Of a DNA stretch of 51,423 nucleotides, positions 1 to 51,423 are shown piece by piece. A program made the translations under genes and the position numbers. The number at the start of each line of letters is the position of its first letter. Positions within the stretch are counted from its first letter, which is position 1. The notes under the pieces are model-generated. The model had not been told where the DNA came from, made no database searches, and saw only the letters and a program-made list of their open reading frames with translations. The stretch lies in NCBI GenBank assembly GCA_018303285.1, contig JAGVYL010000019.1:1-51423 (forward strand). Direction: 5' to 3'. Source of the stretch: Candidatus Woesearchaeota archaeon. Its GTDB lineage: Archaea > Nanobdellota > Nanobdellia > Woesearchaeales > GW2011-AR9.

Positions 1-49
1 CATCAAAATACAGAGAAAGATTAAAAAAATAAAGTTTAAGCATATATTC

Positions 50-116
50 GGAGGTATCGGAATTGAATTCCGGAACCAACGCAAGTTGGTCACGGAATAG
101 CAATTCCCATACCTCC
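50..116 (+). other. 67-nt imperfect hairpin upstream of rpl7ae (candidate leader structure or small RNA)
   Basis: ggaggtatcggaattg (50-65) pairs with caattcccatacctcc (101-116) with one C-C mismatch. Inner stems are attccg/cggaat and accaac/gttggt, capped by GCAA. The 3' arm CCTCC could alternatively pair with the SD GGAGG at 130-134. Confidence 0.4.
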
Positions 117-142
117 TCGTAAAAAACTCGGAGGAACTTAAA

Positions 143-463
143 ATGGCTGATGAAGATAAAGCATTGGAAGCCGTAGAACTGGCCAAAAAGAGCGGCAAGA
201 TCAGAAAGGGCTGCAACGAGGCCACCAAGGCTATCGAGAAAGGCGAGGCTAAGTTAGTGGTTTATGCTAAAGATGTCAATCCCAGAGAGATTGTCATGCA
301 TCTTCCTCTTCTTTGCAAGGAAAAGAATATTCCCTGTATAGAAGTTTCTAGTAAAGAAAGTTTAGGCACTGCTGCCGGCATTGGAGTTGGCACTGCGGCT
401 GTGGCTATCACCAAAGAAGGAGAAGCCAAACACTTAGTGGAAGATTTAGCTAAGAGCCGATAA
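143..463 (+). CDS. rpl7ae: 50S ribosomal protein L7Ae
   Basis: The translation ([30 protein letters not shown]...PCIEV.SK..LG.A.G) fits the L7Ae/L30e family. SD GGAGG lies 8 nt upstream. It is the first gene of the conserved archaeal L7Ae-S28e-L24e-ndk cluster. Confidence 0.95.
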
Positions 464-481
464 GATTAGACAACAAACAAA

Positions 482-700
482 ATGGTCGAACGCCCCGAAG
501 GAGAAATTAGGTTCATCAACGCCATTCCGGCCGAAGTGAAGGAAATCATCGGCCGAGCCGGCACTAGAGGAGAAGCTACTCAGGTGATGTGCTTGATTCT
601 CGATGGAAGGGATAAAAATAAGACTATCGGATACTTTTTGTATCCGGGCGCCGATCACAATGTACATCCAAGCTGGAACACGTCTGCGGTCGGGAAATGA
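482..700 (+). CDS. rps28e: 30S ribosomal protein S28e; the C-terminal third does not fit the family
   Basis: Residues 1-49 (IPAEVKEIIGRAGTRGEATQVMCLILDGRDKNKTI) match the S28e consensus. From codon 50 (nt 629) the expected RNV.GPV..GD..L.E.EREA segment is absent in every frame. Confidence 0.7.
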   Translation: MVERPEGEIRFINAIPAEVKEIIGRAGTRGEATQVMCLILDGRDKNKTIGYFLYPGADHNVHPSWNTSAVGK

Positions 701-849
701 AGCAAGGAACCGGCAAGATGTTTGTCTGGGCTTCTGGCAAGATTGACTGGCTCTGCTCCCGCAAATGCGAGAAGAACCAAAACAAGCTCAAAAGAAATCC
801 GGCCAGATTGAAGTGGACCAAGAGATACCGTAAAGGAGCTCATAAATAA
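697..849 (+). CDS. rpl24e: 50S ribosomal protein L24e, apparently N-terminally short (50 aa from the first ATG)
   Basis: MKQGTGKMFVWASGKIDWLCSRKCEKNQNKLKRNPARLKWTKRYRKG matches L24e (PGTGKMFV, FCS.KC, RNPR..KWT). The ATG overlaps the rps28e stop (ATGA). The open frame extends upstream to 622 and encodes ..C-x7-CGRE, but has no ATG/GTG/TTG. It is below the ORF-track length cut-off. Confidence 0.7.
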   Translation: MKQGTGKMFVWASGKIDWLCSRKCEKNQNKLKRNPARLKWTKRYRKGAHK

Positions 850-893
850 ATTTTTAGTATTATTTTATCAATCTCCATTAGGGGTAATCAATC

Positions 894-1409
894 ATGAAAG
901 AACGCACATTGATTCTTTTTAAGCCTGATGCTGTTCAGCGCGGCCTTATCGGAGAGATTCTTTCCCGCTTTGAAAAGTGCGGATTAAAAATTATCGGCAT
1001 GAAGATGGTCTGGGCAGACGAAGATTTCGCAAGAAAGCATTATCGAGAAGATTTGGACATACGATACAAAGAAGTTGAAATAAAATACGGCAGGAATGTG
1101 CGAACCGAGCTTGTAAAATATCTCAAAGAAGGTCCGGTTGTTGCTTTTGTCCTTGAAGGCATTGATGCAATAAAAGTAACGAGAAAGATAGTCGGTTCAA
1201 CTTATCCCAATGAATCTGCTGCTGGAACAATTCGTGGAGATTTTGCTCATATTTCTAAAGAGTATGCCAACACCCATAATGTGATGGTAAGAAATTTGAT
1301 TCATGCGTCTGGAGATGTTGAAGATGCGGCAGAAGAGATTCCAGTATGGTTCTCTCCAAAAGAATTGCATTCGTACAAAACTGTGCATGATATCATCTGT
1401 CTAGAATAG
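894..1409 (+). CDS. ndk: nucleoside diphosphate kinase
   Basis: ERTLILFKPDAVQRGLIGEI..RFE..GLKI.GMK and the active-site region NLIHASGD match the family. The gene is in the conserved position after rpl24e. Confidence 0.9.
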   Translation: MKERTLILFKPDAVQRGLIGEILSRFEKCGLKIIGMKMVWADEDFARKHYREDLDIRYKEVEIKYGRNVRTELVKYLKEGPVVAFVLEGIDAIKVTRKIVGSTYPNESAAGTIRGDFAHISKEYANTHNVMVRNLIHASGDVEDAAEEIPVWFSPKELHSYKTVHDIICLE

Positions 1410-1509
1410 GGGGTGGTTTTCTGATGCACTAAGTGGATAAGAATATTGATTTCTTCTCCGTTGCAAACCAAGGATAAACATTTATATATCTCTTTTTCTT
1501 CTAAAGAGT

Positions 1510-2559
1510 ATGTACAAACTAAAATCCATTCCAGAAGATTTTATCGTCAAAGAGATTATTTCTTTGCCATTGAACAAGTCCGAATCTGGCGAATATTCTT
1601 ACTTCCGTCTTCAGAAAAAAAATCTCAGCACTCCTGAAGCCGTGTCCCGGATTGCTGAAAAACTGCATCTTCCGTTGCGATTTCTTGGCTATGCTGGCAA
1701 TAAAGACAAAACTGCAGTTACAGAACAATTCTGCTCGGCCAAAGGCATCAAGAAAGAAACTTTAGAAAGAATCTCTCTACCAAATATCAAGATTACTTTT
1801 CAAGGCTACGGTAAACTACCCATCTCGCTAGGAAACAATCAAGGAAACAAATTTATCATCACACTTAGAAACTTGACAAAGAAAGAAACAGATAAACTAA
1901 AACGGATAACCTGCAAAACAATTTTATTTCCTAATTATTTTGATGAGCAGCGATTCTCTAAAAAGAACGTGGAGATCGGCCGCTGCCTGATCAAAAAAGA
2001 TTTCGCCCAAGCTATCAAATTGCTCATACAAATTGAAAATAACAATTCTTGGATGCAGGACTATCTCCTAAAAAGAAAAAATGATTATCTCGGTGTACTG
2101 CGCCAGTTCCAAAAGAAGATTCTCTCATTGTATATCCATGCGTACCAAAGTTTTCTTTTTAATAATCTTGTTTCTATTTATTTAAAAAATAAATACCCCC
2201 AAGTAAAAACCGTTAAATACAGTCAAGGCACATTTATTTTTCCCACTAACCTAAAAAAAGAAAATCTCTCTTTACCAACTATAGGATTTGATACCACTAT
2301 CAAAAATAAAAAGATAAACGAGCTTCTGAAAAATCTAATGAAAAAAGAAAAACTCTCTTTCTCGGATTTTATTATTCGTTCTTTTCCCGAACTCTCGCAG
2401 GAAGGTCAAGAGCGGTCTTTACTAACAAAAGCAAAAGAATTAAGCATCTCCCAGGCAGAAAAAGACGAACTTAATCCCGGAAAAGAAAAAATCGTCATCG
2501 GTTTCTCTCTGCCCAAAGGAAGTTATGCCACTATGTTCATCAGATTTCTTCTCGCGTAG
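1510..2559 (+). CDS. truD: tRNA pseudouridine synthase TruD/Pus7 family
   Basis: N-terminal PEDFIVKEI, the catalytic motif GYAGNKDKTAVTEQ and NYFDEQRF match the family. Confidence 0.85.
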   Translation: MYKLKSIPEDFIVKEIISLPLNKSESGEYSYFRLQKKNLSTPEAVSRIAEKLHLPLRFLGYAGNKDKTAVTEQFCSAKGIKKETLERISLPNIKITFQGYGKLPISLGNNQGNKFIITLRNLTKKETDKLKRITCKTILFPNYFDEQRFSKKNVEIGRCLIKKDFAQAIKLLIQIENNNSWMQDYLLKRKNDYLGVLRQFQKKILSLYIHAYQSFLFNNLVSIYLKNKYPQVKTVKYSQGTFIFPTNLKKENLSLPTIGFDTTIKNKKINELLKNLMKKEKLSFSDFIIRSFPELSQEGQERSLLTKAKELSISQAEKDELNPGKEKIVIGFSLPKGSYATMFIRFLLA

Positions 2560-2597
2560 AGCAAAGATTTTTAAATAGTAACTATAAAGTGATAAAG

Positions 2598-3119
2598 ATG
2601 AAATACTTTAAACCCGCAATAATCGCTGCTGCATCTATCTTTCTTAGCTCTCGCCCTTCTTTAAGTGAAGAACCAAATATTCCCGGCGTACCTTTCCTTA
2701 CTAACGTATCAGACTGTGCAGAAATGTCCGCTAATGGACTGACGGTTAGCTGCATTCCTGATTTGGAAGGGTTTATCAAAAAATTCGATGGGAACACTTC
2801 TGCTTATTATAAAGATAAAAAAGTTGATGCATGGGAAATATTACAATACTTTTTAGATACCAATCCTTCAGGAAATGTCTCAGAAGAGACCCGCAGGAAC
2901 ATTTTCCTAGAAAAAGTAAATTATGATTTTCTGATCGTGTATGATGTTAATCGAAATGATATTATCTGCAAAGAAGATGATTTAAATCATGATAACCGTA
3001 TCACTATCGAAGATTGGAAGATTTATCAGTCTCTCCATCCGCCTGGCAGATATCACCCTCTTAAACGAAGATTCCAGAAATATTTTATACCTGCAAGTCC
3101 AATCGTAGCTATCCGATAG
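2598..3119 (+). CDS. secreted protein with two EF-hand/dockerin-like Ca-binding loop motifs
   Basis: N-terminal hydrophobic signal (KPAIIAAASIFLSS). DVNRNDIICKED and DLNHDNRITIED follow the D-x-N-x-[DN]-x-x-I-x-x-x-D pattern. The ATG at 2598 is preferred over the GTG at 2589. Confidence 0.55.
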   Translation: MKYFKPAIIAAASIFLSSRPSLSEEPNIPGVPFLTNVSDCAEMSANGLTVSCIPDLEGFIKKFDGNTSAYYKDKKVDAWEILQYFLDTNPSGNVSEETRRNIFLEKVNYDFLIVYDVNRNDIICKEDDLNHDNRITIEDWKIYQSLHPPGRYHPLKRRFQKYFIPASPIVAIR

Positions 3120-3158
3120 AAACCATGTTTGAATAAGAATAAGTTAGACAGGAAAAAC

Positions 3159-6100
3159 TCAGTTCTTAGCTTTTTTTCGATAATGGTGGATTATCAGCCA
3201 TATCAGTGCTGCGGCCACCAGTATCAAGAAGATTTTCAGTCCTAGGTATAACCATTTTTTATTAAGTTTACTTAGTATTGATGGTTCTTGAGAAACGTTT
3301 TTCTCTTCTTCTACCACTACTGATTCTTTGACTTCCGTAACAAGTTCCTTAGCTTCTTCTTTTACCGGCTCTACAGCAGGAGTAGAGCTCTTGCCTACAG
3401 CAAAATAACTAAACCCGGGTGTGCTGGCAGAATAATATATCAATTTATCATCCTCTTTGAGTACGCTTGCTTTTAATTCATTCCATTTACTGTCCGCATA
3501 ACGGAATAAAGCTACGGCAGTCTTATCTAATTTATTCTGCGTTAGCCAGCTCTTTTCTACTTTGAATTCAATCTTTCCTTCGCTGATAGCTGTATCTTTC
3601 AAGCTTGAGCTCTTGGTTATTTCCATATATTGGTATACTGTATTGCTTAAAGCCGAGGAAGTGCTTGATGGCATGTCTGATTTTTCCACTCGTTTGACAT
3701 TGACCCATGCACCTGCTGCTTTTTCAGTAGTCTTGAATTCTACTTTTGTAGCCGTCATTCCATCTTTCTTCACTTCGATAGTTGCTACCTCTCCAGCATT
3801 GATCAATGACCAGACTTTCTTTTCAAACTGACCAGTTACTCCAGTAGAACTTCCGCCTCCGCTTCCTGTTGCTCCTCCGCTAGAAGAGCTGCTGCTCGCT
3901 GCTGTAACAGTATAAGAAACTCCGCTGCCAATCACACTATTGCCAGCATTGTCTGTAACTGTGCAAGATGTCGAAGTAAATGTTCCTGCTGAAGAGACAC
4001 TAGGCGTTTCTGAACTAAAGGTTTGAGTAGCCACTCCAGATAAAGCATCTGCTGCCGAACACGTACAGGTTATAGTTGTTCCAGCAGTAACTGAAGTTTT
4101 ATCACAGGAAACTGACGAAGTGGGACTGACAGTATCTAATCTAATTGCAAACAAAGTCGAATTGCTGTTATTAAGCGTATCAAACGCAGTCAGATTAACC
4201 GTATAGTTACCCTCGACAGAAACATTTAAAATGACAAAAAGATTGCTGATATTGCGTCCCGCAGTTCTGTTCGAGATGATAATCTGAGATGCAGTAGTCA
4301 TGTTATGAATCGTAATATTCCAATAAGAGATGTGTGCGTCAATAACGGTAGTATTTATCTGTAAGGTAAGATTATTGGTCCAACTGTTATTGCTCTGAGC
4401 ATTAATTGTCTGAATTACTATTGAAGGATTGGTTGCATCAACCGTGAAATTGATAGTCGTCAATAAATCTGCAGTAGAATTAAGCACCACCGAAGGATCG
4501 TTGTAAATAGTAGCAAAGATAACTGCAGTATAATCCCCGCTGGCAGAACTATTCAAATCCAAGACAAAGATGGTGCTGCTGGAATTAGTAAGATTGACTT
4601 GTAGCATATTAGAACCATTTATTCTACCTGTCGCTCCGGTAGTCGTTGCCGTAAAATTATACATTCGGGAAGTATTGTCCCAATTAGTAATGTTGAATCT
4701 ATACGTAGCGTTAGTTGTTCCAGAGATAGTTTGGGGAACAACAGTAGTAAGATTACTGAACGTAAGATTAAATGTTTCATTTCCATTACTATACACGGAA
4801 AATCCTAAAGAAGTCGGAACTCTCCAAACCACATAATTACCAGAAACATTGGTCTCATTTTTCTCTGCCTGAGCAGAAACATCGCTGCAGTCAGAAAGAT
4901 TATTCTCATTGCATTTTGTCAGCTTCGTACCTAAGCCCGGAATTTTTATCAAAATACTGGTCGCCCCTAAACTCTGAGCTATTTCCTGATACTTCTGACT
5001 ATTCAATCCTACATGAGTTTTTGTTCCTGCCGTGGTTACATTAAAACCAGAGGACATGTTAAAATCAACTGTTTTAGCTAAGTTCACTCCTTCCAGTTCA
5101 ATCGACCAATTAGCCGTAGTGTCTTCAAACTTTAGTTTAGCCGAAGCAAGATAATTACTTCTGTTCGAGGATTGACCAGCAGTCACGCTTTCATATGCAG
5201 TTCCATTCCAAATCTTTATTGCAGTATTCTGCAGAAGTGCATTCCCAGAAGGAGCGACAAAATTAAATCTATACTGTACATTCGAAGCTACAGTAGAAGT
5301 GGTAAAATTTAAACAGCTGCTGGTGGCACAGTTACCTGCTCGGTCACACGATTTTAATTTATAAAATTTAGTAGTATTAGTAGATAAACTTACTGTTACC
5401 CCCAAAGAATCTAGGGTGTTATTTCTGATTCCTAAATCATGCCATGGGCGGTAATCATCAAAAGTAAAAGATGGATTCCCCAACTCATAGATCGTATTGA
5501 CTGCCGTTGAGTTAACACAGGAGCTGTGCATGGTGATAGTTCCGTTAGTTGGCTCATTTGTCACCCAGTGAAGGAAAACAAAATTATTAAATTGTTCAGC
5601 AGCAATACTGTTCACTGTGGGGGCGGTCTGATCATTAGTGATATAATCTGTTCCTGCGCACCAAGGAGCCATAGAACAGTCTGAATCCGCGCAATTAGTC
5701 AATCCGTCTAAATCCTCATCTCCCGATGTCGGGAAACAATCTTCAAACGGCATAAACTTGCCTCCGCCAATAGTGCTGAAAGCTGTGCCGCATGCTGAAG
5801 GATTGCTGAAACAATCTTTCGGCTTGAAATCTACAGTTCCCGGAGTATAATAAATTCCTAGATTATTCAAACCAAGTAGAGTGTCATTTGCTTGAGAAAC
5901 ACTCGTAGCATTATCTGAAGTAGCCACCATAAATCGCATTTTTCCATTAGGATTGCTGATAGATTTTTTATCAACAGATAATATCGCATTATCTGTCATA
6001 CAACCGACTTTACCTCCAAATTCTGCACGTGTTGGCCCACTTGCCATCTTCGCTCGGAAAAGGCTAAAGTTACCATTAGATAAACATCGATATGATTGCA

Positions 6101-7916
6101 AAAATTCAGCTCCTTGCGCAGGAAGCTGAGGATGCGCACGAATCTGATATTCAAACCGGTAGTCAAATCCGTTATAAACAACATTGGAGATATTTGCCCA
6201 ACAACCAGTTGATGTATTAGCATCAGTATCTAAAAAATAATAATACTTTCCAGAACCGCCAACTGGAGCGTTTGTACAAAGCAAAGATTTAGACATATTA
6301 GTCACTCCAATCCCTATTCCTAACGAAGTACCCATATCTTTTATCATAAATTGACGCGCATCAATCTGCTGAGGTAAAGTAATATTAATCCCGTCACTAA
6401 ACAAAGATACGGGAGGAGAAGGATCCATATCTTTAAACATAGATAACCCCAAAGCTACGTTTTCTATTAAACCATAATCACCAGTCAAAACATTAACATC
6501 CCCTCCGCAAGCAGCATCTTTTTGGCAACCGATCGGATCATAACAATCTGTGAACCCATTTCCATCATTATCCGTACCGTCATAACATAATTCTTTTATC
6601 TGGTCTGTTGGGGGGTTAGTAGCATTCCAGCAAAGATTAAGGGGCGCAGTCCAGTTTCCGTTCACTGCTAAACAAGTCGTCTGATTAAAACAACGTTCAA
6701 GCTGAGTTCCTGCCCCGCACATAAAATTATAAATTACAAAACTAGGCTCACACCAAGATTTACCAAATTGGGGATCTGTATTCCACGCACATCCCTTAGT
6801 TTGAATTGAATTAAGAGTAGGATATGCGGAAGCATTGCAGGCTCTTTCACTATAACAATTTTGACAGTCATTATCACATGAACCACTTGAAGCGCTTAGG
6901 AACAATGCTTGATCTTCTACGCAAACGCTATTCTGGCTGAGATAAGAAAAGTTATTCATTCCTACGGGTAGTACCTTTGGCGGAGCAGGTACTACTTTAC
7001 ATTTTCCCCTACCGCCTGTACTTGTACAATCCGTAGAGTTGGTACATGCCCCGCAGAAATTAGCACAAGATTGTGCTCCAAAATTAGGATTACACATATT
7101 ATCAAAAGAGTTCCACGTACAATTTGTTACTCCGAGTCTGTTAGCAACATTAGTGGTACAATTATCTGAGTTTTGACCGCTGTAATATTTACAGGGATCC
7201 TGCGAAGAGAACATAGTATCTGCCGCATTAAAAAACATTACTTTATCATCACCGAAACTTCCCAAGCTATCTAGGGGTACATTAACATTACTATCCAAAG
7301 TTGTAAACACATCAAAATTAACCTTTCCGATGAGTCCGCCAATATCTGTTCTATTGATAGCAATCTTGATATCTCCAATTCCGCATGTTTTAAGTGTGTT
7401 CACTGGCACGGAAACGTTTGTTATCCACGCTGGTGAAGGCAAACTTTGAAAAAACTGGAAATAACTGCTTGTCGCATTTAACTTAATTCTGTAATCTGCA
7501 CCTGGATAACAAATACCAGTACATCCAGTTAAGGGATTGTTATCTCTATCAAATTCAATAAATAATGTAGCTGGTGTCGGTCCGCCCGGGTTGCAGAATT
7601 TAGCATTATTAAAGTTTGCCCCCCCTGATTTAATATCCCATGCGATATATGTGGCATCAAAATCTATCCAAACCGCTCCCAAATCATAATTAATATCACT
7701 TCCCGGACAACCTTGACCTGCAATTCGTATTGAAGAAGAAGGCACTCCCGGAGCCACACAGCCCGGACCATTTATGGCATATGGTGCAGTAGTTAAAAGG
7801 AATGTTCCAAAATTAGTCCAAGCTACTGCTCCCTGAACCAAGTCAATGCTTAAACATAGAAAAACTAAACTTACGAAAACTATCAAATAAGATTTATAAT
7901 TTTTTCCGCACTTCAT
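3159..7916 (-). CDS. giant (1585 aa) cell-surface glycoprotein candidate, S-layer/adhesin-like
   Basis: N-terminal signal peptide and a C-terminal TM anchor (WLYLGLKIFLILVAAALIWLIIHHYRKK). There are dozens of N-x-S/T sequons and Cys-rich DNDG..DC-type modules. The membrane-proximal domain ends in YYSASTPGFSYFAVG, resembling the archaeal PGF-pre-PGF domain. SD AGGTGA is upstream. Confidence 0.8.
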   Translation of the reverse strand: MKCGKNYKSYLIVFVSLVFLCLSIDLVQGAVAWTNFGTFLLTTAPYAINGPGCVAPGVPSSSIRIAGQGCPGSDINYDLGAVWIDFDATYIAWDIKSGGANFNNAKFCNPGGPTPATLFIEFDRDNNPLTGCTGICYPGADYRIKLNATSSYFQFFQSLPSPAWITNVSVPVNTLKTCGIGDIKIAINRTDIGGLIGKVNFDVFTTLDSNVNVPLDSLGSFGDDKVMFFNAADTMFSSQDPCKYYSGQNSDNCTTNVANRLGVTNCTWNSFDNMCNPNFGAQSCANFCGACTNSTDCTSTGGRGKCKVVPAPPKVLPVGMNNFSYLSQNSVCVEDQALFLSASSGSCDNDCQNCYSERACNASAYPTLNSIQTKGCAWNTDPQFGKSWCEPSFVIYNFMCGAGTQLERCFNQTTCLAVNGNWTAPLNLCWNATNPPTDQIKELCYDGTDNDGNGFTDCYDPIGCQKDAACGGDVNVLTGDYGLIENVALGLSMFKDMDPSPPVSLFSDGINITLPQQIDARQFMIKDMGTSLGIGIGVTNMSKSLLCTNAPVGGSGKYYYFLDTDANTSTGCWANISNVVYNGFDYRFEYQIRAHPQLPAQGAEFLQSYRCLSNGNFSLFRAKMASGPTRAEFGGKVGCMTDNAILSVDKKSISNPNGKMRFMVATSDNATSVSQANDTLLGLNNLGIYYTPGTVDFKPKDCFSNPSACGTAFSTIGGGKFMPFEDCFPTSGDEDLDGLTNCADSDCSMAPWCAGTDYITNDQTAPTVNSIAAEQFNNFVFLHWVTNEPTNGTITMHSSCVNSTAVNTIYELGNPSFTFDDYRPWHDLGIRNNTLDSLGVTVSLSTNTTKFYKLKSCDRAGNCATSSCLNFTTSTVASNVQYRFNFVAPSGNALLQNTAIKIWNGTAYESVTAGQSSNRSNYLASAKLKFEDTTANWSIELEGVNLAKTVDFNMSSGFNVTTAGTKTHVGLNSQKYQEIAQSLGATSILIKIPGLGTKLTKCNENNLSDCSDVSAQAEKNETNVSGNYVVWRVPTSLGFSVYSNGNETFNLTFSNLTTVVPQTISGTTNATYRFNITNWDNTSRMYNFTATTTGATGRINGSNMLQVNLTNSSSTIFVLDLNSSASGDYTAVIFATIYNDPSVVLNSTADLLTTINFTVDATNPSIVIQTINAQSNNSWTNNLTLQINTTVIDAHISYWNITIHNMTTASQIIISNRTAGRNISNLFVILNVSVEGNYTVNLTAFDTLNNSNSTLFAIRLDTVSPTSSVSCDKTSVTAGTTITCTCSAADALSGVATQTFSSETPSVSSAGTFTSTSCTVTDNAGNSVIGSGVSYTVTAASSSSSSGGATGSGGGSSTGVTGQFEKKVWSLINAGEVATIEVKKDGMTATKVEFKTTEKAAGAWVNVKRVEKSDMPSSTSSALSNTVYQYMEITKSSSLKDTAISEGKIEFKVEKSWLTQNKLDKTAVALFRYADSKWNELKASVLKEDDKLIYYSASTPGFSYFAVGKSSTPAVEPVKEEAKELVTEVKESVVVEEEKNVSQEPSILSKLNKKWLYLGLKIFLILVAAALIWLIIHHYRKKAKN

Positions 7917-7995
7917 TTATTCACCTACTTTTTTAATTCGTAAGCTTAAATAAAAAAAGAAGAAGTATATAAACATTTCGTTAATCTTTCTAAAA

Positions 7996-8046
7996 GAAAT
8001 AAAAAATTTAAAAAAAAGAATAAAAAAGTGCCTACTTAGGCACTTT
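7996..8046 (-). terminator. hairpin plus T-tract terminator of the trmB-like gene
   Basis: A 9-bp stem, aaagtgcct/aggcacttt (8025-8046), overlaps the stop codon. On the minus strand it is followed by ttttattcttttttttaaatttttt. Confidence 0.55.
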
Positions 8047-8838
8047 ACCTGTCTGCCATGTCTGGTTGAAATAATCATCCATTGCCGAAGCGAAATATGG
8101 AGATTTCGTCCAGATACCGATGTCGTAGTTGGGATGCGCTTCTTTATCATCCAAAACCGCGTATACCACATCTTTTCCGTCAACCACGCAGAATCTTCCT
8201 TTTGCATTTTCTACGTGCCGTATCTCTGCTACGTCTTTCAAGCTTTGTATCAATTCTGCATGCTCTTTAGTGGTAGGAGCGGCGATTCTGATTTTCACGC
8301 CCTTTTTCTTGGCTCGTTCAAAAGATGCTCGCAGATGATCCACTTTACGAATCAAGCCGGCAGAGGTAGTCATAATATTGACGCTCTTCTTTGCTTCCTT
8401 AACCAATAAATCAAGATGATTGTAAAGGTTATGTCTTCCTCGCATACAGCCGGACAATTCTGTCGGATCCACTAAGTTGATTCCTTGAGTAAACAGAGTC
8501 TTTAATTCAGACATTAATTCTGAATCTCGTGTGACTTCCAGCATTCGGACTTTCTCCGCTGCTTCAATATTCATATGTCGTTTTGCTCTATCCACTACTT
8601 CCTCTGGCTGCACCGCGATATATTTAATCGGCTTGCCCAATTTCATTGTTACAAAACCTTTTTTCTCCAAGCTCTCTAAAACATCGTAGCTTCTGCTTCT
8701 CGGCACTTCGCCTATGTCAGAAAGCTCTCCTGCCGTAGAAACTCCTCGGCTCAATATTGCTGCCCACAGCTTCACTTCGTACAAATTCAGGTCGAAGTGT
8801 CGTCGCAGTTTACTCAAAAAGTCGTCTTTTACGATCAT
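8032..8838 (-). CDS. TrmB-family transcriptional regulator
   Basis: N-terminal wHTH (LNLYEVKLWAAILSRGVSTAGELSDIGEVPRSRSYDVLESLEKKGFV) and a C-terminal TrmB-type domain. Confidence 0.85.
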   Translation of the reverse strand: MIVKDDFLSKLRRHFDLNLYEVKLWAAILSRGVSTAGELSDIGEVPRSRSYDVLESLEKKGFVTMKLGKPIKYIAVQPEEVVDRAKRHMNIEAAEKVRMLEVTRDSELMSELKTLFTQGINLVDPTELSGCMRGRHNLYNHLDLLVKEAKKSVNIMTTSAGLIRKVDHLRASFERAKKKGVKIRIAAPTTKEHAELIQSLKDVAEIRHVENAKGRFCVVDGKDVVYAVLDDKEAHPNYDIGIWTKSPYFASAMDDYFNQTWQTGKVPK

Positions 8839-8984
8839 ATTGTTTCACACCCCTCGATTTTTCACCCACTTTTTTTACAACTTTCCTTTGCTACTAAGTT
8901 CTAAGTAAAGAGAACTACTATTAAAAGGTTGCGGTTGTATAGCATATAGCTTTAGTGACTAAAATCCGAAGATATAGTTCGTAC

Positions 8985-10166
8985 TCATATCCCTGGTTCA
9001 CTTTTTGGAGATGATTTCTCCATCATGGCCGTGCATTTATCTTTGCCAATAAACTTTCCGTTAATGGTGCATTCTTTTGGGGGCCCGCTATCTGGAGCAC
9101 CCGGAGGTGATTTCTCCTTTCCATCATCTTTGCTTTCAGAAGGAATAAGCGGTATACTAGCATCTGAAGGCAGAACAGATTCTTTTTTAAACAAATTTTT
9201 AATCCAATCAACAAGTTTAGTTAAAAGATTTCGATTGTCTTGTTCTTTATATTGAATGTCCTGACCCGTATATTGTTTATCAGTTATACCAGCTATACTA
9301 GCAGCCGGCTGGTAATTAGGTTTTCCCTTCACTTCTGTCTGCACTTCTTTACCTATCTTTTTTTCATACTTTTGAGCAACATCTATCAATGTTTTCAACG
9401 ACTCTTTAGAGCATCCTCCGCCAGCTGGTCTTCCAGATTCAGTTGGCCCCATTTGGGAAATGTTTGGATGAGACTGAGTAAATTGTTCGCAGTTGGTTGT
9501 ACCGGTATTATAGATGGAAACCCGTTTCAGCTTTTGTAAATCATCAAGGCAAGATAAATCTCCAGTTATACCTGGGTTCCCAGGATATTCGTCTGCGATT
9601 CCTAACTCTTCGAGATTGATTAATTTGCTAAGCGAACAAATGTCTCCAAAGATGTTAGTGCCGCTGATATAAATTGCCTTTAGATTTGGCATATTGGCAA
9701 GGACAGCGATATCCCCCGAGATTTGAGTATGGGTCATGGCAAAAGTCTCCAACTTGGTCAAATACTTTAAACAGGAAATATCTCCGGTTACCTTAGGGTC
9801 AAAAGCAAATTTTAGGCTTCTCAGCTTTGTTGCTCCAGCCAGTGAACAGATATCGCCGGAAACATCCGGATTGGAATAAAGACTAAAGACTTCCAAATTT
9901 GTCAGACTTTTCAGATTAGCGATATCCCCCATAATTGTCCTGTCTGTTGCATCCATATATTGCAGGCAAGTTAAATCCTTAAGCTGACTTACATCTCTCA
10001 GTAAATCTATATTATTAATCCGGATAAAATCCTCTTGAGGGTAAAGAATTTGATACTCTTTATACACCGAAGTGGTAAGACCCCCGGACTGGCACGGCTC
10101 CAATGCAGAAACAAGATTAATCAAAAAGAACACTATAAATGCCAATCCTACACCTTTTTTGATCAT
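8985..10166 (-). CDS. secreted leucine-rich-repeat protein
   Basis: Signal peptide, then about 7 repeats of roughly 24 aa of the form L..L..L......I.GDI..L, and a low-complexity Pro/Lys-rich tail. Confidence 0.8.
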   Translation of the reverse strand: MIKKGVGLAFIVFFLINLVSALEPCQSGGLTTSVYKEYQILYPQEDFIRINNIDLLRDVSQLKDLTCLQYMDATDRTIMGDIANLKSLTNLEVFSLYSNPDVSGDICSLAGATKLRSLKFAFDPKVTGDISCLKYLTKLETFAMTHTQISGDIAVLANMPNLKAIYISGTNIFGDICSLSKLINLEELGIADEYPGNPGITGDLSCLDDLQKLKRVSIYNTGTTNCEQFTQSHPNISQMGPTESGRPAGGGCSKESLKTLIDVAQKYEKKIGKEVQTEVKGKPNYQPAASIAGITDKQYTGQDIQYKEQDNRNLLTKLVDWIKNLFKKESVLPSDASIPLIPSESKDDGKEKSPPGAPDSGPPKECTINGKFIGKDKCTAMMEKSSPKSEPGI

Positions 10167-10226
10167 ATAACCGAAGAAAATAACTGCAAATATAAACCTT
10201 TCTGTCCGGTCTACAATCTTTTCGGT

Positions 10227-11276
10227 TTACCACTCCATCTTGAACCTTAATATCGCCCCTATTCCCCCCAAACCATTTAATTTTTTTCCCCCTTCATGCT
10301 CAGAAGAGATTATATGCACTTCTCCTTTGCTTTTCTCTGTATTCCTCATCAGCCAATTAAGCTCTTCAAATTTCCCTTCTTCTTTTTTCTTTTGGATAAG
10401 GGAATCTATTACCAGCAGTTTCTCCACTGCTCCGCTGTCCACTGCTTGTTTTACTTCTTTAAGGCCGTAAGCCGCCATCCCTTTCTTATTGATTTGTATC
10501 AGCAGTTCTTCCACCAGATTAATTTCTTCCCAGAAGCGGCTTTGCTTTAGCGTTTCCTTCAGCTCCGGCCGCTTCATCACTTCACTTACGGCACTTTCGT
10601 CCACTGAAGAGCAGGTAGCTAAGACAATCTTCTTTTTCAGTTCCCCGTCTTTCACTAATTTCGCCAAATCTTCTTTGTAAAACGCCGGGCTGGCCAAGAT
10701 GATTCTTTCAGGATTAAACCGCCCAGCATATTCTCCCAGTAATTTTATTATTTCCGGATAAAATTGACCTTTGGCTGCTGCTCGTTTTTCTTTTTTCTCC
10801 GGCTCTCCGGAAATCTTTGTCAGCAGTTCGTAGCCGTAATTCTTCGTCAAAAAGAAGTATCCTTCTTCTCTGTCAAAAACACAGACAAGATATTGGTATC
10901 TCTTCTCCGCCGCTTCTTTCAATCGTTTGATCAGATAATCCGGCCAGTTTTCTTTCTCTAAAGTGAATTCACTGTCTTCGTCTATAGAAATAGTATGAAA
11001 ACTGCCTTTCGGGATGTCTTCTTTCTCCTCGTCGGTTTTGCCTGCTATCCGCAGAATATTGTTATACTTATGAAATTCCACTTTTTCTACTGCAATGCTG
11101 AGGGTAATAGTTTTCTTCACTGCTTCTTCTTTTTCCCCCAGCTTAATCTTGCGAGTAGTTTTAGCCCGCACTCTATCTCCTGCTTCAATAATCTGGCTCA
11201 GATACCAAAGATCATCCAGGCTGTTAACTCTTAACTTCGCATAGCCCTTGCGAAAATCATGGGAAAGTATCTGCAT
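10227..11276 (-). CDS. pelA: Pelota/Dom34 mRNA surveillance factor
   Basis: MQIL..D.RKGYAKLRVNSLDDLWYLSQIIEAGDRVRAKT and the eRF1-like central and C-terminal domains match the family. Confidence 0.9.
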   Translation of the reverse strand: MQILSHDFRKGYAKLRVNSLDDLWYLSQIIEAGDRVRAKTTRKIKLGEKEEAVKKTITLSIAVEKVEFHKYNNILRIAGKTDEEKEDIPKGSFHTISIDEDSEFTLEKENWPDYLIKRLKEAAEKRYQYLVCVFDREEGYFFLTKNYGYELLTKISGEPEKKEKRAAAKGQFYPEIIKLLGEYAGRFNPERIILASPAFYKEDLAKLVKDGELKKKIVLATCSSVDESAVSEVMKRPELKETLKQSRFWEEINLVEELLIQINKKGMAAYGLKEVKQAVDSGAVEKLLVIDSLIQKKKEEGKFEELNWLMRNTEKSKGEVHIISSEHEGGKKLNGLGGIGAILRFKMEW

Positions 11277-11402
11277 AAAGAAGAGGATATTCCGATAGTT
11301 TAAAAAATTAAGTGCCCTTAAATACTACACCTACTGAAAATACCTATCCTACCGCAGATAGTTTTAAATATTCCTACTCTATTCTTGCATCTGGTGATAC
11401 TT

Positions 11403-12599
11403 ATGAATATGAAAATTATGAATATGAAAAAAAGAGCGGATGGGGCTCCTGCAGCCGCCACATTATTAGCTATTATTATGGGTTTGATTGTTTTATATGT
11501 CTTATTCATCCCTCCTGCTGAACGAGCCAAGCTCTTAGGTGATGATTCCACTACCACTTCTATGGGTTCTACAACTACCAAAGGCCTTGTCCTTCTCAAA
11601 GAAAGTCCTGGAAGAGTAGATTTCCTGCCCGAAGACACTAACGAACACGCCTTGCCTGCAGTCTACATCTTCATCAAAAAAGAAGGTGCCGTTTTCGGCC
11701 AAAAACCTTTGACTCTCATCAAGAACAGCTTATTTTCCAGCAAATCAGAGAATATTTATTTTGATGTCTATGATTTAGAGAACACGGAAAACGTTCTTCT
11801 CTCTGCTTCAGTTAAGAAGAGTCAAGGAGAACTTGTTCTTACTTTAAACGGCGAAGAGATTTTCAGCAGCTTTGCTGAAACCGGAGCCATCACTCCCCTC
11901 AAAGTGCCTAAAGGATTACTTAAAGAAACCGGCAATCTTCTGGAAATTTCTGTTTCTTCTCCGGGAATAGCTTTCTGGCGGACAAACGAATATAATATAG
12001 AAAACGTCCAGATTGTCGGCGATGTCCAACGGGTGGAAACTCAAAAAGCCAAAAGCTCGTTTTTAGTTTCTGAAACTGAAAAGAACAATCTAGAAAAAGC
12101 AGAGATAAAAATGTCAGTCGACTGCCAGATGGAGAAGGTAGGAAAGCTGCGCATCTCTCTAAACAACGAACAAATTTATGCTGGCATCCCTGATTGCGGC
12201 TCTTATCTCAGCACTGAACTTTCTCCGGATTCATTGAAGAAGGGCAGCAATGAGATGGAATTTTTTACCGAGAGCGGCTCTTATTATTTATCGCTTATCT
12301 CTCTTAAATCTCAGCTGAAAGAAGTGGATTTTCCCACTTATTACTTTGAACTCTCAGAAGAGCAGTTCTCTGAAATAGAAGATAACAAGAAAGAAGCCGT
12401 CCTTACCTTGAACTTTGTCGATTCTGTAGACAAAAAACAGGCCGATGTCCTGGTCAACGGCCACATGAACAACATCGACCAGAAAGGAATCTTCTACAAT
12501 GTCAGCATCTCTGATGATGTAGTCAAGGGCACCAACTCTGTCAAGGTCAAGCCCAAGAAAAGCATTGAGATAAAAGAATTAAAGGTTGACTTGAAATGA
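11403..12599 (+). CDS. N-terminally anchored surface protein with a pilin-like leader and three internal beta-rich repeats
   Basis: MKKRADG-APAAATLLAIIMGLIVLYVLF resembles an archaeal class III (type IV pilin-like) signal. Three repeats follow L.LNG..I....(20-30)..K.G.N. The start is ambiguous (TTG 11385; ATGs at 11403, 11409, 11418, 11424). Confidence 0.6.
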   Translation: MNMKIMNMKKRADGAPAAATLLAIIMGLIVLYVLFIPPAERAKLLGDDSTTTSMGSTTTKGLVLLKESPGRVDFLPEDTNEHALPAVYIFIKKEGAVFGQKPLTLIKNSLFSSKSENIYFDVYDLENTENVLLSASVKKSQGELVLTLNGEEIFSSFAETGAITPLKVPKGLLKETGNLLEISVSSPGIAFWRTNEYNIENVQIVGDVQRVETQKAKSSFLVSETEKNNLEKAEIKMSVDCQMEKVGKLRISLNNEQIYAGIPDCGSYLSTELSPDSLKKGSNEMEFFTESGSYYLSLISLKSQLKEVDFPTYYFELSEEQFSEIEDNKKEAVLTLNFVDSVDKKQADVLVNGHMNNIDQKGIFYNVSISDDVVKGTNSVKVKPKKSIEIKELKVDLK

Positions 12600-12758
12600 T
12601 TATTTTTTTATTTTTATTGATTAATTTTTAATTATTCAATGCATCTCTCTTAATCTTTAATCAGATTTATAAACCCAAAAGATTTCTCTCGGGATATAGT
12701 CCTAAATATAATAGGATATTAGTAAATATCATAAGACATCATAAAAAAGAGGCAATTT

Positions 12759-14627
12759 ATGGTTTCATCTGAAGAAAAAGCAAAGCGTAAACAAATGCGG
12801 ACAGTGGAAGAGCTCCGCCGGGAAGTCAAGGGAATCGGCAAAGGTTCTTTTTCCCAATACGCTAAAAAAGAACAGAAAGTGCAGGAAAAAATAGCAGAAC
12901 GAAAGCTTCCTTCTGCCCAAAATGTCCAATTTTCCAAAACTCCTCTTCCGCAACAAGAGACTCAAGCTTTCAAGACTCCTCTTCCGCAACAAAATGCAGC
13001 CCCAATAAAAAATCCTGAACCAAAACGAAGTTTCTTCGAAGCCATGCGTTCTTCCGGCAGCAAAGTCTACGGAGCAGCTGCGGCTGGTGCCGGCAAAGCA
13101 AAGGAAGCGGCCAACATCAATATCCCCTCTATGTTCGTCTACATTTTTATGATTCTTATCGGCGGCTTGGATGTTTATCTCAAAAATATAGTCGGTTATG
13201 CTCCCTCTGCTTCAGTATTCATTTCATTGATCATCGCTTTGGTTTTTGCCTTTATGGTCTGGGGCAATCAGTTTTTCCGCTCGCTGGTTTTTGGCGCTTT
13301 CTTTGCCGACTTGGCCTTGGAAGGAATATTATATTACGCCCCCCAATCTGCTTTATCCGACACCTTAATCATCATCAAAGTTTTTCTCTGGCTCGGCTTG
13401 GCCATCACCCTTTTCATCCTCGGTTTCATCGAGCACCTCAAAGAAAGAGAGAAACCCGGCATTTTTGCGGATATTGTTATGCTCATTATTGTCGGTGCTC
13501 TAATCTTCTTCCTTTTCCCCCAGTTTCTCCAAGTCTATGAACTGCAATCTGCAGAACATCGAGATTATTTCACGGTCGTAGAACAGACTGGAGAAAAGAT
13601 TACTGTTGCCGCTAAAGAAGCCAAGACAAGCATTATTGATTATATAGACTGCATCTTCGGCGCCGGTCAAGTCTACACCGAATGCTTGGAAAACAAGCGT
13701 ATTGAAAAAATCTGCGCTCCGTACAAAGATGATGAAGAGCAGTATGCCGCCTGCAAAACAACTAAAGGACAGAACTTAAATAATGTGGCTGGAGCAGCAG
13801 ATAAAACTGCTGAATCCACAGAGATAAAAATTGCTGGCCCGGCATCCGGCCAAATATATTACGGAGAAGAAACTCAGGTCCTGGCTACTTTGAAAACTGT
13901 CAACCCTCACGAAGAACCAGTAGAAATGACTGCTTCCTGCTCTTTCCAGACCAGCTCTTCGACAAACAAACAGAACATCACTGGTAAAATTGAAAATCAG
14001 GAAGGCGCCATGCCATTCAAATCTGGAACTGAAGAAAAATCTCTCATCTGTGCTCCTGAATCTCCGTTAATCAATGGAAAATACAAAGTTACGTTTAATT
14101 TGGAAATGGCCAACTTAAAAACGGTTTCCACTTTAAAACGTGTATTCATGGGAGAAAAAGAACTGAAAACAGAGAAGGAAATTAAAGAAATCCGTTCAAA
14201 AGAATTTCCCGGCAAAGAATATCTCTCCCAAGCTCCAGAAGATTTTCTGCGCATTAACTTTTGGGTAGGAAGTTCTCAAAAAGAGCCGTTAATTTTTTCT
14301 GATGAACAGCCGATTTTAGTTGCAGAATTAGAAAACCTAGGCAAAGGAGAGATTATCAAGATAAATAATCTTAACTTTAATCTCAAAGGCATCACTGCTG
14401 CCACTTCCAAAAACGGCTGCTTCCTTCAGCAGAGTGATTTAAAAGTCCCTCCCAAAGCCAAGAAGATGGATTTAACTGTCTGTTCGTTAAGCTTGCCTCA
14501 GCAGTTGAAATCTCCTGAAGGAAAGTATGCTGAAGAAAACTTTGAAGCCATTATAGAATATGATTATAAAATAAAACAAGAATTCAATATAGAAGTAAAA
14601 AAAGTCAGCTTAGAGCAGATAAGTTAA
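12759..14627 (+). CDS. polytopic membrane protein with a large extracytoplasmic C-terminal domain
   Basis: Charged N-terminus with the tandem KTPLPQQ repeat, about 6 hydrophobic helices (residues ~125-265), and a Cys-containing domain. Its end (ELENLGKGE, IEYDYKIKQEFNIEV) resembles the downstream lipoproteins. Confidence 0.7.
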   Translation: MVSSEEKAKRKQMRTVEELRREVKGIGKGSFSQYAKKEQKVQEKIAERKLPSAQNVQFSKTPLPQQETQAFKTPLPQQNAAPIKNPEPKRSFFEAMRSSGSKVYGAAAAGAGKAKEAANINIPSMFVYIFMILIGGLDVYLKNIVGYAPSASVFISLIIALVFAFMVWGNQFFRSLVFGAFFADLALEGILYYAPQSALSDTLIIIKVFLWLGLAITLFILGFIEHLKEREKPGIFADIVMLIIVGALIFFLFPQFLQVYELQSAEHRDYFTVVEQTGEKITVAAKEAKTSIIDYIDCIFGAGQVYTECLENKRIEKICAPYKDDEEQYAACKTTKGQNLNNVAGAADKTAESTEIKIAGPASGQIYYGEETQVLATLKTVNPHEEPVEMTASCSFQTSSSTNKQNITGKIENQEGAMPFKSGTEEKSLICAPESPLINGKYKVTFNLEMANLKTVSTLKRVFMGEKELKTEKEIKEIRSKEFPGKEYLSQAPEDFLRINFWVGSSQKEPLIFSDEQPILVAELENLGKGEIIKINNLNFNLKGITAATSKNGCFLQQSDLKVPPKAKKMDLTVCSLSLPQQLKSPEGKYAEENFEAIIEYDYKIKQEFNIEVKKVSLEQIS

Positions 14628-14633
14628 ACAAAA

Positions 14634-15485
14634 ATGAACACTAAACATTATCTCCTCATCGCCTTTGTTCTCCTTTTCTTTCTTGCTGCCTGCGGTGGTT
14701 CTTCCCCCAATACTGCGGCTAGCTTCAAAACCGGCTACAAAGGGGTAGTGGTTACGCCAATAAAAAATGCTCCGCCCCCGGAGATTTACTCGGGCAGCAA
14801 TATTAAAGTAGGGATACGTTTGGAAAATCTTGGCGCTTATAAAGCGACCAACGGTAAAATTCAAATCAGCGGCTTTGATAAGACCTATCTCTCTTTTTTC
14901 AAAACAGAAGAAACTCTTGAAACCATGGAAGGAAGAAGCGCTGTCAATTATATCGGCAGTTTAGATTTCAAAGAATTTGAAGGAAAAGTTTCTCTGCCTG
15001 AAGGGCTTAAAGAACATTTAGAAAGATTCAACATTGTCACTTCATATGATTACACTACTGAATTGAACTATGATGCATGTATCAACCCCGATATGTACGG
15101 GTTAGCCGCCGGAAAAGATGCCTGCAAAATCAAGGACACTGCTTCTTTTTCTGGTCAGGGTTCTCCCCTCGCTATAGAAAAAATAGATGAAATCATTTTC
15201 CCCGGCAATAAACCCAAAGTGGAATTTCGCTTGCATCTCAAGAATAAAGATAAAGGAAAAATAACTGATTTAGTGATAGAAGAAGGAAAATTAGGCAATC
15301 AAATGATCCTCTGCTCGCCGACAGAATTAGACTTAGAAAAAGGAGAAAATCTAGTCGTCTGCCAGGCTCCTCTGCAAAATCAGAATGTTTATACCACCAC
15401 CCTTTTCGTCAAAGCCACATTCTCATACGAAACCACTAACTGGATAGAACTGAACATCATCGGCCAGAAACCATTTTATAAGTGA
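14634..15485 (+). CDS. lipobox protein, paralog 1 of 3
   Basis: Signal plus lipobox LAAC|GG. The motifs NAPPPEIY, RLENLG and a terminal SYETTNWIELNI are shared with 15556 and 16709. The start is 6 nt after the upstream stop. Confidence 0.75.
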   Translation: MNTKHYLLIAFVLLFFLAACGGSSPNTAASFKTGYKGVVVTPIKNAPPPEIYSGSNIKVGIRLENLGAYKATNGKIQISGFDKTYLSFFKTEETLETMEGRSAVNYIGSLDFKEFEGKVSLPEGLKEHLERFNIVTSYDYTTELNYDACINPDMYGLAAGKDACKIKDTASFSGQGSPLAIEKIDEIIFPGNKPKVEFRLHLKNKDKGKITDLVIEEGKLGNQMILCSPTELDLEKGENLVVCQAPLQNQNVYTTTLFVKATFSYETTNWIELNIIGQKPFYK

Positions 15486-15555
15486 GTGGGATGTTTAAAC
15501 TCTTCTCCAGTATAAAATAGAAAGATATAAAAAAGCCAGAATAATCTCTCTTCAA

Positions 15556-16479
15556 ATGCAAAAAAAGAGGCTATTGTTAATAGTTTTATCTGCTCTTCTA
15601 GTCTTAACTGCCTGCGGTGTGCCCCAAGGAGAGAATCCCGGCCAATCAGCCGCTGCCCTGCAGGCCGCTTCTACTGGCTTTCAAGGAGTGGAGATTCAGT
15701 TTATGCCTAATGCTCCCCCCAATCAGATTTATGACGTCAATCAATTAAATGCTATCGTCGAAGTGAATAATCTCGGCCGCTTCAACTTAGAGCCGCAGAA
15801 TTGTTTTGTAGAATTAAGCGGCTATGATTCCACCATCATTACTGGAATGAATTACCGCCAGAGCTGCGGTTTGCTCGACGGAAAAAATCCGTACAATCTT
15901 AATGGCGGCTACAATCAGATTGAATTCAAATCAGGAAATATTCTTCTTCCTGCCAATACTCCAACTTACACCCCCACATTACGCCTTGCTGCCTGTTATC
16001 AATATCAAACGGTAGCTACGCCTCAAGTTTGCGTTGATCCTCTTTTTTATACTATCAGTTCTCAACAAAAATCCTGCAATCCCGGCAGCGTACAGATGAG
16101 CAGCAGTCAAGCCGCTCCGGTAGCAGTCACCAATATCTATCCCCAGATGCTCGGCGGTAAAGCTTTATTTGATATTACTATCCAAAATGTAGGGGGAGGA
16201 TTGGTTTTAAGCCCTTTCACCAGCTTACTCTCCTGTCCGAGTAATCTAGGTTATCAAGATGAAAATAAGGTGGCTTACTCAGTAAGCATGGCCGGCGGAA
16301 CATTGATCAGCTGCAAACCAGAAAGCGGAGTAGTTACCTTGAACAACGGCCAAGGCAAGATGATTTGCCAATTCTCTATCGGCAACAGCCCCTCTTTTGA
16401 AACTCCTCTGAGAATAGAATTAAACTATAATTACATGAAATCCTGGCTGAAATCTGTCCAGATTGTCCAGACACCATAA
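15556..16479 (+). CDS. lipobox protein, paralog 2 of 3
   Basis: Lipobox LTAC|GV. Contains NAPPNQIY, VEVNNLG, IQNVGGG and a terminal LNYNYMKSWLKSVQI. Confidence 0.75.
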   Translation: MQKKRLLLIVLSALLVLTACGVPQGENPGQSAAALQAASTGFQGVEIQFMPNAPPNQIYDVNQLNAIVEVNNLGRFNLEPQNCFVELSGYDSTIITGMNYRQSCGLLDGKNPYNLNGGYNQIEFKSGNILLPANTPTYTPTLRLAACYQYQTVATPQVCVDPLFYTISSQQKSCNPGSVQMSSSQAAPVAVTNIYPQMLGGKALFDITIQNVGGGLVLSPFTSLLSCPSNLGYQDENKVAYSVSMAGGTLISCKPESGVVTLNNGQGKMICQFSIGNSPSFETPLRIELNYNYMKSWLKSVQIVQTP

Positions 16480-16500
16480 TTTTTTTCTTTTTACTGCTCC

Positions 16501-16508
16501 AAAACAAG
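16501..16508. repeat. left copy of 8-bp direct repeat aaaacaag (putative target-site duplication)
   Basis: Identical to 16624-16631 and immediately abuts the inverted-repeat element. Confidence 0.5.
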
Positions 16509-16623
16509 GTATGTGCATAGCGCGAATATCGCCAGCGAGTGAACAAAGTTCATCATTAGACGGTACTTGGTGTTTCATTACGAGATGCTTTGAATGAAAC
16601 ACACGAGCGAGCTATGCACATAC
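16509..16623. mobile_element. 115-bp MITE-like element with terminal inverted repeats
   Basis: gtatgtgcatagc (16509-16521) is the perfect reverse complement of gctatgcacatac (16611-16623). With one mismatch the match extends to 16 bp. An internal 10-bp hairpin gtgtttcatt/aatgaaacac is present. There is no coding capacity, and the element is flanked by the 8-bp direct repeat. Confidence 0.55.
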
Positions 16624-16631
16624 AAAACAAG
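16624..16631. repeat. right copy of 8-bp direct repeat aaaacaag
   Basis: Identical to 16501-16508. Confidence 0.5.
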
Positions 16632-16708
16632 AAAACTATTTAAATACCAAGATAAACCTCAATTATAATAATTAAGTTTAACTATATCAACAAAAAGGAG
16701 GAGAAAAC

Positions 16709-17605
16709 ATGAGAAAAATAGCTTTATTTTCCCTGATTTTAGTCGGTTTATTTTTAGTAGCCTGTGGTGAAACGCCCCAGACTCAAACTAAAGATGTTTT
16801 TTTCGGCGGCACTAATGGTGTAGAAGCCAAATTCGAACTGATGGGTGGAGAACAGGATAACATTGATACGATTTATGACTCCGAAGCATTTTTAGTAGAA
16901 GTCACGTTAAACAATAAAGGAGAACATGAATTAGCTCCAGAAGATGCTAACGTAAGATTACTCGGTCTTCCTCCTTCAAGTTTCCAAGGTATTGCTTCAT
17001 GGGAATTGTCAAATAAAGATATTGTCGATAAAGTATCGGAATTAAATAAAGCCGGCGGCCAGGAAACTGTCTCCTTCGGCTCAGCTGTCAAATACTTGCC
17101 TAAAGTAACCACTTATGCTGATTTAGAATGGATTGCCGAAGTCACTTATCAATACAAAACATATATCCGCGTAGACAATGTCTGCTTCAAAGGAAATCTC
17201 AATGATAAACGAGTCTGTGAAGTGGCAGAACCTAAACCTTTCCATGTCTCTGGCGCACCGATTACTATAACTTCAGCTAAAGAAGAAACCGCCGGCAGCG
17301 GCATTGTTGCCTTGACTTTGGAAGTAAAAAATGCTGGTCCGGGAAAATCTACTAAAGACGCCGACTTTAACTTCAATTTCAACAATTTCGGTTTCACTAT
17401 TGATGAGCCAGAATTATGGGACTGTAAATCTGCGGGTAAAGTAAACGAAGGCCGCTTCGATGATACTGGTAGTGCGTCTATTACCTGCAAATTGAAAAGC
17501 CCCCTGGCCAAAGAAGACTTGTATACCAAGAATATTGGTTTGACCTTAAACTACAAATATCAGAGCTTGGCCCAAACTAAATTAAGAATCAAAGAAAGCC
17601 AGTAA
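16709..17605 (+). CDS. lipobox protein, paralog 3 of 3
   Basis: Strong SD AAGGAGGAG and lipobox LVAC|GE. Contains TLNNKGE, LEVKNAGPG and a terminal LNYKYQSLAQTKLRI. Confidence 0.75.
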   Translation: MRKIALFSLILVGLFLVACGETPQTQTKDVFFGGTNGVEAKFELMGGEQDNIDTIYDSEAFLVEVTLNNKGEHELAPEDANVRLLGLPPSSFQGIASWELSNKDIVDKVSELNKAGGQETVSFGSAVKYLPKVTTYADLEWIAEVTYQYKTYIRVDNVCFKGNLNDKRVCEVAEPKPFHVSGAPITITSAKEETAGSGIVALTLEVKNAGPGKSTKDADFNFNFNNFGFTIDEPELWDCKSAGKVNEGRFDDTGSASITCKLKSPLAKEDLYTKNIGLTLNYKYQSLAQTKLRIKESQ

Positions 17606-17627
17606 AATGCTATTTTATTTTTGAGAT

Positions 17628-18215
17628 TTACATTTGGTATACTACTTCACGTTTTTCTGTTGGAATGAACGAAATTTCTATCCCGCATAATTTTAATGGA
17701 ACGGTGTTTACTACTTCAACTTTAACCAAGACATAGGGGTCTAAAGTTCGTGCTGATTTTCCAAGTTCTAATTCACGATGATGTAGATTTACTTTTTCTC
17801 CAGCGACTACGGATAACAATGCTGTTCGTGTTACGATTTCCATAGCCGTGCTTTTATTAATCATATCATCTGCGGTAACGTCAGTTAGACTGTCAATTAG
17901 AGTATAGTTTCTCTTTCGGGCATAACAGAATTCTATTGCCACTTTTTCCCGCGAAAAAGAGATCGTTTTTTGAGTTTTACTTAATCTTCTAGTAGTGTGA
18001 TACATTCCAACTGTTTCTAAGTCTTGGACATTTAATTCATCTTCTAGAAATCCGCCTTGTTCTCGTGTGGAAAGATAACTTTGGGTTTGATCGGCGCATT
18101 TAGCCAATTCTCGTAAAACATCATCAATTGTTTTAATGCTTTCTTCTACTTCGATTCTTTCTTCAATTTTTCTTAAGCTTGAAGAGACGATAATACGGTT
18201 GTGGCTTTTATCCAT
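17628..18215 (-). CDS. hypothetical protein (195 aa), probably co-transcribed with rfcS
   Basis: ATG-initiated ORF 32 nt downstream of rfcS on the same strand. No recognisable motif. Confidence 0.6.
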   Translation of the reverse strand: MDKSHNRIIVSSSLRKIEERIEVEESIKTIDDVLRELAKCADQTQSYLSTREQGGFLEDELNVQDLETVGMYHTTRRLSKTQKTISFSREKVAIEFCYARKRNYTLIDSLTDVTADDMINKSTAMEIVTRTALLSVVAGEKVNLHHRELELGKSARTLDPYVLVKVEVVNTVPLKLCGIEISFIPTEKREVVYQM

Positions 18216-18246
18216 GATACTTACTTAGTTTTATAATCTTTCAGTT

Positions 18247-19209
18247 TTAATTCTCTTTTTTATTTCCAATCACTCCCATATACGCCAAGAACGCTTCAAT
18301 CTGCACAAACTCGTCTGCTCCTTCAGTCATCCTGAATTCCATCTCTCCACAGCGGTCGATCAGCTGCATCTTAGTTCTATCATCAAGAGAAAGACTCCAA
18401 ATCTCTCGCTGTATCTGTTTAATCATATCCAAGCCGCTTAAACCGCAGCTGAGCATCATCTCCAGCATTTTTTCCCGTGCCATCAAGAACTTCCCTTTGG
18501 CCGCCATTTCCAAAACCTCTTTTACTTCTTTAGGCTTGACTGCTCCGGCCACGATATAAACTCCTTCTTTAGTTATTTTCTTGTCAAGAACTGCGCAGCT
18601 TTGCAAAAGATTCTCTAATCTACGGCAGTCTCCTTCTGAAACTTCCAGCAAGACTTTTTTCGCTTCTTCTTCAACTTCTAAACCTTCTTTTTCAGTAATA
18701 TGTTTAATAATCTCCCCTACGTTATCTTCACTCAATGGCTTAAACCTAAAAATCGCGCATCGGCTTTGTATCGGCTCGATAATCTTAGAAGAATAGTTGC
18801 AGGAAAGTATAAAACGGGTCGTTTTAGTAAACATCTCCATAGTTCTTCTCAAAGCCTGCTGAGCTTCCCGTGTTAAAGCATCACATTCATCCAAAAGAAT
18901 TATCTTAAAGGGCACATCTCCCATCGCTTTGGTACGAGCAAAATCTTTTACTTTTACTCGGACAACATCGATTCCTCTTTCGTCAGAAGCATTAAGTTCT
19001 AAAAAATTGTCTCTCCAAGAAAGACCAAAGAGCTGTTTAGCAGTCACTAAGGCCAAAGTTGTCTTACCTACCCCTGCCGGTCCGGCAAAAAGCAGATGCG
19101 GCATGTTCTTCTGCTCCACAAAGGCTTTCACTCTAGAAACGATTTCTTCCTGGCCTTTGACCTCGTCAAACTTCTCCGGCCGGTACTTCTCTGTCCAGAT
19201 AGCAGTCAT
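18247..19209 (-). CDS. rfcS: replication factor C small subunit
   Basis: WTEKYRP..F.EV.GQEEIV, Walker A GPAGVGKTT, the DEAD-like ILLDECDALT and the SRC motif (IQSRCAIFRF). Confidence 0.95.
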   Translation of the reverse strand: MTAIWTEKYRPEKFDEVKGQEEIVSRVKAFVEQKNMPHLLFAGPAGVGKTTLALVTAKQLFGLSWRDNFLELNASDERGIDVVRVKVKDFARTKAMGDVPFKIILLDECDALTREAQQALRRTMEMFTKTTRFILSCNYSSKIIEPIQSRCAIFRFKPLSEDNVGEIIKHITEKEGLEVEEEAKKVLLEVSEGDCRRLENLLQSCAVLDKKITKEGVYIVAGAVKPKEVKEVLEMAAKGKFLMAREKMLEMMLSCGLSGLDMIKQIQREIWSLSLDDRTKMQLIDRCGEMEFRMTEGADEFVQIEAFLAYMGVIGNKKEN

Positions 19210-19257
19210 ACTTCTCTTTCAAACCCCTGCTTTTTTAAATATTTGTGGCTTAAAGAA

Positions 19258-19836
19258 TTAAACCTTAACTTCGTATTCAAAATAATTATTCCATGGATTT
19301 TCTAATCGCATCATCTGCTTTATGGTCAGATGCTCAAAATACCGCCGGAACGGCCGCATAGAATTCCCATGAGCTGAAATAGCTACATTGATTTTCTCTT
19401 TTTTCATCTTCCGCAGCAAATCTTTGATAAACGATTTCACTCTTTTTTCCACCATCTGGATGCTTTCTCCGCCAGGAGGAGCAACGGTATAAGACCTATG
19501 CCAAGTATCGAACTGCTTTTGGCCGTATTTCTTGATGATAGTGCTATGTTTCTTTCCTTGAAACTTGCCGTAAGAACGTTCAATCATTCTGTCATCAACA
19601 ATCACTTTCCGGCATTCCGGATGATATTTTAGCACTTCTTTCATAGTTTCTCGAGAACGAGATAATCTTGTCTGAAAAGCCAAATCAATTTTCTTATTTT
19701 TCAGCTTCTGCGCCACTTTCCGTGCATTTCCCTTGCCTTCAGCAGTCAGCTTAGAATCCTTCCAGCCAGTGAACTCCTTTGCCCGATTAAAAAAACTCTC
19801 TCCGTGGCGGAAAAGATATATCTTCAGCTTGGCCAT
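19258..19836 (-). CDS. histidine phosphatase (phosphoglycerate mutase-like) family protein
   Basis: The RHG motif (IYLFRHGESFFN) and the second catalytic His (SAHGNSMR). Confidence 0.85.
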   Translation of the reverse strand: MAKLKIYLFRHGESFFNRAKEFTGWKDSKLTAEGKGNARKVAQKLKNKKIDLAFQTRLSRSRETMKEVLKYHPECRKVIVDDRMIERSYGKFQGKKHSTIIKKYGQKQFDTWHRSYTVAPPGGESIQMVEKRVKSFIKDLLRKMKKEKINVAISAHGNSMRPFRRYFEHLTIKQMMRLENPWNNYFEYEVKV

Positions 19837-19871
19837 AGAGAAAACAAACTCTTAGAGAATATAAATGTTTC

Positions 19872-21233
19872 TCAATTGCCCCATGCCGCAGCCACTAATC
19901 TGGCCATTTTGCTGCGTTCAGTAACCTTCAATGGCACATAAGTAAAGATATCAGAAAGGAGTTCTTCCGAAATTCGTTCTCCGGAAGCTCTGCGTTTGGA
20001 TTCCTCCAAAGAATAAGAGATCAATCGTTTAGTGCCATTGACTAACCCGTTCCGTGTTTCATCAAGAGACGGTTCATCCACCTGATACGGATCCCCTGTC
20101 ACGATTATCTTGCATCCTTCCCTCGGCCGAGTAAGAACCGTCTGCAGTTCATGAGGGGTGAGATTCTGCGCTTCATCAACAATAAAGTAAGTACGAGGAA
20201 TGCTCCTTCCGCGCATAAACGTCACCGGCTGAAAATCTATAATCTTTAGATCCAACAATTCTCGTACTCTCCGCTGAGCTTTATCTGGCTGTTTGATTTC
20301 CTTTTCCGTTGCTGCAGATAAAGCATCAAAGATAGCTTCATAATACGGCAGTATCTTCTCTTCAGCTTCTCCTGGAAGAAAACCTATATCTCTTCCTACC
20401 GGGACCATCGGCCGCACCACAATCACATGATCATACTCCTGGCGGTCAATCGTTTGATAAAGGCCGGCTGCTAATGCAAGAAGAGTTTTCCCCGTGCCTG
20501 CTTTGCCTAGCACCGAAACTAGTTGGATAGACTTATCTAAACAGGCATCCAGCAAAAATGCTTGCTGCGGATTTTTTGCATGAATCCCGTGTGCGGAAAT
20601 CTTCTTATCCAAAAGATTCAATTTCCCGTGTTGATATTTGACTAAACTTGGCTCCTTTACAGAAGGTTCGCCATCCACTCGCACTAAAAGATATTGATTC
20701 TCTATCAAATCCTGATTAACATAAGGTAAGCATTTATTTTGGTACAGTTCCCCGATTTCCTCCTCTCTGAGAGAGATTCCTTCGCTCCTGCCAAGAAGGC
20801 CTTCCAAGCTGATTCCTTTTTTATCTGTCAAAAAATCCTGATTGTTTACTTTTTCCGCTTCTGCAAGAATCTGCATCACTTGATCATTTGTAACTAAGAT
20901 GACTTCTTCTGAATTAGAGGAATAGTTCTTGGCAAAATCTATTAAAGCTTGGTCAGTTTCTTTCTCTGCCCCGGAATATTTTACGATTGATAATCTTCCC
21001 CCCTGCTCATTTAGGGGCATATTTTCTATCTGGCGGCCGTTCTCTCCCCGCAATTTCTGCAGTTCTCGGATTACTGCCCGGGCATTTGCTCCCACCTCAT
21101 CGCTTCGGGATTTTTTATTGTCTAACTCCCGAATTACAGGAATAGGAATGATTACATCATTATCTTCAAAAGAATATATCGCTTTAGGATCATAAAGCAG
21201 AACATTAGTATCTAAGATGAATGTTTTTTTCAT
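19872..21233 (-). CDS. PIN-domain/PhoH-like ATPase fusion (PhoH2/YlaK type)
   Basis: N-terminal PIN (FILDTNVLLYDP), Walker A GKAGTGKTLLALAAG, Walker B YFIVDEAQN and GDPYQVD. Confidence 0.9.
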   Translation of the reverse strand: MKKTFILDTNVLLYDPKAIYSFEDNDVIIPIPVIRELDNKKSRSDEVGANARAVIRELQKLRGENGRQIENMPLNEQGGRLSIVKYSGAEKETDQALIDFAKNYSSNSEEVILVTNDQVMQILAEAEKVNNQDFLTDKKGISLEGLLGRSEGISLREEEIGELYQNKCLPYVNQDLIENQYLLVRVDGEPSVKEPSLVKYQHGKLNLLDKKISAHGIHAKNPQQAFLLDACLDKSIQLVSVLGKAGTGKTLLALAAGLYQTIDRQEYDHVIVVRPMVPVGRDIGFLPGEAEEKILPYYEAIFDALSAATEKEIKQPDKAQRRVRELLDLKIIDFQPVTFMRGRSIPRTYFIVDEAQNLTPHELQTVLTRPREGCKIIVTGDPYQVDEPSLDETRNGLVNGTKRLISYSLEESKRRASGERISEELLSDIFTYVPLKVTERSKMARLVAAAWGN

Positions 21234-21238
21234 CTTTC

Positions 21239-21820
21239 TTAAACCATTTCTTTTAGAAATTTTAAGATTTCTTCATATTCTTTATAAGGAATTGTCCCGT
21301 GGGGAATTTCTTGATTTCTGTTGACAAATGCTTTTGCTCCCCATTTTAACGCTCTTCCCACTGCTAAAGTCCTTTCTTTTTTTACTAACTGATGGACTAG
21401 ACCTTCGATAGTATCTTGTTTATATCCTCCGTCTGCAGAATCAATTATCAACGGATTATACCTAACAGAAATCTCGCTTTCAGGAAGCGGCTCCCCTCGT
21501 TTTTCTGTTTCTCCTGCAATCCAGGCAATTGCATCACCAAAACCCAATCTGCACTTTTCCTGGAATCTTCGCTCTGCATCCCGGATTACATTAAAAGGGA
21601 TATACTCTCTGCGATATTTCTCTCCCACGCGATAAAGGTAGTTGGGAGAATCTCTCCCTTCAATCCCCAGAACGATACAAGAATAAATCTCTCCTACCAC
21701 GTTGTCACTTAAAGAAGCCAGATGTTTGCTTTGTAGAATAGCATCTAAATCTCTTTCTTTAAATCTTCTTTCGTTTATCTGATACATCAGAAAAAACAAT
21801 AAAACGGCGTATATAATCAT
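21239..21820 (-). CDS. hypothetical protein with an N-terminal TM helix
   Basis: ATG-initiated ORF 5 nt upstream of the PhoH-like gene. No family recognised. Confidence 0.6.
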   Translation of the reverse strand: MIIYAVLLFFLMYQINERRFKERDLDAILQSKHLASLSDNVVGEIYSCIVLGIEGRDSPNYLYRVGEKYRREYIPFNVIRDAERRFQEKCRLGFGDAIAWIAGETEKRGEPLPESEISVRYNPLIIDSADGGYKQDTIEGLVHQLVKKERTLAVGRALKWGAKAFVNRNQEIPHGTIPYKEYEEILKFLKEMV

Positions 21821-21967
21821 TTCTCTTCTTTAAAATACGGAAAGCGACCATTATTTCGCAAGCAGTATATCCTCGAATGATAATCTCTTCTCACAACTTC
21901 TAAAAAAAGCAAAGGGTTATAAATCCCCGGCAGTTGCTTCTCGTATCAAATCAATGGAGGAAAAAAA

Positions 21968-22099
21968 ATGCGCGGAAAATCTGTTCGTTTCTTAGAAAGT
22001 TTAGGGGTAATGGAGTGCAAGATCTGCGGCCAAAAGTTTTCTTCTAAAGAATCCGTAGAGCGGGCACAATGCCCCAAAGGCTGCAAGCTGCCGAGATAA
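21968..22099 (+). CDS. small (43 aa) zinc-ribbon-like protein
   Basis: MRGKSVRFLESLGVMECKICGQKFSSKESVERAQCPKGCKLPR has CxxC...CxxxC. SD GGAGGA lies 8 nt upstream. It is below the ORF-track cut-off. Confidence 0.45.
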   Translation: MRGKSVRFLESLGVMECKICGQKFSSKESVERAQCPKGCKLPR

Positions 22100-22139
22100 G
22101 ATTAAATGAACAATATACAAAACATTGACATAAAAAATG

Positions 22140-22272
22140 TCCCCCCTCCCGGACTCGAACCGGGGATTCCTCGGTGACTATTGGCTGACTGAGTTTCATT
22201 CAGAGCATTTGTGCTTCGTCCCTCAGCGCATAAAGCTACAGCCGAGTGTTCTAGCCACTAAACTAAGAAGGA
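22140..22272 (-). tRNA. tRNA-Tyr(GUA) with a 60-nt intron after position 37
   Basis: Cloverleaf: acceptor tccttct/agggggg (three G-U pairs), D arm gttt-agtggcta-gaac, anticodon stem ctcgg/ccgag with loop cuGUAg..a, T arm cccgg-ttcgagt-ccggg. The D arm closely resembles archaeal tRNA-Tyr. Confidence 0.7.
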
Positions 22273-22310
22273 CAAATTATTTGGTTTATTTATAAAAATT
22301 GAGTAAAAAT

Positions 22311-22320
22311 CTTTTAAATA
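22311..22320 (+). promoter_or_regulatory. TATA box (cttttaaata) for the 894-aa ORF
   Basis: It shares the extended motif aatcttttaaataaccc with the rpl35ae promoter. SD-like GGGGTGATGGGGG follows, before the ATG at 22362. Confidence 0.5.
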
Positions 22321-22361
22321 ACCCTCTTTCCAACTACAAGTAGGGGTGATGGGGGAATATC

Positions 22362-25046
22362 ATGAGTATAGAAAACACCCTAATTTATCAGATTAAAGGA
22401 ATATTTTTAGCTAACAGCTCCAAAAAAACTGAGCAGAATAATATTGAAAAAATTTTCACCCCGGAAAGAAGCCGAGACACTGCCTTTGCCAGCCGCCTAA
22501 AACTCTTTTGGACCAGATTTATCGCCACTAATCAACCACCAACTCTTTCCAACTTTAGTCAGTACCTCCAACGCTTTGAAGTAGAAAACCGCTATGACTC
22601 GAAATATTGGTGGGAAGAACTAGCTCCCGGAAGAAGTTCTCAATGCGATGCCTGCGGAGCGCATATCTCTCGTAGATTAATCACTCTCTCCAATGATTCC
22701 CAGCTCATCCGTTTAGGAGACACTTGTGAACACCACTTAAAACAAGATTTCTCTCTCTTCGATTTAGACTTAGAATACAAGACTCATGCCAAAGAGAAAA
22801 AAAGAAAAACTAAAATGGCCGCCCAACTGGAAGAGCTGGTTCAAGCTCTGCCCGGATATCTCGCTTCTCAGCCAGAAAGATTTCTCAATGCGATTCGTTC
22901 TTCATTACGAGAAGAAATGAAACAAGAATACCGGGAAAAACTAGAAGGCCGTTTGCAAAACTTAGATTATTATCTTCAAAACCATTGGGTCAGCCAAGAT
23001 AACCTAACCAGAAAGCTCTTGTCCGAAATGCAGCCGGACGTCAACTTCCTTAACACTTTGCTGGCTAATCCTCATCTTTCTGACGAAGACAAACTTGCCG
23101 CCCGCAAATTGTGCGGTTCTCTTTCCGAATTGACTGCAGAAGAAGCAAACAAAATCTTCCAGCAGGTGCTCTGCTATAAATACATCAACCTGCCCATGAC
23201 CCTTAATGAAGTTGTTTCTGATATCAAATATCTGCACAAAAAGGGAAAGATTGCAGAAGAGAATTATCGGCGTATCAGTCCTCTGCTTGATTTAGAAGAA
23301 GTGCTGGTGATAGAAGCATTAACTATCGCCCATGCAGTACCTAATCTTTACCAGTTAAGAACTAAAGAAAATGAATCTTTTCTTGCTCAGTACTCCGAAT
23401 TCGCTCATTCCCAAAACTTTAGCCATTTATTAGACTGGTACCATGAGTTTATTATCGAAGGTAATACTAAGGTCGTTAAACCTCAAAAAGAAATTCGTGC
23501 AGCTTTGGAAAGTAAAAACCGCCCTCTTTCCGACAAAGAGCTAAAAATACTAAAACGCTGTTATGAAATCTCTTCGAACAGTTCTCCTTCATTAGAAGCT
23601 CTTCTCCGCGAGATTCCTATCGAAGAATTTCAAGAGATAACCAAAACAGCAGTTGTCATTTCCCGAAAGGCTGCCGTTGCTCAGAATGGATTAATCTTAA
23701 AAGGAAATTATCTTCCGGTAGAAGACTTGCCCCAGGCTCTTGTTTCCCAGCTCAGCTATGATACCCAGGAAACAGCAGAAAGAATCATTGACCGCTGGCT
23801 TCATTCTAGTTATTCTGAAGAGGGTTATCAAAAAGCCCGGAAAGAAAGCCAAACTGCTATCTCCGCCGGCCTTTTTCCTAACAATAAAGAATTTTTAGCT
23901 AGAGTAGCTAAAGCTCACGCGAAAATAAAAAATTATTCTTCAATTGAAGAATATTCTCAGCAAGGAAAAGATATTTCTGCTGTACTCTCGTTTATTGAAG
24001 AAGTAGAAACTGCGGGCTTAGCTCTGCCATACCACCGGTTTTCATTTCAAAATAGCTTCTTTCATCCAAAAACAATCGCATATATAGAACAGAGAGAAGC
24101 TATTTACCGGCAGAGTTTAGGAAAATTTTCTGTGGAAGAAATAAACCAGAAAATCTCTTTCCTTCAGGAGAGAGAGATTATTTCTCATCCTTCTGATTCT
24201 TTTCCCATCAGGAAATACCCTTCGGTTCATCTTTCTTTAGAAGATCCTTCTCAAAAAGTTTTTGAACGCGACAAAGCAGCCCCCTCGGATTTTTTTAAGA
24301 AAATCATCAGTTCTCAAAAGTTAGAAGAGATGTTAAAAAGAATAAATGAAGAATTTATAGAACTCACTCCAGAAAAAAAGAAGCAGTTAGAACGAACCTT
24401 ATCTTCCAAAGACAGATTTTTAGTTAAAGCTCTTTATCATAAAGAAATCTGCTTAGAAAAAGAGCCGACTAAGGAACAGGTATACTTCTCTCCGGCCGCA
24501 TGGGAAGAAATTGAAGCATATAATGCTCATCTGGACAATATCGCCGGATATGGCCGCTCCCTCAGCAAACTTTTCAGCGAAGGAGACACCCGCATCATGC
24601 TTTACTGCTTAGCAGAAAATCTTCCCTTACAGGTGGACTATACCGAGAGCACCCCTCTTTCTCGAGTGCCTACCCTTATCTCATCCGAGGATTGGCTTAT
24701 CCACCAGTATCAATTAGCAAAATATAATTCAGAAAATAAAAAGGAGTGCCGTTTCCGCTTAAGACCATTTGATTTTTCTCCGTTAATTGAATCCGGAAAA
24801 GAATTTCATCAGGACGGGAAAAAAGCCAAAGTGACTTTAGTCAATCGCTATTCGCCAGAGAGACACCACATCGGCCAGCGATTCGGAGAAGTGGTGGCTG
24901 CTTTGCCTGAGTTTCGTACTGACAAAGACAGCCATTGGCTTATCACCTCCCGCATCGATTACAAAGACATCAACGGCCTCCTCTGGAAAATATACCAGTT
25001 AAACCGAAAGGGAGGCATTGATTTGGCCGTAGAGTTAAGAGAGTAG
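22362..25046 (+). CDS. large (894 aa) cytoplasmic orphan protein, mostly helical
   Basis: Long ATG-initiated ORF. The only visible motif is an N-terminal Cys/His cluster CDACGAH-x22-CEHH. No TM segment or NTPase motif is seen. Confidence 0.75.
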   Translation: MSIENTLIYQIKGIFLANSSKKTEQNNIEKIFTPERSRDTAFASRLKLFWTRFIATNQPPTLSNFSQYLQRFEVENRYDSKYWWEELAPGRSSQCDACGAHISRRLITLSNDSQLIRLGDTCEHHLKQDFSLFDLDLEYKTHAKEKKRKTKMAAQLEELVQALPGYLASQPERFLNAIRSSLREEMKQEYREKLEGRLQNLDYYLQNHWVSQDNLTRKLLSEMQPDVNFLNTLLANPHLSDEDKLAARKLCGSLSELTAEEANKIFQQVLCYKYINLPMTLNEVVSDIKYLHKKGKIAEENYRRISPLLDLEEVLVIEALTIAHAVPNLYQLRTKENESFLAQYSEFAHSQNFSHLLDWYHEFIIEGNTKVVKPQKEIRAALESKNRPLSDKELKILKRCYEISSNSSPSLEALLREIPIEEFQEITKTAVVISRKAAVAQNGLILKGNYLPVEDLPQALVSQLSYDTQETAERIIDRWLHSSYSEEGYQKARKESQTAISAGLFPNNKEFLARVAKAHAKIKNYSSIEEYSQQGKDISAVLSFIEEVETAGLALPYHRFSFQNSFFHPKTIAYIEQREAIYRQSLGKFSVEEINQKISFLQEREIISHPSDSFPIRKYPSVHLSLEDPSQKVFERDKAAPSDFFKKIISSQKLEEMLKRINEEFIELTPEKKKQLERTLSSKDRFLVKALYHKEICLEKEPTKEQVYFSPAAWEEIEAYNAHLDNIAGYGRSLSKLFSEGDTRIMLYCLAENLPLQVDYTESTPLSRVPTLISSEDWLIHQYQLAKYNSENKKECRFRLRPFDFSPLIESGKEFHQDGKKAKVTLVNRYSPERHHIGQRFGEVVAALPEFRTDKDSHWLITSRIDYKDINGLLWKIYQLNRKGGIDLAVELRE

Positions 25047-25076
25047 TTCTCTGATTGCATAGAAATCCTAAGAAAC

Positions 25077-25084
25077 TTTTTAAA
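25077..25084 (+). promoter_or_regulatory. TATA box for tRNA-Glu
   Basis: ttttaaat is centred about 27 nt upstream of tRNA position 1. Confidence 0.55.
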
Positions 25085-25109
25085 TCACCTTTAAAGCAGA
25101 AAGAATATT

Positions 25110-25202
25110 GCTCCGGTGGTCTAGCTCGGCCAAGGACACAGCCCTTTCAAAGATAAGAACTAGAGAAAGGCTGTAACCCGGGTTCAAATCCCGGCCGGAG
25201 TA
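25110..25202 (+). tRNA. tRNA-Glu(UUC) with an 18-nt canonical intron
   Basis: gctccgg/ccggagt acceptor, D arm gtct/ggac, anticodon stem cagcc/ggctg with loop cuUUCa[18 nt]a, T arm ccggg-ttcaaat-cccgg. Close to archaeal tRNA-Glu consensus. Confidence 0.9.
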
Positions 25203-25204
25203 TT
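25190..25204 (+). repeat. 15-bp direct repeat, copy 1 (tRNA-Glu 3' end, cccggccggagtatt)
   Basis: Exactly repeated at 25348-25362. Confidence 0.85.
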
Positions 25205-25347
25205 GAACAAAGTGAGATAATCCGGCAGGGTTCCGGAACTTCAGAACTTGCGTTCTGAGAGTGCTCGGAAATGTTTCATTTCCGACACAGCAGTGACGAT
25301 ACCCCAAGCGAACGAAGTGAGTGGGGTTCCGGAACGAAGTGACGATA
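25205..25347. other. 143-bp hairpin-rich insert between the two copies of the tRNA-Glu 3' end
   Basis: Perfect hairpins tcagaac-ttgc-gttctga and tcggaaatg-ttt-catttccga. Internal direct repeats gggttccggaac (x2), gtgacgatacc (x2) and gaacgaagtga (x2). No plausible ORF. Confidence 0.6.
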
Positions 25348-25362
25348 CCCGGCCGGAGTATT
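25348..25362 (+). repeat. 15-bp direct repeat, copy 2
   Basis: Identical to 25190-25204. Confidence 0.85.
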
Positions 25363-25364
25363 AA

Positions 25365-25739
25365 TTAAATCCCAAATTTCCAGCTAAGATAAGCACTATG
25401 TACTTCTTCCTTCTGTGCAAGAAAATATAATCGTGTTAGTTCTTCATCACTTAGTGGAACTTTTTTAGCTGATTCAAACCTGCTATCGGATTTAAAGCGT
25501 CTGTTCTGATATACATACAATTGACCATTGACTACCTTAATTGGTGCATCATTTGGAATCGGCTCTTCATTTTTCTGTCTTAAATCACTGGCTAATTTGT
25601 TTAATACTTCCTCTAAACTGTTAAAACTGCTGGCTTCAGCCAAGACTTTATCATTTTTAAATAAAGTAACATATTTTTTGTTATTTTGCGGATAAATCCC
25701 TACAGATAACAGATATCCAACATTTGTTTTTAAGTTCAT
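25365..25739 (-). CDS. hypothetical protein (124 aa)
   Basis: ATG-initiated ORF. No family recognised. Confidence 0.55.
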   Translation of the reverse strand: MNLKTNVGYLLSVGIYPQNNKKYVTLFKNDKVLAEASSFNSLEEVLNKLASDLRQKNEEPIPNDAPIKVVNGQLYVYQNRRFKSDSRFESAKKVPLSDEELTRLYFLAQKEEVHSAYLSWKFGI

Positions 25740-25782
25740 TTTTTCCCCAGCTCCGCTATCACCAACTAAAAAGAGTAGTGCC

Positions 25783-27965
25783 TTACGCCCCGACCATCGC
25801 GTCAGTCAGTTTCTTCCTCGTCTTGATTTCCTGCACCACTCGGGTTTGCAGTTCGAAAGGCAGCTTTTCGAAGCTTTGGTCGACCAGTGAAGAAACTCCT
25901 CGGCCTTCTGTTGCGCTTCTTAATTCAGAACTCCACCCCAGCATATTCATTACCGGCATCTTTGCTTTGATAGCCACCTGATGCTCTTCTTGTATCAAAT
26001 CAAGCAATTGACCTCTCATGCTGGTCACTAATTTAGTCAATGTTCCAGTATATTCTGAAGGAGCTTCAATTAACATTACCTGCAACGGTTCGTATAAGAC
26101 TGCTCCACCAGTCATCATTGCCCCCCGAATACCTTCACGGATAGCGGGATAGACCTGAGCCGGACCTCGATGGATTGCATCTTCATGCAGTTTCATATCT
26201 ACCAGATTAACTTTTACTTTGATGCAGGGTTCTCTTACTAAAGGACCATGGCGCATTACTTCTTCAAACATGTCCAAGATTAATTCTATCACTTCGTGCA
26301 TATAGACTTGGCCTTTAGTTTTATCCAAAAACAGATTGCCTTGATAGATATCCTTCACTTGATCTGCTTCTTTAGAATCCATTCCTACTGCCATCAAGGA
26401 TTCTCTTAATTCCAAATTTTTCTTTTTTGTTTTACCTTCTTGGATTTTTCCTTCTTTGATAGCGGTAGAAATCTCTTCAGAAAGCGGCTCCACAGTAAAA
26501 TAAAATTTGTTATGCTTATTGGGAGTCTTTCCTTCTACCTCTTGAGAAAGTTTGGTAAGTGTTTCTCTAAAGACTACAATCGGCTGAGAAGTTTCTACCT
26601 CTACTCCTTTTTCGGTCTTAATTCTATTTTCAATGATTTCCAGATGAAGTTCTCCCATTCCGGACATTAAATTTTCCCCGGTTTCTTCATTTATTTCAAT
26701 TTTAATAGAAGGATCTTCTCGTCCTACTTTTCGCAGTACTTCAATCAGCTTAGGCAGATCCATCTGCTTCTTCGGCTTGATGGCTTTAGTGATAACCGGC
26801 TCAAAGATATGTTTTAACTCTTCAAAGGCCTCTTCCGGCTCGACAGTTACAGTCTCTCCGGCATTGCCTACCACTCCGGAAATAGCTAAAATGTTTCCTG
26901 CCGGCAGACTGTCTACTAATTCTGGCTTGATTCCGTGATAAATGTAAACGTTTTGGATTCTTTGTCTTACTTTGGCATTATTCAGATAAACTTCCATTCC
27001 GCTGCGGATTGTGCCAGAAAACAAACGTCCGGCAGAGATATCTTTTCCGCTGCGCGGGTCAACTACAATTCTGGTGATGACAAAAGCTAATTTTCCGTCA
27101 GGATTAGTAGTCAATAAATCTTTGCCGAATTCGCTTTCCATATCTCCGTGCCAGATGCGGGGGATGCGATATTTTTGGGCATCGACAGGATCAGGATGAT
27201 GTTTGATGACCATATCTAACATTACTTCATAGAGCGGAGCATTTTCCCAGACCCATTTCTTTCTCTCTTCTTCTTCCAGTTCATAAATATGAAGAATATC
27301 CTTGAATCCAATACCTTTTTTCTGCATAAAAGAAAGAGACAATGCCCAGTTCTCTCTTGCAGAGCCAAACGCCACGCTTCCGTCTTGGATGCTTACTTTC
27401 CATTTCTCTGCAAACTGCGGCTCGGCAATTCGTTCTATCAATTTATTAAAATCCATGATTAACTTGATGAATCTTTCTTGAATCTTTTCAGGAGATAGTT
27501 TTAACTCTTTCACTAAACGGTCTACTTTATTGATAAAAAGAACTGGTTTGACTCTCTCTCGAAGAGCCTGCTTGACTACCGTCTTCCCTCTACTGCGCAG
27601 ATAAGGACAACTGTTCCGTCTACTGCTCTCATTGCTCGAGTGACATTGCCTCCAAAATCAACGTGCCCAGGAGTATCAATCAGATTAATGAGGTATTCTT
27701 CACCATGGTAAATGTGAACCATAGAAACATTGGCTGCATCCACCGTCATCAGTCTTTCCTGCTCATCCAAGTGCTGCCAAGTAGCCATACCTTCTTCCAA
27801 ATCTCCTGCGGACTTAGAGGACATCAAACCGGCTGCAGCTAGCAAATTATCTGTTAAAGCAGTCTTTCCATGATGAATATGGGCAGAGGTGCAGATATTC
27901 CTGATGAACTTGGGATTCTTGGTGATTCTGGCCACCTTCTCAATCATTGTTCCAGCTGATGCCAT
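25783..27965 (-). pseudogene. fusA: translation elongation factor aEF-2, interrupted by a frameshift near 27585
   Basis: The N-terminal ORF (27576-27965) holds G1 AHIHHGKT and G3 DTPGH and ends ..AVEGRR*. The other frame continues immediately with [24 protein letters not shown] and the rest of aEF-2, including the diphthamide site HEDAIHRG. The conserved (A/V)MPQT between AVEG and (E/K)TV is missing. Confidence 0.85.
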
Positions 27966-28031
27966 TTTTCTTTATTTTTTTACGTGTTTTATAAAGGTTT
28001 TTTAGTTTTTATGGGACAACACCAAAAAAGA

Positions 28032-28040
28032 TTTAAAATA
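28032..28040 (+). promoter_or_regulatory. TATA box for asnS (leaderless spacing)
   Basis: tttaaaata is centred about 25 nt upstream of the ATG at 28060, and there is no SD. Confidence 0.5.
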
Positions 28041-28059
28041 GTTCCTTTCTTTAGAATAA

Positions 28060-29364
28060 ATGAAAACCTTTCTCCCCATCTCCAGTATCCTTTCTCCGGA
28101 ATATGAACATCAGGAAATCTCTCTCCGCGGCTGGATTTACCGGGAAAGAGGCAGTGGCAATGTCAAGTTTGTCGTCTTACGCGATTCTACAGAGATCATC
28201 CAATGCGTGATTGATAAAGAAGCAGTAGGGGAGGAAAACTTCAAGACTGCTGACAAGCTGCATCTAGAAGCTTCTCTTGAACTCACCGGCATCATCAAAA
28301 AAGAGCCGAGAGCTCCTACTGGCTACGAACTGCATGTCAAAAACTTTCAGGTCATCGGTCCCTGCGATAATTTTCCCATTGCCAAAGATTTCTCTCCAGA
28401 ATTTTTGCTGGACAATCGCCATCTCTGGCTAAGAAGCAGAAAGATGACTGCTGTTCTCAAAATCCGCCATACTGTCTTTGGAGCCATTCATGATTATTTC
28501 CGCGAACAAGGATTTTATGAATATCAATCTCCTATCTTCCAGCCAGCTGCTGCTGAAGGCGGCTCTACTCTATTCGAAGTTAATTATTTTGGCAAGCCGC
28601 TGTATCTCGCTCAAACTTGGCAGCTTTACGCTGAGCCGGCTATTTTCTCATTAGAAAAAATTTATACTATTGCTCCTTCTTTCCGAGCAGAGAAATCAAA
28701 GACCTCTCGCCATCTTACGGAATACTGGCATGCAGAGATGGAAATGGCGTGGTGTCATTTTACTGATATACAGATACATGGAGAAGCCCTGCTAAAAGAT
28801 ATAATCAAAACCGTTTTGGAAAAAAATGCAAAAGAGTTAGAATTGCTTAAACGCGATATTTCTAAACTCCGACCTGCAGCCACTAAATCCTTCCCCCGCA
28901 TCACTTACGATGAAGCTTTAAAACTGCTTAAAGAAAAAAACGGCATAGAATTGCCTTGGGGGGAAGATCTACGTACTGTTGAAGAAGACGAACTGATGAA
29001 ACATTTTGACACCCCGGTTATCGTTACACATTATCCCAAGAAAGTTAAAGCTTTCTACATGAAAGAGGATGAAAAAAACTCAGAAGTCGTTCTGGGCTGC
29101 GATTTTCTCGCTCCGGAAGGTTATGGAGAAATTATTGGCGGCTCCCAGCGGGAAGAAGTCTTGGAAAAGGTGGAACAGCGCCTACGAGAACAAGGTGAGG
29201 ATCCAGCTAAATATCAATTCTATCTAGATACCCGCCGTTACGGCTCAGTTCCTCATGGAGGATTCGGCATGGGGGTAGAAAGAGTTATTTCCTGGCTCTG
29301 CGGCTTAGACAACATCAAAGATGCCATTCCCTTTCCCCGGACTATGGTCAGGTTTACTCCATAA
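28060..29364 (+). CDS. asnS: asparaginyl-tRNA synthetase (archaeal type, 434 aa)
   Basis: Class IIb motifs: FRAEKSKTSRHLTEYWHAEMEMAW, EGYGEIIGGSQRE, and GGFGMGVERV...IPFPR with a terminal RFTP. Colinear with Pyrococcus-type AsnRS as I recall it. Confidence 0.88.
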   Translation: MKTFLPISSILSPEYEHQEISLRGWIYRERGSGNVKFVVLRDSTEIIQCVIDKEAVGEENFKTADKLHLEASLELTGIIKKEPRAPTGYELHVKNFQVIGPCDNFPIAKDFSPEFLLDNRHLWLRSRKMTAVLKIRHTVFGAIHDYFREQGFYEYQSPIFQPAAAEGGSTLFEVNYFGKPLYLAQTWQLYAEPAIFSLEKIYTIAPSFRAEKSKTSRHLTEYWHAEMEMAWCHFTDIQIHGEALLKDIIKTVLEKNAKELELLKRDISKLRPAATKSFPRITYDEALKLLKEKNGIELPWGEDLRTVEEDELMKHFDTPVIVTHYPKKVKAFYMKEDEKNSEVVLGCDFLAPEGYGEIIGGSQREEVLEKVEQRLREQGEDPAKYQFYLDTRRYGSVPHGGFGMGVERVISWLCGLDNIKDAIPFPRTMVRFTP

Positions 29365-29400
29365 ACCTTAAACACCTTCCTCTGCAAGAAGAGAACAATC

Positions 29401-29410
29401 TTTTTAAATA
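29401..29410 (+). promoter_or_regulatory. TATA box for rpl35ae (leaderless spacing)
   Basis: tttttaaata is centred about 26 nt upstream of the ATG at 29432, and there is no SD. Confidence 0.5.
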
Positions 29411-29431
29411 ACCCCCCTTTCTTCAAAAAAC

Positions 29432-29689
29432 ATGGAAGGAAACATTGTTAATTTCCGCCGGGGAAAAAGGACTGTCCATCATTACCAGATGATTATTCGC
29501 ATCAATGGCGTTTCTAACAAAGAAAAAGCTCAGGCCGCCGTAGGAAAAACAATAGTCTGGACCAGCCCGGCCGGCAAGGAACTGAAAGGCAAGATTTCTG
29601 CCCCCCACGGAAGGAACGGCCAGGTACGGGCCATCTTCGAGACCGGTATGCCCGGACAGGCCATCGGCAGCAAAGTCAAAGTTATCTAA
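29432..29689 (+). CDS. rpl35ae: 50S ribosomal protein L35Ae
   Basis: GNIVNFRRGKRT....MIIRINGV..KEKA...VGK.IVW.....K.L.GKI...HG.NG.VRA.FE.G.PGQA.G..V matches the family. Confidence 0.9.
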   Translation: MEGNIVNFRRGKRTVHHYQMIIRINGVSNKEKAQAAVGKTIVWTSPAGKELKGKISAPHGRNGQVRAIFETGMPGQAIGSKVKVI

Positions 29690-29690
29690 T
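29628..29690 (+). repeat. 63-bp perfect direct repeat, copy 1 (last 20 codons plus stop of rpl35ae)
   Basis: gggccatcttcgagaccggtatgcccggacaggccatcggcagcaaagtcaaagttatctaat is identical to 30993-31055. Confidence 0.95.
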
Positions 29691-29704
29691 CGGAGAAAGT
29701 TTCT

Positions 29705-30922
29705 TCAAACAAGTTCTTTTTCAAGGAACTCCTCTAGCGGGAAAATATTTTCTTTTTTCAATGATTTGGTAATCAACCGCAAGATAAATTCCTGATGCTT
29801 TTGACTGAATTTTTTTAGTCCTTCCTCTTCCCGAAGGGGAATCTCATTGCTGGAAGTTACGTTTATCGCAGTTTTTCCTGCTACAAAATCTACTTCCGAC
29901 TCGCCATCTCCCCAATAACTTATTTCGCTATACTGCTCAACAAGTTTTATCAGTACCGCATTTTCAAACATCTGCCCCACGTTTTTGGAATATCTTACTT
30001 GAATGGCGTTTATTAAGCCTAAATCCAAGCAATAAAATTTAGGCAATTTGGCGATGTCATGCCTCACTTTGAGGGAATAGGAAAAAAAAGTTACTTCAAA
30101 CAGCAAGTACGCATCTAGCATATAACTAATGTAAGTTTGTAAGGTATCTTTAGCCAAACCAAACATTTTTGACAGTTTATTTATACTTACTTTTGAGCCT
30201 GAAGCGGCAACTAAATATCTCGCCAATTCCATCACTTGCTTGGTATTTCTTATAGCGTACCGATCGATAATATCTTTATGAATAATATCTTCAAAATACT
30301 GTTGTAAAAGAAAAGTTTTCTTCTCCTCTGATTTTTCCAAGACTACTTCGGGGAATCCTCCATAATGGAAATATTCTTCGGTATTTCCAGAAGGAGAAAA
30401 AAGAAGAAATTCGCTGAAAGAAAGCGGCAGGACTGTGAACGATAGATTTCTTCCAGTTAGAAGAGTGGATAATTCTTTTGAGAGCAACGATGCTGAAGAG
30501 CCGGAAAGAATAAATTTGATATTTTCTCCGAGATCGTATTTTGTCCTGATCCATTTTTCCCAGGAAGAAATCTTTTGGATTTCATCTATAAAAAAATAGA
30601 CTTTTCCCTTATTCTTTGCATACTGCTGGTAAGTATCCAACACCTCATCAAATAGTTCCAGCGTGAGATTATCCGCAAAGCCATAGTCTTCAAGATTTAG
30701 GTAAAGGATTTGTTTTTTATCCTTTCCAGCGTTAAGCAATTCTTCCATCAATTGCCTAAGGAGGGTGGATTTGCCGCTGCGCCTTATGCCCTTCAAAACT
30801 AATACCTCTTTTCTTTCCATAAAAGGCATGATTTTTTTGATGTATTTTTCCCTCTTAACACCCGAGGATATTTTCCTCTCCCAAAGATTCCATTTTTGCA
30901 GTATTTCGATTATCCCTTTCAT
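29705..30922 (-). CDS. AAA-type ATPase with DUF4143-like C-terminal domain
   Basis: Walker A GIRRSGKST, Walker B YFFIDEIQ, and a C-terminal wHTH/restriction-fold-like region. It is a paralog of 48478-49737. Confidence 0.85.
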   Translation of the reverse strand: MKGIIEILQKWNLWERKISSGVKREKYIKKIMPFMERKEVLVLKGIRRSGKSTLLRQLMEELLNAGKDKKQILYLNLEDYGFADNLTLELFDEVLDTYQQYAKNKGKVYFFIDEIQKISSWEKWIRTKYDLGENIKFILSGSSASLLSKELSTLLTGRNLSFTVLPLSFSEFLLFSPSGNTEEYFHYGGFPEVVLEKSEEKKTFLLQQYFEDIIHKDIIDRYAIRNTKQVMELARYLVAASGSKVSINKLSKMFGLAKDTLQTYISYMLDAYLLFEVTFFSYSLKVRHDIAKLPKFYCLDLGLINAIQVRYSKNVGQMFENAVLIKLVEQYSEISYWGDGESEVDFVAGKTAINVTSSNEIPLREEEGLKKFSQKHQEFILRLITKSLKKENIFPLEEFLEKELV

Positions 30923-30944
30923 ACCATGTAACCATTTCCTGTCT

Positions 30945-30975
30945 ATTTATAAAGGTTTCCAATATGTTGGAAACC
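30945..30975 (-). promoter_or_regulatory. TATA box plus adjacent perfect 9-bp palindrome upstream of the ATPase gene
   Basis: tttataaa (minus-strand sense) lies about 25-30 nt from the ATG at 30922. ggtttccaa-tatg-ttggaaacc is at 30954-30975, 17 nt from repeat copy 2. Confidence 0.45.
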
Positions 30976-30992
30976 ATATCAAAAAGCAGATT

Positions 30993-31055
30993 GGGCCATC
31001 TTCGAGACCGGTATGCCCGGACAGGCCATCGGCAGCAAAGTCAAAGTTATCTAAT
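30993..31055 (+). repeat. 63-bp perfect direct repeat, copy 2 (orphan copy of the rpl35ae 3' end)
   Basis: Identical to 29628-29690. No upstream rpl35ae reading frame is attached. Confidence 0.95.
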
Positions 31056-31127
31056 AATTTTCTTTAGAAAGCTAAAACCTTATATACTCCTTCTTATTTA
31101 TTTCGAAGATAAAAGAGAGTGTAACCT

Positions 31128-32825
31128 ATGGCCGAAGGACAAAGTGGAAGCGCTGTTAAATGGGTAGTTATTCTTATAATCTTGGCCTTTATCGGAGTAG
31201 CTGCTTTCATGGGTTTAAAAGGTGGGGGCTGGATGCGAGGAATTGATTTTTCCAAATTTACTTCCCCTACTTTTTTTCTGAATATTTTTTTAATCGGCGG
31301 ATTTATGATTTTGGTGGGATATTTTACTCCCCCATTTAAAGATGCTTTAAATCCCAAACAAGGTAAAACAGGAACTGCTGCGTATATACTAATCCTTCTA
31401 TTTATAGTGATTGGGGGGTACATCTCGTTTCAATTAGGGGATCTAAAAGTCTACCAGCATGAACTTATTAAATGGCTTTTTCCATTTCAAAACGATCAAT
31501 TCAACTTCAAGCCTTTAGCTAATGTCGGAATTTTCTGGTTTTTGATGGCGTTTATTCTTCCCATTCTTCCGTTGGGAAATATTGGAAAAAAAATTGGACA
31601 ATTCTTTCAAAAAAATGATGGAACCGCCAACACTCCTGGTTATGTCTTAGCTGTAGTTATAGCCCTAATTTTGGCCTACAATCTGGTCGAATTTGATGCT
31701 AGCAAAAATATTGTTAACGCTCCAGGTATTTGGGAACATTCTACGTTTACTGATGCGGAAAAGTTCCTCTTCGGAGAAAGGGCGCCTGATGCCGGTCTTT
31801 TCGGAGAGCATACCGGAACATATTCTTCTAAAGGAAAGCTCAAGTATGGCATTCTAAAGATAGAAGTTGATTCTGTAGGCAAAAAAGTTTATCCTTTGCC
31901 TGCAGGGATTATTGTGTTTATTTTGCTCCTTGCAGCCACGAGTTTAAGTGCAAGAATTCAACAAGGTTTGGGAGGCTTAGGCAACTTTAGACATTGGATC
32001 TTCGGATTTATTGCTGTTTTTGCTGCTAATAATGGAGTCTCCTTAAACGCAATATTATATGTGACTTATGTCGGAATAGTCTTTGCCGTTTATATGCCTC
32101 TCTCCGCGATACCTTTCTTCAACCAAGATGGGAGGAGGATTTGGGCCTTAGCCGCAGCAGTGATGGCAGCAGATTATTCTGCCCAGATTCTTGTCTCATT
32201 TGGTTTCTTTACTTCTCCGCCCCCCTTTATTCCCGGAGAAAGCCCAGTAACTAAACTCATTTGGTTGGTAGTGGGAGTATCCTTGTTTATCTTTTTAAGA
32301 TCTATAGGGAGCGGTGCTATCCGAAGCATTGCTTCTATTTACCGATGTAGTGCTTGCAATCGAAGATGCGAAGAAACACCTCCTGGTTCAGAAGATTACG
32401 TGTGTCCCCATTGCGGACCAACTCCTCCAACTTGTGAATCTGTAGGGGGATTAAGTGATGTAGGTTGCATGATAGGGATGGCGTTAGGAAGAAAACTTAA
32501 AGATAGTATCAACAATTGGAATGCCAGCCGGGAAGCTAAAAGAAGATTGATATTAGATATTGAAAATGAATTAAATTTGCCAACGCCAGACATTCCCGCT
32601 CTTACCGCTAATCTTGCTCAAGCAGTGGAAAACGGCTATTTTAATAAAGCTGGAGATATTCTAGCTAGGATAAACCGGCTGACCAATGATGCAGATAAAC
32701 TGAGTGTTTTACAAACAATTGTGGACGAGGAAAATGCTCGTACTACCAAAAAATTTGCTCCGGCAGAATTCACACTTTTGACTAATGAGTTAACTAGACT
32801 AACAACGCCACCCCCAACACCTTAA
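31128..32825 (+). CDS. polytopic (~10 TM) membrane protein with a C-terminal zinc ribbon and helical tail
   Basis: About ten hydrophobic segments read by eye, then CSAC..C-x11-CPHC and a predicted helical C-terminus ending in a TTPPPTP tail. Confidence 0.75.
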   Translation: MAEGQSGSAVKWVVILIILAFIGVAAFMGLKGGGWMRGIDFSKFTSPTFFLNIFLIGGFMILVGYFTPPFKDALNPKQGKTGTAAYILILLFIVIGGYISFQLGDLKVYQHELIKWLFPFQNDQFNFKPLANVGIFWFLMAFILPILPLGNIGKKIGQFFQKNDGTANTPGYVLAVVIALILAYNLVEFDASKNIVNAPGIWEHSTFTDAEKFLFGERAPDAGLFGEHTGTYSSKGKLKYGILKIEVDSVGKKVYPLPAGIIVFILLLAATSLSARIQQGLGGLGNFRHWIFGFIAVFAANNGVSLNAILYVTYVGIVFAVYMPLSAIPFFNQDGRRIWALAAAVMAADYSAQILVSFGFFTSPPPFIPGESPVTKLIWLVVGVSLFIFLRSIGSGAIRSIASIYRCSACNRRCEETPPGSEDYVCPHCGPTPPTCESVGGLSDVGCMIGMALGRKLKDSINNWNASREAKRRLILDIENELNLPTPDIPALTANLAQAVENGYFNKAGDILARINRLTNDADKLSVLQTIVDEENARTTKKFAPAEFTLLTNELTRLTTPPPTP

Positions 32826-32834
32826 GGAGGAAAA

Positions 32835-32987
32835 ATGAACCGCGAAAAAATTAAAGGATTGGTAAATGAGTATATTCGATTAAGCCAAACAGATGTACAA
32901 ACAGCCAGGAACATTTTAGGCGAAGAAAACTTTAAAAAGGTACTTAGCCGTCTTCCCTTGGAAAAAAGAAGAGTCTTACAAAAATGA
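32835..32987 (+). CDS. small (50 aa) helical protein
   Basis: Strong SD AAGGAGG lies 4 nt upstream. The stop overlaps the next start (ATGA). It is below the ORF-track cut-off. Confidence 0.5.
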   Translation: MNREKIKGLVNEYIRLSQTDVQTARNILGEENFKKVLSRLPLEKRRVLQK

Positions 32988-34087
32988 TTGATCTGCAACA
33001 AGCCAGTTATCTTGAACAGGAAGAGCGTTACTTAAAACAGCTCCTGCAAGGTTTAACAAAAGACCCTGGTGCGTGGGTAACTACTATCAACCAAAATCAA
33101 GGAAGAATCAAGGAGATACTCACCCATGGAAAACCTCTCCTCCGTCGATGGGTAGTGGAAAAATCTTTAGCTCGTTTACATTTAGAAGAATTACAGCTTC
33201 AGGCTCAAAAAAGCAGCCGCTTAAACAAATTTTTACTTGCAGTGGAAGCGGCTTCAGACACCCTGTCTCTCTTATCCGTTATCCACTTATTTAAAGATGC
33301 TCTACTTGATCCTTCGTCTGCAGAGGAAATAGAAAAATTGATTCTTCCTCTTCTCCGTTATCCTGATGAAATAAAACTTTTGAAGGAACTGGAAGTCCAG
33401 TTACTCTCTTTGGAAAAAGAATGGGAGAACAAAAACACGTTTAGAGATCCGTTAAAAGAAACTAAAGGATTGTATCATCGCATGCAAGATGAATTAATCT
33501 CCCAATTAAAAAAAGATTTCGGCGATTTGGAAACCGCAGAATTCTTAAAAAGTAATTTGCAAAGAGATGAATTCCGATTGCCTTTTCCCCGTCCGGGAAT
33601 ACTCCGACAATTAGTGGAAAGAACTCTTGCTGCTTTGCAGCTGCCGGAAAATCTTTCAAGAAAATTGACTGTGATTAAGCCTGCTCTTGTTAATTATATT
33701 CACGCAGAACAAGAAAAAATAAACCACAAGATGGAAAAGGAGATTGATAAACTCACAGGATACATCCAAGAACGTCTTGGAGAAATAGCCCAAAGCAATG
33801 CTGCTCTGGCAGATGATATTGACACTCGGTTCAACATCTTGGATGAATTTGTCCGTTTTCTTGATATTAATGCAGAGGAACTCCTTTCCAGTCAAGGAGT
33901 ACTATTCAGTTTAGAGCGAGAAAGAGATGAATCCCGCTTGAACACCGTAGTATCGGCTTATCTTGCTAAACAAAAAGAACTTTCCAGCGCATCAGAGAAA
34001 AGTCTTTCCCGTATCAAAACATTAAATGGAGTGGCTTTAAATCGTGAAGCCATTGCTGAAGATGCGTTAGCCAGTGCTTTAAAATGA
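32984..34087 (+). CDS. 367-aa helical/coiled-coil protein, no family recognised
   Basis: Heptad-rich Leu/Glu/Lys composition with no TM segment. Translationally coupled at both ends (ATGA). Confidence 0.7.
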   Translation: MIDLQQASYLEQEERYLKQLLQGLTKDPGAWVTTINQNQGRIKEILTHGKPLLRRWVVEKSLARLHLEELQLQAQKSSRLNKFLLAVEAASDTLSLLSVIHLFKDALLDPSSAEEIEKLILPLLRYPDEIKLLKELEVQLLSLEKEWENKNTFRDPLKETKGLYHRMQDELISQLKKDFGDLETAEFLKSNLQRDEFRLPFPRPGILRQLVERTLAALQLPENLSRKLTVIKPALVNYIHAEQEKINHKMEKEIDKLTGYIQERLGEIAQSNAALADDIDTRFNILDEFVRFLDINAEELLSSQGVLFSLERERDESRLNTVVSAYLAKQKELSSASEKSLSRIKTLNGVALNREAIAEDALASALK

Positions 34088-35178
34088 AGATAAAAAAAGG
34101 ATTTATGAAAAAGAGGATGATGGTGTTAATTTCATTACTATTCATTCTCTTCCTTTTTCCTATGGTTTCAGCCCAAGGATTCTTAGACAATCTTCGTTAC
34201 GGTACTACTGGTTTAGGTCTTTATGATACAAATAAAACATTGATTGACTTTCTATTTTTCTTTACCCTATTCTTGTCTATCAATTGGATTTCTCTTAAGA
34301 GAGTATACGGAAAAGATAGTAAAGAACGCGGCCCTCTCTTAGGGATTGCCATTGTTGTTTCTTTAGCTCTTGCCATTGGCGCTTTAAAGGCCGGCCTCAG
34401 CCCCTCATTTCTTATTCCCTTTATGCAGTATATCTTCTTTTTTATCGGTGTGGCTTTTGCTTATTTAATCATCGTCTGGCTGGGCAAAATAGAAAAATGG
34501 TGGGCTAAGCTTTTGGCATTTCTCTTCGCCTTCCTCTTAGTTTGGATTATTCTTAATATCGGCAGCTACCTTCTTGTCGGAGGAGGAGATTCAAATGCAG
34601 AAGTGGAAGGAGAAAGCTTCTGGGATCAAACTAAAGCTACGCTTAGCGAGATGTTGGATTCGTTATGGGCTATACCTGGAGAACTAATCGAAGAAGAGAC
34701 AATACCAACAGAAGAACCGGCTGAAGAAACTCCTCCAGAAGAAGAAACCTCTGAAGGGGAAGTAACACCAGAAGAAGACGCAACTGAAGAGACTCCTCCC
34801 GAAGAAGTTCCAGAAGACACACCAGAAGAGGAAACTCCTCCCACAGAACTAGAAACCATTCCTATTCCAATTGAACCTGAATCCACTCCTGCTCCAAAAA
34901 CACCAACAGGAGAACCTGATGAAGAAACATCGGCTGGATGGTTCAGCAGATTAGATACTTGGATAAACAAGAACCCCTTTCTTGCGGGGGGAGGATTTAT
35001 ACTTCTTCTAATAGCTTCAATCATGGGGGGTGCAATTGGTATACCTAAAATATTTAAGTATAAAGAGGAACGGCATCCTGCTTTCTTATCTGAAGATTTA
35101 GAAAATTTAGAACGTGTTATGGACAATCCGGATGAATTAGAGTATATACAATCTGTAGAAGATTATCCCTGGAAATAA
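34084..35178 (+). CDS. membrane protein with signal peptide, ~4 TM segments, an acidic Glu/Pro/Thr linker and a final TM plus cytoplasmic tail
   Basis: MMVLISLLFILFLFPMVSA|QG, the linker EEPAEETPPEEETSEGEVTPEEDATEETPPEEVPEDTPEEETPP, and the late TM FLAGGGFILLLIASIMGGAIGI. Confidence 0.75.
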   Translation: MKIKKGFMKKRMMVLISLLFILFLFPMVSAQGFLDNLRYGTTGLGLYDTNKTLIDFLFFFTLFLSINWISLKRVYGKDSKERGPLLGIAIVVSLALAIGALKAGLSPSFLIPFMQYIFFFIGVAFAYLIIVWLGKIEKWWAKLLAFLFAFLLVWIILNIGSYLLVGGGDSNAEVEGESFWDQTKATLSEMLDSLWAIPGELIEEETIPTEEPAEETPPEEETSEGEVTPEEDATEETPPEEVPEDTPEEETPPTELETIPIPIEPESTPAPKTPTGEPDEETSAGWFSRLDTWINKNPFLAGGGFILLLIASIMGGAIGIPKIFKYKEERHPAFLSEDLENLERVMDNPDELEYIQSVEDYPWK

Positions 35179-35181
35179 AAA

Positions 35182-35841
35182 ATGGCAAAAAAAACCTCTG
35201 AGCTTAGAGCAGAAGAAGTGCTTAAACTGAGTAATCTAATCGGCAAGTCTAATACAAAATTAGATCGGATTATTGATTCTTACCAAACAGAAATCAAAGA
35301 AAGATTTGGTTCCGTAGACAAGTTTAAAGAGTTTATTCGACGTTATCCAAAATGGCATAAAGACATCACTCAATTTTTAAGAGTTTTGAAGCTAAGACTC
35401 CAAGCCAAAAAACAATCCGCGAAAACAAGTAACGCACACATAGAGAATCTTTCGATTGAACGCACCATTGGTGTAGTAGACTATCTACTTAAGGAATTTG
35501 AAGAGCATCGGTATAATAGGCTAAAAGACGCATTCGACAACATCCTCATTGAACTTAGACCTATTGTTCGGGGAACTGTAGAAGAAGAATCAGAAGACTA
35601 TTCACAAGATGGTGAAAGAACGAAATTAGAACAACGAAAGGAAAATCTGAAAGGTCAGATACGAGTAGCTAAAAATGGAATTAATGCAATAAAAATGGGA
35701 AAAACGAAGTATTCCTTAAAAGAGTGTTCCGCAATAGAAGAAATAATAAAAAAGCAAGAAGATGAGATAAGAAGTATAAATCTTAGGTTAGGATTACATA
35801 AGGAGAACGGCATAATAATCTCTGGATCTGCTGAAGTATAA
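35182..35841 (+). CDS. 219-aa helical protein; N-terminal ~65 aa homologous to 36733-37122
   Basis: Ungapped match by eye: SYQTEIKERFGSVDKFKEFIRRYPKWHKDITQFLRVL against AFETEIHSAGYTPEKYAKLVIEYKTWLNEVESWFKAL. Confidence 0.7.
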   Translation: MAKKTSELRAEEVLKLSNLIGKSNTKLDRIIDSYQTEIKERFGSVDKFKEFIRRYPKWHKDITQFLRVLKLRLQAKKQSAKTSNAHIENLSIERTIGVVDYLLKEFEEHRYNRLKDAFDNILIELRPIVRGTVEEESEDYSQDGERTKLEQRKENLKGQIRVAKNGINAIKMGKTKYSLKECSAIEEIIKKQEDEIRSINLRLGLHKENGIIISGSAEV

Positions 35842-36040
35842 AAGACATCCTCTCCTCGAGATGAAGAAGCTCTTTATCAAGAAGCTGTAGCCATTGCTCG
35901 GCGTAGAAAATCTACTTCCGCTAATGGCTTCAACGTGATCTTAAAAAAATTATTGACAAAATAGTTTTATTGCATAAATAAACACAAATTATCTAAGTCT
36001 TAACGGAAAAGCTTAAAAACGTAGATTTATTCCTTTAGAT

Positions 36041-36736
36041 ATGGCCGATGAAGCTAAACCCGCTGCTAAAAAGAGTACTAATTGGGGGGTATTCTTCCTT
36101 AAGGTATTCTTAATCCTTCTCTTGATATATTTGATTCTCGTTCCCGGAGTAAACATTCTTTACAACTGGGGAGACACTGGAGGATTCCATCTTAGAGCAA
36201 AAGATTTCTCTCCCCTTACTACTTGGAAAAACATTCAATTGTCTATTAAATCCGTAGGAAACGAGATAGATTCTGTTTCCGAAGATGATGCAGAAACTAT
36301 TCCAGAAGAAGATACTATTAAAGAAGGAACAGAGGACGAGTCCGCAGCTCCTCCTACAGATGAATCTGAAACATCACCAATTGAAGAAACAACTTCTGAT
36401 TCCCTCACCTCTGCAAAAGATTATAAAAAGTGCGATAAAGATGAAGATTGCAAAGATGAAAATAAATTCTATTGCGAAAACAAACAATGTAAATCATATT
36501 GTGGCGAGGCGGCAAGCTGTTCGAAAGGGGAGAAATGCGATGACGATACTAATCGATGTGTTTCTACCAGTTGGATATCGGGGAATTGGTGGTGGATATT
36601 AGTTGGAATAGTTATAATCCTCGGAGGCATATTTGGTCTTAAAAAATGGCGAACTGGCCGCTCCGGAGGAGGAACTCCCTCTTCTCCTCCATCAGGTGCT
36701 CCTGCAGCCAGCAGTGCAGTCAGTGGAACACCATGA
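36041..36736 (+). CDS. bitopic membrane protein with an acidic linker and a Cys-rich module
   Basis: N-terminal TM (WGVFFLKVFLILLLIYLILV), an acidic stretch, eight Cys in KKCDKDEDCKDENKFYCENKQCKSYCGEAASCSKGEKCDDDTNRC, a second TM (WWWILVGIVIILGGIFGL), and a Ser/Pro/Gly tail. Confidence 0.7.
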   Translation: MADEAKPAAKKSTNWGVFFLKVFLILLLIYLILVPGVNILYNWGDTGGFHLRAKDFSPLTTWKNIQLSIKSVGNEIDSVSEDDAETIPEEDTIKEGTEDESAAPPTDESETSPIEETTSDSLTSAKDYKKCDKDEDCKDENKFYCENKQCKSYCGEAASCSKGEKCDDDTNRCVSTSWISGNWWWILVGIVIILGGIFGLKKWRTGRSGGGTPSSPPSGAPAASSAVSGTP

Positions 36737-37122
36737 AAACTGAAGAACTAAAACAGGGAAAGAAAAACCTAGCTATTACCCGGCTGGCCCACCTCTCTCC
36801 AAAAAAAATTTCAGAATTATGCCGCGCATTTGAAACTGAAATTCATTCTGCAGGATACACTCCGGAAAAATACGCCAAACTGGTGATAGAATACAAAACC
36901 TGGTTGAACGAAGTAGAATCGTGGTTTAAGGCGCTGGAAAAAGATTTTTCTGCTAACAAAAAGATTCAAGACATAATACTAGTTTTAAGAGAAGAGATTG
37001 AAGATAAAAATGCTTCGCTTCACAAAATTTATGCAGATTACGCTATCTTAGGAAAATTAGTAGAAGATGCTAAAAAAGCTTCTCTTCCCGCTTCCTTACC
37101 AAAAAATGAAAGAACTGCTTAA
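36733..37122 (+). CDS. 129-aa helical protein, paralog of the 35182 N-terminal domain
   Basis: The ATG overlaps the upstream stop (ATGA). The longer ORF-track start at 36646 lies inside the upstream gene. Confidence 0.65.
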   Translation: MKTEELKQGKKNLAITRLAHLSPKKISELCRAFETEIHSAGYTPEKYAKLVIEYKTWLNEVESWFKALEKDFSANKKIQDIILVLREEIEDKNASLHKIYADYAILGKLVEDAKKASLPASLPKNERTA

Positions 37123-37414
37123 AATAATTACGGGGATATTTGCAGAAGAAGACGCAGAGAAGAAGAAACAACTTATAATCTATCTTCAGCAGCTTCTTCT
37201 GGGAAAAATTTCTTCTATAAAAAAGGAAAAAGAAAGAAAAAGATATCTCGCATTATTAGACTTACTGAAAGAGGGGAAAATCAAACAGATGCAGGAGAAA
37301 ATCCATTCATACTTGAAAAAAGATAAATCCCGGTTTCCTTGGTGGATATTCCTTATTATCCTGTTACTTCTCTTGATTACAGGATTTTTTCTCTTTAAAT
37401 TAAAGATCTTCTAA
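37106..37414 (+). CDS. small tail-anchored protein (helical N-terminus, C-terminal TM)
   Basis: C-terminal FPWWIFLIILLLLLITGFFLF. Alternative ATG at 37067. Confidence 0.55.
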   Translation: MKELLKIITGIFAEEDAEKKKQLIIYLQQLLLGKISSIKKEKERKRYLALLDLLKEGKIKQMQEKIHSYLKKDKSRFPWWIFLIILLLLLITGFFLFKLKIF

Positions 37415-37957
37415 GTAGTCCAAAAACTTCTGGTATTTTCCCAGCTCTACTTCGAAACCACCAATAAACTCTATAGTTTTATTTACTTCACCCAATATCG
37501 CATCGACATGCTGTCGAGCTCTGATTAGGGAGGAACTTTTTACTCTGGCATCTTTTGCTTCCGCTGCCTGGTCTACTTCTTTTTCCAAATCATCTAACCC
37601 TTGCTTTAACGCACCAGTATAACGTGATGCTTTTTGTATAAAAAAGTTCAAAGCTATCTCTATCAGTTTATCCATATCAGCTAACTGTGCTTTAAGCTTT
37701 TGCGGGAGATATCCCATCAACTCAGCGATATCTTTTTTAAGATCAACTTTGCTCAGGTATCTCTCAGTTCTCCCTAAGCTTCCCCGTACAATACTAATTG
37801 CCTCTCTTACGTCTTTTTCGCTCCGTTTAGGATTAGTTCCTAAATCAGATTTTAAAAGGATTAATTCATCATGTAATTTTTGCAGATATTTATACTCAGC
37901 CGCTGCCTGCCCAATCTCTTGTATCGCATCTTTCTTTAAATCTTTAATTTCTTTCAT
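37400..37957 (-). CDS. 185-aa helical protein, convergent with the operon
   Basis: ATG-initiated ORF with helical composition. Its 3' end overlaps the 37106 gene by 15 nt. Confidence 0.65.
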   Translation of the reverse strand: MKEIKDLKKDAIQEIGQAAAEYKYLQKLHDELILLKSDLGTNPKRSEKDVREAISIVRGSLGRTERYLSKVDLKKDIAELMGYLPQKLKAQLADMDKLIEIALNFFIQKASRYTGALKQGLDDLEKEVDQAAEAKDARVKSSSLIRARQHVDAILGEVNKTIEFIGGFEVELGKYQKFLDYLEDL

Positions 37958-38156
37958 TTAGCCCACCTCGTTTAATTAATCATCAGTTAAACGATAAAAT
38001 AAGTCGGATTATATAAAATTAACCCTTCGTTAACATTTATATATCATAAACGCCCATAAAATATTAAAAAATACTTTATTTGACCATGGACATCACTTTT
38101 TTCGATTACTATTTATTAGTAGAAAAACTTATAAATAAACAAATTTTCTTATTGAT

Positions 38157-38600
38157 ATGGATTTCCCCATTTTAGAAGAAATCGCTAAAGCGGGTCATTC
38201 TTATGCCCCCCCAATGGGCTACGGCTTAGTTAGCGGAGGAGCTGCGTATATAGCACTTTCTATCGCTCGAGGTCTTCGCCGGGGAACTAATCTTGTTCGA
38301 CAGTTGCATTCTCAACCAAATATCGCTGTTGGCTTAGGTACAGGAGCAGTTACTGCCATTATCTTAGAAAATACTCAACCAGCGTTAGGAGGAACTTTAG
38401 ATCACATTGCCCTGTATACAGGTATGGCCGTAGGAGGTGGCTTGGTCGGTGGTGCTCTCAATCCAGTTTATAATGCTCTTAGAACCGAAGATGGAATAAC
38501 TGATGATTTCCGCCAGCACTTTAAGCGGGGCGCTCTCAGAGGAGCATTGGCTCTTCCTGCTTGTTTTGGAGTTTTAGATGTTTTATCTCATTATTTCTGA
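38157..38600 (+). CDS. Gly-rich small membrane protein
   Basis: GxxxG-rich hydrophobic stretches (GLVSGGAAYIALSIA, VGLGTGAVTAIIL, GMAVGGGLVGGAL). Confidence 0.6.
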   Translation: MDFPILEEIAKAGHSYAPPMGYGLVSGGAAYIALSIARGLRRGTNLVRQLHSQPNIAVGLGTGAVTAIILENTQPALGGTLDHIALYTGMAVGGGLVGGALNPVYNALRTEDGITDDFRQHFKRGALRGALALPACFGVLDVLSHYF

Positions 38601-38653
38601 TACCTCATCAAAAATCCACAAAAGTTTATATATTACCCTCATTTTGAACTTAA

Positions 38654-38729
38654 AAGCCCGTATTAGAGTTACCTAATCGAGCTGTCGGATGTAATCCAAG
38701 CTATGAATTTGGGGGTTACATACGGGCTT
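38654..38729 (+). ncRNA. candidate 76-nt structured RNA closed by a perfect 10-bp stem
   Basis: aagcccgtat (38654-38663) pairs with atacgggctt (38720-38729). Inner hairpin agct-ggat-gta-atcc-agct. A TATA-like tttatatat is centred about 25 nt upstream (38624-38632). Confidence 0.35.
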
Positions 38730-38918
38730 CAACTTCAGAAAAACATAACATTCATCAAAATCACCGATTAAATTAAAATTGAATTAAATAGTGAGAGTTA
38801 ATGTATGTTTTTCTAGAGGTTAATAAAAAACGGTAATACACAAAATAATCGAAATAATACGCACTATAAAAAAATTAAAAAAAACAATCAAAATGAATAT
38901 TAATGGAGGTTGGTTAAA

Positions 38919-40259
38919 ATGGCAAAGATTAGCCCTGTGGCGGCTAAGTATATTGTTCATGCTACTATCAATATCGAAGGTGTGGTCGACAAGCCCGATG
39001 TCATCGGAGCAATTTTCGGCCAGACTGAAGGTCTGTTAGGAGCAGATTTAGAATTAAGAGAATTACAGCGTTCCGGCCGAATCGGCCGCATCGAAGTTGA
39101 CACTAATACCATGGGTGGTAAGACCATGGGAGAAATTATTATTCCGTCTTCTTTAGATAGAACTGAAACCGCTATTGTGGCTGCTTCTTTAGAGATTATT
39201 CAAAGAATCGGTCCGTGCAATGCTAAAGTAGAGGTTACTCGGATGGAAGACATCCGAATAAGCAAACGCACCCAAGTGATTGAACGTGCTAAAGCCCTTC
39301 TACGAGGCTTGATGGATAGCGCCTTGCCCGATTCTCAGGAATTGGCTGATGAAGTTTCTCAGTCCGTAAGGGTAATGGAAATTATGGAATTTGGCCGAGA
39401 GCGGTTGCCTGCCGGTCCTGCAGTTGAAGAATCTGATGAAGTGATTGTAGTAGAAGGCCGAGCCGATGTTCTTAACCTGCTTAAGCATGGTATTAAGAAC
39501 GCTATTGCTATCAACGGCACTTCTGTCCCCCAAACAATTAAGGATCTTAGCAAAAGAAAGACCTTAGTTGTTTTTGTTGATGGAGACCGAGGAGGAGATC
39601 TTATCATCAGAGAACTATTGGCCGTAGCCGATATTGATTTTGTCTGTAAAGCAGCTAATGGCACCGAGGTCGAAGAGATTACCAAGAAAGAGATCCACAA
39701 AGCTTTGCGCGGCAGAATCACTGCAGAGCAAGCAAAACTGGAACTGAATATCACTACCACAGATGAATCGCCTAGAATTAATGGTGAAGAGAGAAAGGTT
39801 TTCTCTTCTCCTGCTGCCCAGCCGTTTACCAAAAAGCCAGGGTTTACTATAGGTGGATTCACTCGCCAGGCCATGCCCACTATGCATAGCACTATTCAGA
39901 ACAGCCCGGCTGCTGCTTCCGTAACCACCGCACCAGTTGCTTCTGCTAAAAAAGAGCCATTGCAGCTTAAAGACAAAGCCAAATTAAAATCCACCTTGGA
40001 CAATTTATTTGGTACTCGTGGTGCCTGCTTATTGGACGACAAACTTAATGTCTTAGGCAAAGTGCCGCGCATGGAATTAGCTACCACTATCAAAACATTA
40101 GGCAACGTCAGTGGTATCGTTATTGACGGCACAGTGGATAAGGAATTGATCAAGATAGCAGAAACTTCCAATGTTTCTTATGTGGTCGGCTCAGATGTCC
40201 GCTCCAGAGAATCAACAAAAGTTACTATCTTGTCTGATGAGGATTTAGCCACAATTTAA
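38919..40259 (+). CDS. dnaG: archaeal DnaG primase (Toprim domain)
   Basis: KYIVHA.I...GVVDKPDVIGAIFGQTEGLLG..L.LRELQRSGRIGRIEV and the Toprim VVEGRADVLNLLKHGI...VDGDRGGDLI. The ATG at 38919 lies 9 nt after SD GGAGG; the ORF-track TTG at 38910 abuts the SD. Confidence 0.9.
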   Translation: MAKISPVAAKYIVHATINIEGVVDKPDVIGAIFGQTEGLLGADLELRELQRSGRIGRIEVDTNTMGGKTMGEIIIPSSLDRTETAIVAASLEIIQRIGPCNAKVEVTRMEDIRISKRTQVIERAKALLRGLMDSALPDSQELADEVSQSVRVMEIMEFGRERLPAGPAVEESDEVIVVEGRADVLNLLKHGIKNAIAINGTSVPQTIKDLSKRKTLVVFVDGDRGGDLIIRELLAVADIDFVCKAANGTEVEEITKKEIHKALRGRITAEQAKLELNITTTDESPRINGEERKVFSSPAAQPFTKKPGFTIGGFTRQAMPTMHSTIQNSPAAASVTTAPVASAKKEPLQLKDKAKLKSTLDNLFGTRGACLLDDKLNVLGKVPRMELATTIKTLGNVSGIVIDGTVDKELIKIAETSNVSYVVGSDVRSRESTKVTILSDEDLATI

Positions 40260-40307
40260 GTTAGTGGCTAAACAATCTTTATAAATAAACTATGGTTCAG
40301 AACTAAA

Positions 40308-40577
40308 ATGCCAGAAGGAAAACATAAATCCGGAACATATCGTAAAGCTTTTGTCAAGACACCGGGAGGAAAAACTGCAATGCACTACCGCCGGAAAAAA
40401 CCGGCCAAAGCCCATTGTGCTTCCTGTGGAAAAGTTTTATCTGGTGTACCTCATGGCTTGTCTTATCAGATTCGTGCTTTGCCTAGAACTCAGCGCCGGC
40501 CGGAGCGGCCTTACGGAGGCGTGCTTTGCAGCCCCTGTATGAGAGCTAAATTTGTGGAGAAGATTCAAAATGCTTGA
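40308..40577 (+). CDS. rpl34e: 50S ribosomal protein L34e
   Basis: TPGGK...HY.RKKP..A.CA.CGK.L.GVP matches the family. Confidence 0.9.
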   Translation: MPEGKHKSGTYRKAFVKTPGGKTAMHYRRKKPAKAHCASCGKVLSGVPHGLSYQIRALPRTQRRPERPYGGVLCSPCMRAKFVEKIQNA

Positions 40578-40866
40578 AATTGGACGATTATGCGTAAAGA
40601 TCGCTGGCCGAGATGCTGGCAAAGAATGTGTCATTCTTGATCTCCAAGATAACAAGTTTGCTTTGGTAGATGGAGCAACTCGCAGAAAGAAAGTCAATCT
40701 TGCTCACTTAGAACCGTTAGACCGAGTGATTGAAATAGAAAAGAACGCTTCTCATGCCAAAGTGGCCGCCGCCTTTGAAGAACTCGGCTTGCCGGTTTGG
40801 AACACTACGCCAAAGCCCAAGACTAAAAGAACGGCTAAGAAAAGGAAAGCGGCAAATAAAAAGTAA
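40570..40866 (+). CDS. rpl14e: 50S ribosomal protein L14e
   Basis: MLEIGRLCVKIAGRDAGKECVILD......LVDG...RRKKVNL.HLEP (KOW-type) matches the family. The ATG at 40570 overlaps the rpl34e end by 8 nt. Confidence 0.85.
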   Translation: MLEIGRLCVKIAGRDAGKECVILDLQDNKFALVDGATRRKKVNLAHLEPLDRVIEIEKNASHAKVAAAFEELGLPVWNTTPKPKTKRTAKKRKAANKK

Positions 40867-40897
40867 GTATATTTTCTTCTTAATTTTATCAGTATTC

Positions 40898-40906
40898 TTT
40901 TAAATA
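40898..40906 (+). promoter_or_regulatory. TATA box for tRNA-Ala
   Basis: ttttaaata is centred 26 nt upstream of tRNA position 1. Confidence 0.55.
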
Positions 40907-40927
40907 ACAAGAAAAATAAATCCTTAC

Positions 40928-41001
40928 GGGCCAGTCATCCAATCCGGCTAAGATGCCGCCTTCGCAAGGCGGAAATTCGGGTTCAAATCCCGACTGGTCC
41001 A
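40928..41001 (+). tRNA. tRNA-Ala(CGC), no intron
   Basis: Acceptor gggccag/ctggtcc with the G3-U70 identity pair, anticodon stem ccgcc/ggcgg with loop uuCGCaa, T arm tcggg-ttcaaat-cccga. The D stem has one mismatch. Confidence 0.85.
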
Positions 41002-41054
41002 TCAGGCATATACACACTAAAAACTTTATCATCTCTCTTCTCCACTAAACAAAA

Positions 41055-41064
41055 CTATTTAAAC
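41055..41064 (+). promoter_or_regulatory. TATA box for prs (leaderless spacing)
   Basis: ctatttaaac is centred about 25 nt upstream of the ATG at 41085. Confidence 0.45.
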
Positions 41065-41084
41065 GGCCGAAGAAACATCCACTC

Positions 41085-42296
41085 ATGAGCTTCTCGGCCG
41101 TCGAAAGGTTGAACCGCCACCATAAGCTTTCTCGTCTTTCTGATGTTGTTCTTCTTAGCAGCCGCTCGGCCGAGCCTCATCAAAAACAACTGGAAGGGAT
41201 GATCCAAAAGAGAGTATACAAAGAATTTCCTGAACCTAGTTCTGAGGAAGAAGAAATTTTAGCAGGTATCGCAGAAAAAAATCTGCACTTCTGCAGCCGC
41301 ACCATTAAACAGCACAACAATCAGGAATTCTTTACCCAGATCAACGAAAATGTCCGGGAAAAAGATGTTCATCTTTTTCATAAATTTCAAGACCCAAATG
41401 TAGATCTAGTAGAGCTATTAGTCATTGGAGATAATCTTAAACGGGCAGGAGTAAAATCAACCACCCTTTATGTTCCATTCCTTCCATACATGCGCCAGGA
41501 CAAAAAAGATGACGGCCGAGTCCCCATCACTGCCAGCGGCTTGTTTGATTGGCTCTTTGCCAGCATGGGTCAGCGCCTTAAAAGAATCGTCACTTTTGAT
41601 TTGCATGCCCAGCAGGAACAAGGTTATTTTGACGGTCCATTGGACGAGCTCAGCGCCATTCCTGAATTCGCTGCTTATTACCGAGAAAAATTAAAAGATT
41701 CGTTTAAAGGAGAAGAGAAACAAGTGATTGTTTTTGCTGCTGATGCGGGAGGAGCCAAAAAAGCGAAAAAATTGGCTCGTTTATTAGACACCCAATATCA
41801 AGTTTTTGACAAAGACCGATTAGCCCACGGCCGAGCAGAGACCAAACAACTTCTTGGTTTAGACCTTTCTGAAAAAAAGGCTATTATTGTCGAGGATATG
41901 ATTGATTCCGGCGGCTCTTTGGTGGGAGAATATGAAACCGGGAAAAATGGTCCGGTCCAGAATTTACAAGAACTAGGTGCCGAAGTTTACATCTGTGCCA
42001 CCCATGCCATCTTAAGCAGGAAAAACAGCATCTCTGCAGAAGAACGATTCCGCCGAGCCGGAGTTCCCGTCTTATTCACTGATTCCATTCCCGAACGGCA
42101 TGAAGGTTACTACCAAGAGAATAAAGATTGGATGAACATCTTTTCTTTAGATTACACTTTAGCCAAAGCTTTCTACTGCAACCAGGTAGGAGAATCTATC
42201 TCTGCCTTCCTTCGCAACCGGGAAGAACGGCTGAAAGTCAAAGATATGAATTTTATCCTACAGAACGGAGAGGGCGGCCAAGTGTATGTAGAATAA
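41085..42296 (+). CDS. prs: ribose-phosphate pyrophosphokinase (PRPP synthetase) family protein with an N-terminal extension
   Basis: YVPFLPYMRQDKK, FDLHAQQEQGYF and the PRPP-binding loop IVEDMIDSGGS match the family. About 70 extra N-terminal residues have no counterpart in the family as I recall it. Confidence 0.8.
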   Translation: MSFSAVERLNRHHKLSRLSDVVLLSSRSAEPHQKQLEGMIQKRVYKEFPEPSSEEEEILAGIAEKNLHFCSRTIKQHNNQEFFTQINENVREKDVHLFHKFQDPNVDLVELLVIGDNLKRAGVKSTTLYVPFLPYMRQDKKDDGRVPITASGLFDWLFASMGQRLKRIVTFDLHAQQEQGYFDGPLDELSAIPEFAAYYREKLKDSFKGEEKQVIVFAADAGGAKKAKKLARLLDTQYQVFDKDRLAHGRAETKQLLGLDLSEKKAIIVEDMIDSGGSLVGEYETGKNGPVQNLQELGAEVYICATHAILSRKNSISAEERFRRAGVPVLFTDSIPERHEGYYQENKDWMNIFSLDYTLAKAFYCNQVGESISAFLRNREERLKVKDMNFILQNGEGGQVYVE

Positions 42297-42360
42297 ACTT
42301 TGAAAAAACTCATTCTTAAATCCCATTAATTTAATAAACCCCAATAATTACCTTCTGATT

Positions 42361-42693
42361 ATGAATCTTATCACTAAGATTAACGTCAGTTTAGCTAGTA
42401 TAATAGTTATCTTGCTTGTAAATCTACTCCTCCCGTTAAACTCAATCGCAGGAAAAGTCGTATACGCTTTGGATAGTTCAGAACCTAGCTGCATGTTCAA
42501 TAATAAAAATATTTCTACTGAGATTCCACTGGATTACTGCTGTTCAGAAATCGAAAAACAGCTTGCTTGCAAAAAAGATAACTCTCAGTTCAGGTGTTAC
42601 ATCTCCGAAAGCTCCGGACAATATTATTTAGTCAACCGTCAGGCTTTCAACACCTGCAAAGAAGAGGGATACTATGCCAAAATCCAAGAATAA
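42361..42693 (+). CDS. small secreted/anchored Cys-rich protein
   Basis: N-terminal hydrophobic segment and seven Cys. The 3' end overlaps the next gene by 20 nt. Confidence 0.55.
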   Translation: MNLITKINVSLASIIVILLVNLLLPLNSIAGKVVYALDSSEPSCMFNNKNISTEIPLDYCCSEIEKQLACKKDNSQFRCYISESSGQYYLVNRQAFNTCKEEGYYAKIQE

Positions 42694-43783
42694 AATAAAT
42701 AAAAAAATATTTTTTCAGTTTTTACTACTAGGAATTTTGTCTCTTCTCGTGATAGTCTTAACACTGCTCAACCTTCAGAAGAGCATGCCTTTACAGATTG
42801 ATGCACCGAAAAATGTTGTTTATAACCAAACCACAAATACCCTTCAATTTGACTCTCTTACATTAAAACAAAAGATTGCCCAGATGGTTATTGTCTATGG
42901 CAATGAAGATAACAAAGAACTTCTTCAGAAAATGTTGATTGGCGGAGTGCATCTCGGAGCCAAACCATCAAAAGAAGCATTCCTTCAAAGCATTAAAACA
43001 TTTCAAAAAGAATCAATTCTTCCATTGTTTATCACTCTAGATTTGGAAGGTGGCTGCAAAAATCCCTTTGAAAACTTCCAAAGTTTTCCTTCTGCAAAGG
43101 AGATTAAGACCGCAGAAGAAGCTTATGCGGTTGGCTATGATGAAGGTCTACTCCTCACAGAGATGGGCTTCACCCTCAATTTTGCACCAGTCGTCGATTT
43201 AGAGGATAGCATCTGGAACTGTCGAAGTTTTTCTGGCACACCGCTAGAAGCTTCAGAAAAAACCGCTTCATATATTCTCGGTTTACAAAGCAGCGGGATA
43301 CTAGCCACTGCCAAACATTATCCCGGAAAGACACTCTCGTCAAGCGATCCTCACAAAACTTTAACCTATGCCGATATAACTCCCGATGACATAGCTATGT
43401 TTGAGAACAGTATCAAAAATAATGTTTCGGCTATCATGATCTCTCACATCATCGTCAAAGGTATCTTGAATTCAGAATCAAAGCCAGGAGTAGTCTCAGA
43501 TAAACTGATAACTGATTTAAAAAACCAATTTACTGGTTTGATTATCAGCGATGAAGTAATGATGTTAGGACTAAAAGAGTATTATTCAAATAAAGACCAG
43601 ATGTACATTGATCTTTTCAAAGCTGGAAATGACGTGGTGCTTAATTTCAACCAAGATCCGAAAGAGATTTACCATATGATTTCTGTAGTAGAAAAAGCCG
43701 TCAAAAAAGGAACTATTTCCGAAGATCTTATTGATGCCTCTGCAAAAAAAATTCTTCAGACTAAAGGAATAAATGTAGAATAA
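42674..43783 (+). CDS. glycoside hydrolase family 3 N-terminal-domain protein (NagZ-like), membrane anchored
   Basis: KIAQMVIV, LDLEGG, NFAPVVDL, KHYPG and ISDEVMM motifs, with an N-terminal TM anchor. Confidence 0.8.
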   Translation: MPKSKNKINKKIFFQFLLLGILSLLVIVLTLLNLQKSMPLQIDAPKNVVYNQTTNTLQFDSLTLKQKIAQMVIVYGNEDNKELLQKMLIGGVHLGAKPSKEAFLQSIKTFQKESILPLFITLDLEGGCKNPFENFQSFPSAKEIKTAEEAYAVGYDEGLLLTEMGFTLNFAPVVDLEDSIWNCRSFSGTPLEASEKTASYILGLQSSGILATAKHYPGKTLSSSDPHKTLTYADITPDDIAMFENSIKNNVSAIMISHIIVKGILNSESKPGVVSDKLITDLKNQFTGLIISDEVMMLGLKEYYSNKDQMYIDLFKAGNDVVLNFNQDPKEIYHMISVVEKAVKKGTISEDLIDASAKKILQTKGINVE

Positions 43784-43793
43784 TTCCTAACGA

Positions 43794-44771
43794 TTAAATT
43801 TTTACTTTATATCCATTGGCATAAACAGTTATTTCTGCCCCCCCTAATTCCTGAGCAGAGGCTAGTTTGCTATCACTAAAAATACCATTCAGCCATTTCA
43901 TCAACAGACCATATAAATCGTAAGTCTGCTCTTCTCCTTCCACTGAAACTGTCCAAGTGCTATCCTCGTTCATCTCACTGCAGACTTGTTTCCCTTTCAA
44001 TTCTGCACAACCTAGACGTGTGACAAAATATTCTCCTTCCTCTAAAGCCGGATGTTTCTTTGTGCTGGACAAAGGACCAGATAAAATCGTGGGAGAAACC
44101 GTAAACAGTTTTCCTTCAAAATTATTGAAAATTTTCTCCTCGCCCATTTCTCCTGCCGGGTCAAGCATGATATTGAAATGATGAGATTTAGATTCCAAAC
44201 TGGATACTTCTTCAAAAGGATAGTTATACGACAAGACTACGGAATCTAGCTTTGCTGTTTCTTCAGGCTGCAGAGTGATAAACCACCCATCTACTCCCAG
44301 TTCATGTTCTTTAGAGTAAAATTCTTTAGCTTCTTCCAAAGCTTTAACTTTTTCTTCAGGAGACAATTCTAAACGCGTTTCCATTTCCTGCAGTTTTTTA
44401 TCCAATATTTCACCGCTTAAGGCCGGCTGCAAATAGATTACCTTCTCTTTCACTGGATACTGTTCTGTTTTACTTCCGTCAGCTGAAATAATCTCTACTG
44501 GCCGCACCGCCTTATCTGCTCGAGTATCCACATAAAGAGAGACTAAAGGATATGCTCCAGCGGATTGATCATTATCAAAATAAATCTGTGCCGGCAGCCT
44601 TGTTTTTACGGTTTCTTCGCCGATATTTTGTATAAAGATAGTAAGATCCATAACCGCTCCCGGTTCTCCCAGCTCGGCAATGTTAATTTCTTGTATAGCT
44701 AAATCTGGCGCAGCCAAGACCAAGTAGCTTAAACCGAACATCATCAAGACCAATAAAGATAGTTTTTTCAT
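43794..44771 (-). CDS. secreted protein with a CARDB-like N-terminal beta-sandwich motif
   Basis: Signal peptide (LSLLVLMMFGLSYLVLA|AP), then DLAIQEINI......MDLTIFIQNIGEETV. Confidence 0.7.
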   Translation of the reverse strand: MKKLSLLVLMMFGLSYLVLAAPDLAIQEINIAELGEPGAVMDLTIFIQNIGEETVKTRLPAQIYFDNDQSAGAYPLVSLYVDTRADKAVRPVEIISADGSKTEQYPVKEKVIYLQPALSGEILDKKLQEMETRLELSPEEKVKALEEAKEFYSKEHELGVDGWFITLQPEETAKLDSVVLSYNYPFEEVSSLESKSHHFNIMLDPAGEMGEEKIFNNFEGKLFTVSPTILSGPLSSTKKHPALEEGEYFVTRLGCAELKGKQVCSEMNEDSTWTVSVEGEEQTYDLYGLLMKWLNGIFSDSKLASAQELGGAEITVYANGYKVKI

Positions 44772-44814
44772 TTTGAATCAGTTAATCTAAAGTATATGTT
44801 CTAGTTTATAAGAG

Positions 44815-45183
44815 TTATGCTTTTTTATCTTCATCTAAAACGTTGAACGATTGTGCATGCCTTCTTAGAAGAGCGTTATTACGCACATCATCTAAAGTAA
44901 GTTCTCTCTTTACCACCCAATATTCCCCACTCGTTGAATCTCTTTGCATATATCCAAAATTGATTAACTCTCTTCTAAGCAAAGTATAATCTTCAAAATA
45001 TTTTTTGAGTATTTCGTTTACTTCTTGTTCTAGATACTTACGACTATCTTTAAATTTTTCAATTAAATACAACAGAATAGCTTGTTTTTCAAAATCATTT
45101 TTCGGAAAATTGTGATGCTTAACAAATTTTTCAAAAAACTTTTTGGTATCAAATGGAAAGATTACTCGACTCATACGTTTCAC
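44815..45183 (-). CDS. small cytoplasmic protein, DUF2087-like
   Basis: QAILLYLIEKF...YLEQEVNEILKKYFEDYTLLRRELINFGYMQRD resembles DUF2087. The GTG start abuts the pheT stop; an alternative ATG is at 45174. Confidence 0.5.
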   Translation of the reverse strand: MKRMSRVIFPFDTKKFFEKFVKHHNFPKNDFEKQAILLYLIEKFKDSRKYLEQEVNEILKKYFEDYTLLRRELINFGYMQRDSTSGEYWVVKRELTLDDVRNNALLRRHAQSFNVLDEDKKA

Positions 45184-46836
45184 CTACAACCCAAACAATT
45201 CCGCCAAATCCATCTCTAATGCACAGGCCGGCATCTCCAAACCCCAAGCCGCTAACACTTCTGGCTTGATTTCCCCCAGATAAGCCACTGGCCGTCCCTT
45301 GGCCATCACTCGGCCTACTCTGCCGGGGATGAAACTGCCGTGCTCTGTCTCTTCGATTGTATACTCCATCCCAATAACACTTAATAAATAATCCAGCACC
45401 TGCTTAATCTCGGTAAAATTAGCCGAAGCATTGCTGCAAACCACTGCCAGACGCAAAGTTTCTTTTGATTTCACTTCTGCTTTCTCATCAAACAAAGTAA
45501 CCTGGCTTATCTCAAAAAGTTTATGGGGATATTCAGCACTTTGATTGTAGGTCAGCGCTTTCATCAATTCCGGCAGCAGCCAGCAGCGCAGCATATTGAT
45601 GCTTCCTTCCACACTTTTTCCCAGCTGGATATGTTTGGCTTCTTTCACTTTCATCTTTTCAAACTGATCTTGCTTTGATGTTAACATCAAGGTAAATGCC
45701 TCCTGATATCCCAATCCTACCAGCAAACCTGCCAGCTCTTCTTTCAGCTTCACTGCAAGAGTAGTCTCTCCAGTTGATTCTACAGATTTCATTCGTAATT
45801 CAAAATCATTAAATCCATAACCTCTGGCTACATCATCTATCAAATCTACTTCATGCCAGATATCAGAACGCAAAGGAGGAACAATCACTTCTAATCTCTC
45901 TTTATTGAAAGATTTCACTTCATACATGCTCTTCTCAAGCAGCTTTTTAATTTTCTCTGCACTTAGTTCTAATCCCAGCAAACGATTGACTTTTTTCACT
46001 TCTAAACCCTGAACTTCTTCTTTGAACTCGGGAGAAACAATCGTCTTTGCCCCATACTTCATCTTTAAGGCAGACGCTTCCCCCCCCATGTCTATCAATG
46101 CTCCCACTAGAATACTCAAAGCCAGATTGATTGTTTTCAATTCAGTGCCTGTGCATTCCACGAAAACATCTTTTGTCGTCTCATCAATCTTTCCCAGCTC
46201 GTGAGAGTTGATGATTGGCGGCATACTTAATATCTGGCCAACCGCATCTTTAAACAGAGGAAATCGTTTCCAATTTTCAATCAGATGCTTATAAGTTCTT
46301 CCAGTTGGATGTCTCTCAAGAATCTGGCTGCCGCTCATTATTTGCTGGCCTTCTAAGGGCTTGAATCTTATTTTTCCTGGCTCTTCAGAAGTATAAGTAA
46401 CTGGAAATTTAATTTTGTTTAAAGGATAAAGCCCCAATCCGCCTTTTCTCCTATTTCGCAAAAGAGTAGCTCCTAATTTTTCTTGTATTCTGATTACTTC
46501 TTTAATCCGCCCGTCATCAAACTTCAATCCTTTGACTACACAAGCAACAGCATACGACCATTCTTTAGCCGCCCCCGTCACATTAACTACCAATCCAGAT
46601 TCTTTCAGTTTATACTTCTCATTCTTCATCCCGAAATATGCTCGGATTGCCCGGGCTAGACCGTAAGTAGAAAGCAGATCCGGCCGCTCGGCCGTGATAT
46701 CCACTCGTAGCTCATCTCCGGTTATTGATTCCAGTTCATAACCCATCTCGAAAAGAGTTTCTTCTAATTCTTTCTCGTTAATCTTCTTTCCCAATAAACT
46801 GTTCAGCAAGGAATATTTTGTTTCAAGTATTACCAT
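45184..46836 (-). CDS. pheT: phenylalanyl-tRNA synthetase beta subunit (archaeal type)
   Basis: Length of 550 aa, B3/4 and B5 regions (RPDLLS..GLARA), and a position directly downstream of pheS. Confidence 0.9.
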   Translation of the reverse strand: MVILETKYSLLNSLLGKKINEKELEETLFEMGYELESITGDELRVDITAERPDLLSTYGLARAIRAYFGMKNEKYKLKESGLVVNVTGAAKEWSYAVACVVKGLKFDDGRIKEVIRIQEKLGATLLRNRRKGGLGLYPLNKIKFPVTYTSEEPGKIRFKPLEGQQIMSGSQILERHPTGRTYKHLIENWKRFPLFKDAVGQILSMPPIINSHELGKIDETTKDVFVECTGTELKTINLALSILVGALIDMGGEASALKMKYGAKTIVSPEFKEEVQGLEVKKVNRLLGLELSAEKIKKLLEKSMYEVKSFNKERLEVIVPPLRSDIWHEVDLIDDVARGYGFNDFELRMKSVESTGETTLAVKLKEELAGLLVGLGYQEAFTLMLTSKQDQFEKMKVKEAKHIQLGKSVEGSINMLRCWLLPELMKALTYNQSAEYPHKLFEISQVTLFDEKAEVKSKETLRLAVVCSNASANFTEIKQVLDYLLSVIGMEYTIEETEHGSFIPGRVGRVMAKGRPVAYLGEIKPEVLAAWGLEMPACALEMDLAELFGL

Positions 46837-46842
46837 TGTTTA

Positions 46843-48390
46843 TTATCCTCTTAGTCCGACTGATTTATGCTGCCTAAACCAGTTCAGGCTGCCTGTCGCC
46901 CCCAGCATATTGCGGATATCTTTCTGCTGATGCAGCATCATTGCCAACCTTTCTATCCCTAATCCCCAAGCAATCACCGGCACATTGATTCCATACGGCT
47001 CCAATGATTCTGGTCGGAAAATGCCGGAATTGATCAGCTCTACCCATTTTCCTAACTGCTCGTTATAACCTAATGCTTCCATTGACGGCTCAGTATAAGG
47101 ATTATAAGTCGGCTTGAATTTTATCTTCTCGATGCCCATACGATGATAAAATTCTTTGATGTAACCCATCAGATCACGCAAAGTTAATCCTTCATCCATG
47201 ATAAATCCCTCGCTTTGGTGGAATTCCGGCAGATGAGTGGCATCAATAGATTCATTGCGGAATATCCGGCCGATGTAAAAATATTTGGCCGGCGGTTTGA
47301 TATTTTTTTCTCCGAAATAACGGAAAGTAGTGGCAGTTGTATGTGTTCTTAACAGCAGCTGCCTGGCCAAAGCCGGACTCCATTTGTATCCATATCCTTT
47401 AGAGCCGCATCTTCCTCCAAACTCATGCTCTTCCGCCACTTTCTTAGACAATTTTTCCGGCAATCTTCCTTCGTATGGCAAGTAAAATGTATCCTGGGCA
47501 TCTCGCGCAGGATGATCCTGGGGAATCCACATCGAATCCATGCACCAGAAAGCTGTTTCCACCAGCGGCCCTTCCATCTCTTTGAAACCCATGTCCAGAA
47601 ATATTCTTCTCACCTGATTGATACTCTCCTGCAGGGGATGTCTTCTTCCTCCGTAAATCTTAGGCACATTGATTTTCACATCATAATGACGGAACTCTTT
47701 TCCTTTCCACGCCTGCATCTTCAGCATTCCCGGAGTCAGAGAGCCGAGAGTATCCTTGTCTTCCATCTTCTGTTCAGTCAGCTGCTTACCGAAATCTGTA
47801 AGAATAATTTTTCTTTCAGTTACATCTTTGGTAGCTAAAACATTTTTTCTTTTCTTCAGCTCTTCATAAGCGTATTTATCTTCATGTATGATAGTGGCCA
47901 TATCAATTGGAAAGTTCTTATGCAGGAATTTCTCTTCCAGCCAGAGTTTTTCTAATAAAGATTTACCGATAGATGTTAGCTTTGCTTTTAACGCTCCGTC
48001 TGTCTGGATTTCAATAGCCGCTTTCTTTTTCAGCAACCCAAGAGAAACTTGTGCTTCTTCATCTGTCAGCATAGCCACTCGTTTGATATCTGATAAAGCC
48101 ACTCCTCCCTCAATGTTCTTCATTGCAAAAAGAAATCTTTTCTCTGGCAGGCCTTCTCGCAGGTATTTCTGGCCGTTGCCGTCCAATTCCACTAGAATCT
48201 TCTGCAGCTTTTCCAGCTTGATTGCTCCCCGGTTTTCCAGCCATTCCAAAGCCCGCATCACTTCCACTTCCTGCAGGCCGCTCAGCTTCACTGCTTCTGG
48301 AAAGGATTTGGCCGATTTAAGAATCAAAATGACTTTTCTCTCTAAAGGATGCAGCTGTTTTAAAGTCTTCTCTAGCTCTTTTTGCTCCAT
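46843..48390 (-). CDS. pheS: phenylalanyl-tRNA synthetase alpha subunit
   Basis: Class II motifs (HPARD.QDTFY, FRNE..D.THL.EFHQ.EG, GLGIERLAM). The ATG at 48390 is preferred to the TTG at 48396. Confidence 0.9.
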   Translation of the reverse strand: MEQKELEKTLKQLHPLERKVILILKSAKSFPEAVKLSGLQEVEVMRALEWLENRGAIKLEKLQKILVELDGNGQKYLREGLPEKRFLFAMKNIEGGVALSDIKRVAMLTDEEAQVSLGLLKKKAAIEIQTDGALKAKLTSIGKSLLEKLWLEEKFLHKNFPIDMATIIHEDKYAYEELKKRKNVLATKDVTERKIILTDFGKQLTEQKMEDKDTLGSLTPGMLKMQAWKGKEFRHYDVKINVPKIYGGRRHPLQESINQVRRIFLDMGFKEMEGPLVETAFWCMDSMWIPQDHPARDAQDTFYLPYEGRLPEKLSKKVAEEHEFGGRCGSKGYGYKWSPALARQLLLRTHTTATTFRYFGEKNIKPPAKYFYIGRIFRNESIDATHLPEFHQSEGFIMDEGLTLRDLMGYIKEFYHRMGIEKIKFKPTYNPYTEPSMEALGYNEQLGKWVELINSGIFRPESLEPYGINVPVIAWGLGIERLAMMLHQQKDIRNMLGATGSLNWFRQHKSVGLRG

Positions 48391-48477
48391 TGTCAAGGAA
48401 GAATAATAAGAAGTTTATAAGGCTTTTTATATTGGAAAAATAAAATAATAAAAAAACTTCTTTCCACTAAGAATTAC

Positions 48478-49737
48478 TCAAACTGTGTCTAAATTGTAGG
48501 GCAAAATAAACCTAACCGATTTGTCCTTTTTTTGTTTAGATAGATTTATTATAACCCCTTCAACTACTTGGGCGTATGATTCAAGAAAAACATTAAGGCT
48601 CTTCTGATTTTCAAGCTTTAATTCTTCTTTAAACTTAACTTCCAGAGGAATACTCTTGCCGTCTTTCTCCAAAATAAAGTCTACTTCATTAAAATTTTTA
48701 TCCTGCCAAAATCTAATCCCTTTATTGCCCCGCTTAAGCAGCTCTGATAAGATAAAACCTTCAAATAAAAATCCCGAATCATTTCGTAACCTCAATTCAT
48801 TGAAATTATTTATAAAATAATTCCTCACCCCATTATCCAAGAAATAAATCTTTGGTATCTTCACTAATTCTTTGTTTTTATTGGTGTAAAATGGCCGGAT
48901 TTCTTTAATCAGGTACGTTTCGAACAGAACTTCGAGGTATTTTTTTATCTCATTAAAACTCAGGGAAGTTATTTTAGAAATTTCTTCATATTTTATCTTT
49001 TGCCCGTTATTTATCGCTAAAAACTCAATTAATTTTTTAACTTCTAAAAGTTTATTGATATTAAGATATTCCACCAGATCTTTTTTTACGTATAAATCAA
49101 AAATACTCTCTAAAACCAATTTTTTTTCTTCAAGGCTATGTTTTAGGGCGACCTCAGGATAACCTCCAAAAATCATAAATTCTTCCATAAATCGCCGGTA
49201 GTCTTTTAGCGATTGATTTAGCTTATCTCCTTTCAATTTGGAAAGGTTCTTCAGATTGCTGGCTAGTTTGTCCTCATTTTTAAAAGTTAAAAATTCTTCA
49301 AAATCTAAGGGAAATATCTCGAGGATTATTTTTCTTCCGGCCAAAGATTCCTGAATTTGATTTTTTATGGCAAGGGAAGACGAGCCGGAGGCAAAGATTT
49401 TGACATTGGGCAGATTATCATACACATTCTTCATAATTTTTGAAACTGCAGAATACCTCTGGAATTCATCCAAGAACAAATAAAAAAATTCTGTTTGCTT
49501 TTCGCTATATCCGTTAATCTTCAGCAGATTTAAAAGACTCTCAAAAGTGCTTATCTTTTCATAATTGCTTAGGATGTCTAAATCCAAAAACAAGCATTTA
49601 TTTTTAAGAGAGAGCTCCTCAGAAAGCATTTTCAGAAGGGTTGTTTTGCCTACCTGCCTCGCTCCGATTAGCAGGGAAATCTTTCTGTCTTTGGCTTGAG
49701 CTTCCAGTTTTTTCAATATTTTTCTCGTCAATGCCAT
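48478..49737 (-). CDS. AAA-type ATPase with DUF4143-like C-terminal domain (second copy)
   Basis: Walker A GARQVGKTT and Walker B LFLDEFQ. Same architecture as 29705-30922. A 9-bp AT-rich palindrome, tctaaaatt/aattttaga, lies at 49740-49768 just upstream. Confidence 0.85.
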   Translation of the reverse strand: MALTRKILKKLEAQAKDRKISLLIGARQVGKTTLLKMLSEELSLKNKCLFLDLDILSNYEKISTFESLLNLLKINGYSEKQTEFFYLFLDEFQRYSAVSKIMKNVYDNLPNVKIFASGSSSLAIKNQIQESLAGRKIILEIFPLDFEEFLTFKNEDKLASNLKNLSKLKGDKLNQSLKDYRRFMEEFMIFGGYPEVALKHSLEEKKLVLESIFDLYVKKDLVEYLNINKLLEVKKLIEFLAINNGQKIKYEEISKITSLSFNEIKKYLEVLFETYLIKEIRPFYTNKNKELVKIPKIYFLDNGVRNYFINNFNELRLRNDSGFLFEGFILSELLKRGNKGIRFWQDKNFNEVDFILEKDGKSIPLEVKFKEELKLENQKSLNVFLESYAQVVEGVIINLSKQKKDKSVRFILPYNLDTV

Positions 49738-49902
49738 ATTCTAAAATTGCTCTTATTTTAATTTTAGATTAATCCAAAACTTATGTATACTAAATTATAG
49801 AATAACTACTATTTAAACCTTTCGGTGTTTTTGTGTAACAAAAGTCCGCCTGCCGTAGTCTTAAGCTTCCATCTCTTAACAATACTCGAATTATTCCCTC
49901 AT

Positions 49903-50478
49903 TCATTTTAACTCCAAAAAGCCGTTTAGCACTATTCCATTAGTGATATTTATTAATACATTCTTGTCGGTCTTTTTGGGATTAAACAAATGTAGTTGGA
50001 TGCTTCTTTTAAAAACTTTCTCAAAACCAGCTAGATCATCTAATCTAACGACTTCGTAATCATCCCGGTGCTCTACGGCAATGTCTATATCTGAGGTTGA
50101 GATGTCTTCCCCTTTTCTAAAGCTACCGAAGAGGATTATTGCCCGGGGATTCTGGTAATAGTCGTTTAGAAAATCTATCAGTCCGCTTTGATAAATCAGA
50201 TTGAGATTATATACAATTTTACTCCTTAAGAACATCTGGCTCTTAAGATTAGCCCTGATTCTCCAGAGATTACTCAAAGTTTCAATGATGATAAGCTCTC
50301 TTTTTTCCAGAAAGCGCAGGAAGCCGCCGGCATTAGATTTTTTAACCCCGCTTAAGCGAGCAGCTTCAGACAAGCTAAACTCCTTATCCGGCATGATAAA
50401 GAAGATTTCTAAAATCCTTTGCAAACTAGACTCCATAAACAACGTACGGTTCCTTTTAATAACTATAAGTTCCTTCAT
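49903..50478 (-). CDS. wHTH plus minimal nucleotidyltransferase (MNT-like) protein
   Basis: The NTase signature ILFGSFRKGEDISTSDIDIAV, preceded by a wHTH-like N-terminal region. Confidence 0.75.
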   Translation of the reverse strand: MKELIVIKRNRTLFMESSLQRILEIFFIMPDKEFSLSEAARLSGVKKSNAGGFLRFLEKRELIIIETLSNLWRIRANLKSQMFLRSKIVYNLNLIYQSGLIDFLNDYYQNPRAIILFGSFRKGEDISTSDIDIAVEHRDDYEVVRLDDLAGFEKVFKRSIQLHLFNPKKTDKNVLINITNGIVLNGFLELK

Positions 50479-50604
50479 ATAACAATAGTTATAATAAAGA
50501 ACTATATAAATCTTCCTATTGGAAATTCTTACGCCCCCGCATGAATCAGTTTACGGCTTCTATACAGAAACATTTTTATTGAAGCCGGCTTTTTCCCTCT
50601 TGGT

Positions 50605-50757
50605 GGGCCCGTAGCTCAGCTTGGTTTTGGGGTATCAACCCAACAAGAATAGAGCACCGGTCTTATACGGCCAGCATCGGTACAACCTAAGTCAGCCGGT
50701 GGTCGGGAGTTCAAAAAGCCAGGAAAAAATGATGGCTGGAAAGTCTCCCCGGGCCCA
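50605..50757 (+). tRNA. tRNA-Ile(UAU) interrupted by three introns (D loop 25 nt, anticodon loop 26 nt, T loop 28 nt)
   Basis: The exons assemble to gggcccg-ta-gctc-agcttgg..ta-gagc-a-ccggt-cuUAUa..a-gccgg-tggtc-gggag-ttcaaa..t-ctccc-cgggccc-a (74 nt), colinear with archaeal tRNA-Ile. The inserts are at 50625-50649, 50668-50693 and 50716-50743, and each can form a hairpin. A T6 run follows at 50760-50765. Confidence 0.75.
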
Positions 50758-50770
50758 CGTTTTTTATCAT

Positions 50771-50848
50771 AAAAATCTGCCGCAGGTGTCCTACTCCGCA
50801 CTAAAGTGAGGAGTTTGTTCGGACACCTGCTTTAACAAGCAGATTTTT
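50771..50848. other. 78-nt nested perfect hairpin
   Basis: Outer stem aaaaatctgc/gcagattttt (10 bp), inner stem gcaggtgtcc/ggacacctgc (10 bp), apical stem actcc/ggagt. Confidence 0.5.
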
Positions 50849-51005
50849 AGGATGCTCAGAAATGCTCATCCTCGCATTAAAGCATCAGAAATTAAAAATT
50901 TCTGAGTGTGCTCAAAAACATAAGTTTTTGACATGCGAGGTTTTCGCAAGCATTTCTGACATAACAAAAGTGACCAAGTTCAGTTTAACAAGAAAAAAGA
51001 TATAT

Positions 51006-51341
51006 CTATTTCTTACTTTTAGCTGCACATACATCTACGGGACAGACTAATTGACAACCCGCAGGGAGATCATAGTTATGATCTTCGTCTGTTCCGCCAG
51101 TAGTTTTTGTAGTAGTCGGAATAATAGTTTTTGTAGTAGTCGGTGTAATAGTCTTAGGAGTTGTACTAATTTTAAGGGTCTTGCAGCCATCTGTTTCAAA
51201 TTTACAGGTATTTGCACATGTTAAACTTCCTCCGCTAAATCCTTTAGTTGCGCAAGTTTGGCTACCCAAAGATGCACCATCACATTCTTCTTTTCCTTCA
51301 AGTTTGTTGTTTCCGCACGTAGCAGTGGGTGGTATGTACAT
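51006..51341 (-). CDS. small Cys-rich protein with a Thr-rich tandem repeat
   Basis: The ATG at 51341 has a perfect SD AAGGAG 6 nt upstream; the ORF-track TTG at 51386 is less likely. CGNNKLEGKEECDG resembles Cys-rich repeat modules. TITPTTTK/TIIPTTTK is encoded by a 24-bp tandem repeat at 51102-51149. Confidence 0.55.
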   Translation of the reverse strand: MYIPPTATCGNNKLEGKEECDGASLGSQTCATKGFSGGSLTCANTCKFETDGCKTLKISTTPKTITPTTTKTIIPTTTKTTGGTDEDHNYDLPAGCQLVCPVDVCAAKSKK

Positions 51342-51423
51342 GGTTATCTCCTTAGCAGAAACACAATCACAACCTGGGCTGTACAAACTAATAAGGTTGG
51401 ATGCAGAATCTCCAAAAGTGAAT

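Follow-up and report, generated by a model that had tools for sequence, protein, structure and literature searches.

An undescribed five-gene surface-protein locus of Woesearchaeales, a candidate core cell-envelope module

Five co-directional genes for predicted surface proteins, placed between the housekeeping genes for Pelota and the RFC small subunit in a Candidatus Woesearchaeota archaeon, raise the question of what they build and whether they build it together. The window, that is, the whole stretch of DNA analysed, comprises positions 1-51,423 of contig JAGVYL010000019.1 (GCA_018303285.1; 51,423 nucleotides). All five plus-strand ORFs of the first-pass annotation are present where it placed them, apart from the start of g1: TTG 11385 is a mechanical ORF start, and orthologue alignment together with a 393-aa gene call puts the true start at ATG 11418 or 11424. 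Homologue clusters for g1, g2 and g4 and orthologues of g3 and g5 in the fetched loci indicate real genes, and all homologues are confined to Woesearchaeota/Nanoarchaeia. As had been claimed, none of the products belongs to a nameable family (no match in Pfam, NCBIfam, PHROGs, PADLOC or PDB sequences), and each carries a membrane, lipid-anchor or export signal by hydropathy and sequence. The five families are, judged from sequence, previously undescribed. The first-pass annotation took the cluster for a possible membrane platform with three lipid-anchored subunits that could serve as a surface-layer, adhesion or substrate-capture assembly; a known S-layer family and an ABC binding-protein system were both rejected, as neither an S-layer nor an ABC substrate-binding family was matched. 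The features are as follows.

10227..11276, minus strand: Pelota, divergent upstream neighbour (Pfam eRF1_1/2/3), outside the system; synteny anchor of g1-g2-g3
11418-17605, plus strand: the locus, five co-directional genes g1-g5 between Pelota and RFC
11418..12599, plus strand: g1, 393-aa N-terminally anchored surface protein (ORF, orthologue alignment)
12600..12758, plus strand: g1-g2 spacer, with a T-rich run past the g1 stop codon, then a promoter-like segment rich in A/T, and an RBS-like, purine-rich AAAAGAGG ahead of the g2 ATG
12759..14627, plus strand: g2, 622-aa polytopic membrane protein (ORF, hydropathy)
14634..15485, plus strand: g3, 283-aa Sec-type lipobox lipoprotein (FLAAC), partner of g2 (lipobox)
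15556..16479, plus strand: g4, 307-aa lipobox lipoprotein (VLTAC; ORF, homologues, AF2)
16509..16623, no strand assigned: MITE-like 115-nt insertion in the g4-g5 spacer (TIRs, direct repeat, hairpin)
16709..17605, plus strand: g5, 298-aa lipobox lipoprotein (FLVAC), third paralogue (ORF, orthologues)
18247..19209, minus strand: RFC small subunit, convergent downstream neighbour (Pfam Rep_fac_C/AAA), outside the system; synteny anchor of g4-g5

g2 is a polytopic anchor whose stalk is rich in disulfides and whose ectodomain holds CARDB/DUF11-like beta-sandwiches in tandem. Behind a basic, variable N-terminal tail, about five transmembrane segments (aa 117-262, by hydropathy) are followed by a 360-aa ectodomain that consists of a helical, Cys-rich stalk (C298, C309, C319, C332) and, beyond it, a tandem beta-sandwich whose last strand is Y-D-Y. 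Its homologues form 191 representative clusters, mostly of 550-690 aa, and are conserved mainly in the ectodomain, which is rich in invariant Cys, Gly, Asn and Tyr. The transmembrane region, on the other hand, is poorly conserved across relatives and holds no invariant polar or charged residue, a distribution more in keeping with an anchor than with a core for catalysis or transport.

The N-termini of g3, g4 and g5 consist of an n-region, an h-region and a lipobox (LAAC, LTAC and LVAC, respectively). The lipobox Cys is invariant in 29/29 g4 relatives and present in 69/69 lipoproteins at the g3 position, all 69 of which score higher to g3 than to g4 or g5. g4, whose homologues form 49 clusters (E down to 1e-98; orthologue identity 42-53%), has two CARDB/DUF11-like beta-sandwich domains with 7 invariant Cys, and orthologues of g5 in two loci (L001, L003) are 43-47% identical. 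The AF2 model of g4 (pLDDT 89, pTM 0.82) matches only generic Ig-like tandems in the PDB by Foldseek (integrin alpha calf/thigh, AglB C-terminal domain, transglutaminase barrels, WxLIP); its best BFVD match is a DUF11 protein, and one of 29 g4-alignment members matches CARDB (E 6e-4). An Ig-like fold of the CARDB/DUF11 type, earlier put forward as a fold to test for, is borne out. Paralogy of the three lipoproteins is supported by BLASTP (g3 with g4, E 1e-22 to 4e-27; g4 with g5, 2e-8; g3 with g5, 0.03) and by hhalign of the family alignments (99.7-100% probability; g5 against g4 99.9%, against g3 99.7%). BLASTP does not detect the proposed kinship of the g2 C-terminal domain with the lipoproteins (E 0.2-1.5); this kinship emerges in profile-profile comparison, most strongly with the g3 family (93.5%, E 2e-7, 228 columns), then with g5 (82%, E 1e-5), and at only 12-27% with g4. 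By these comparisons, g3, g4 and g5 are regarded as ancient paralogues with the same two-domain ectodomain, to which the g2 ectodomain is homologous.

Characterised archaeal lipoproteins are mostly solute-binding or redox proteins, and to our knowledge lipidation of archaeal lipobox proteins has never been demonstrated in Woesearchaeota. A survey of archaeal lipoproteins reported them to be widespread in DPANN (Hong et al., 2024, bioRxiv 10.1101/2024.08.27.609747). Like archaeal lipobox lipoproteins of the Sec type, g3, g4 and g5 start with a basic n-region and a hydrophobic h-region ahead of an invariant lipobox Cys in the pattern [L/V/F]-[L/T/V/A]-A-C, and they have no twin-arginine, which is what one expects of archaea that are not halophiles; their mature domains, however, fall in no described lipoprotein family. 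With the CARDB (PF07705)/DUF11 Ig-like surface domains of archaea and bacteria, the cluster domains have in common the beta-sandwich and an N-x-G(-x-G) turn motif. The window proteins themselves stay below every Pfam threshold, their conserved Cys pattern and terminal Y-x-Y strand are specific to the cluster families, and g3, g4 and g5 are short two-domain lipoproteins whereas CARDB/DUF11 proteins are long and multi-repeat. The WxL-operon complexes of Firmicutes (WxLIP/DUF916-DUF3324) are likewise operon-encoded and combine a membrane-anchored two-Ig-domain protein with co-encoded surface partners, and the WxLIP structures 9i1y and 9i25 are among the cluster's fold matches. There is no sequence relationship, however; WxL anchoring uses a C-terminal TM and a peptidoglycan-binding WxL domain where the cluster has polytopic and lipid anchors, and the WxL operon is an accessory, adhesion-related locus whereas the cluster is a core gene set.

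g1 is unrelated to g2-g5 and evolves very slowly, with a median identity to orthologues of 43%, the level of PheRS-alpha; its homologues, of about 395 aa, fall into more than 221 clusters, all from Woesearchaeota/Nanoarchaeia. The N-terminal part of g1 runs from a short, basic leader through a hydrophobic helix of 20 aa and a PP-x-ERA motif to an S/T-rich linker, behind which lies a beta-sandwich/jelly-roll array. In the AF2 model (pLDDT 86.8), residues 10-29 form a helix, 40-53 are disordered and the remainder is all-beta, with strands carrying a repeated h-h-N-G-x-x-h; the domain is duplicated internally (hhalign 96.7%). Foldseek matches the model to accessory beta-domains of GH35 beta-galactosidase, the N-terminal region of reelin and BcsB. 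The modelled domains resemble carbohydrate-binding modules, and because these matches are generic, with TM-scores of at most 0.3, glycan binding is argued from domain type only.

Two alternatives start from g1. It might be a prepilin-like protein that a prepilin peptidase cuts, with g2 as the platform on which it forms a short fibre or 'bindosome'-like structure at the surface. The leader of the orthologues does resemble archaeal class III (prepilin-like) signal peptides, being very short and basic with [KR]-G-Q right before a hydrophobic stretch of about 22 residues (consensus from the orthologue alignment, M..K[KR]GQ-AAGAAVLLAIIAGL..PP.ERAEL), and the pattern is nearly unique to g1 (65/67 matches in ~1.4 Mb of fetched Woesearchaeal DNA). 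The 'pilin-like leader' of the first-pass annotation therefore suits the orthologues, but the window copy deviates from it (KKRAD-GAPAAA, without Gly-Gln), and likeness to a pilin goes no further: the model has a short transmembrane helix and a disordered linker instead of a long alpha1 packed on a beta-sheet. A Pfam scan of 30 other ORFs of the window found no PilB/PilC/peptidase gene, so the assembly ATPase, platform and peptidase of class III systems were not seen near g1, and Pfam matches to TcpA and PilA4 occur in single members of the g4-family alignment at non-significant E-values. With neither a pilin fold nor pilus genes nearby, a pilus was rejected for the cluster, and a pilus-like role is very improbable. 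Least probable of the readings considered is a polymer guide like BcsB (cellulose synthase periplasmic subunit), in which a membrane complex with g2 among its members would export a polysaccharide or glycan and g1 would steer the emerging chain. BcsB and GH35/GH2 accessory beta-domains are the best fold matches of g1, sharing a galactose-binding-like jelly-roll/beta-sandwich array, BcsB chains reach a Foldseek probability of about 1.0, 3/40 g1 relatives have a BcsB Pfam match (E 0.05, not significant), and g2 relatives show Wzy_C and YfhO matches far below significance. The BcsB chains, however, have TM-scores of 0.25 or less; BcsB has a C-terminal anchor, at the end opposite to that of g1, and flavodoxin-like domains that g1 lacks; g1 has no catalytic or synthase partner, and no glycosyltransferase was found in or near the cluster.

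Conservation was followed in 80 species-level genomes, in which 76 loci carry g2. The conserved core arrangement is TrmB-Pelota / g1-g2-g3: the trio is found in 69/76 of these loci, a g3 orthologue follows g2 in 69, Pelota adjoins g1 in 64, and a TrmB-family (sugar-type) regulator lies two genes upstream in 55. The neighbourhood is constant and housekeeping (PheRS, TrmB, Pelota), and together with the frequency of the trio it forms the pattern of a core, single-copy function. Tight spacing, claimed earlier, holds for the 6-nt gap between g2 and g3 (14627 to 14634), and a 4-nt overlap of the two genes in 46/67 loci implies co-translation and a fixed stoichiometry. The g1-g2 spacer bears a putative promoter and terminator; in relatives this junction is an insertion site, ranging from 16 nt to 6.4 kb (median about 80 nt, 76 loci) and exceeding 300 nt in 12 loci, one of which (L009) holds a Bro-N gene. 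The MITE-like insertion noted earlier, in the g4-g5 gap, is confirmed. It has perfect 13-nt TIRs (GTATGTGCATAGC / GCTATGCACATAC; 0.1 such expected by chance), is flanked by an 8-nt direct repeat, AAAACAAG, at 16501-16508 and 16624-16631, and folds as a strong hairpin (z = -5.9); one relative (L005) has an empty site with a single AAAACAAG, and another (L007) a diverged element at the same site. No second copy was found in the window or the fetched loci. Upstream of g5, sequence that is conserved in L005 and L007 includes an A/T-rich box, itself conserved, and a GGAGGAG RBS.

Conservation of the cluster as one unit is only partly confirmed: it recurs elsewhere, but the stable units are the trio g1-g2-g3 by Pelota and the pair g4-g5 by RFC. 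These could be two independent units that came to be adjacent in the window through local genome arrangement alone, a real though lesser possibility. Downstream of the trio, about 70 species loci have unrelated genes; RFC stands next to g4/g5 in seven loci (L001, L003, L005, L016, L042, L044, L086), of which L001 and L003 have neither g1 nor g2 within 8 kb; the halves are 40 kb apart in one genome (L004/L031, contig DATDTM010000047.1); and g5 has its own conserved promoter-like region. Against this, all four ectodomains of g2-g5 are homologous. The contiguous array is confined to close relatives of the window and, among about 80 other species loci, to 4 from distant species (L016, L044, L086, L089; g1 37-48% identical to the window copy). 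Its identical flanks (TrmB-Pelota ... RFC) in lineages down to 37% g1 identity suggest that the contiguous array is ancestral, and one complex can still come from unlinked genes. Unlikely is a host-attachment apparatus, in which adhesins or receptor-binding subunits would dock an episymbiont to its bacterial or archaeal host, with g1 as the lectin that binds glycans of the host surface. As a rule, adhesins directed at a particular host diversify, duplicate and move. The lipoprotein fold matches do include adhesin-type modules (integrin alpha legs, Cna, RbmA, WxLIP), g1 has its CBM-like jelly-rolls, and Woesearchaeota have been proposed as episymbionts with extracellular host-directed proteins (PMC8204110), but g1 (43%), g4 (44-53%) and g5 (43-47%) are conserved like aminoacyl-tRNA synthetase subunits (PheRS, 39-43%) across an order of many habitats and presumably many hosts, and the genes are single-copy in a housekeeping neighbourhood. 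g2 and g3 co-vary at 27-30% identity. Substrate capture, with the lipoproteins and g1 binding nutrients such as glycans and passing them to a transporter, like archaeal and Gram-positive solute-binding lipoproteins, is improbable and, in its ABC-type form, disfavoured. It would explain lipid-anchored extracytoplasmic proteins beside a polytopic one, the TrmB-family regulator, and the GH3 gene that many loci have a few genes downstream; yet no ABC ATPase, permease or SBP family was found by Pfam and NCBIfam among the cluster and scanned window ORFs, the fold is a beta-sandwich and not the alpha/beta 'Venus flytrap' of binding proteins, the g2 membrane domain is poorly conserved and lacks invariant polar residues, and the neighbours are housekeeping genes.

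The preferred reading, held tentatively and at somewhat under an even chance, is that the cluster is a core, vertically inherited cell-envelope module of the Woesearchaeales (DPANN), encoding a constitutive hetero-oligomer whose role would be structural or glycan-binding. A pseudo-symmetric heterodimer of g2 and g3, paralogues coupled in translation, would sit on the membrane's outer face, joined by two more lipid-anchored paralogues, g4 and g5, as subunits. g1, anchored through its N-terminal helix, would display its domain array on the flexible S/T-rich tether and may supply a lectin-like head, and the five products together would make a constitutive membrane-proximal hetero-oligomer, structural or ligand-binding (glycan-binding). 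The high-confidence AF2 models hold adhesion/scaffold-type beta folds only. The cluster is less likely to act as an enzyme or a transporter, although the g2 membrane domain could still have an enzymatic or channel role. In most genomes there is no linkage between g4-g5 and g1-g3, which means that the five products need not form one complex.

Rapid evolution is usual for purely structural surface proteins, those of S-layers included; the slow evolution of g1, g4 and g5 is unlike theirs and counts against the envelope-complex reading. Lineage-specific DPANN families are mostly membrane-bound or extracellular proteins of unknown function (PMC8204110). Since the genes described here are core and slowly evolving across the order, they probably build a basic cell-envelope complex, which may organise or anchor a glycosylated surface layer or space a pseudo-periplasm.

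The five co-directional genes described by the first-pass annotation, here termed g1 to g5, are all present on the forward strand between the Pelota gene and the RFC small-subunit gene:

11385/11418-12599, + strand: g1, ORF for an N-terminally anchored beta-domain protein
12759-14627, + strand: g2, ORF for a polytopic membrane protein with an ectodomain
14634-15485, + strand: g3, ORF for a predicted lipobox lipoprotein
15556-16479, + strand: g4, ORF for a predicted lipobox lipoprotein
16709-17605, + strand: g5, ORF for a predicted lipobox lipoprotein

The five ORFs are real genes. Homologues form more than 221 clusters for g1 (all ~395 aa), 191 representative clusters for g2 in an exhaustive HMMER scan (typically 550-690 aa) and 49 clusters for g4 (E 1e-98 to 1e-34). 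The mechanically assigned TTG at 11385 is probably not the true start of g1, which orthologue N-termini and a 393-aa gene call put at ATG 11418 or 11424. All five products are, as had been proposed, membrane-bound or exported by prediction. Hydropathy analysis gives a single N-terminal helix for g1 and ~5 TM segments (aa 117-262) followed by a 360-aa ectodomain for g2, and g3-g5 carry lipobox signals. N-glycosylation sequons number 0-1 per protein, too few for interpretation.

The cluster lies among housekeeping genes of archaeal type (TrmB, Pelota, RFC small subunit, aEF-2, PheRS and an AspRS/AsnRS-type synthetase). GC content is ~40% across the window, with no compositional break at the cluster. 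Homologues of g1-g5 with a named source are all labelled Woesearchaeota, Nanoarchaeota or Nanoarchaeia, and the window itself derives from a DPANN archaeon of the Woesearchaeota/Nanoarchaeia.

Several other features of this region were recorded. The aEF-2 gene (25783-27965, - strand) is split into a 129-aa GTPase N-terminal part (27576-27965) and a 576-aa remainder (25783-27513) by a 1-nt frameshift at a GGGAA run after ...AVEG, and one added base restores the frame; this could be a homopolymer sequencing or assembly error, or the frameshift could be genuine or programmed, in a gene that is essential. Two tRNA genes missed by ARAGORN were detected with Rfam (25110-25202, + strand, 93 nt; 22140-22272, - strand, 133 nt) and presumably represent archaeal tRNAs with introns. 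Between TrmB and Pelota, which are adjacent in most related genomes, a secreted leucine-rich-repeat protein of 393 aa is encoded at 8985-10166 (- strand). ORFs of 1585 aa (3159-7916, - strand) and 894 aa (22362-25046, + strand) and five consecutive genes at 31128-36736 (+ strand; 565, 367, 364, 219 and 231 aa) have no Pfam match, and these are further "dark" genes, possibly surface-related.

Conservation of the cluster was surveyed by a pattern scan based on the g1 alignment, with one genome per GTDB species, which yielded 80 loci in which ORFs were called and scored with HMMs. Among non-redundant loci, g1 is found in 83, g2 in 76 and a lipoprotein directly behind g2 in 69. Loci lacking g2 or the following lipoprotein are mostly cut by contig ends; the true exceptions among the related Woesearchaeal loci (L numbers) are L037, L060 and L088, without g2 downstream, and L031, where other lipoproteins replace g3. 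Divergently upstream of g1 are Pelota in 64 loci and TrmB in 55. In 46 of 67 cases, g2 and g3 share a 4-nt overlap, indicating translational coupling. The pair g4-g5 usually lies away from this trio, its members adjoining each other and RFC (L001, L003, L042); on contig DATDTM010000047.1, trio and pair are ~40 kb apart. Close relatives (77-83% g2 identity) keep the order g1-[small ORFs]-g2-g3-g4-g5-RFC, and the contiguous arrangement TrmB-Pelota|g1-g2-g3-g4-g5|RFC is also present in L016, L044 and L086, with L089 and L041 as probable further cases. The array loci span 37-48% g1 identity to the window, so the contiguous array is plausibly ancestral. Thus, trio and pair are the stable units and are joined in the window; as a contiguous array, the five genes occur in few loci besides the close relatives.

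Further features of the window and of related loci were noted. A 195-aa ORF without family match (17628-18215, - strand) separates g5 from RFC in the window; RFC directly follows g5 in the close relative L005, which marks the ORF as a lineage-specific insertion. An AbiEii-type toxin gene pair, split over two ORFs, adjoins RFC in L005 (8336-9734); the window lacks it. In relatives such as L003 (12336-15374) and L016 (15929-18814), an intein with a LAGLIDADG endonuclease lies within the RFC small-subunit gene, with products of ~960-1012 aa. Downstream of g3, L010, L011, L014, L017 and ~30 other loci share genes for a bacterial-type NAD-dependent glycerol-3-phosphate dehydrogenase (GpsA-like), a glutaredoxin, a GATase, a small Cys-rich secreted protein and a GH3 (NagZ-like) hydrolase; a GH3 pair is found in the window at 42361-43783, 25 kb away. 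In L017, L022, L023 and ~25 others, the Woesearchaeal cluster and synteny occur in GTDB representative records under the title "uncultured Methanosarcinales archaeon", and these titles are probably mislabelled.

One intergenic gap had been suspected to hold a MITE-like insertion, and an element of 115 nt was located in the g4-g5 spacer (16509-16623). Its terminal inverted repeats of 13 nt are perfect, copies of the 8-nt direct repeat AAAACAAG flank it, and it forms a long hairpin (z = -5.9). In L005 the orthologous site is empty and keeps a single AAAACAAG, and L007 has a diverged element at the same site. In its terminal inverted repeats, 8-nt target site duplication, small size (115 nt), lack of an ORF and insertion polymorphism, the element has the characters of a MITE; further copies, which a MITE would be expected to have along with a related autonomous element, were found neither in the 51-kb window nor in ~200 related loci. 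A metagenome scan with a 16-mer of the element gave chance matches only, and the full element occurs in no locus. The g1-g2 spacer of the window holds no MITE-like element. The g1-g2 junction is a recurrent insertion site in L041, L052, L079, L081, L005 and L007, with 0.3-6.4 kb of extra DNA, and in L009 the spacer contains an inserted Bro-N domain gene (10325-11146).

Rates of evolution were compared as median identities, with all proteins measured against the same genome set. The value for g1 is 43%, beside 43% for PheRS-alpha, 39% for PheRS-beta and 51% for Pelota; g2 and g3 give 27% and 30%. True orthologues of g4 and g5 are 44-53% and 43-47% identical, respectively. The genes g1-g5 are shown to be core genes for envelope proteins, present in single copy and inherited vertically.

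The signals of g3-g5 were judged by a basic n-region, a hydrophobic h-region and a [LVI][ASTVI][GAS]-C box with an invariant Cys. Each has a classic Sec-type signal ending in an SPase II-type lipobox (FLAAC in g3, VLTAC in g4, FLVAC in g5). The lipobox Cys (Cys20) is invariant in 29 of 29 g4 relatives, and the h-region ends in x-[GSA]-C in all 69 proteins found directly after g2 in other genomes; weak NCBIfam matches were to lipoprotein signal models only. These features predict that g3-g5 are lipobox lipoproteins, with putative lipid attachment and signal cleavage. Lipoproteins reportedly occur widely in DPANN, and AliA/AliB, described from Haloferax, are the sole known archaeal lipidation factors (bioRxiv 10.1101/2024.08.27.609747).

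The proposed paralogy of the three lipobox proteins was borne out by BLASTP (g3-g4, 1e-22 to 4e-27; g4-g5, 2e-8; g3-g5, 0.03) and by profile-profile comparison of their family alignments (99.7-100% probability). All 69 third-position lipoproteins from other species score best to g3, every fourth-position protein to g4 and every fifth-position protein to g5. Judged from these scores, g3, g4 and g5 are three ancient orthologous groups. An AF2 model of g4 (pLDDT 89, pTM 0.82; 29-sequence alignment) is all-beta, with a signal helix, a short helix past the lipobox and two beta-sandwich domains. Foldseek comparison of this model with the PDB returned generic tandem Ig-like arrays only, with TM <=0.25 (integrin alpha-V thigh/calf, AglB/STT3 C-terminal domains, transglutaminase C-terminal barrels, complement MG domains, Cna, RbmA and WxLIP), and its top match in the viral library BFVD is a DUF11 protein. 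The suggested CARDB/Ig-like nature is therefore upheld as a fold class and not as family membership: g2-g5 have no CARDB (PF07705) match at E up to 1, and a single one of 29 g4 relatives has one (E 6e-4), none reaching the curated threshold.

The relation of the C-terminal domain of g2 to the lipoproteins, first suspected from shared motifs, is supported by profile comparison. The g2 ectodomain, cut from a 73-sequence alignment, matches the g3-position family built from 69 loci with 93.5% probability (hhalign, E 2e-7) over 228 columns covering both domains, with an N-x-G-x-G turn, two Cys and a terminal Y-x-Y strand in register; the match to the g5 family is at 82% (E 1e-5). BLASTP of g2 against the lipoproteins detected no relation (E 0.2-1.5), and an earlier hhalign comparison of the g2 family with the 29-sequence g4 alignment was weak (12% probability). 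Conserved residues of g2 cluster in the ectodomain, including seven near-invariant Cys, N382-P383, R461, F463, N526-x-G-x-G530 and Y601-D-Y603. No polar residue is invariant across the TM region in the family alignment. An enzymatic or transport role for the TM domain is made less likely by this poor conservation, and an enzyme such as an Lgt or AliA analogue was tentatively rejected since invariant Arg, Tyr or Asp residues are absent; conserved pockets have been described in AliA, unlike the g2 TM region (bioRxiv 10.1101/2024.08.27.609747).

The fifth protein, g1, is unrelated to the lipoprotein family (hhalign <5%) and internally duplicated (hhalign 96.7%). Its AF2 model (pLDDT 86.8, pTM 0.55, so that the inter-domain arrangement is uncertain) shows a helix at 10-29, a short helix at 32-38, a disordered S/T-rich linker at 40-53 and then independent all-beta domains. 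Top fold matches are GH35 beta-galactosidase accessory beta-domains, the reelin N-terminal region and BcsB carbohydrate-binding domains. Membership in BcsB (PF03170) was rejected: g1 of the window has no profile match, the BcsB fold matches have TM <=0.25, and 3 of 40 g1 relatives have weak Pfam matches (E 0.046 or weaker). BcsB is built as CBD-FD-CBD-FD, is anchored by a C-terminal TM segment and is encoded next to BcsA, whereas g1 has an N-terminal anchor and no synthase gene nearby.

The N-terminus of g1 had been called a pilin-like leader. Thirty-eight of 40 aligned orthologues begin with M-x(0-4)-[KR]-[KR]-G/A-Q, directly followed by AAGAAVLLAIIAGLLIMFIIL-PP-x-ERAEL, which has the form of an archaeal class III signal (FlaFind-type motifs), in which a leader ending in [KR]-[GA] stands right before a ~20-residue hydrophobic stretch. 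The designation suits most orthologues, with K[KR]GQ-AAGAAVLL...; the window copy deviates, with KKRAD-GAPAAATLL. A pilus was rejected, because the g1 model lacks the long N-terminal helix packed on a beta sheet that marks the pilin fold and no assembly genes (PilB, PilC, peptidase A24) were found among the 30 other window ORFs scanned. We regard g1 as an N-terminally anchored (Nin-Cout) protein, which may or may not be processed.

The statement that no product belongs to a nameable family withstood searches of Pfam, NCBIfam, PHROGs, PADLOC and PDB sequences. Scans of the five proteins and family alignments gave sub-threshold noise only (Wzy_C, DUF2207_C, TgpA_N, YfhO, BcsB, CARDB), profile searches of PDB sequences with three family alignments gave no match, and Foldseek (g4 and g1 against the PDB, g4 against BFVD) gave generic beta-sandwich arrays with TM <=0.3 and no specific family. 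Known S-layer families (SLH, archaeal S-layer domains, PGF-CTERM) were rejected for want of a Pfam, NCBIfam or PDB-sequence match, and the C-termini of the proteins are beta-strands, not a PGF-CTERM sorting signal. A defence system or viral origin was likewise rejected for the cluster.

Among possible roles of the assembly, host-specific adhesion is argued against by the strong conservation and housekeeping synteny of the cluster. Substrate capture is disfavoured because the fold is all-beta and ABC genes are lacking: no permease or ATPase gene was found in the neighbourhood in the window and ~80 related loci, and substrate-binding proteins were rejected because g1-g5 match no such family in Pfam or NCBIfam and the g4 model is not an alpha/beta two-lobe structure. 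The cluster encodes four homologous two-domain ectodomains (g2-g5) on different anchors, two of them (g2 and g3) tightly coupled, and a fifth, unrelated and very conserved protein with CBM-like beta domains. We infer that g1-g5 may assemble constitutively into a hetero-oligomer on the outer face of the membrane, in which g2 and g3 would make a pseudo-homodimer, g4 and g5 would be additional paralogous subunits and g1 a lectin-like head; its role would be structural or ligand-binding. Thus, the cluster itself is confirmed, and its reading as a membrane platform with related lipid-anchored subunits holds in part, with the function of the assembly still a matter of inference.

DPANN archaea represent a large, almost uncultured share of archaeal diversity, and their surface construction and host contact are largely unknown. 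The cluster is a real and hitherto undescribed set of envelope genes that spans the order and is built from familiar folds; it is new in its families and as a system, rather than demonstrably as a new type of machine. Castelle et al. (PMC8204110) noted that lineage-specific families of DPANN are for the most part membrane or extracellular proteins of unknown function; the g1-g5 families match this description and do not seem to be individually characterised there. The cluster singles out five core, syntenic families, partly conserved like translation genes, with their domain architecture and paralogy resolved. The g2-g3 pair, the g4-g5 pair and the lectin-like g1 offer concrete targets for structure prediction, proteomics and cryo-ET of Woesearchaeal envelopes, and the cluster provides an opening to test archaeal lipoprotein biogenesis beyond the haloarchaea. 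We consider it rather unlikely that g1-g5 form a previously unrecognised envelope machine, essential and shared across Woesearchaeales, in which four paralogous Ig-like ectodomains (one polytopic-anchored, three lipid-anchored) would be arranged with pseudo-symmetry in a ring or lattice under a lectin-like cap. If true, such a machine would have no known counterpart in other archaea or bacteria, and could replace a canonical S-layer or acquire host-derived envelope material (glycans, lipids).

Follow-up and report, generated by a model that had tools for sequence, protein, structure and literature searches.

The rpl35ae locus of a groundwater Woesearchaeote, contained in the 51,423-nt stretch of DNA analysed here (the window), probably records an old insertion with long target duplication (probability about 0.62). 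A self-contained cassette of 1.3 kb, in which a clade-specific palindrome and a TATA box accompany a single ATPase gene of the COG1373/DUF4143/PDC-S01 type, would have entered one base past the rpl35ae stop codon in an ancestor. Vertical inheritance under strong purifying selection would have followed, the two copies of the duplicated target being kept identical by recombination. On a wider scale, PDC-S01 ATPase genes seem to spread by a little-known, integrase-free insertion.

Structure of the repeat pair and of the inserted cassette

The 63 nucleotides at 29628-29690 recur as an exact direct repeat (63/63 nt) at 30993-31055, with a start-to-start spacing of 1365, and the bases immediately outside both copies are different on either side. 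No other long repeat exists in this region, and chance recurrence of a 63-mer is not expected within 51 kb. The perfect duplication of the rpl35ae 3' end that an earlier note on this DNA had described was therefore found again, at 63/63 identity, but its content had to be corrected: instead of the last 20 codons plus stop, it comprises two nucleotides of codon 66 (R66), 19 codons, the stop codon and one additional nucleotide. The target gene (29432-29689, plus strand, 85 aa; Pfam Ribosomal_L35Ae, E 2e-18) is intact and its last 62 nt lie within copy 1. Copy 2 is located outside any rpl35ae-frame ORF.

The 1302 bp separating the copies (29691-30992, minus strand) have a lower G+C content (0.34-0.38) than the rpl35ae region (0.44-0.49). 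As had been proposed, this interval holds one real gene, a minus-strand ATPase with its own TATA box, and this cargo is devoid of an integrase. Its 3' edge is a 14-nt spacer that separates the stop codon of the ATPase from copy 1 (29691-29704, minus strand), homologous to a 13-nt spacer in the sister lineage, and its 5' edge a 17-nt spacer between the palindrome and copy 2 (30976-30992, minus strand). No inverted repeat links the two cassette ends, and Pfam scans of the larger ORFs of the window detected no integrase or transposase in the cassette or in the 51-kb window. Beyond copy 2, only about 25-30 nt (31056-31085) are still homologous to the empty-site relatives; this ancestral remnant 3' of rpl35ae resembles the post-stop sequence of contigs L093, L193 and L291. 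To the right of about 31085 the window is unlike all relatives, and their downstream lipoprotein gene is missing from it. The 7.5-kb block right of copy 2 is without flanking repeats.

The ATPase gene, its promoter and its paralogue

The ATPase (29705-30922, minus strand, 405 aa) displays the Pfam domains AAA_14 (E 2e-38) and DUF4143 (E 7e-21, the match ending at profile position 145 of 160) and matches PDLC04787, the PADLOC model for PDC-S01, with an E value of 4e-100. Its architecture consists of an AAA+/STAND-like NTPase, a helical domain, a winged helix and the C-terminal DUF4143 domain. The AlphaFold model had a pLDDT of 87, and Foldseek matches included Apaf-1/CED-4, RFC, RuvB and Cdc6. 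A sequence search of the PDB returned 2fna alone (E 0.002), and searches of PHROGs and NCBIfam gave no match.

DUF4143 has been classed as a PD-(D/E)XK domain (PMC3424549). In the window ATPase, E320 and D345 of the nuclease motif are retained and the third motif, (D/E)xK, is replaced by N354-V355-T356, a substitution kept across 29 homologues. Judged from these residues, the protein does not possess a complete PD-(D/E)XK active site. The C-terminal domain was modelled with an alpha-beta-beta-beta-alpha-beta order, and Foldseek comparison with nucleases (DdmD, Bax1, SfsA, I-Bth0305I, VRR-NUC) yielded only non-significant E values of 0.3-1.

The TATA box TTTATAAA (30946-30953, minus strand) is situated 23 nt upstream of the ATG, a position conserved in homologues, and the mRNA may be leaderless or near-leaderless; no RNA run containing the locus was found. 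It is directly adjoined by the palindrome GGTTTCCAAnnnnTTGGAAACC (30954-30975), which was found in most homologues of at least 54% identity and whose half-sites co-vary between subclades. The palindrome is probably an operator bound by the ATPase's own winged helix, and the protein would most likely be an autoregulated DNA-binding NTPase of the defence or addiction type.

A paralogue of 419 aa (48478-49737, minus strand), 27% identical to the ATPase, has a canonical EVDF...LEVK nuclease motif and a palindrome of its own, TTTTAGATTAATCCAAAA (49762-49779). No flanking repeat surrounds it in the window genome; elsewhere, 6 of 29 homologues of its clade have flanking duplications, of 33-72 nt. Over the two clades of the family together, 12 of 78 homologues have such duplications (see below). 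The paralogue had also been described as adjoining a tRNA gene. This is not the case: ARAGORN and Rfam located tRNAs in the window only at 22140-22272, 25110-25202 and 40928-41001, and the neighbour is PheRS alpha, a tRNA synthetase.

Empty sites and read depth

The empty site anticipated in the earlier note was recovered in three related lineages (L193, L194 and L291), where rpl35ae ends in one 63-bp copy that is followed by a lipoprotein gene, the ancestral downstream gene. In the sister lineage, the start of the same lipoprotein gene sits right after copy 2. These empty sites establish that a true insertion took place and that its target was duplicated while rpl35ae was left intact, as had been surmised: copy 1 completes the functional gene, and copy 2 is its displaced original end.

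In L193 and L194, AsnRS is 93-94% identical at the amino acid level. L291 was located through a degenerate core in JGI metagenome contigs, among which the exact 63-mer had no match. The GTDB species representatives, approached through AsnRS, reached at most 72% amino acid identity and showed no AsnRS-rpl35ae synteny, hence no empty site. Contigs of the sister lineage (L093-L096) have the same, or nearly the same, junctions as the window; occupied L095 and empty L291 are close relatives and co-occur in one metagenome. L291 is itself a mosaic, with a window-like AsnRS tail and a sister-like rpl35ae. Small insertions were also observed at this locus in relatives, namely an MNT/HEPN in L194 and a 79-aa ORF in L193, both without flanking repeats.

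Both copies were crossed at identical spacing in three independent assemblies from different samples (L001, L002 and L006; IDBA and k141 MEGAHIT). Depths were taken from Logan k=31 contigs, which break at the repeat and cannot link across 63 bp. In data set X1 the repeat unitig had a depth of 36.4, against 16.5 and 16.6 for cassette and flank; in X2 the values were 16.3 against 7.8 and 6-9.1. The repeat is therefore about twice as deep as its surroundings, and the cassette-to-flank ratio is about 1, suggesting that the cassette is fixed in the window population. This ratio gives no sign of free copies and argues that excised or empty forms cannot make up a large share of the window lineage. 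In an exact look-up of the window rpl35ae protein, all 23 of the 23 contigs belonged to the same lineage and had the cassette.

Age of the insertion and identity of the two copies

Perfect identity of the copies would suggest a recent event. The sister lineage contradicts this: it has both junctions, and its ATPase is as far diverged from that of the window as is the AsnRS gene alongside. The comparison of window and sister gave a dS of 0.95 (ATPase) and 0.78 (AsnRS tail), with dN/dS values of 0.057 and 0.056, respectively. The insertion is therefore old and was subsequently inherited vertically under strong purifying selection. Informative sites of the quartet united window and sister against L193 and L194 in 25 cases, the two alternatives being favored by 6 and 5. 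Because the lineages compared are mosaics, neither the four-taxon tree nor a single ancestral insertion is fully secure; lineage-matched copies would likewise result from insertions at this spot that were independent or acquired by lateral transfer.

At a dS of about 0.8-0.95, a free-running copy 2 would be expected to differ at many of the 63 sites, and 0 differences were observed. At least six substitutions posterior to the split occur in both copies of each lineage. As the insertion is old, the perfect identity of the copies is best accounted for by continuing homologous recombination. Recombination involving the repeat copies does take place, as seen in the sister lineage and L291 within the same metagenome: their identity is 92.1% to the left of the repeat and rises to 99.2-100% once copy 2 is reached and further to the right, the breakpoint falling exactly at copy 2, so that the sister's copy 2 and right flank are 99-100% identical to the native gene end of L291. 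In the window lineage, the partner may be either the other copy or the rpl35ae ends of co-occurring relatives that have no cassette.

The alternative outlook of the earlier note, an arrangement shared by relatives with diverged copies, was borne out in part. The arrangement is ancient and present in the sister, but the sister's copies are only partly diverged and those of the window are identical. A perfect repeat need not indicate a recent event, since 63 bp remained identical here across about one synonymous substitution per site.

Flanking duplications around homologues

Flanking direct repeats of 16-94 bp bracket 12 of 78 homologues, distributed over two clades of the family, versus 1 of 521 controls. 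A best flanking repeat score of at least 23 was reached by 6 of 49 loci in the window's clade and by 6 of 29 in that of the paralogue. Among the controls, no virtual interval out of 306 reached it and one real ORF out of 215 did (pooled Fisher p 1e-10). Some 80-85% of the homologues have no detectable flanking repeat. The two enriched clades are distant from each other, and their hosts are archaea and Desulfobacteraceae. At ten other loci the repeats range from 14 to 94 bp and their sequences are unrelated: no k-mer of 8 nt or more was common to three or more of the ten, and neither a motif nor a conserved att core was found. Duplicated targets are gene 3' ends and also 5' ends, such as the start of enolase in L157.

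The cassette edges are mostly consistent and lie tight against promoter and stop codon. Elsewhere, the repeat on the downstream side begins -2 to +14 nt from the ATPase stop, and the gap between palindrome and repeat is mostly 15-35 nt where flanking repeats occur (101 nt at L120). The comparison of occupied and empty states concerns the rpl35ae site, duplication at the other loci being deduced from the repeats alone. A second such pair was sought through the neighbour of L120 and discarded, this neighbour being a Fic gene with no near-identical relatives.

The recurrence of the same architecture around homologues at unrelated sites suggests that the family is habitually acquired by such insertion, which agrees with the earlier view of an ATPase family travelling as a minimal one-gene cassette. 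An unrelated gene, purB in L066, presents the same kind of duplication with no ATPase, and the route may thus be a property of the host and not of the cassette. MAGs with two loci contain members from different subclades, and no genome with several near-identical copies was encountered. Apart from each other, the window and sister cassettes have no relative closer than 72% identity. No vehicle was identified in viral contigs, where relatives were at most 35% identical.

Origin of the duplication

We infer that incoming DNA bearing the cassette was joined at two offset target positions, with neither integrase nor transposase involved. Owing to the offset of the joints, the stretch between them would lie on both sides of the insert. 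The repair of staggered or separate breaks is a possible route, an alternative being a homologous crossover on one side combined with an illegitimate join on the other. We know of no system in which the mechanism of long target duplication has been shown experimentally.

Other origins were weighed against this one. An artefact or chance event, whether a chimeric assembly or a tandem duplication that arose locally without connection to the ATPase gene, has practically no probability: the Logan k=31 contigs do break at the repeat, as they would at any repeat, but independent long-k assemblies read through both copies, the repeat unitig has twice the surrounding depth, and the extra segment relative to the empty-site relatives is exactly the stretch between the copies. 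Site-specific integration would make the locus an integrative element of minimal size, or what is left of a larger one, with an attP carrying the rpl35ae 3' end and an integrase acting in trans that moves the cassette in and out and so keeps attL and attR identical. A gene 3' end as target, a gene that stays intact, and the use of the same site with nearly the same junctions in window and sister are compatible with it; moreover, the sister's copy 2 corresponds to the native L291 end and its copy 1, with two differences and another post-stop base, fits an element-supplied end. It is nevertheless very unlikely, given that neither cassette nor window encodes an integrase, that no core is common to the repeats of ten other loci, which vary in length and partly concern gene 5' ends, that the cassette is as deep as its flanks, and that it has diverged in step with host genes. 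Furthermore, had the cassette integrated into an L291-like genome, both arms of the sister would be equally related to L291, while the left arm is 8% diverged and the right one identical, a pattern pointing to homologous exchange. The attL/attR interpretation of the earlier note was abandoned on these grounds.

It could also be imagined that the ATPase uses its nuclease-like C-terminal domain to break the target and inserts itself with long duplication, as a self-mobilising single-gene element. Self-driven insertion of this kind has reportedly been proposed for restriction enzymes by Kobayashi's group. The enrichment of flanking duplications in two distant clades, across archaea and Desulfobacteraceae, the absence of duplications around the MNT/HEPN and 79-aa ORF insertions at the same locus, the tight fit of the cassette edges to promoter and stop codon, and the classification of DUF4143 as PD-(D/E)XK (PMC3424549) are in its favor. 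On balance it appears unlikely, as the (D/E)xK triad is a conserved N-V-T in the window's clade and the nuclease fold match is non-significant, as no genome harbors several near-identical copies and two-locus MAGs hold different subclades, as the closest other cassette is only 72% identical, and as purB was duplicated likewise without an ATPase. Equally doubtful is the bolder proposal that PDC-S01 genes with palindrome-controlled promoters are autonomous one-gene mobile elements, whose ATPase would provoke offset breaks or joins and whose repeats would later serve loss, amplification and re-entry by homologous recombination. If true, this would represent a transposition-like mechanism without transposase, common to archaea and bacteria, and would explain both the place of PDC-S01 among the most frequent "defence" genes and its embedding inside other operons.

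From this locus and its relatives, a picture of the mobile unit emerges that is concrete and testable: a promoter with its operator and one gene, entering chromosomes beside housekeeping genes with a long and variable target duplication and without a recombinase.

Comparison with known systems

The cassette differs from DNA transposons and insertion sequences by the lack of terminal inverted repeats and of a transposase, and by a duplication that is long and variable. With the integrase-borne elements inserted at the 3' ends of tRNA or protein genes (attL/attR), it shares direct repeats that restore the target 3' end and a displaced original end behind the insert; unlike them, it has no integrase, no att core common to the different cassettes and no fixed repeat length, and some targets are 5' ends. 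Free-standing homing-endonuclease ORFs of fungal mitochondrial genomes come with a second copy of the 3' end of the gene they have invaded, an example being attributed to Paquin et al. in 1994. Here too, a single selfish ORF lies behind a gene that is kept whole by a duplicated end. However, the mitochondrial ends are diverged copies associated with a proven site-specific endonuclease, whereas the present family has a degenerate nuclease motif and diverse targets.

In passages of the PADLOC study (Payne et al. 2024, bioRxiv 10.1101/2024.01.29.577857) and of a survey (PMC12988326), PDC-S01 is presented as a candidate single-gene anti-phage system in which an ATPase is joined to a PD-(D/E)XK-type domain; it is very abundant in archaea and was recognised by its embedding in other defence operons. 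The survey passages place it fourth in frequency among the candidate defence systems of prokaryotes and give a figure of about 10,000 copies for the genomes of archaea (PMC12988326), and the searched passages of both sources contain nothing on mobility of the gene. The window ATPase belongs to the same protein family, with AAA_14 followed by DUF4143, but it resides among housekeeping genes instead of a defence island and its clade is without the (D/E)xK residues.

The closest likeness is with restriction-modification (RM) genes, whose insertion with long target duplication was reportedly described by Nobusato et al. in 2000 (Gene 259:99). Furuta, Abe and Kobayashi documented in 2010 long and variable target duplications around RM genes without mobility genes, the repeats often overlapping gene 3' ends (PMC2853133). 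The present locus corresponds to these cases in most respects. A defence-type unit is inserted with no mobility gene in or beside it; both sides align with an empty site; the repeats exceed 30 bp, vary in length and sequence from event to event and match a single-copy target in the empty-site contigs; they frequently extend over a gene 3' end and can still recombine afterwards. What was inserted here is one PDC-S01 ATPase gene rather than an RM system, RM cargo being a feature of the published screen and not of the insertion mode. The other differences lie in the host, a DPANN archaeon, as Furuta et al. found no archaeal case (PMC2853133), in the involvement of a whole gene family (about 15% of 78 loci) as opposed to scattered cases, and in the age of the insertion, with repeats kept identical by recombination. 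A 25-year-old, mechanistically unexplained observation on bacterial RM genes is thereby extended to archaea and to a different gene family, and numerous natural insertion junctions become available from which the mechanism could be worked out.

Structure and context of the cassette

The segments 29628-29690 and 30993-31055 are identical at 63 of 63 positions, and the bases adjacent to them differ on both sides. The first copy forms the end of rpl35ae (29432-29689, Pfam Ribosomal_L35Ae) and consists of two nucleotides of codon 66, 19 codons, the stop codon and one further base, rather than 20 codons plus stop as given in the earlier note, which had rightly recognised a perfect 63-bp duplication around a one-gene cassette. 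The 1302 bp separating the copies hold a single gene, encoding on the minus strand an ATPase of 405 aa (29705-30922) with AAA_14 and DUF4143 domains (Pfam). Its TATA box (TTTATAAA, 30946-30953) lies 23 nt upstream of the ATG and is abutted by a palindrome (30954-30975).

Both copies were crossed with the same spacing in contigs of three other samples (L001, L002 and L006), assembled with long k-mers or IDBA. The depth of the 63-nt unitig in four Logan runs was about twice that of its neighbours and the depth of the cassette unitig (1362 nt, or 1302 + 2 x 30) equalled that of the flanks. An assembly artefact, which had been raised as a possible origin of the repeat, was ruled out by the independent contigs across both copies and the doubled repeat depth. 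Elsewhere, 16 nt (TCTGTCTGAGGCATGA) present in L001 and L003 are missing from the aEF-2 gene at 27583/27584, so that this essential gene is broken into two ORFs (129 and 576 aa); contig L002 begins exactly there, which points to a probable misjoin in the assembly.

The near-identical contigs originated from Rifle-type groundwater and sediment metagenomes, and the closest named genomes were Woesearchaeota/Nanoarchaeota MAGs. The window is ordinary chromosome, with genes for NDK, TruD, TrmB, eRF1, RFC, PhoH-PIN, aEF-2, AsnRS, a Toprim primase-like protein, PRPP synthetase and both PheRS subunits, alpha and beta. No integrase or transposase is encoded in its 51 kb; as had been remarked, the cargo carries no integrase. 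Two tRNA genes (22140-22272 and 25110-25202, Rfam) were missed by ARAGORN in bacterial mode; with lengths of 133 and 93 nt they are probably intron-containing. The paralogous ATPase gene (48478-49737, minus strand) adjoins the PheRS alpha gene, and not a tRNA gene as previously stated.

Empty sites

Three contigs carrying an empty site were found, two from Logan (L193 and L194) and one from JGI (L291). The AsnRS proteins of L193 and L194 are 93-94% identical to that of the window, and the AsnRS tail of L291 shows 96% DNA identity. Each of the three has rpl35ae with one 63-bp copy, then about 70-90 nt and a lipoprotein-like gene; no ATPase gene is present. A sister lineage (L093-L096), whose ATPase is 89% identical in protein, is arranged like the window, with the start of the same lipoprotein gene following its copy 2. 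It follows that the DNA between the copies is extra and that copy 2 represents the native end of rpl35ae, displaced downstream. The insertion is thus a true one that kept rpl35ae intact, as the earlier note had proposed.

To the right of copy 2, homology between the window and its relatives lasts only about 25-30 nt, and a 7.5-kb block (31085 to about 38615) stands in place of 1.7 kb in L291. This block starts about 30 nt past copy 2 and contains about 10 genes without Pfam matches, including one for a 565-aa membrane protein; the 1.7 kb of L291 hold the lipoprotein gene and two others. No repeats flank the block. On the other side, the short spacer between AsnRS and rpl35ae harbours a MNT/HEPN toxin-antitoxin pair in L194 (1230-1903) and a 79-aa ORF in L193 (590-829), neither with flanking repeats; together with the ATPase cassette, they make this neighbourhood a small insertion hotspot.

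Age of the insertion and identity of the copies

The junctions of the window and of the sister lineage differ by no more than 1 nt at copy 1 and 6 nt at copy 2. Divergence between the two was similar for the ATPase (dS 0.95, dN/dS 0.057) and the adjacent AsnRS tail (dS 0.78, dN/dS 0.056), showing that the cassette diverged along with its host under strong purifying selection. The recency implied in the earlier note is not borne out: a shared arrangement among relatives was there held to mark an ancient, fixed duplication, and the insertion, shared with the sister lineage, is ancient and fixed by this criterion. Among informative sites of AsnRS and rpl35ae, 25 joined window and sister against L193/L194, with 6 and 5 for the alternatives, a grouping qualified by the mosaic nature of the lineages, the AsnRS tail of L291 being window-like (96%) and its rpl35ae sister-like (95%). 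For rpl35ae, dS between window and sister was 0.35, less than half that of the neighbouring genes. The mosaic L291 and this low dS indicate frequent homologous exchange among these co-occurring DPANN populations.

At dS values near 0.8-0.95, a free non-coding copy should differ at many of the 63 sites; no mismatch was observed. The repeat ends in the 20 nt AAAGTCAAAGTTATCTAA in both window copies, AAGATTAAGATTATTTAA in both sister copies, AAAGTTAAAATTGTTTAA in the single copy of L193 and AAAGTTAAAGTTATTTAG in that of L194, and at least six substitutions postdating the split are found in both copies of the lineage concerned. The sister copies mismatch internally at two sites and also at their 5' edge. 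Sister copy 2 (57 nt from TCTTCGAG) and 180 nt of its right flank match L291, an empty-site contig of the same metagenome, at 99.2-100% identity, whereas the sequence to the left of the repeat (rpl35ae, spacer and AsnRS tail) is only 92.1% identical, the final mismatches being at rpl35ae positions 213 and 216. In the sister lineage, this places a recombination breakpoint exactly at the repeat. Copy 2 takes part, as a homologous counterpart of the rpl35ae end, in exchange between cassette-bearing and cassette-free genomes. Exchange between genomes, intrachromosomal conversion between the copies, or both, keeps the copies matched, and the same recombination can also delete the cassette. The locus clearly illustrates how repeats can be homogenised over the long term.

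Within the window population, cassette and flanks had a depth ratio of about 1, hence no sizeable empty or excised fraction was visible. An ATPase variant from one sample (L007, window 30074-30197) has lost about 41 codons of the winged-helix region in frame, the deletion being bordered by a 12-nt microhomology. Another contig, L004 (JGI), tracks the window to mid-ATPase (L004 2321, window 30525) and continues into an unrelated helicase-like ORF; it is either chimeric or a rearranged variant.

Flanking duplications across the family

Homologues in GTDB genomes were scored by the best ungapped direct repeat shared by their two 490-nt flanks, loci with scores of at least 23 being considered positive. 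This was the case for 6 of 49 loci of the window's clade (at least 42% identity, DPANN archaea; scores 67, 62, 32, 30, 27 and 25), and for 6 of 29 of the paralogue's clade (62, 60, 37, 30, 24 and 23), where two of the six positives are Desulfobacteraceae genomes. Virtual 1.2-kb intervals gave 0/306 (one at 17) and real ORFs of 300-500 aa from the same kind of contigs 1/215, the family total of 12/78 being significant against the ORF control (Fisher p 7e-7) and the pooled controls (1e-10). Two more loci of the window's clade scored 17-18, and L116 (16 nt) and L152 (14 nt) were also significant once only the sequence upstream of the palindrome and past the stop codon was searched.

The duplicated sequences, 14-94 nt long, have no motif in common and their targets vary. 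In L097 the target is the 3' end of a 721-aa gene; in L151 and L155 it lies within the final codons of two further genes, which gain a new stop from the cassette; in L157 it spans the enolase start codon, the upstream copy lacking the ATG; and in L117 it is the 5' region of a divergently oriented gene. This recurrence at varied targets agrees with the minimal cassette suggested in the earlier note. Across the window's clade, a gap of mostly 15-35 nt (101 nt in L120) separates the upstream repeat from the palindrome, and most downstream repeats begin -2 to +14 nt from the stop codon; neither sequence conservation nor terminal inverted repeats were found at the cassette edges. The longest duplication (94 nt, 59 perfect) surrounds the L120 cassette (3889-4866), which adjoins a gene of Fic, another defence-associated family. 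The lone ORF control positive was purB (adenylosuccinate lyase; L066, 1364-2890), directly behind AsnRS and bracketed by a 34-nt duplicate of its 3' end. A DPANN genome can thus carry a long target duplication around an ordinary metabolic gene too, and the insertion route is not exclusive to the ATPase family.

Protein and promoter

PADLOC assigned the window ATPase to PDC-S01 (E 4e-100), a candidate one-gene defence system that abounds in archaea and was recognised from its embedding within other defence operons (PMC12988326). The AlphaFold model (pLDDT 87) comprises an AAA+/STAND-like NTPase, a helical domain and a winged helix, the nearest solved folds being Apaf-1/CED-4, RFC, RuvB and Cdc6/Orc1. 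DUF4143 is classed as a PD-(D/E)XK domain (PMC3424549), and the predicted C-terminal domain has the expected alpha-beta-beta-beta-alpha-beta order; taken in isolation, it gave no significant match to nuclease folds. A classical nuclease is unlikely since the (D/E)xK motif is replaced by a conserved N-V-T in the window's clade; the paralogue retains LEVK.

Perfect or near-perfect palindromes lie next to the TATA box or shortly behind it, one per subclade (L097-L164, L248-L282): GGTTTCCnnTAnnnnGGAAACC at 54% or more identity to the window ATPase, TTCGGAATATATTCCGAA at 48-50%, GTTTGTATTGCAATACAAAC at 43-44% and TTTTAGAnTAATCTAAAA in the paralogue's clade (49762-49779 for the paralogue itself). 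The half-sites change together with the protein between subclades, which suggests a putative autoregulatory operator for the ATPase's own winged helix. Controller proteins regulate mobile restriction-modification genes, and the putative autoregulation of the ATPase resembles them.

Mechanism and comparison with known systems

Incoming DNA may have been joined at two offset target positions, which would require no cassette-encoded enzyme. This mechanism is preferred because the duplications vary in length, have no motif, favour borders of conserved genes and surround purB (L066) as well. Integrase-mediated site-specific integration, as proposed in the earlier note with attL/attR-type sites at the rpl35ae 3' end, would fit the intact target gene; given duplicated sequences of 14-94 nt without a shared motif and a window without integrase, we regard it as very improbable. 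That the cassette mobilises itself would accord with the duplications recurring around its homologues; the purB case speaks for a route open to other genes, and self-mobilisation appears unlikely, if somewhat less so.

The anatomy of the locus is that of insertion with long target duplication, reportedly first described by Nobusato et al. in 2000. Among the papers using this term that were screened by title and abstract opening, none mentioned an archaeal or PDC-S01 case. Furuta, Abe and Kobayashi (2010) dealt with bacterial restriction-modification genes, without an archaeal case, mostly in naturally competent species, and suggested breakage by the encoded nuclease (PMC2853133). As in that process, the insert lacks mobility genes, direct repeats of more than 30 bp align to a single copy in an empty-site genome, repeat length and sequence vary between events, and repeats often overlap gene 3' ends. 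Unlike those cases, the host is archaeal and the gene family a different one. The rpl35ae cassette, with its family-wide signal, therefore adds an archaeal case from another gene family to a known but unexplained form of gene mobility.

What the first reader, a model, noticed from the sequence alone, without database searches (positions are those of the whole stretch)
31128..38600. Ten-gene locus of membrane and coiled-coil proteins with no recognisable family: best candidate for an undescribed system
I cannot place any of ten consecutive ORFs (nine on +, one convergent) in a known family.
- A ~10-TM protein ending in a zinc ribbon and helical tail.
- A 50-aa ORF with SD AAGGAGG.
- A 367-aa all-helical protein.
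- A signal-peptide/multi-TM protein with a Glu/Pro/Thr acidic linker and a terminal TM.
- A 219-aa helical protein.
- A bitopic acidic Cys-rich protein.
- Two further small helical proteins, one of them tail-anchored.
- A convergent 185-aa helical protein.
- A Gly-zipper-like membrane protein.
The reading frames are tightly coupled: ATGA overlaps at 32984, 34084 and 36733, and a 3-nt gap before 35182. That points to stoichiometric co-expression. I see no ATPase, nuclease, polymerase, integrase or capsid-like signature, so it does not resemble the defence, secretion, pilus or provirus modules I know. The alternation of membrane proteins with cytoplasmic coiled-coil partners suggests an envelope-associated scaffold, membrane-remodelling or cell-contact apparatus; that is inference only. 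The locus begins about 70 bp after the 63-bp insertion scar at 30993-31055.
Basis: partly seen in the sequence, partly recalled or inferred. Interest (0 to 1): 0.8.

Follow-up and report, generated by a model that had tools for sequence, protein, structure and literature searches.

The report
Conserved DPANN membrane gene cluster
A run of genes for membrane and helical proteins in a tiny groundwater archaeon is a real, anciently conserved operon that matches nothing known; it most likely builds an envelope-spanning complex that displays rapidly changing binding modules on the cell surface.

Summary
The ten ORFs exist as described, and all are under purifying selection (dN/dS 0.08-0.29 against a sister genome). 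No Pfam, NCBIfam, PHROG, PADLOC or PDB match explains any window protein.

The organism is a Woesearchaeota-like DPANN archaeon from groundwater. The locus is not a set of orphan genes. An exhaustive HMMER search found 17 clusters of P1 relatives in 1.84 billion proteins. In seven deeply diverged lineages (L35Ae about 52% identical) the same order recurs: L35Ae | P1-P2-P3-P4-(P5/P7)-P9(-).

The conserved core is therefore P1-P7 plus P9. P8 and P10 are specific to the window's genus.

New findings:
- P5 and P7 are paralogues, each following a surface protein (P4, P6).
- The P4 ectodomain is hypervariable: an acidic linker here, PAN/Apple and Cys-rich repeats elsewhere.
- P5 orthologues carry a genuine FtsK gamma DNA-binding domain. 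In the window this domain is a decayed relic.
- The "63-bp scar" is a duplication of the L35Ae 3' end that flanks an inserted AAA_14 gene.

My best reading is a vertically inherited trans-envelope complex that displays binding modules, possibly a cell-contact complex. The function is inferred, not shown.

The parts
29432..29689 (+). Ribosomal protein L35Ae gene. It is the conserved upstream anchor of the cluster in every lineage.
   Evidence: Translation. L35Ae (PF01247) lies directly upstream of P1 in L007, L009, L091, L092, L094-L098, L100 and L101.
29705..30922 (-). AAA_14/DUF4143 ATPase gene. It is an insertion and not part of the cluster. It is bounded by a perfect 63-bp direct repeat (29628-29690 and 30993-31055).
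   Evidence: Pfam hit. Repeat. The gene is absent at this site in L007 and L009.
31060..31127 (+). P1 promoter and leader. The TATA-like CCTTATATAC lies at 31078-31087. The 68 nt are invariant within the genus.
   Evidence: 100% identity in the window, L007 and L009. The element TAAATATTTATAWACTC is shared by deep lineages. No significant RNA fold was found.
31128..32825 (+). P1: polytopic (about 10 TM) hub protein. It has a conserved ~70-aa loop (W-E..F..E.FLLGxR...HTGxY...RYGIL...PL) and an AANxG motif. A cytoplasmic zinc ribbon (C407/C410/C426/C429) and a variable helical tail follow.
   Evidence: dN/dS 0.087. No PDB or BFVD structural match.
32835..32987 (+). P2: 50-aa basic helical protein. 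It is conserved, and it is fused to the N-terminus of P3 in L096.
   Evidence: dN/dS 0.097. SD sequence and ATGA overlap.
32984..34087 (+). P3: 367-aa soluble protein with no TM segments and no Cys. It carries an invariant PFPRPGPL-type motif.
   Evidence: Alignment A6. Present in all lineages. No PDB sequence match.
34084..35178 (+). P4: signal peptide plus a conserved 4-TM base (about residues 1-170). A hypervariable ectodomain follows; here it is only an acidic Glu/Pro/Thr repeat linker. The protein ends with a C-terminal TM and a cytoplasmic tail.
   Evidence: Linker repeats. Strain-level 29-aa indel. Orthologues carry PAN, Cys-rich or OmpA-like modules.
35182..35841 (+). P5: cytoplasmic helical protein whose N-terminal ~75-aa domain is paralogous to P7. 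In the window it is truncated by a premature stop.
   Evidence: Alignments A2 and A8. hhalign of P5N against P7: probability 92.6%, E 4e-7. dN/dS 0.29.
35842..35965 (+). Decayed remnant of the FtsK gamma (winged-helix) domain that ends P5 in sister genomes. The changes are TCA->TAA, a 1-nt deletion and a deletion of about 80-100 bp.
   Evidence: Intact domain in L007 and L009: Pfam E 6e-23 and 1e-21. PDB FtsK gamma 2j5o/2ve8, E 2e-11.
36005..36020 (+). BRE/TATA-like element GGAAAAGCTTAAAAAC before P6. It is probably an internal promoter.
   Evidence: Conserved in the window, L007 and L009 although the flanking sequence diverges. The motif alone is not more frequent in the window than chance.
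36041..36736 (+). P6: bitopic surface protein. It has an N-terminal TM, an acidic linker, one Cys-rich module, a C-terminal TM and a Gly/Ser/Pro tail.
   Evidence: Orthologues in L092 and L094 have many Cys-rich repeats.
36733..37122 (+). P7: 129-aa cytoplasmic helical protein, a paralogue of the P5 N-domain. It is fused with a P5-like domain in L101.
37067..37414 (+). P8: 115-aa tail-anchored protein. It is found only in the window's genus.
   Evidence: No counterpart in distant loci.
37400..37957 (-). P9: convergent 185-aa helical protein. It is the conserved terminal gene of the cluster.
   Evidence: phmmer E 1e-22 to 4e-15 against the 188-189-aa convergent genes in L094, L095 and L096. HMM E 1e-43 in L098 and 8e-34 in L101. 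dN/dS 0.079.
38157..38600 (+). P10: 147-aa Gly/Ala-rich protein. It is genus-specific, and its membership of the module is doubtful.
   Evidence: Conserved in L009 (90.5% identity, dN/dS 0.13). Absent from distant clusters, which end at P9 followed by S19e.

Best explanation
The locus is a vertically inherited operon of a Woesearchaeota-like DPANN clade. It has its own promoter, with a probable second promoter before P6. It encodes a multi-protein complex that spans the cytoplasmic membrane.

Proposed parts:
- P1, a ~10-TM protein, is the hub. It has a conserved outward-facing loop and cytoplasmic zinc ribbon(s) with a helical tail.
- P2 and P3 are cytoplasmic partners. They are translationally coupled and are fused in one lineage.
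- P4 and P6 are surface proteins. Each has a conserved membrane anchor and short cytoplasmic tail, and carries a rapidly changing ectodomain. That ectodomain is an acidic stalk in this genome and PAN/Apple, Dickkopf-like Cys-rich repeats or an OmpA-like module in others.
- Each surface protein is followed by a paralogous cytoplasmic helical adaptor: P5 after P4, and P7 after P6.
- P9 is a further conserved helical component.

The most likely job is to display and anchor binding modules on the cell surface and to couple them to a cytoplasmic scaffold. That would make it a cell-contact or adhesion complex of an episymbiotic archaeon. In the window's genus the P5 adaptor additionally acquired an FtsK gamma DNA-binding domain, which the window's own population has since lost.

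Shown: the genes are real, the order is conserved, P5 and P7 are paralogues, the ectodomain is variable, the gamma domain is present in orthologues and decayed here, and no known family matches.

Inferred: physical complex formation, membrane topology, and the adhesion function.
For: Real genes: dN/dS is 0.08-0.29 for all ten.

Operon structure:
- ATGA overlaps and a 3-nt gap link the genes.
- A TATA element is conserved in front of P1 in all lineages.

Deep conservation of order:
- The arrangement L35Ae | P1-P2-P3-P4-(P5/P7)-P9(-) is seen in L009, L092, L094/95, L096/97, L098 and L101.
- L007, L091 and L100 show the same start of the cluster (L35Ae | P1 ...), but their contigs end before P9.
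- Family assignments by phmmer/hmmsearch range from E 1e-9 to 1e-198.
- The flanking L35Ae is only 51-54% identical between these lineages.

Functional linkage from gene fusions:
- P2 and P3 are fused in L096.
- P5-like and P7-like domains are fused in L101.
- P5N and P7 are homologous: hhalign probability 92.6%, E 4e-7.

Surface display:
- P4 has a signal peptide, a 4-TM base, an ectodomain and a C-terminal TM.
- P4 ectodomain modules are PAN_1 at E 5e-12 in L094, DUF7107/Dickkopf at E 5e-5 in L092 and OmpA-like at E 0.007, full-length, in L101.
- The window has an acidic tandem-repeat linker that differs by a 29-aa block between strains of one population.

Other points:
- P1 has a conserved extracytoplasmic loop and Zn ribbons.
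- A second, distinct cluster type again pairs a P1-like protein with a P4N-like protein.
Against: - No experiment, expression data or complex prediction is available, so physical association is inferred only from genomic linkage.
- In the window itself the P4 ectodomain is just a ~130-aa acidic linker and P6 has a single Cys-rich module. An adhesin role is least obvious in this very genome.
- The OmpA and Dickkopf/DUF7107 matches are below Pfam's gathering scores.
- Topology rests on hydropathy and a medium-confidence AF2 model (pLDDT 68). The positive-inside count was not decisive.
- The cluster sits among ribosomal-protein genes, and in most lineages beside a HerA-like ATPase. That position would also fit a housekeeping role.
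- Structure-based comparison was possible only for P1. The P5 model was too poor to use (pLDDT 50).
Confidence: 0.45

Rival explanations
1. Envelope-maintenance or surface-layer anchoring machinery. P4 and P6 would be stalked surface-layer-type proteins, with an acidic Thr/Pro/Glu stalk and a C-terminal TM anchor. P1, P3 and P9 would organise or insert them. The role would be housekeeping rather than host contact.
For: - The cluster holds a stable chromosomal position between ribosomal-protein genes in all lineages.
- Inheritance is vertical, with no mobility genes.
- The acidic Pro/Thr/Glu linker next to a C-terminal TM resembles the stalks of archaeal surface glycoproteins (my own knowledge).
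- P4's TM base gives weak, recurrent hits to DUF2298 membrane proteins: E 0.09 and 0.007.
Against: - Ectodomains are too variable in kind and size (130 to more than 900 aa) for a lattice-forming layer protein.
- The P1 family is rare, with 17 clusters in 1.84 billion representatives. A general envelope function would be expected to be more widespread in Woesearchaeota.
- None of the families occurs in the 80 other Woesearchaeota loci examined, although those loci cover only +/-10 kb around dnaG.
Confidence: 0.2
2. Chromosome-membrane tether or division-associated apparatus. In effect this would be a 'split FtsK': a polytopic membrane protein (P1), a gamma-domain DNA binder (P5) and the neighbouring HerA/FtsK-superfamily ATPase. 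Together they would position or move DNA at the membrane.
For: - P5 orthologues carry a full-length FtsK gamma domain: Pfam 76-81 bits against a cut-off of 30.6, and PDB FtsK gamma at E 2e-11.
- A DUF87/HerA-like ATPase lies divergently next to L35Ae-P1 in L091, L092, L094-L098, L100 and L101.
- The window cluster abuts dnaG.
Against: - The gamma domain occurs only in the window's genus. P5 homologues in L092, L094, L098 and L101 lack it.
- The window population has lost the domain while keeping every other gene under purifying selection.
- The HerA-like gene is on the opposite strand and is far more conserved than the cluster proteins (E about 1e-250 between lineages whose P1 proteins are about 30% identical). 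It is also absent from the window, L007 and L009 neighbourhoods.
- The variable extracellular modules are unexplained by this model.
Confidence: 0.12
3. Remnant of an integrated virus, plasmid or other mobile element that encodes membrane proteins.
For: - The proteins are unrecognisable, fast-evolving membrane and coiled-coil proteins.
- An insertion (the AAA_14 gene with a 63-bp duplication) lies directly upstream.
- The region between AsnRS and L35Ae is variable among relatives.
Against: - The cluster keeps the same chromosomal position and order in lineages whose L35Ae is only about 52% identical.
- There is no integrase, capsid or packaging gene, no PHROG hit above noise, and no relative of P1 or P3 in IMG/VR.
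- P1 has no BFVD structural match.
- GC content is like the rest of the window.
- The upstream insertion is a separate single-gene event.
Confidence: 0.03
4. A chance run of unrelated lineage-specific orphan genes with no common function.
For: About half of the ORFs in this window lack any Pfam hit, so runs of unannotated genes are expected in this genome.
Against: - Co-linear conservation of six families holds across seven lineages.
- The genes are translationally coupled.
- Two independent gene fusions link P2 with P3 and P5 with P7.
- All genes are under purifying selection.
Confidence: 0.03

Closest known systems
FtsK/SpoIIIE DNA translocases (gamma winged-helix domain, PF09397; PDB 2j5o, 2ve8)
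   Same: P5 orthologues in the two sister genomes end in a full-length gamma domain. The window retains a recognisable DNA relic of it at 35842-35965. The protein is encoded beside membrane proteins.
   Different: There is no alpha/beta RecA-type motor and no FtsK 4-TM domain anywhere in the locus. The gamma domain is a late, genus-specific addition to a helical adaptor, and it is dispensable because the window has lost it.
Archaeal surface (S-layer-type) glycoproteins with a Thr/Pro/acidic stalk and C-terminal TM anchor (my own knowledge)
   Same: P4 and P6 have a signal or anchor sequence, an acidic Pro/Thr/Glu-rich linker, a C-terminal TM and a short cytoplasmic tail.
   Different: P4 has an additional conserved 4-TM base. 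The ectodomains vary in kind between lineages. Each gene is paired with a dedicated cytoplasmic adaptor gene. No sequence similarity to any described S-layer family was found.
Receptor-adaptor adhesion complexes (for example integrin-talin type). This is a functional analogy only.
   Same: Bitopic surface proteins carry binding modules (PAN/Apple, Cys-rich repeats) and short cytoplasmic tails. They are genetically paired with helical cytoplasmic partners.
   Different: There is no homology. The comparison is an inference about how the complex might work, not about family membership.
Crenarchaeal Ced DNA-import system: polytopic CedA, small membrane proteins and the HerA/VirB4-like CedB (my own knowledge)
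   Same: This is an archaeal cluster that combines a polytopic membrane protein with small membrane proteins. A HerA-like ATPase lies adjacent in most lineages. One component binds DNA in some genomes.
   Different: The ATPase is divergently transcribed, is not linked in the window, and looks like a housekeeping HerA. No profile for CedA was available to test similarity. The large variable ectodomains have no Ced counterpart.
Large adhesion-domain surface proteins of other DPANN archaea, such as the SPEARE proteins of Nanohaloarchaeota (my own knowledge)
   Same: They are surface proteins of episymbiotic DPANN with modular, fast-evolving adhesion domains.
   Different: SPEARE proteins are single giant polypeptides with protease and nuclease domains. 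Here the modules sit on a small conserved membrane base inside a multi-gene operon. No sequence relation was detected.

Membership tests
FtsK/SpoIIIE | C-terminal gamma winged-helix domain (PF09397), as found in orthologues of P5 | tested here: met
   L009 P5: E 1.3e-21, 76.5 bits. L007 P5: E 6e-23, 80.8 bits. The cut-off is 30.6 bits, and profile positions 2-62 of 63 are covered. A profile search of the PDB hits FtsK gamma 2j5o and 2ve8 at E 2e-11.
FtsK/SpoIIIE | Gamma domain intact in the window's own P5 | tested here: not met
   A stop codon lies at 35839-35841, followed by a 1-nt deletion and a deletion of about 80-100 bp relative to L007 and L009. All six contigs of this population encode the 219-aa form.
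FtsK/SpoIIIE | RecA-type alpha/beta motor domain (PF01580) and N-terminal 4-TM domain | tested here: not met
   No such Pfam hit at E<=1 in any of the ten window proteins, nor at E<=0.1 in their L009 orthologues.
Integrated virus / plasmid | Integrase, capsid or packaging genes; viral protein families; presence on viral contigs; variable chromosomal position | tested here: not met
   PHROG hits are all at E >= 0.005 and to families of unknown function. No IMG/VR relatives of P1 or P3. No BFVD fold match. Fixed position next to L35Ae in seven lineages.
Known anti-phage defence systems (PADLOC-DB) | A match to any component model | tested here: not met
   The only hits are low-complexity matches of the acidic linkers to PD-T4-6, at E 0.002-0.005.
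ESCRT-III / PspA / Vipp1 membrane-remodelling proteins | A Snf7 or PspA_IM30 profile match in the helical proteins P3, P5, P7 or P9 | tested here: not met
   Neither family appears at E<=1 or at E<=0.1 in the orthologues. PDB profile searches give only coiled-coil noise. Fold-level similarity could not be tested because no usable models were obtained.
Type IV pilus / archaellum / secretion modules | Secretion ATPase, polytopic platform protein (T2SSF), and prepilin-type signal peptides | tested here: not met
   No corresponding Pfam or NCBIfam hits. The P1 model has no PDB structural match; the best E is 0.26.
PAN/Apple-domain adhesion proteins | A PAN domain in the P4 ectodomain | tested here: inconclusive
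   Met in the L094 orthologue: PAN_1 at E 5.4e-12, 45.8 bits against a cut-off of 21.4. A PAN-like stretch is visible in L092. It is absent from the window's P4, whose ectodomain is only an acidic linker.
Ced/Ted archaeal DNA-import systems | CedA-type polytopic protein with CedB HerA/VirB4-like ATPase in one operon | not testable with these tools
   No CedA profile was found in the libraries used. The HerA-like gene (DUF87, E 5e-23) is adjacent in most lineages, but it is divergently transcribed and is absent next to the window locus.

The most novel reading that the evidence does not exclude
The cluster encodes a previously undescribed, DPANN-specific trans-envelope contact apparatus. A polytopic zinc-ribbon hub (P1, with P2, P3 and P9) holds two receptor-adaptor pairs (P4-P5 and P6-P7). 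Their interchangeable ectodomains (PAN, Cys-rich, OmpA-like, acidic stalk) would determine which host or surface the cell binds. In some genera the adaptor also tethers DNA through an FtsK gamma domain. This would be a molecular handle on how Woesearchaeota-type episymbionts attach to partners, and possibly exchange material with them.
Probability: 0.2. Interest if true: 0.85.

Novelty: categorically new. Interest (0 to 1): 0.6.

Why it matters
Woesearchaeota and related DPANN archaea are abundant and uncultivated, and they are presumed to live attached to other cells. No attachment or exchange machinery has been identified for them.

This cluster is a defined, testable candidate:
- It has six co-inherited protein families and a clear modular logic. 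The membrane and cytoplasmic core is conserved, while the surface modules are swappable.
- Signature motifs in P1 and P4 can be used to find it in new genomes.

Even if the function proves to be housekeeping, the work adds new protein families, a new gene-neighbourhood marker for one DPANN clade, and an example of an FtsK gamma domain recruited outside a translocase and then lost.

The label 'new' rests on the absence of matches in current profile and structure libraries. The literature tool failed, so published descriptions could not be excluded.

Tried and rejected
- Pfam, PHROGs, NCBIfam and PADLOC on all ten proteins and on their L009 orthologues gave only noise, apart from FtsK_gamma in the P5 orthologues.
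- Word-indexed homology searches for P1, P3 and the P5 orthologue found only the same genus.
- I used DnaG as a synteny anchor in 80 Woesearchaeota genomes. No P1-P10 relatives lay near dnaG, and synteny was not conserved there. The true conserved anchor turned out to be L35Ae.
- IMG/VR scans for P1 and P3 found nothing.
- AF2 of the P5 orthologue with a 3-sequence alignment gave pLDDT 50, which is unusable.
- AF2 of P1 with 16 sequences gave pLDDT 68. Foldseek against the PDB and BFVD found no match; the best E-values were 0.26 and 0.09.
- PDB profile searches for P1, P3, P7 and P9 gave only zinc-ribbon and coiled-coil noise, including coronavirus spike HR1 at E 4e-4 for P9. I regard that hit as heptad-repeat bias.
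- P3 and P9 are not related to each other.
- The leader RNA fold is not significant, with z = -0.07.
- The P6 promoter motif is not enriched in the window.
- The positive-inside rule was not decisive for P1 topology.
- Three literature searches failed with time-outs.
- I rejected the ideas that the AAA_14 gene or the 63-bp repeat belongs to the system.

Full report
**1. What is in the window**

The junctions are as described:
- AAGGAGG lies 6 nt before the P2 ATG.
- ATGA overlaps occur at P2/P3, P3/P4 and P6/P7.
- P4 and P5 are separated by 3 nt.

Hydropathy supports the descriptions:
- P1 has 9-10 TM segments, then a CxxC...CxxC ribbon.
- P4 has a signal peptide, four TM segments, an acidic linker and a terminal TM.
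- P6 is bitopic, acidic and has 8 Cys.
- P8 is tail-anchored.
- P10 is Gly/Ala-rich but only moderately hydrophobic.

The flanks are archaeal housekeeping genes: aEF-2, AsnRS, L35Ae, DnaG, RFC, eRF1, PheRS and intron-containing tRNAs. The exact P1 sequence occurs on groundwater-metagenome contigs of up to 217 kb. The closest named relatives are 'Candidatus Nanoarchaeia' / Woesearchaeota.

**2. Are these real genes and do they belong together?**

Two sister genomes carry the locus in the same order:
- L007 (GCA_053533715.1) carries P1-P6; its contig ends there.
- L009 (GCA_053533175.1) carries all ten genes, between L35Ae and DnaG.

Against L009, every ORF has dN/dS between 0.08 and 0.29, including the 50-aa P2 at 0.10. 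DnaG and AsnRS score 0.03-0.04. The ORFs therefore encode proteins under purifying selection that evolve faster than core genes.

**3. No known family**

Pfam, PHROGs, NCBIfam and PADLOC return nothing above noise for any window protein. PDB sequence-profile searches give nothing for P3, P7 and P9. P1 gives only zinc-ribbon noise.

This absence must be weighed against the base rate. Many other ORFs of the window also lack Pfam hits.

**4. Distant relatives and the conserved core**

Word-indexed searches found only the genus. An exhaustive profile search with P1 against 1.84 billion representatives found 17 clusters.

The P1 alignment shows a family defined by these features:
- a ~10-TM domain;
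- a repeated FWIN...PPFK hairpin;
- a conserved ~70-aa loop (WE..F..E.FLLGxR...HTGxY...RYGIL...PL);
- an AANxG motif;
- one to four cytoplasmic zinc ribbons;
- a charged helical tail.

I fetched the contigs of six of these relatives and obtained one more locus from the metagenome scan. The arrangement is the same each time:
- a HerA-like DUF87 gene on the minus strand;
- L35Ae;
- P1;
- a 35-50-aa P2;
- P3;
- a large P4;
- one or two P5/P7-type genes, with or without P6;
- a convergent ~185-aa P9;
- S19e and L31e.

Family membership was confirmed by phmmer and hmmsearch:

| Family | E-value range |
|---|---|
| P3 | 1e-52 to 1e-157 |
| P4 N-terminal base | 1e-36 to 1e-88 |
| P9 | 1e-34 to 1e-88 |
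| P2 | 1e-9 to 1e-27 |

L35Ae itself is only 51-54% identical between the window and these lineages. The cluster is therefore old within this clade.

P8 and P10 have no counterparts outside the genus. None of the families occurs in 80 other Woesearchaeota loci, although those loci cover only +/-10 kb around dnaG.

**5. Internal logic**

- P5 (N-terminal ~75 aa) and P7 are homologous: hhalign probability 92.6%, E 4e-7.
- Each follows a surface protein (P4, P6), so the operon contains a duplicated 'surface protein + cytoplasmic helical partner' pair.
- Gene fusions support functional linkage. P2 is fused to P3 in L096. A P5-like and a P7-like domain are fused in one 369-aa protein in L101.
- A distinct branch of the P1 superfamily lacks zinc ribbons. 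It lies in a different cluster, behind a translationally coupled AAA_16 ATPase, and that cluster again contains a P4N-like protein.

**6. The exposed parts are hypervariable**

The P4 base (signal peptide plus 4 TM, about 170 aa) is 35-49% identical across lineages. The ectodomain between it and the terminal TM differs in each lineage:
- In the window it is a ~130-aa Glu/Pro/Thr tandem-repeat linker. It differs by a 29-aa block among contigs of the same population.
- In L092 and L091 it consists of Cys-rich Dickkopf/DUF7107-like repeats.
- In L094 it contains a bona fide PAN domain: E 5e-12, above Pfam's cut-off.
- In L101 it has a weak but full-length OmpA-like match, E 0.007.

P6 likewise ranges from one to many Cys-rich modules. 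This is the pattern expected for surface-exposed binding modules.

**7. A recognisable domain after all**

P5 is 304-306 aa in L007 and L009. It ends in a full-length FtsK gamma domain:
- Pfam E 6e-23 and 1e-21;
- PDB FtsK gamma at E 2e-11.

The window's P5 stops at 219 aa. The DNA downstream (35842-35965) is a clear relic, with three lesions:
- TCA changed to TAA;
- a 1-nt deletion;
- a deletion of about 80-100 bp.

P5 homologues in deeper lineages lack the domain. The gamma domain is therefore a genus-level gain that this population has lost. That history argues against DNA handling being the core function.

**8. Structure**

AF2 of P1 with 16 diverse sequences gave pLDDT 68 and pTM 0.48. 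The model has ten long helices, a small beta-sheet in the conserved loop, and a zinc-ribbon-like beta hairpin region.

Foldseek found no match in the PDB (best E 0.26, TM <= 0.2) or in BFVD (best E 0.09). The model is of medium quality, so this is weak negative evidence. AF2 of the P5 orthologue was unusable.

**9. Regulation**

- The 68 nt before the P1 ATG are identical in the three genus members, although dS is 0.35-1.0 in the genes.
- Across deep lineages the shared element is TAAATATTTATAWACTC. I read it as a BRE/TATA promoter (interpretation from general knowledge of archaeal promoters).
- No significant RNA structure was found.
- A second conserved BRE/TATA-like element precedes P6.

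**10. The '63-bp scar'**

The element at 30993-31055 is a perfect copy of 29628-29690, the 3' end of L35Ae. Between the copies lies the AAA_14/DUF4143 gene, which is absent at this site from L007 and L009. It is a single-gene insertion with a target duplication and is unrelated to the cluster.

**11. Interpretation**

Shown:
- The operon is conserved and vertically inherited.
- It comprises six or seven protein families without known relatives.
- It mixes polytopic, bitopic and soluble helical proteins.
- It contains a paralogous receptor-adaptor pair.
- The ectodomains are hypervariable.

Inferred:
- The proteins form one trans-membrane complex.
- The P1 loop and the P4/P6 ectodomains face outward. 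This follows from placing the zinc ribbon in the cytoplasm and counting an even number of helices.
- The complex serves surface binding or cell contact.

Rivals:
- Envelope or surface-layer maintenance.
- A DNA-membrane tether working with the neighbouring HerA.
- A mobile element, which is largely excluded.
- Unrelated orphan genes, which is excluded for the core.

**12. Novelty and score**

No component other than the relic gamma domain, and modules in orthologues, relates to a described family or system. By exclusion the cluster lies outside known kinds.

Caveats:
- The function is unknown.
- Only P1 could be compared at fold level.
- The literature could not be searched.

I score interest at 0.6. 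This is a solid, well-delimited candidate for an undescribed DPANN envelope or contact system. It is not yet a demonstrated mechanism.

Noticed in passing
window 25783-27965 (minus strand), around 27584: The aEF-2 gene is split into two ORFs of 129 aa and 576 aa. The window lacks 16 nt that are present in the otherwise identical contig L001, where EF-2 is a single 726-aa ORF. This is either a frameshifting deletion or an assembly error in an essential gene.
   Followed up: partly
window 29628-31055: An AAA_14/DUF4143 ATPase gene (29705-30922, minus strand) is inserted at the 3' end of L35Ae. It is flanked by a perfect 63-bp direct repeat and is absent from sister genomes. A second AAA_14/DUF4143 gene lies at 48478-49737. 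This looks like a mobile single-gene cassette.
   Followed up: partly
window 35842-35965: A pseudogenised FtsK gamma domain lies downstream of P5. It has a premature stop, a 1-nt deletion and a deletion of about 80-100 bp relative to L007 and L009.
   Followed up: yes
window 34710-34897: The P4 acidic linker is encoded by 27-30-nt tandem repeats. The window copy lacks a 29-aa block that is present in other contigs of the same population (L001, L003, L004).
   Followed up: yes
window 31060-31127: The 68-nt P1 leader/promoter is 100% identical in three genomes whose coding regions have dS of 0.35-1.0. No significant RNA fold was found. The reason for such strong constraint is unexplained beyond the TATA element.
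   Followed up: partly
L099 5562-7733; L102 9573-11408; L103: There is a second branch of the P1 superfamily without zinc ribbons. It is translationally coupled to an upstream AAA_16/ATPase_2 ATPase and is followed by five to eight large proteins of unknown family, one with a P4N-like domain. It may be a related but distinct system.
   Followed up: partly
L091, L092, L094-L098, L100, L101 (upstream of L35Ae): A highly conserved HerA-like DUF87 ATPase (~500 aa) is divergently adjacent to L35Ae-P1 in all distant lineages, often with a signal-peptide-peptidase gene beside it. It is not present near the window locus.
   Followed up: partly
L096 6784-7230: A small (148 aa) paralogue of the P4 4-TM base (E 8e-11) is encoded between the SPP and DUF87 genes.
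   Followed up: no
window 22140-22272 (-) and 25110-25202 (+): Rfam finds two tRNA genes of 133 nt and 93 nt that ARAGORN misses. They presumably contain introns, as is typical for archaea.
   Followed up: no
window 3159-7916 (-), 11385-17605, 22362-25046 (+): Other large ORFs (1585 aa, five consecutive ORFs, and 894 aa) also have no Pfam match. The 894-aa protein is conserved in L007 and L009. An LRR protein lies at 8985-10166.
   Followed up: no
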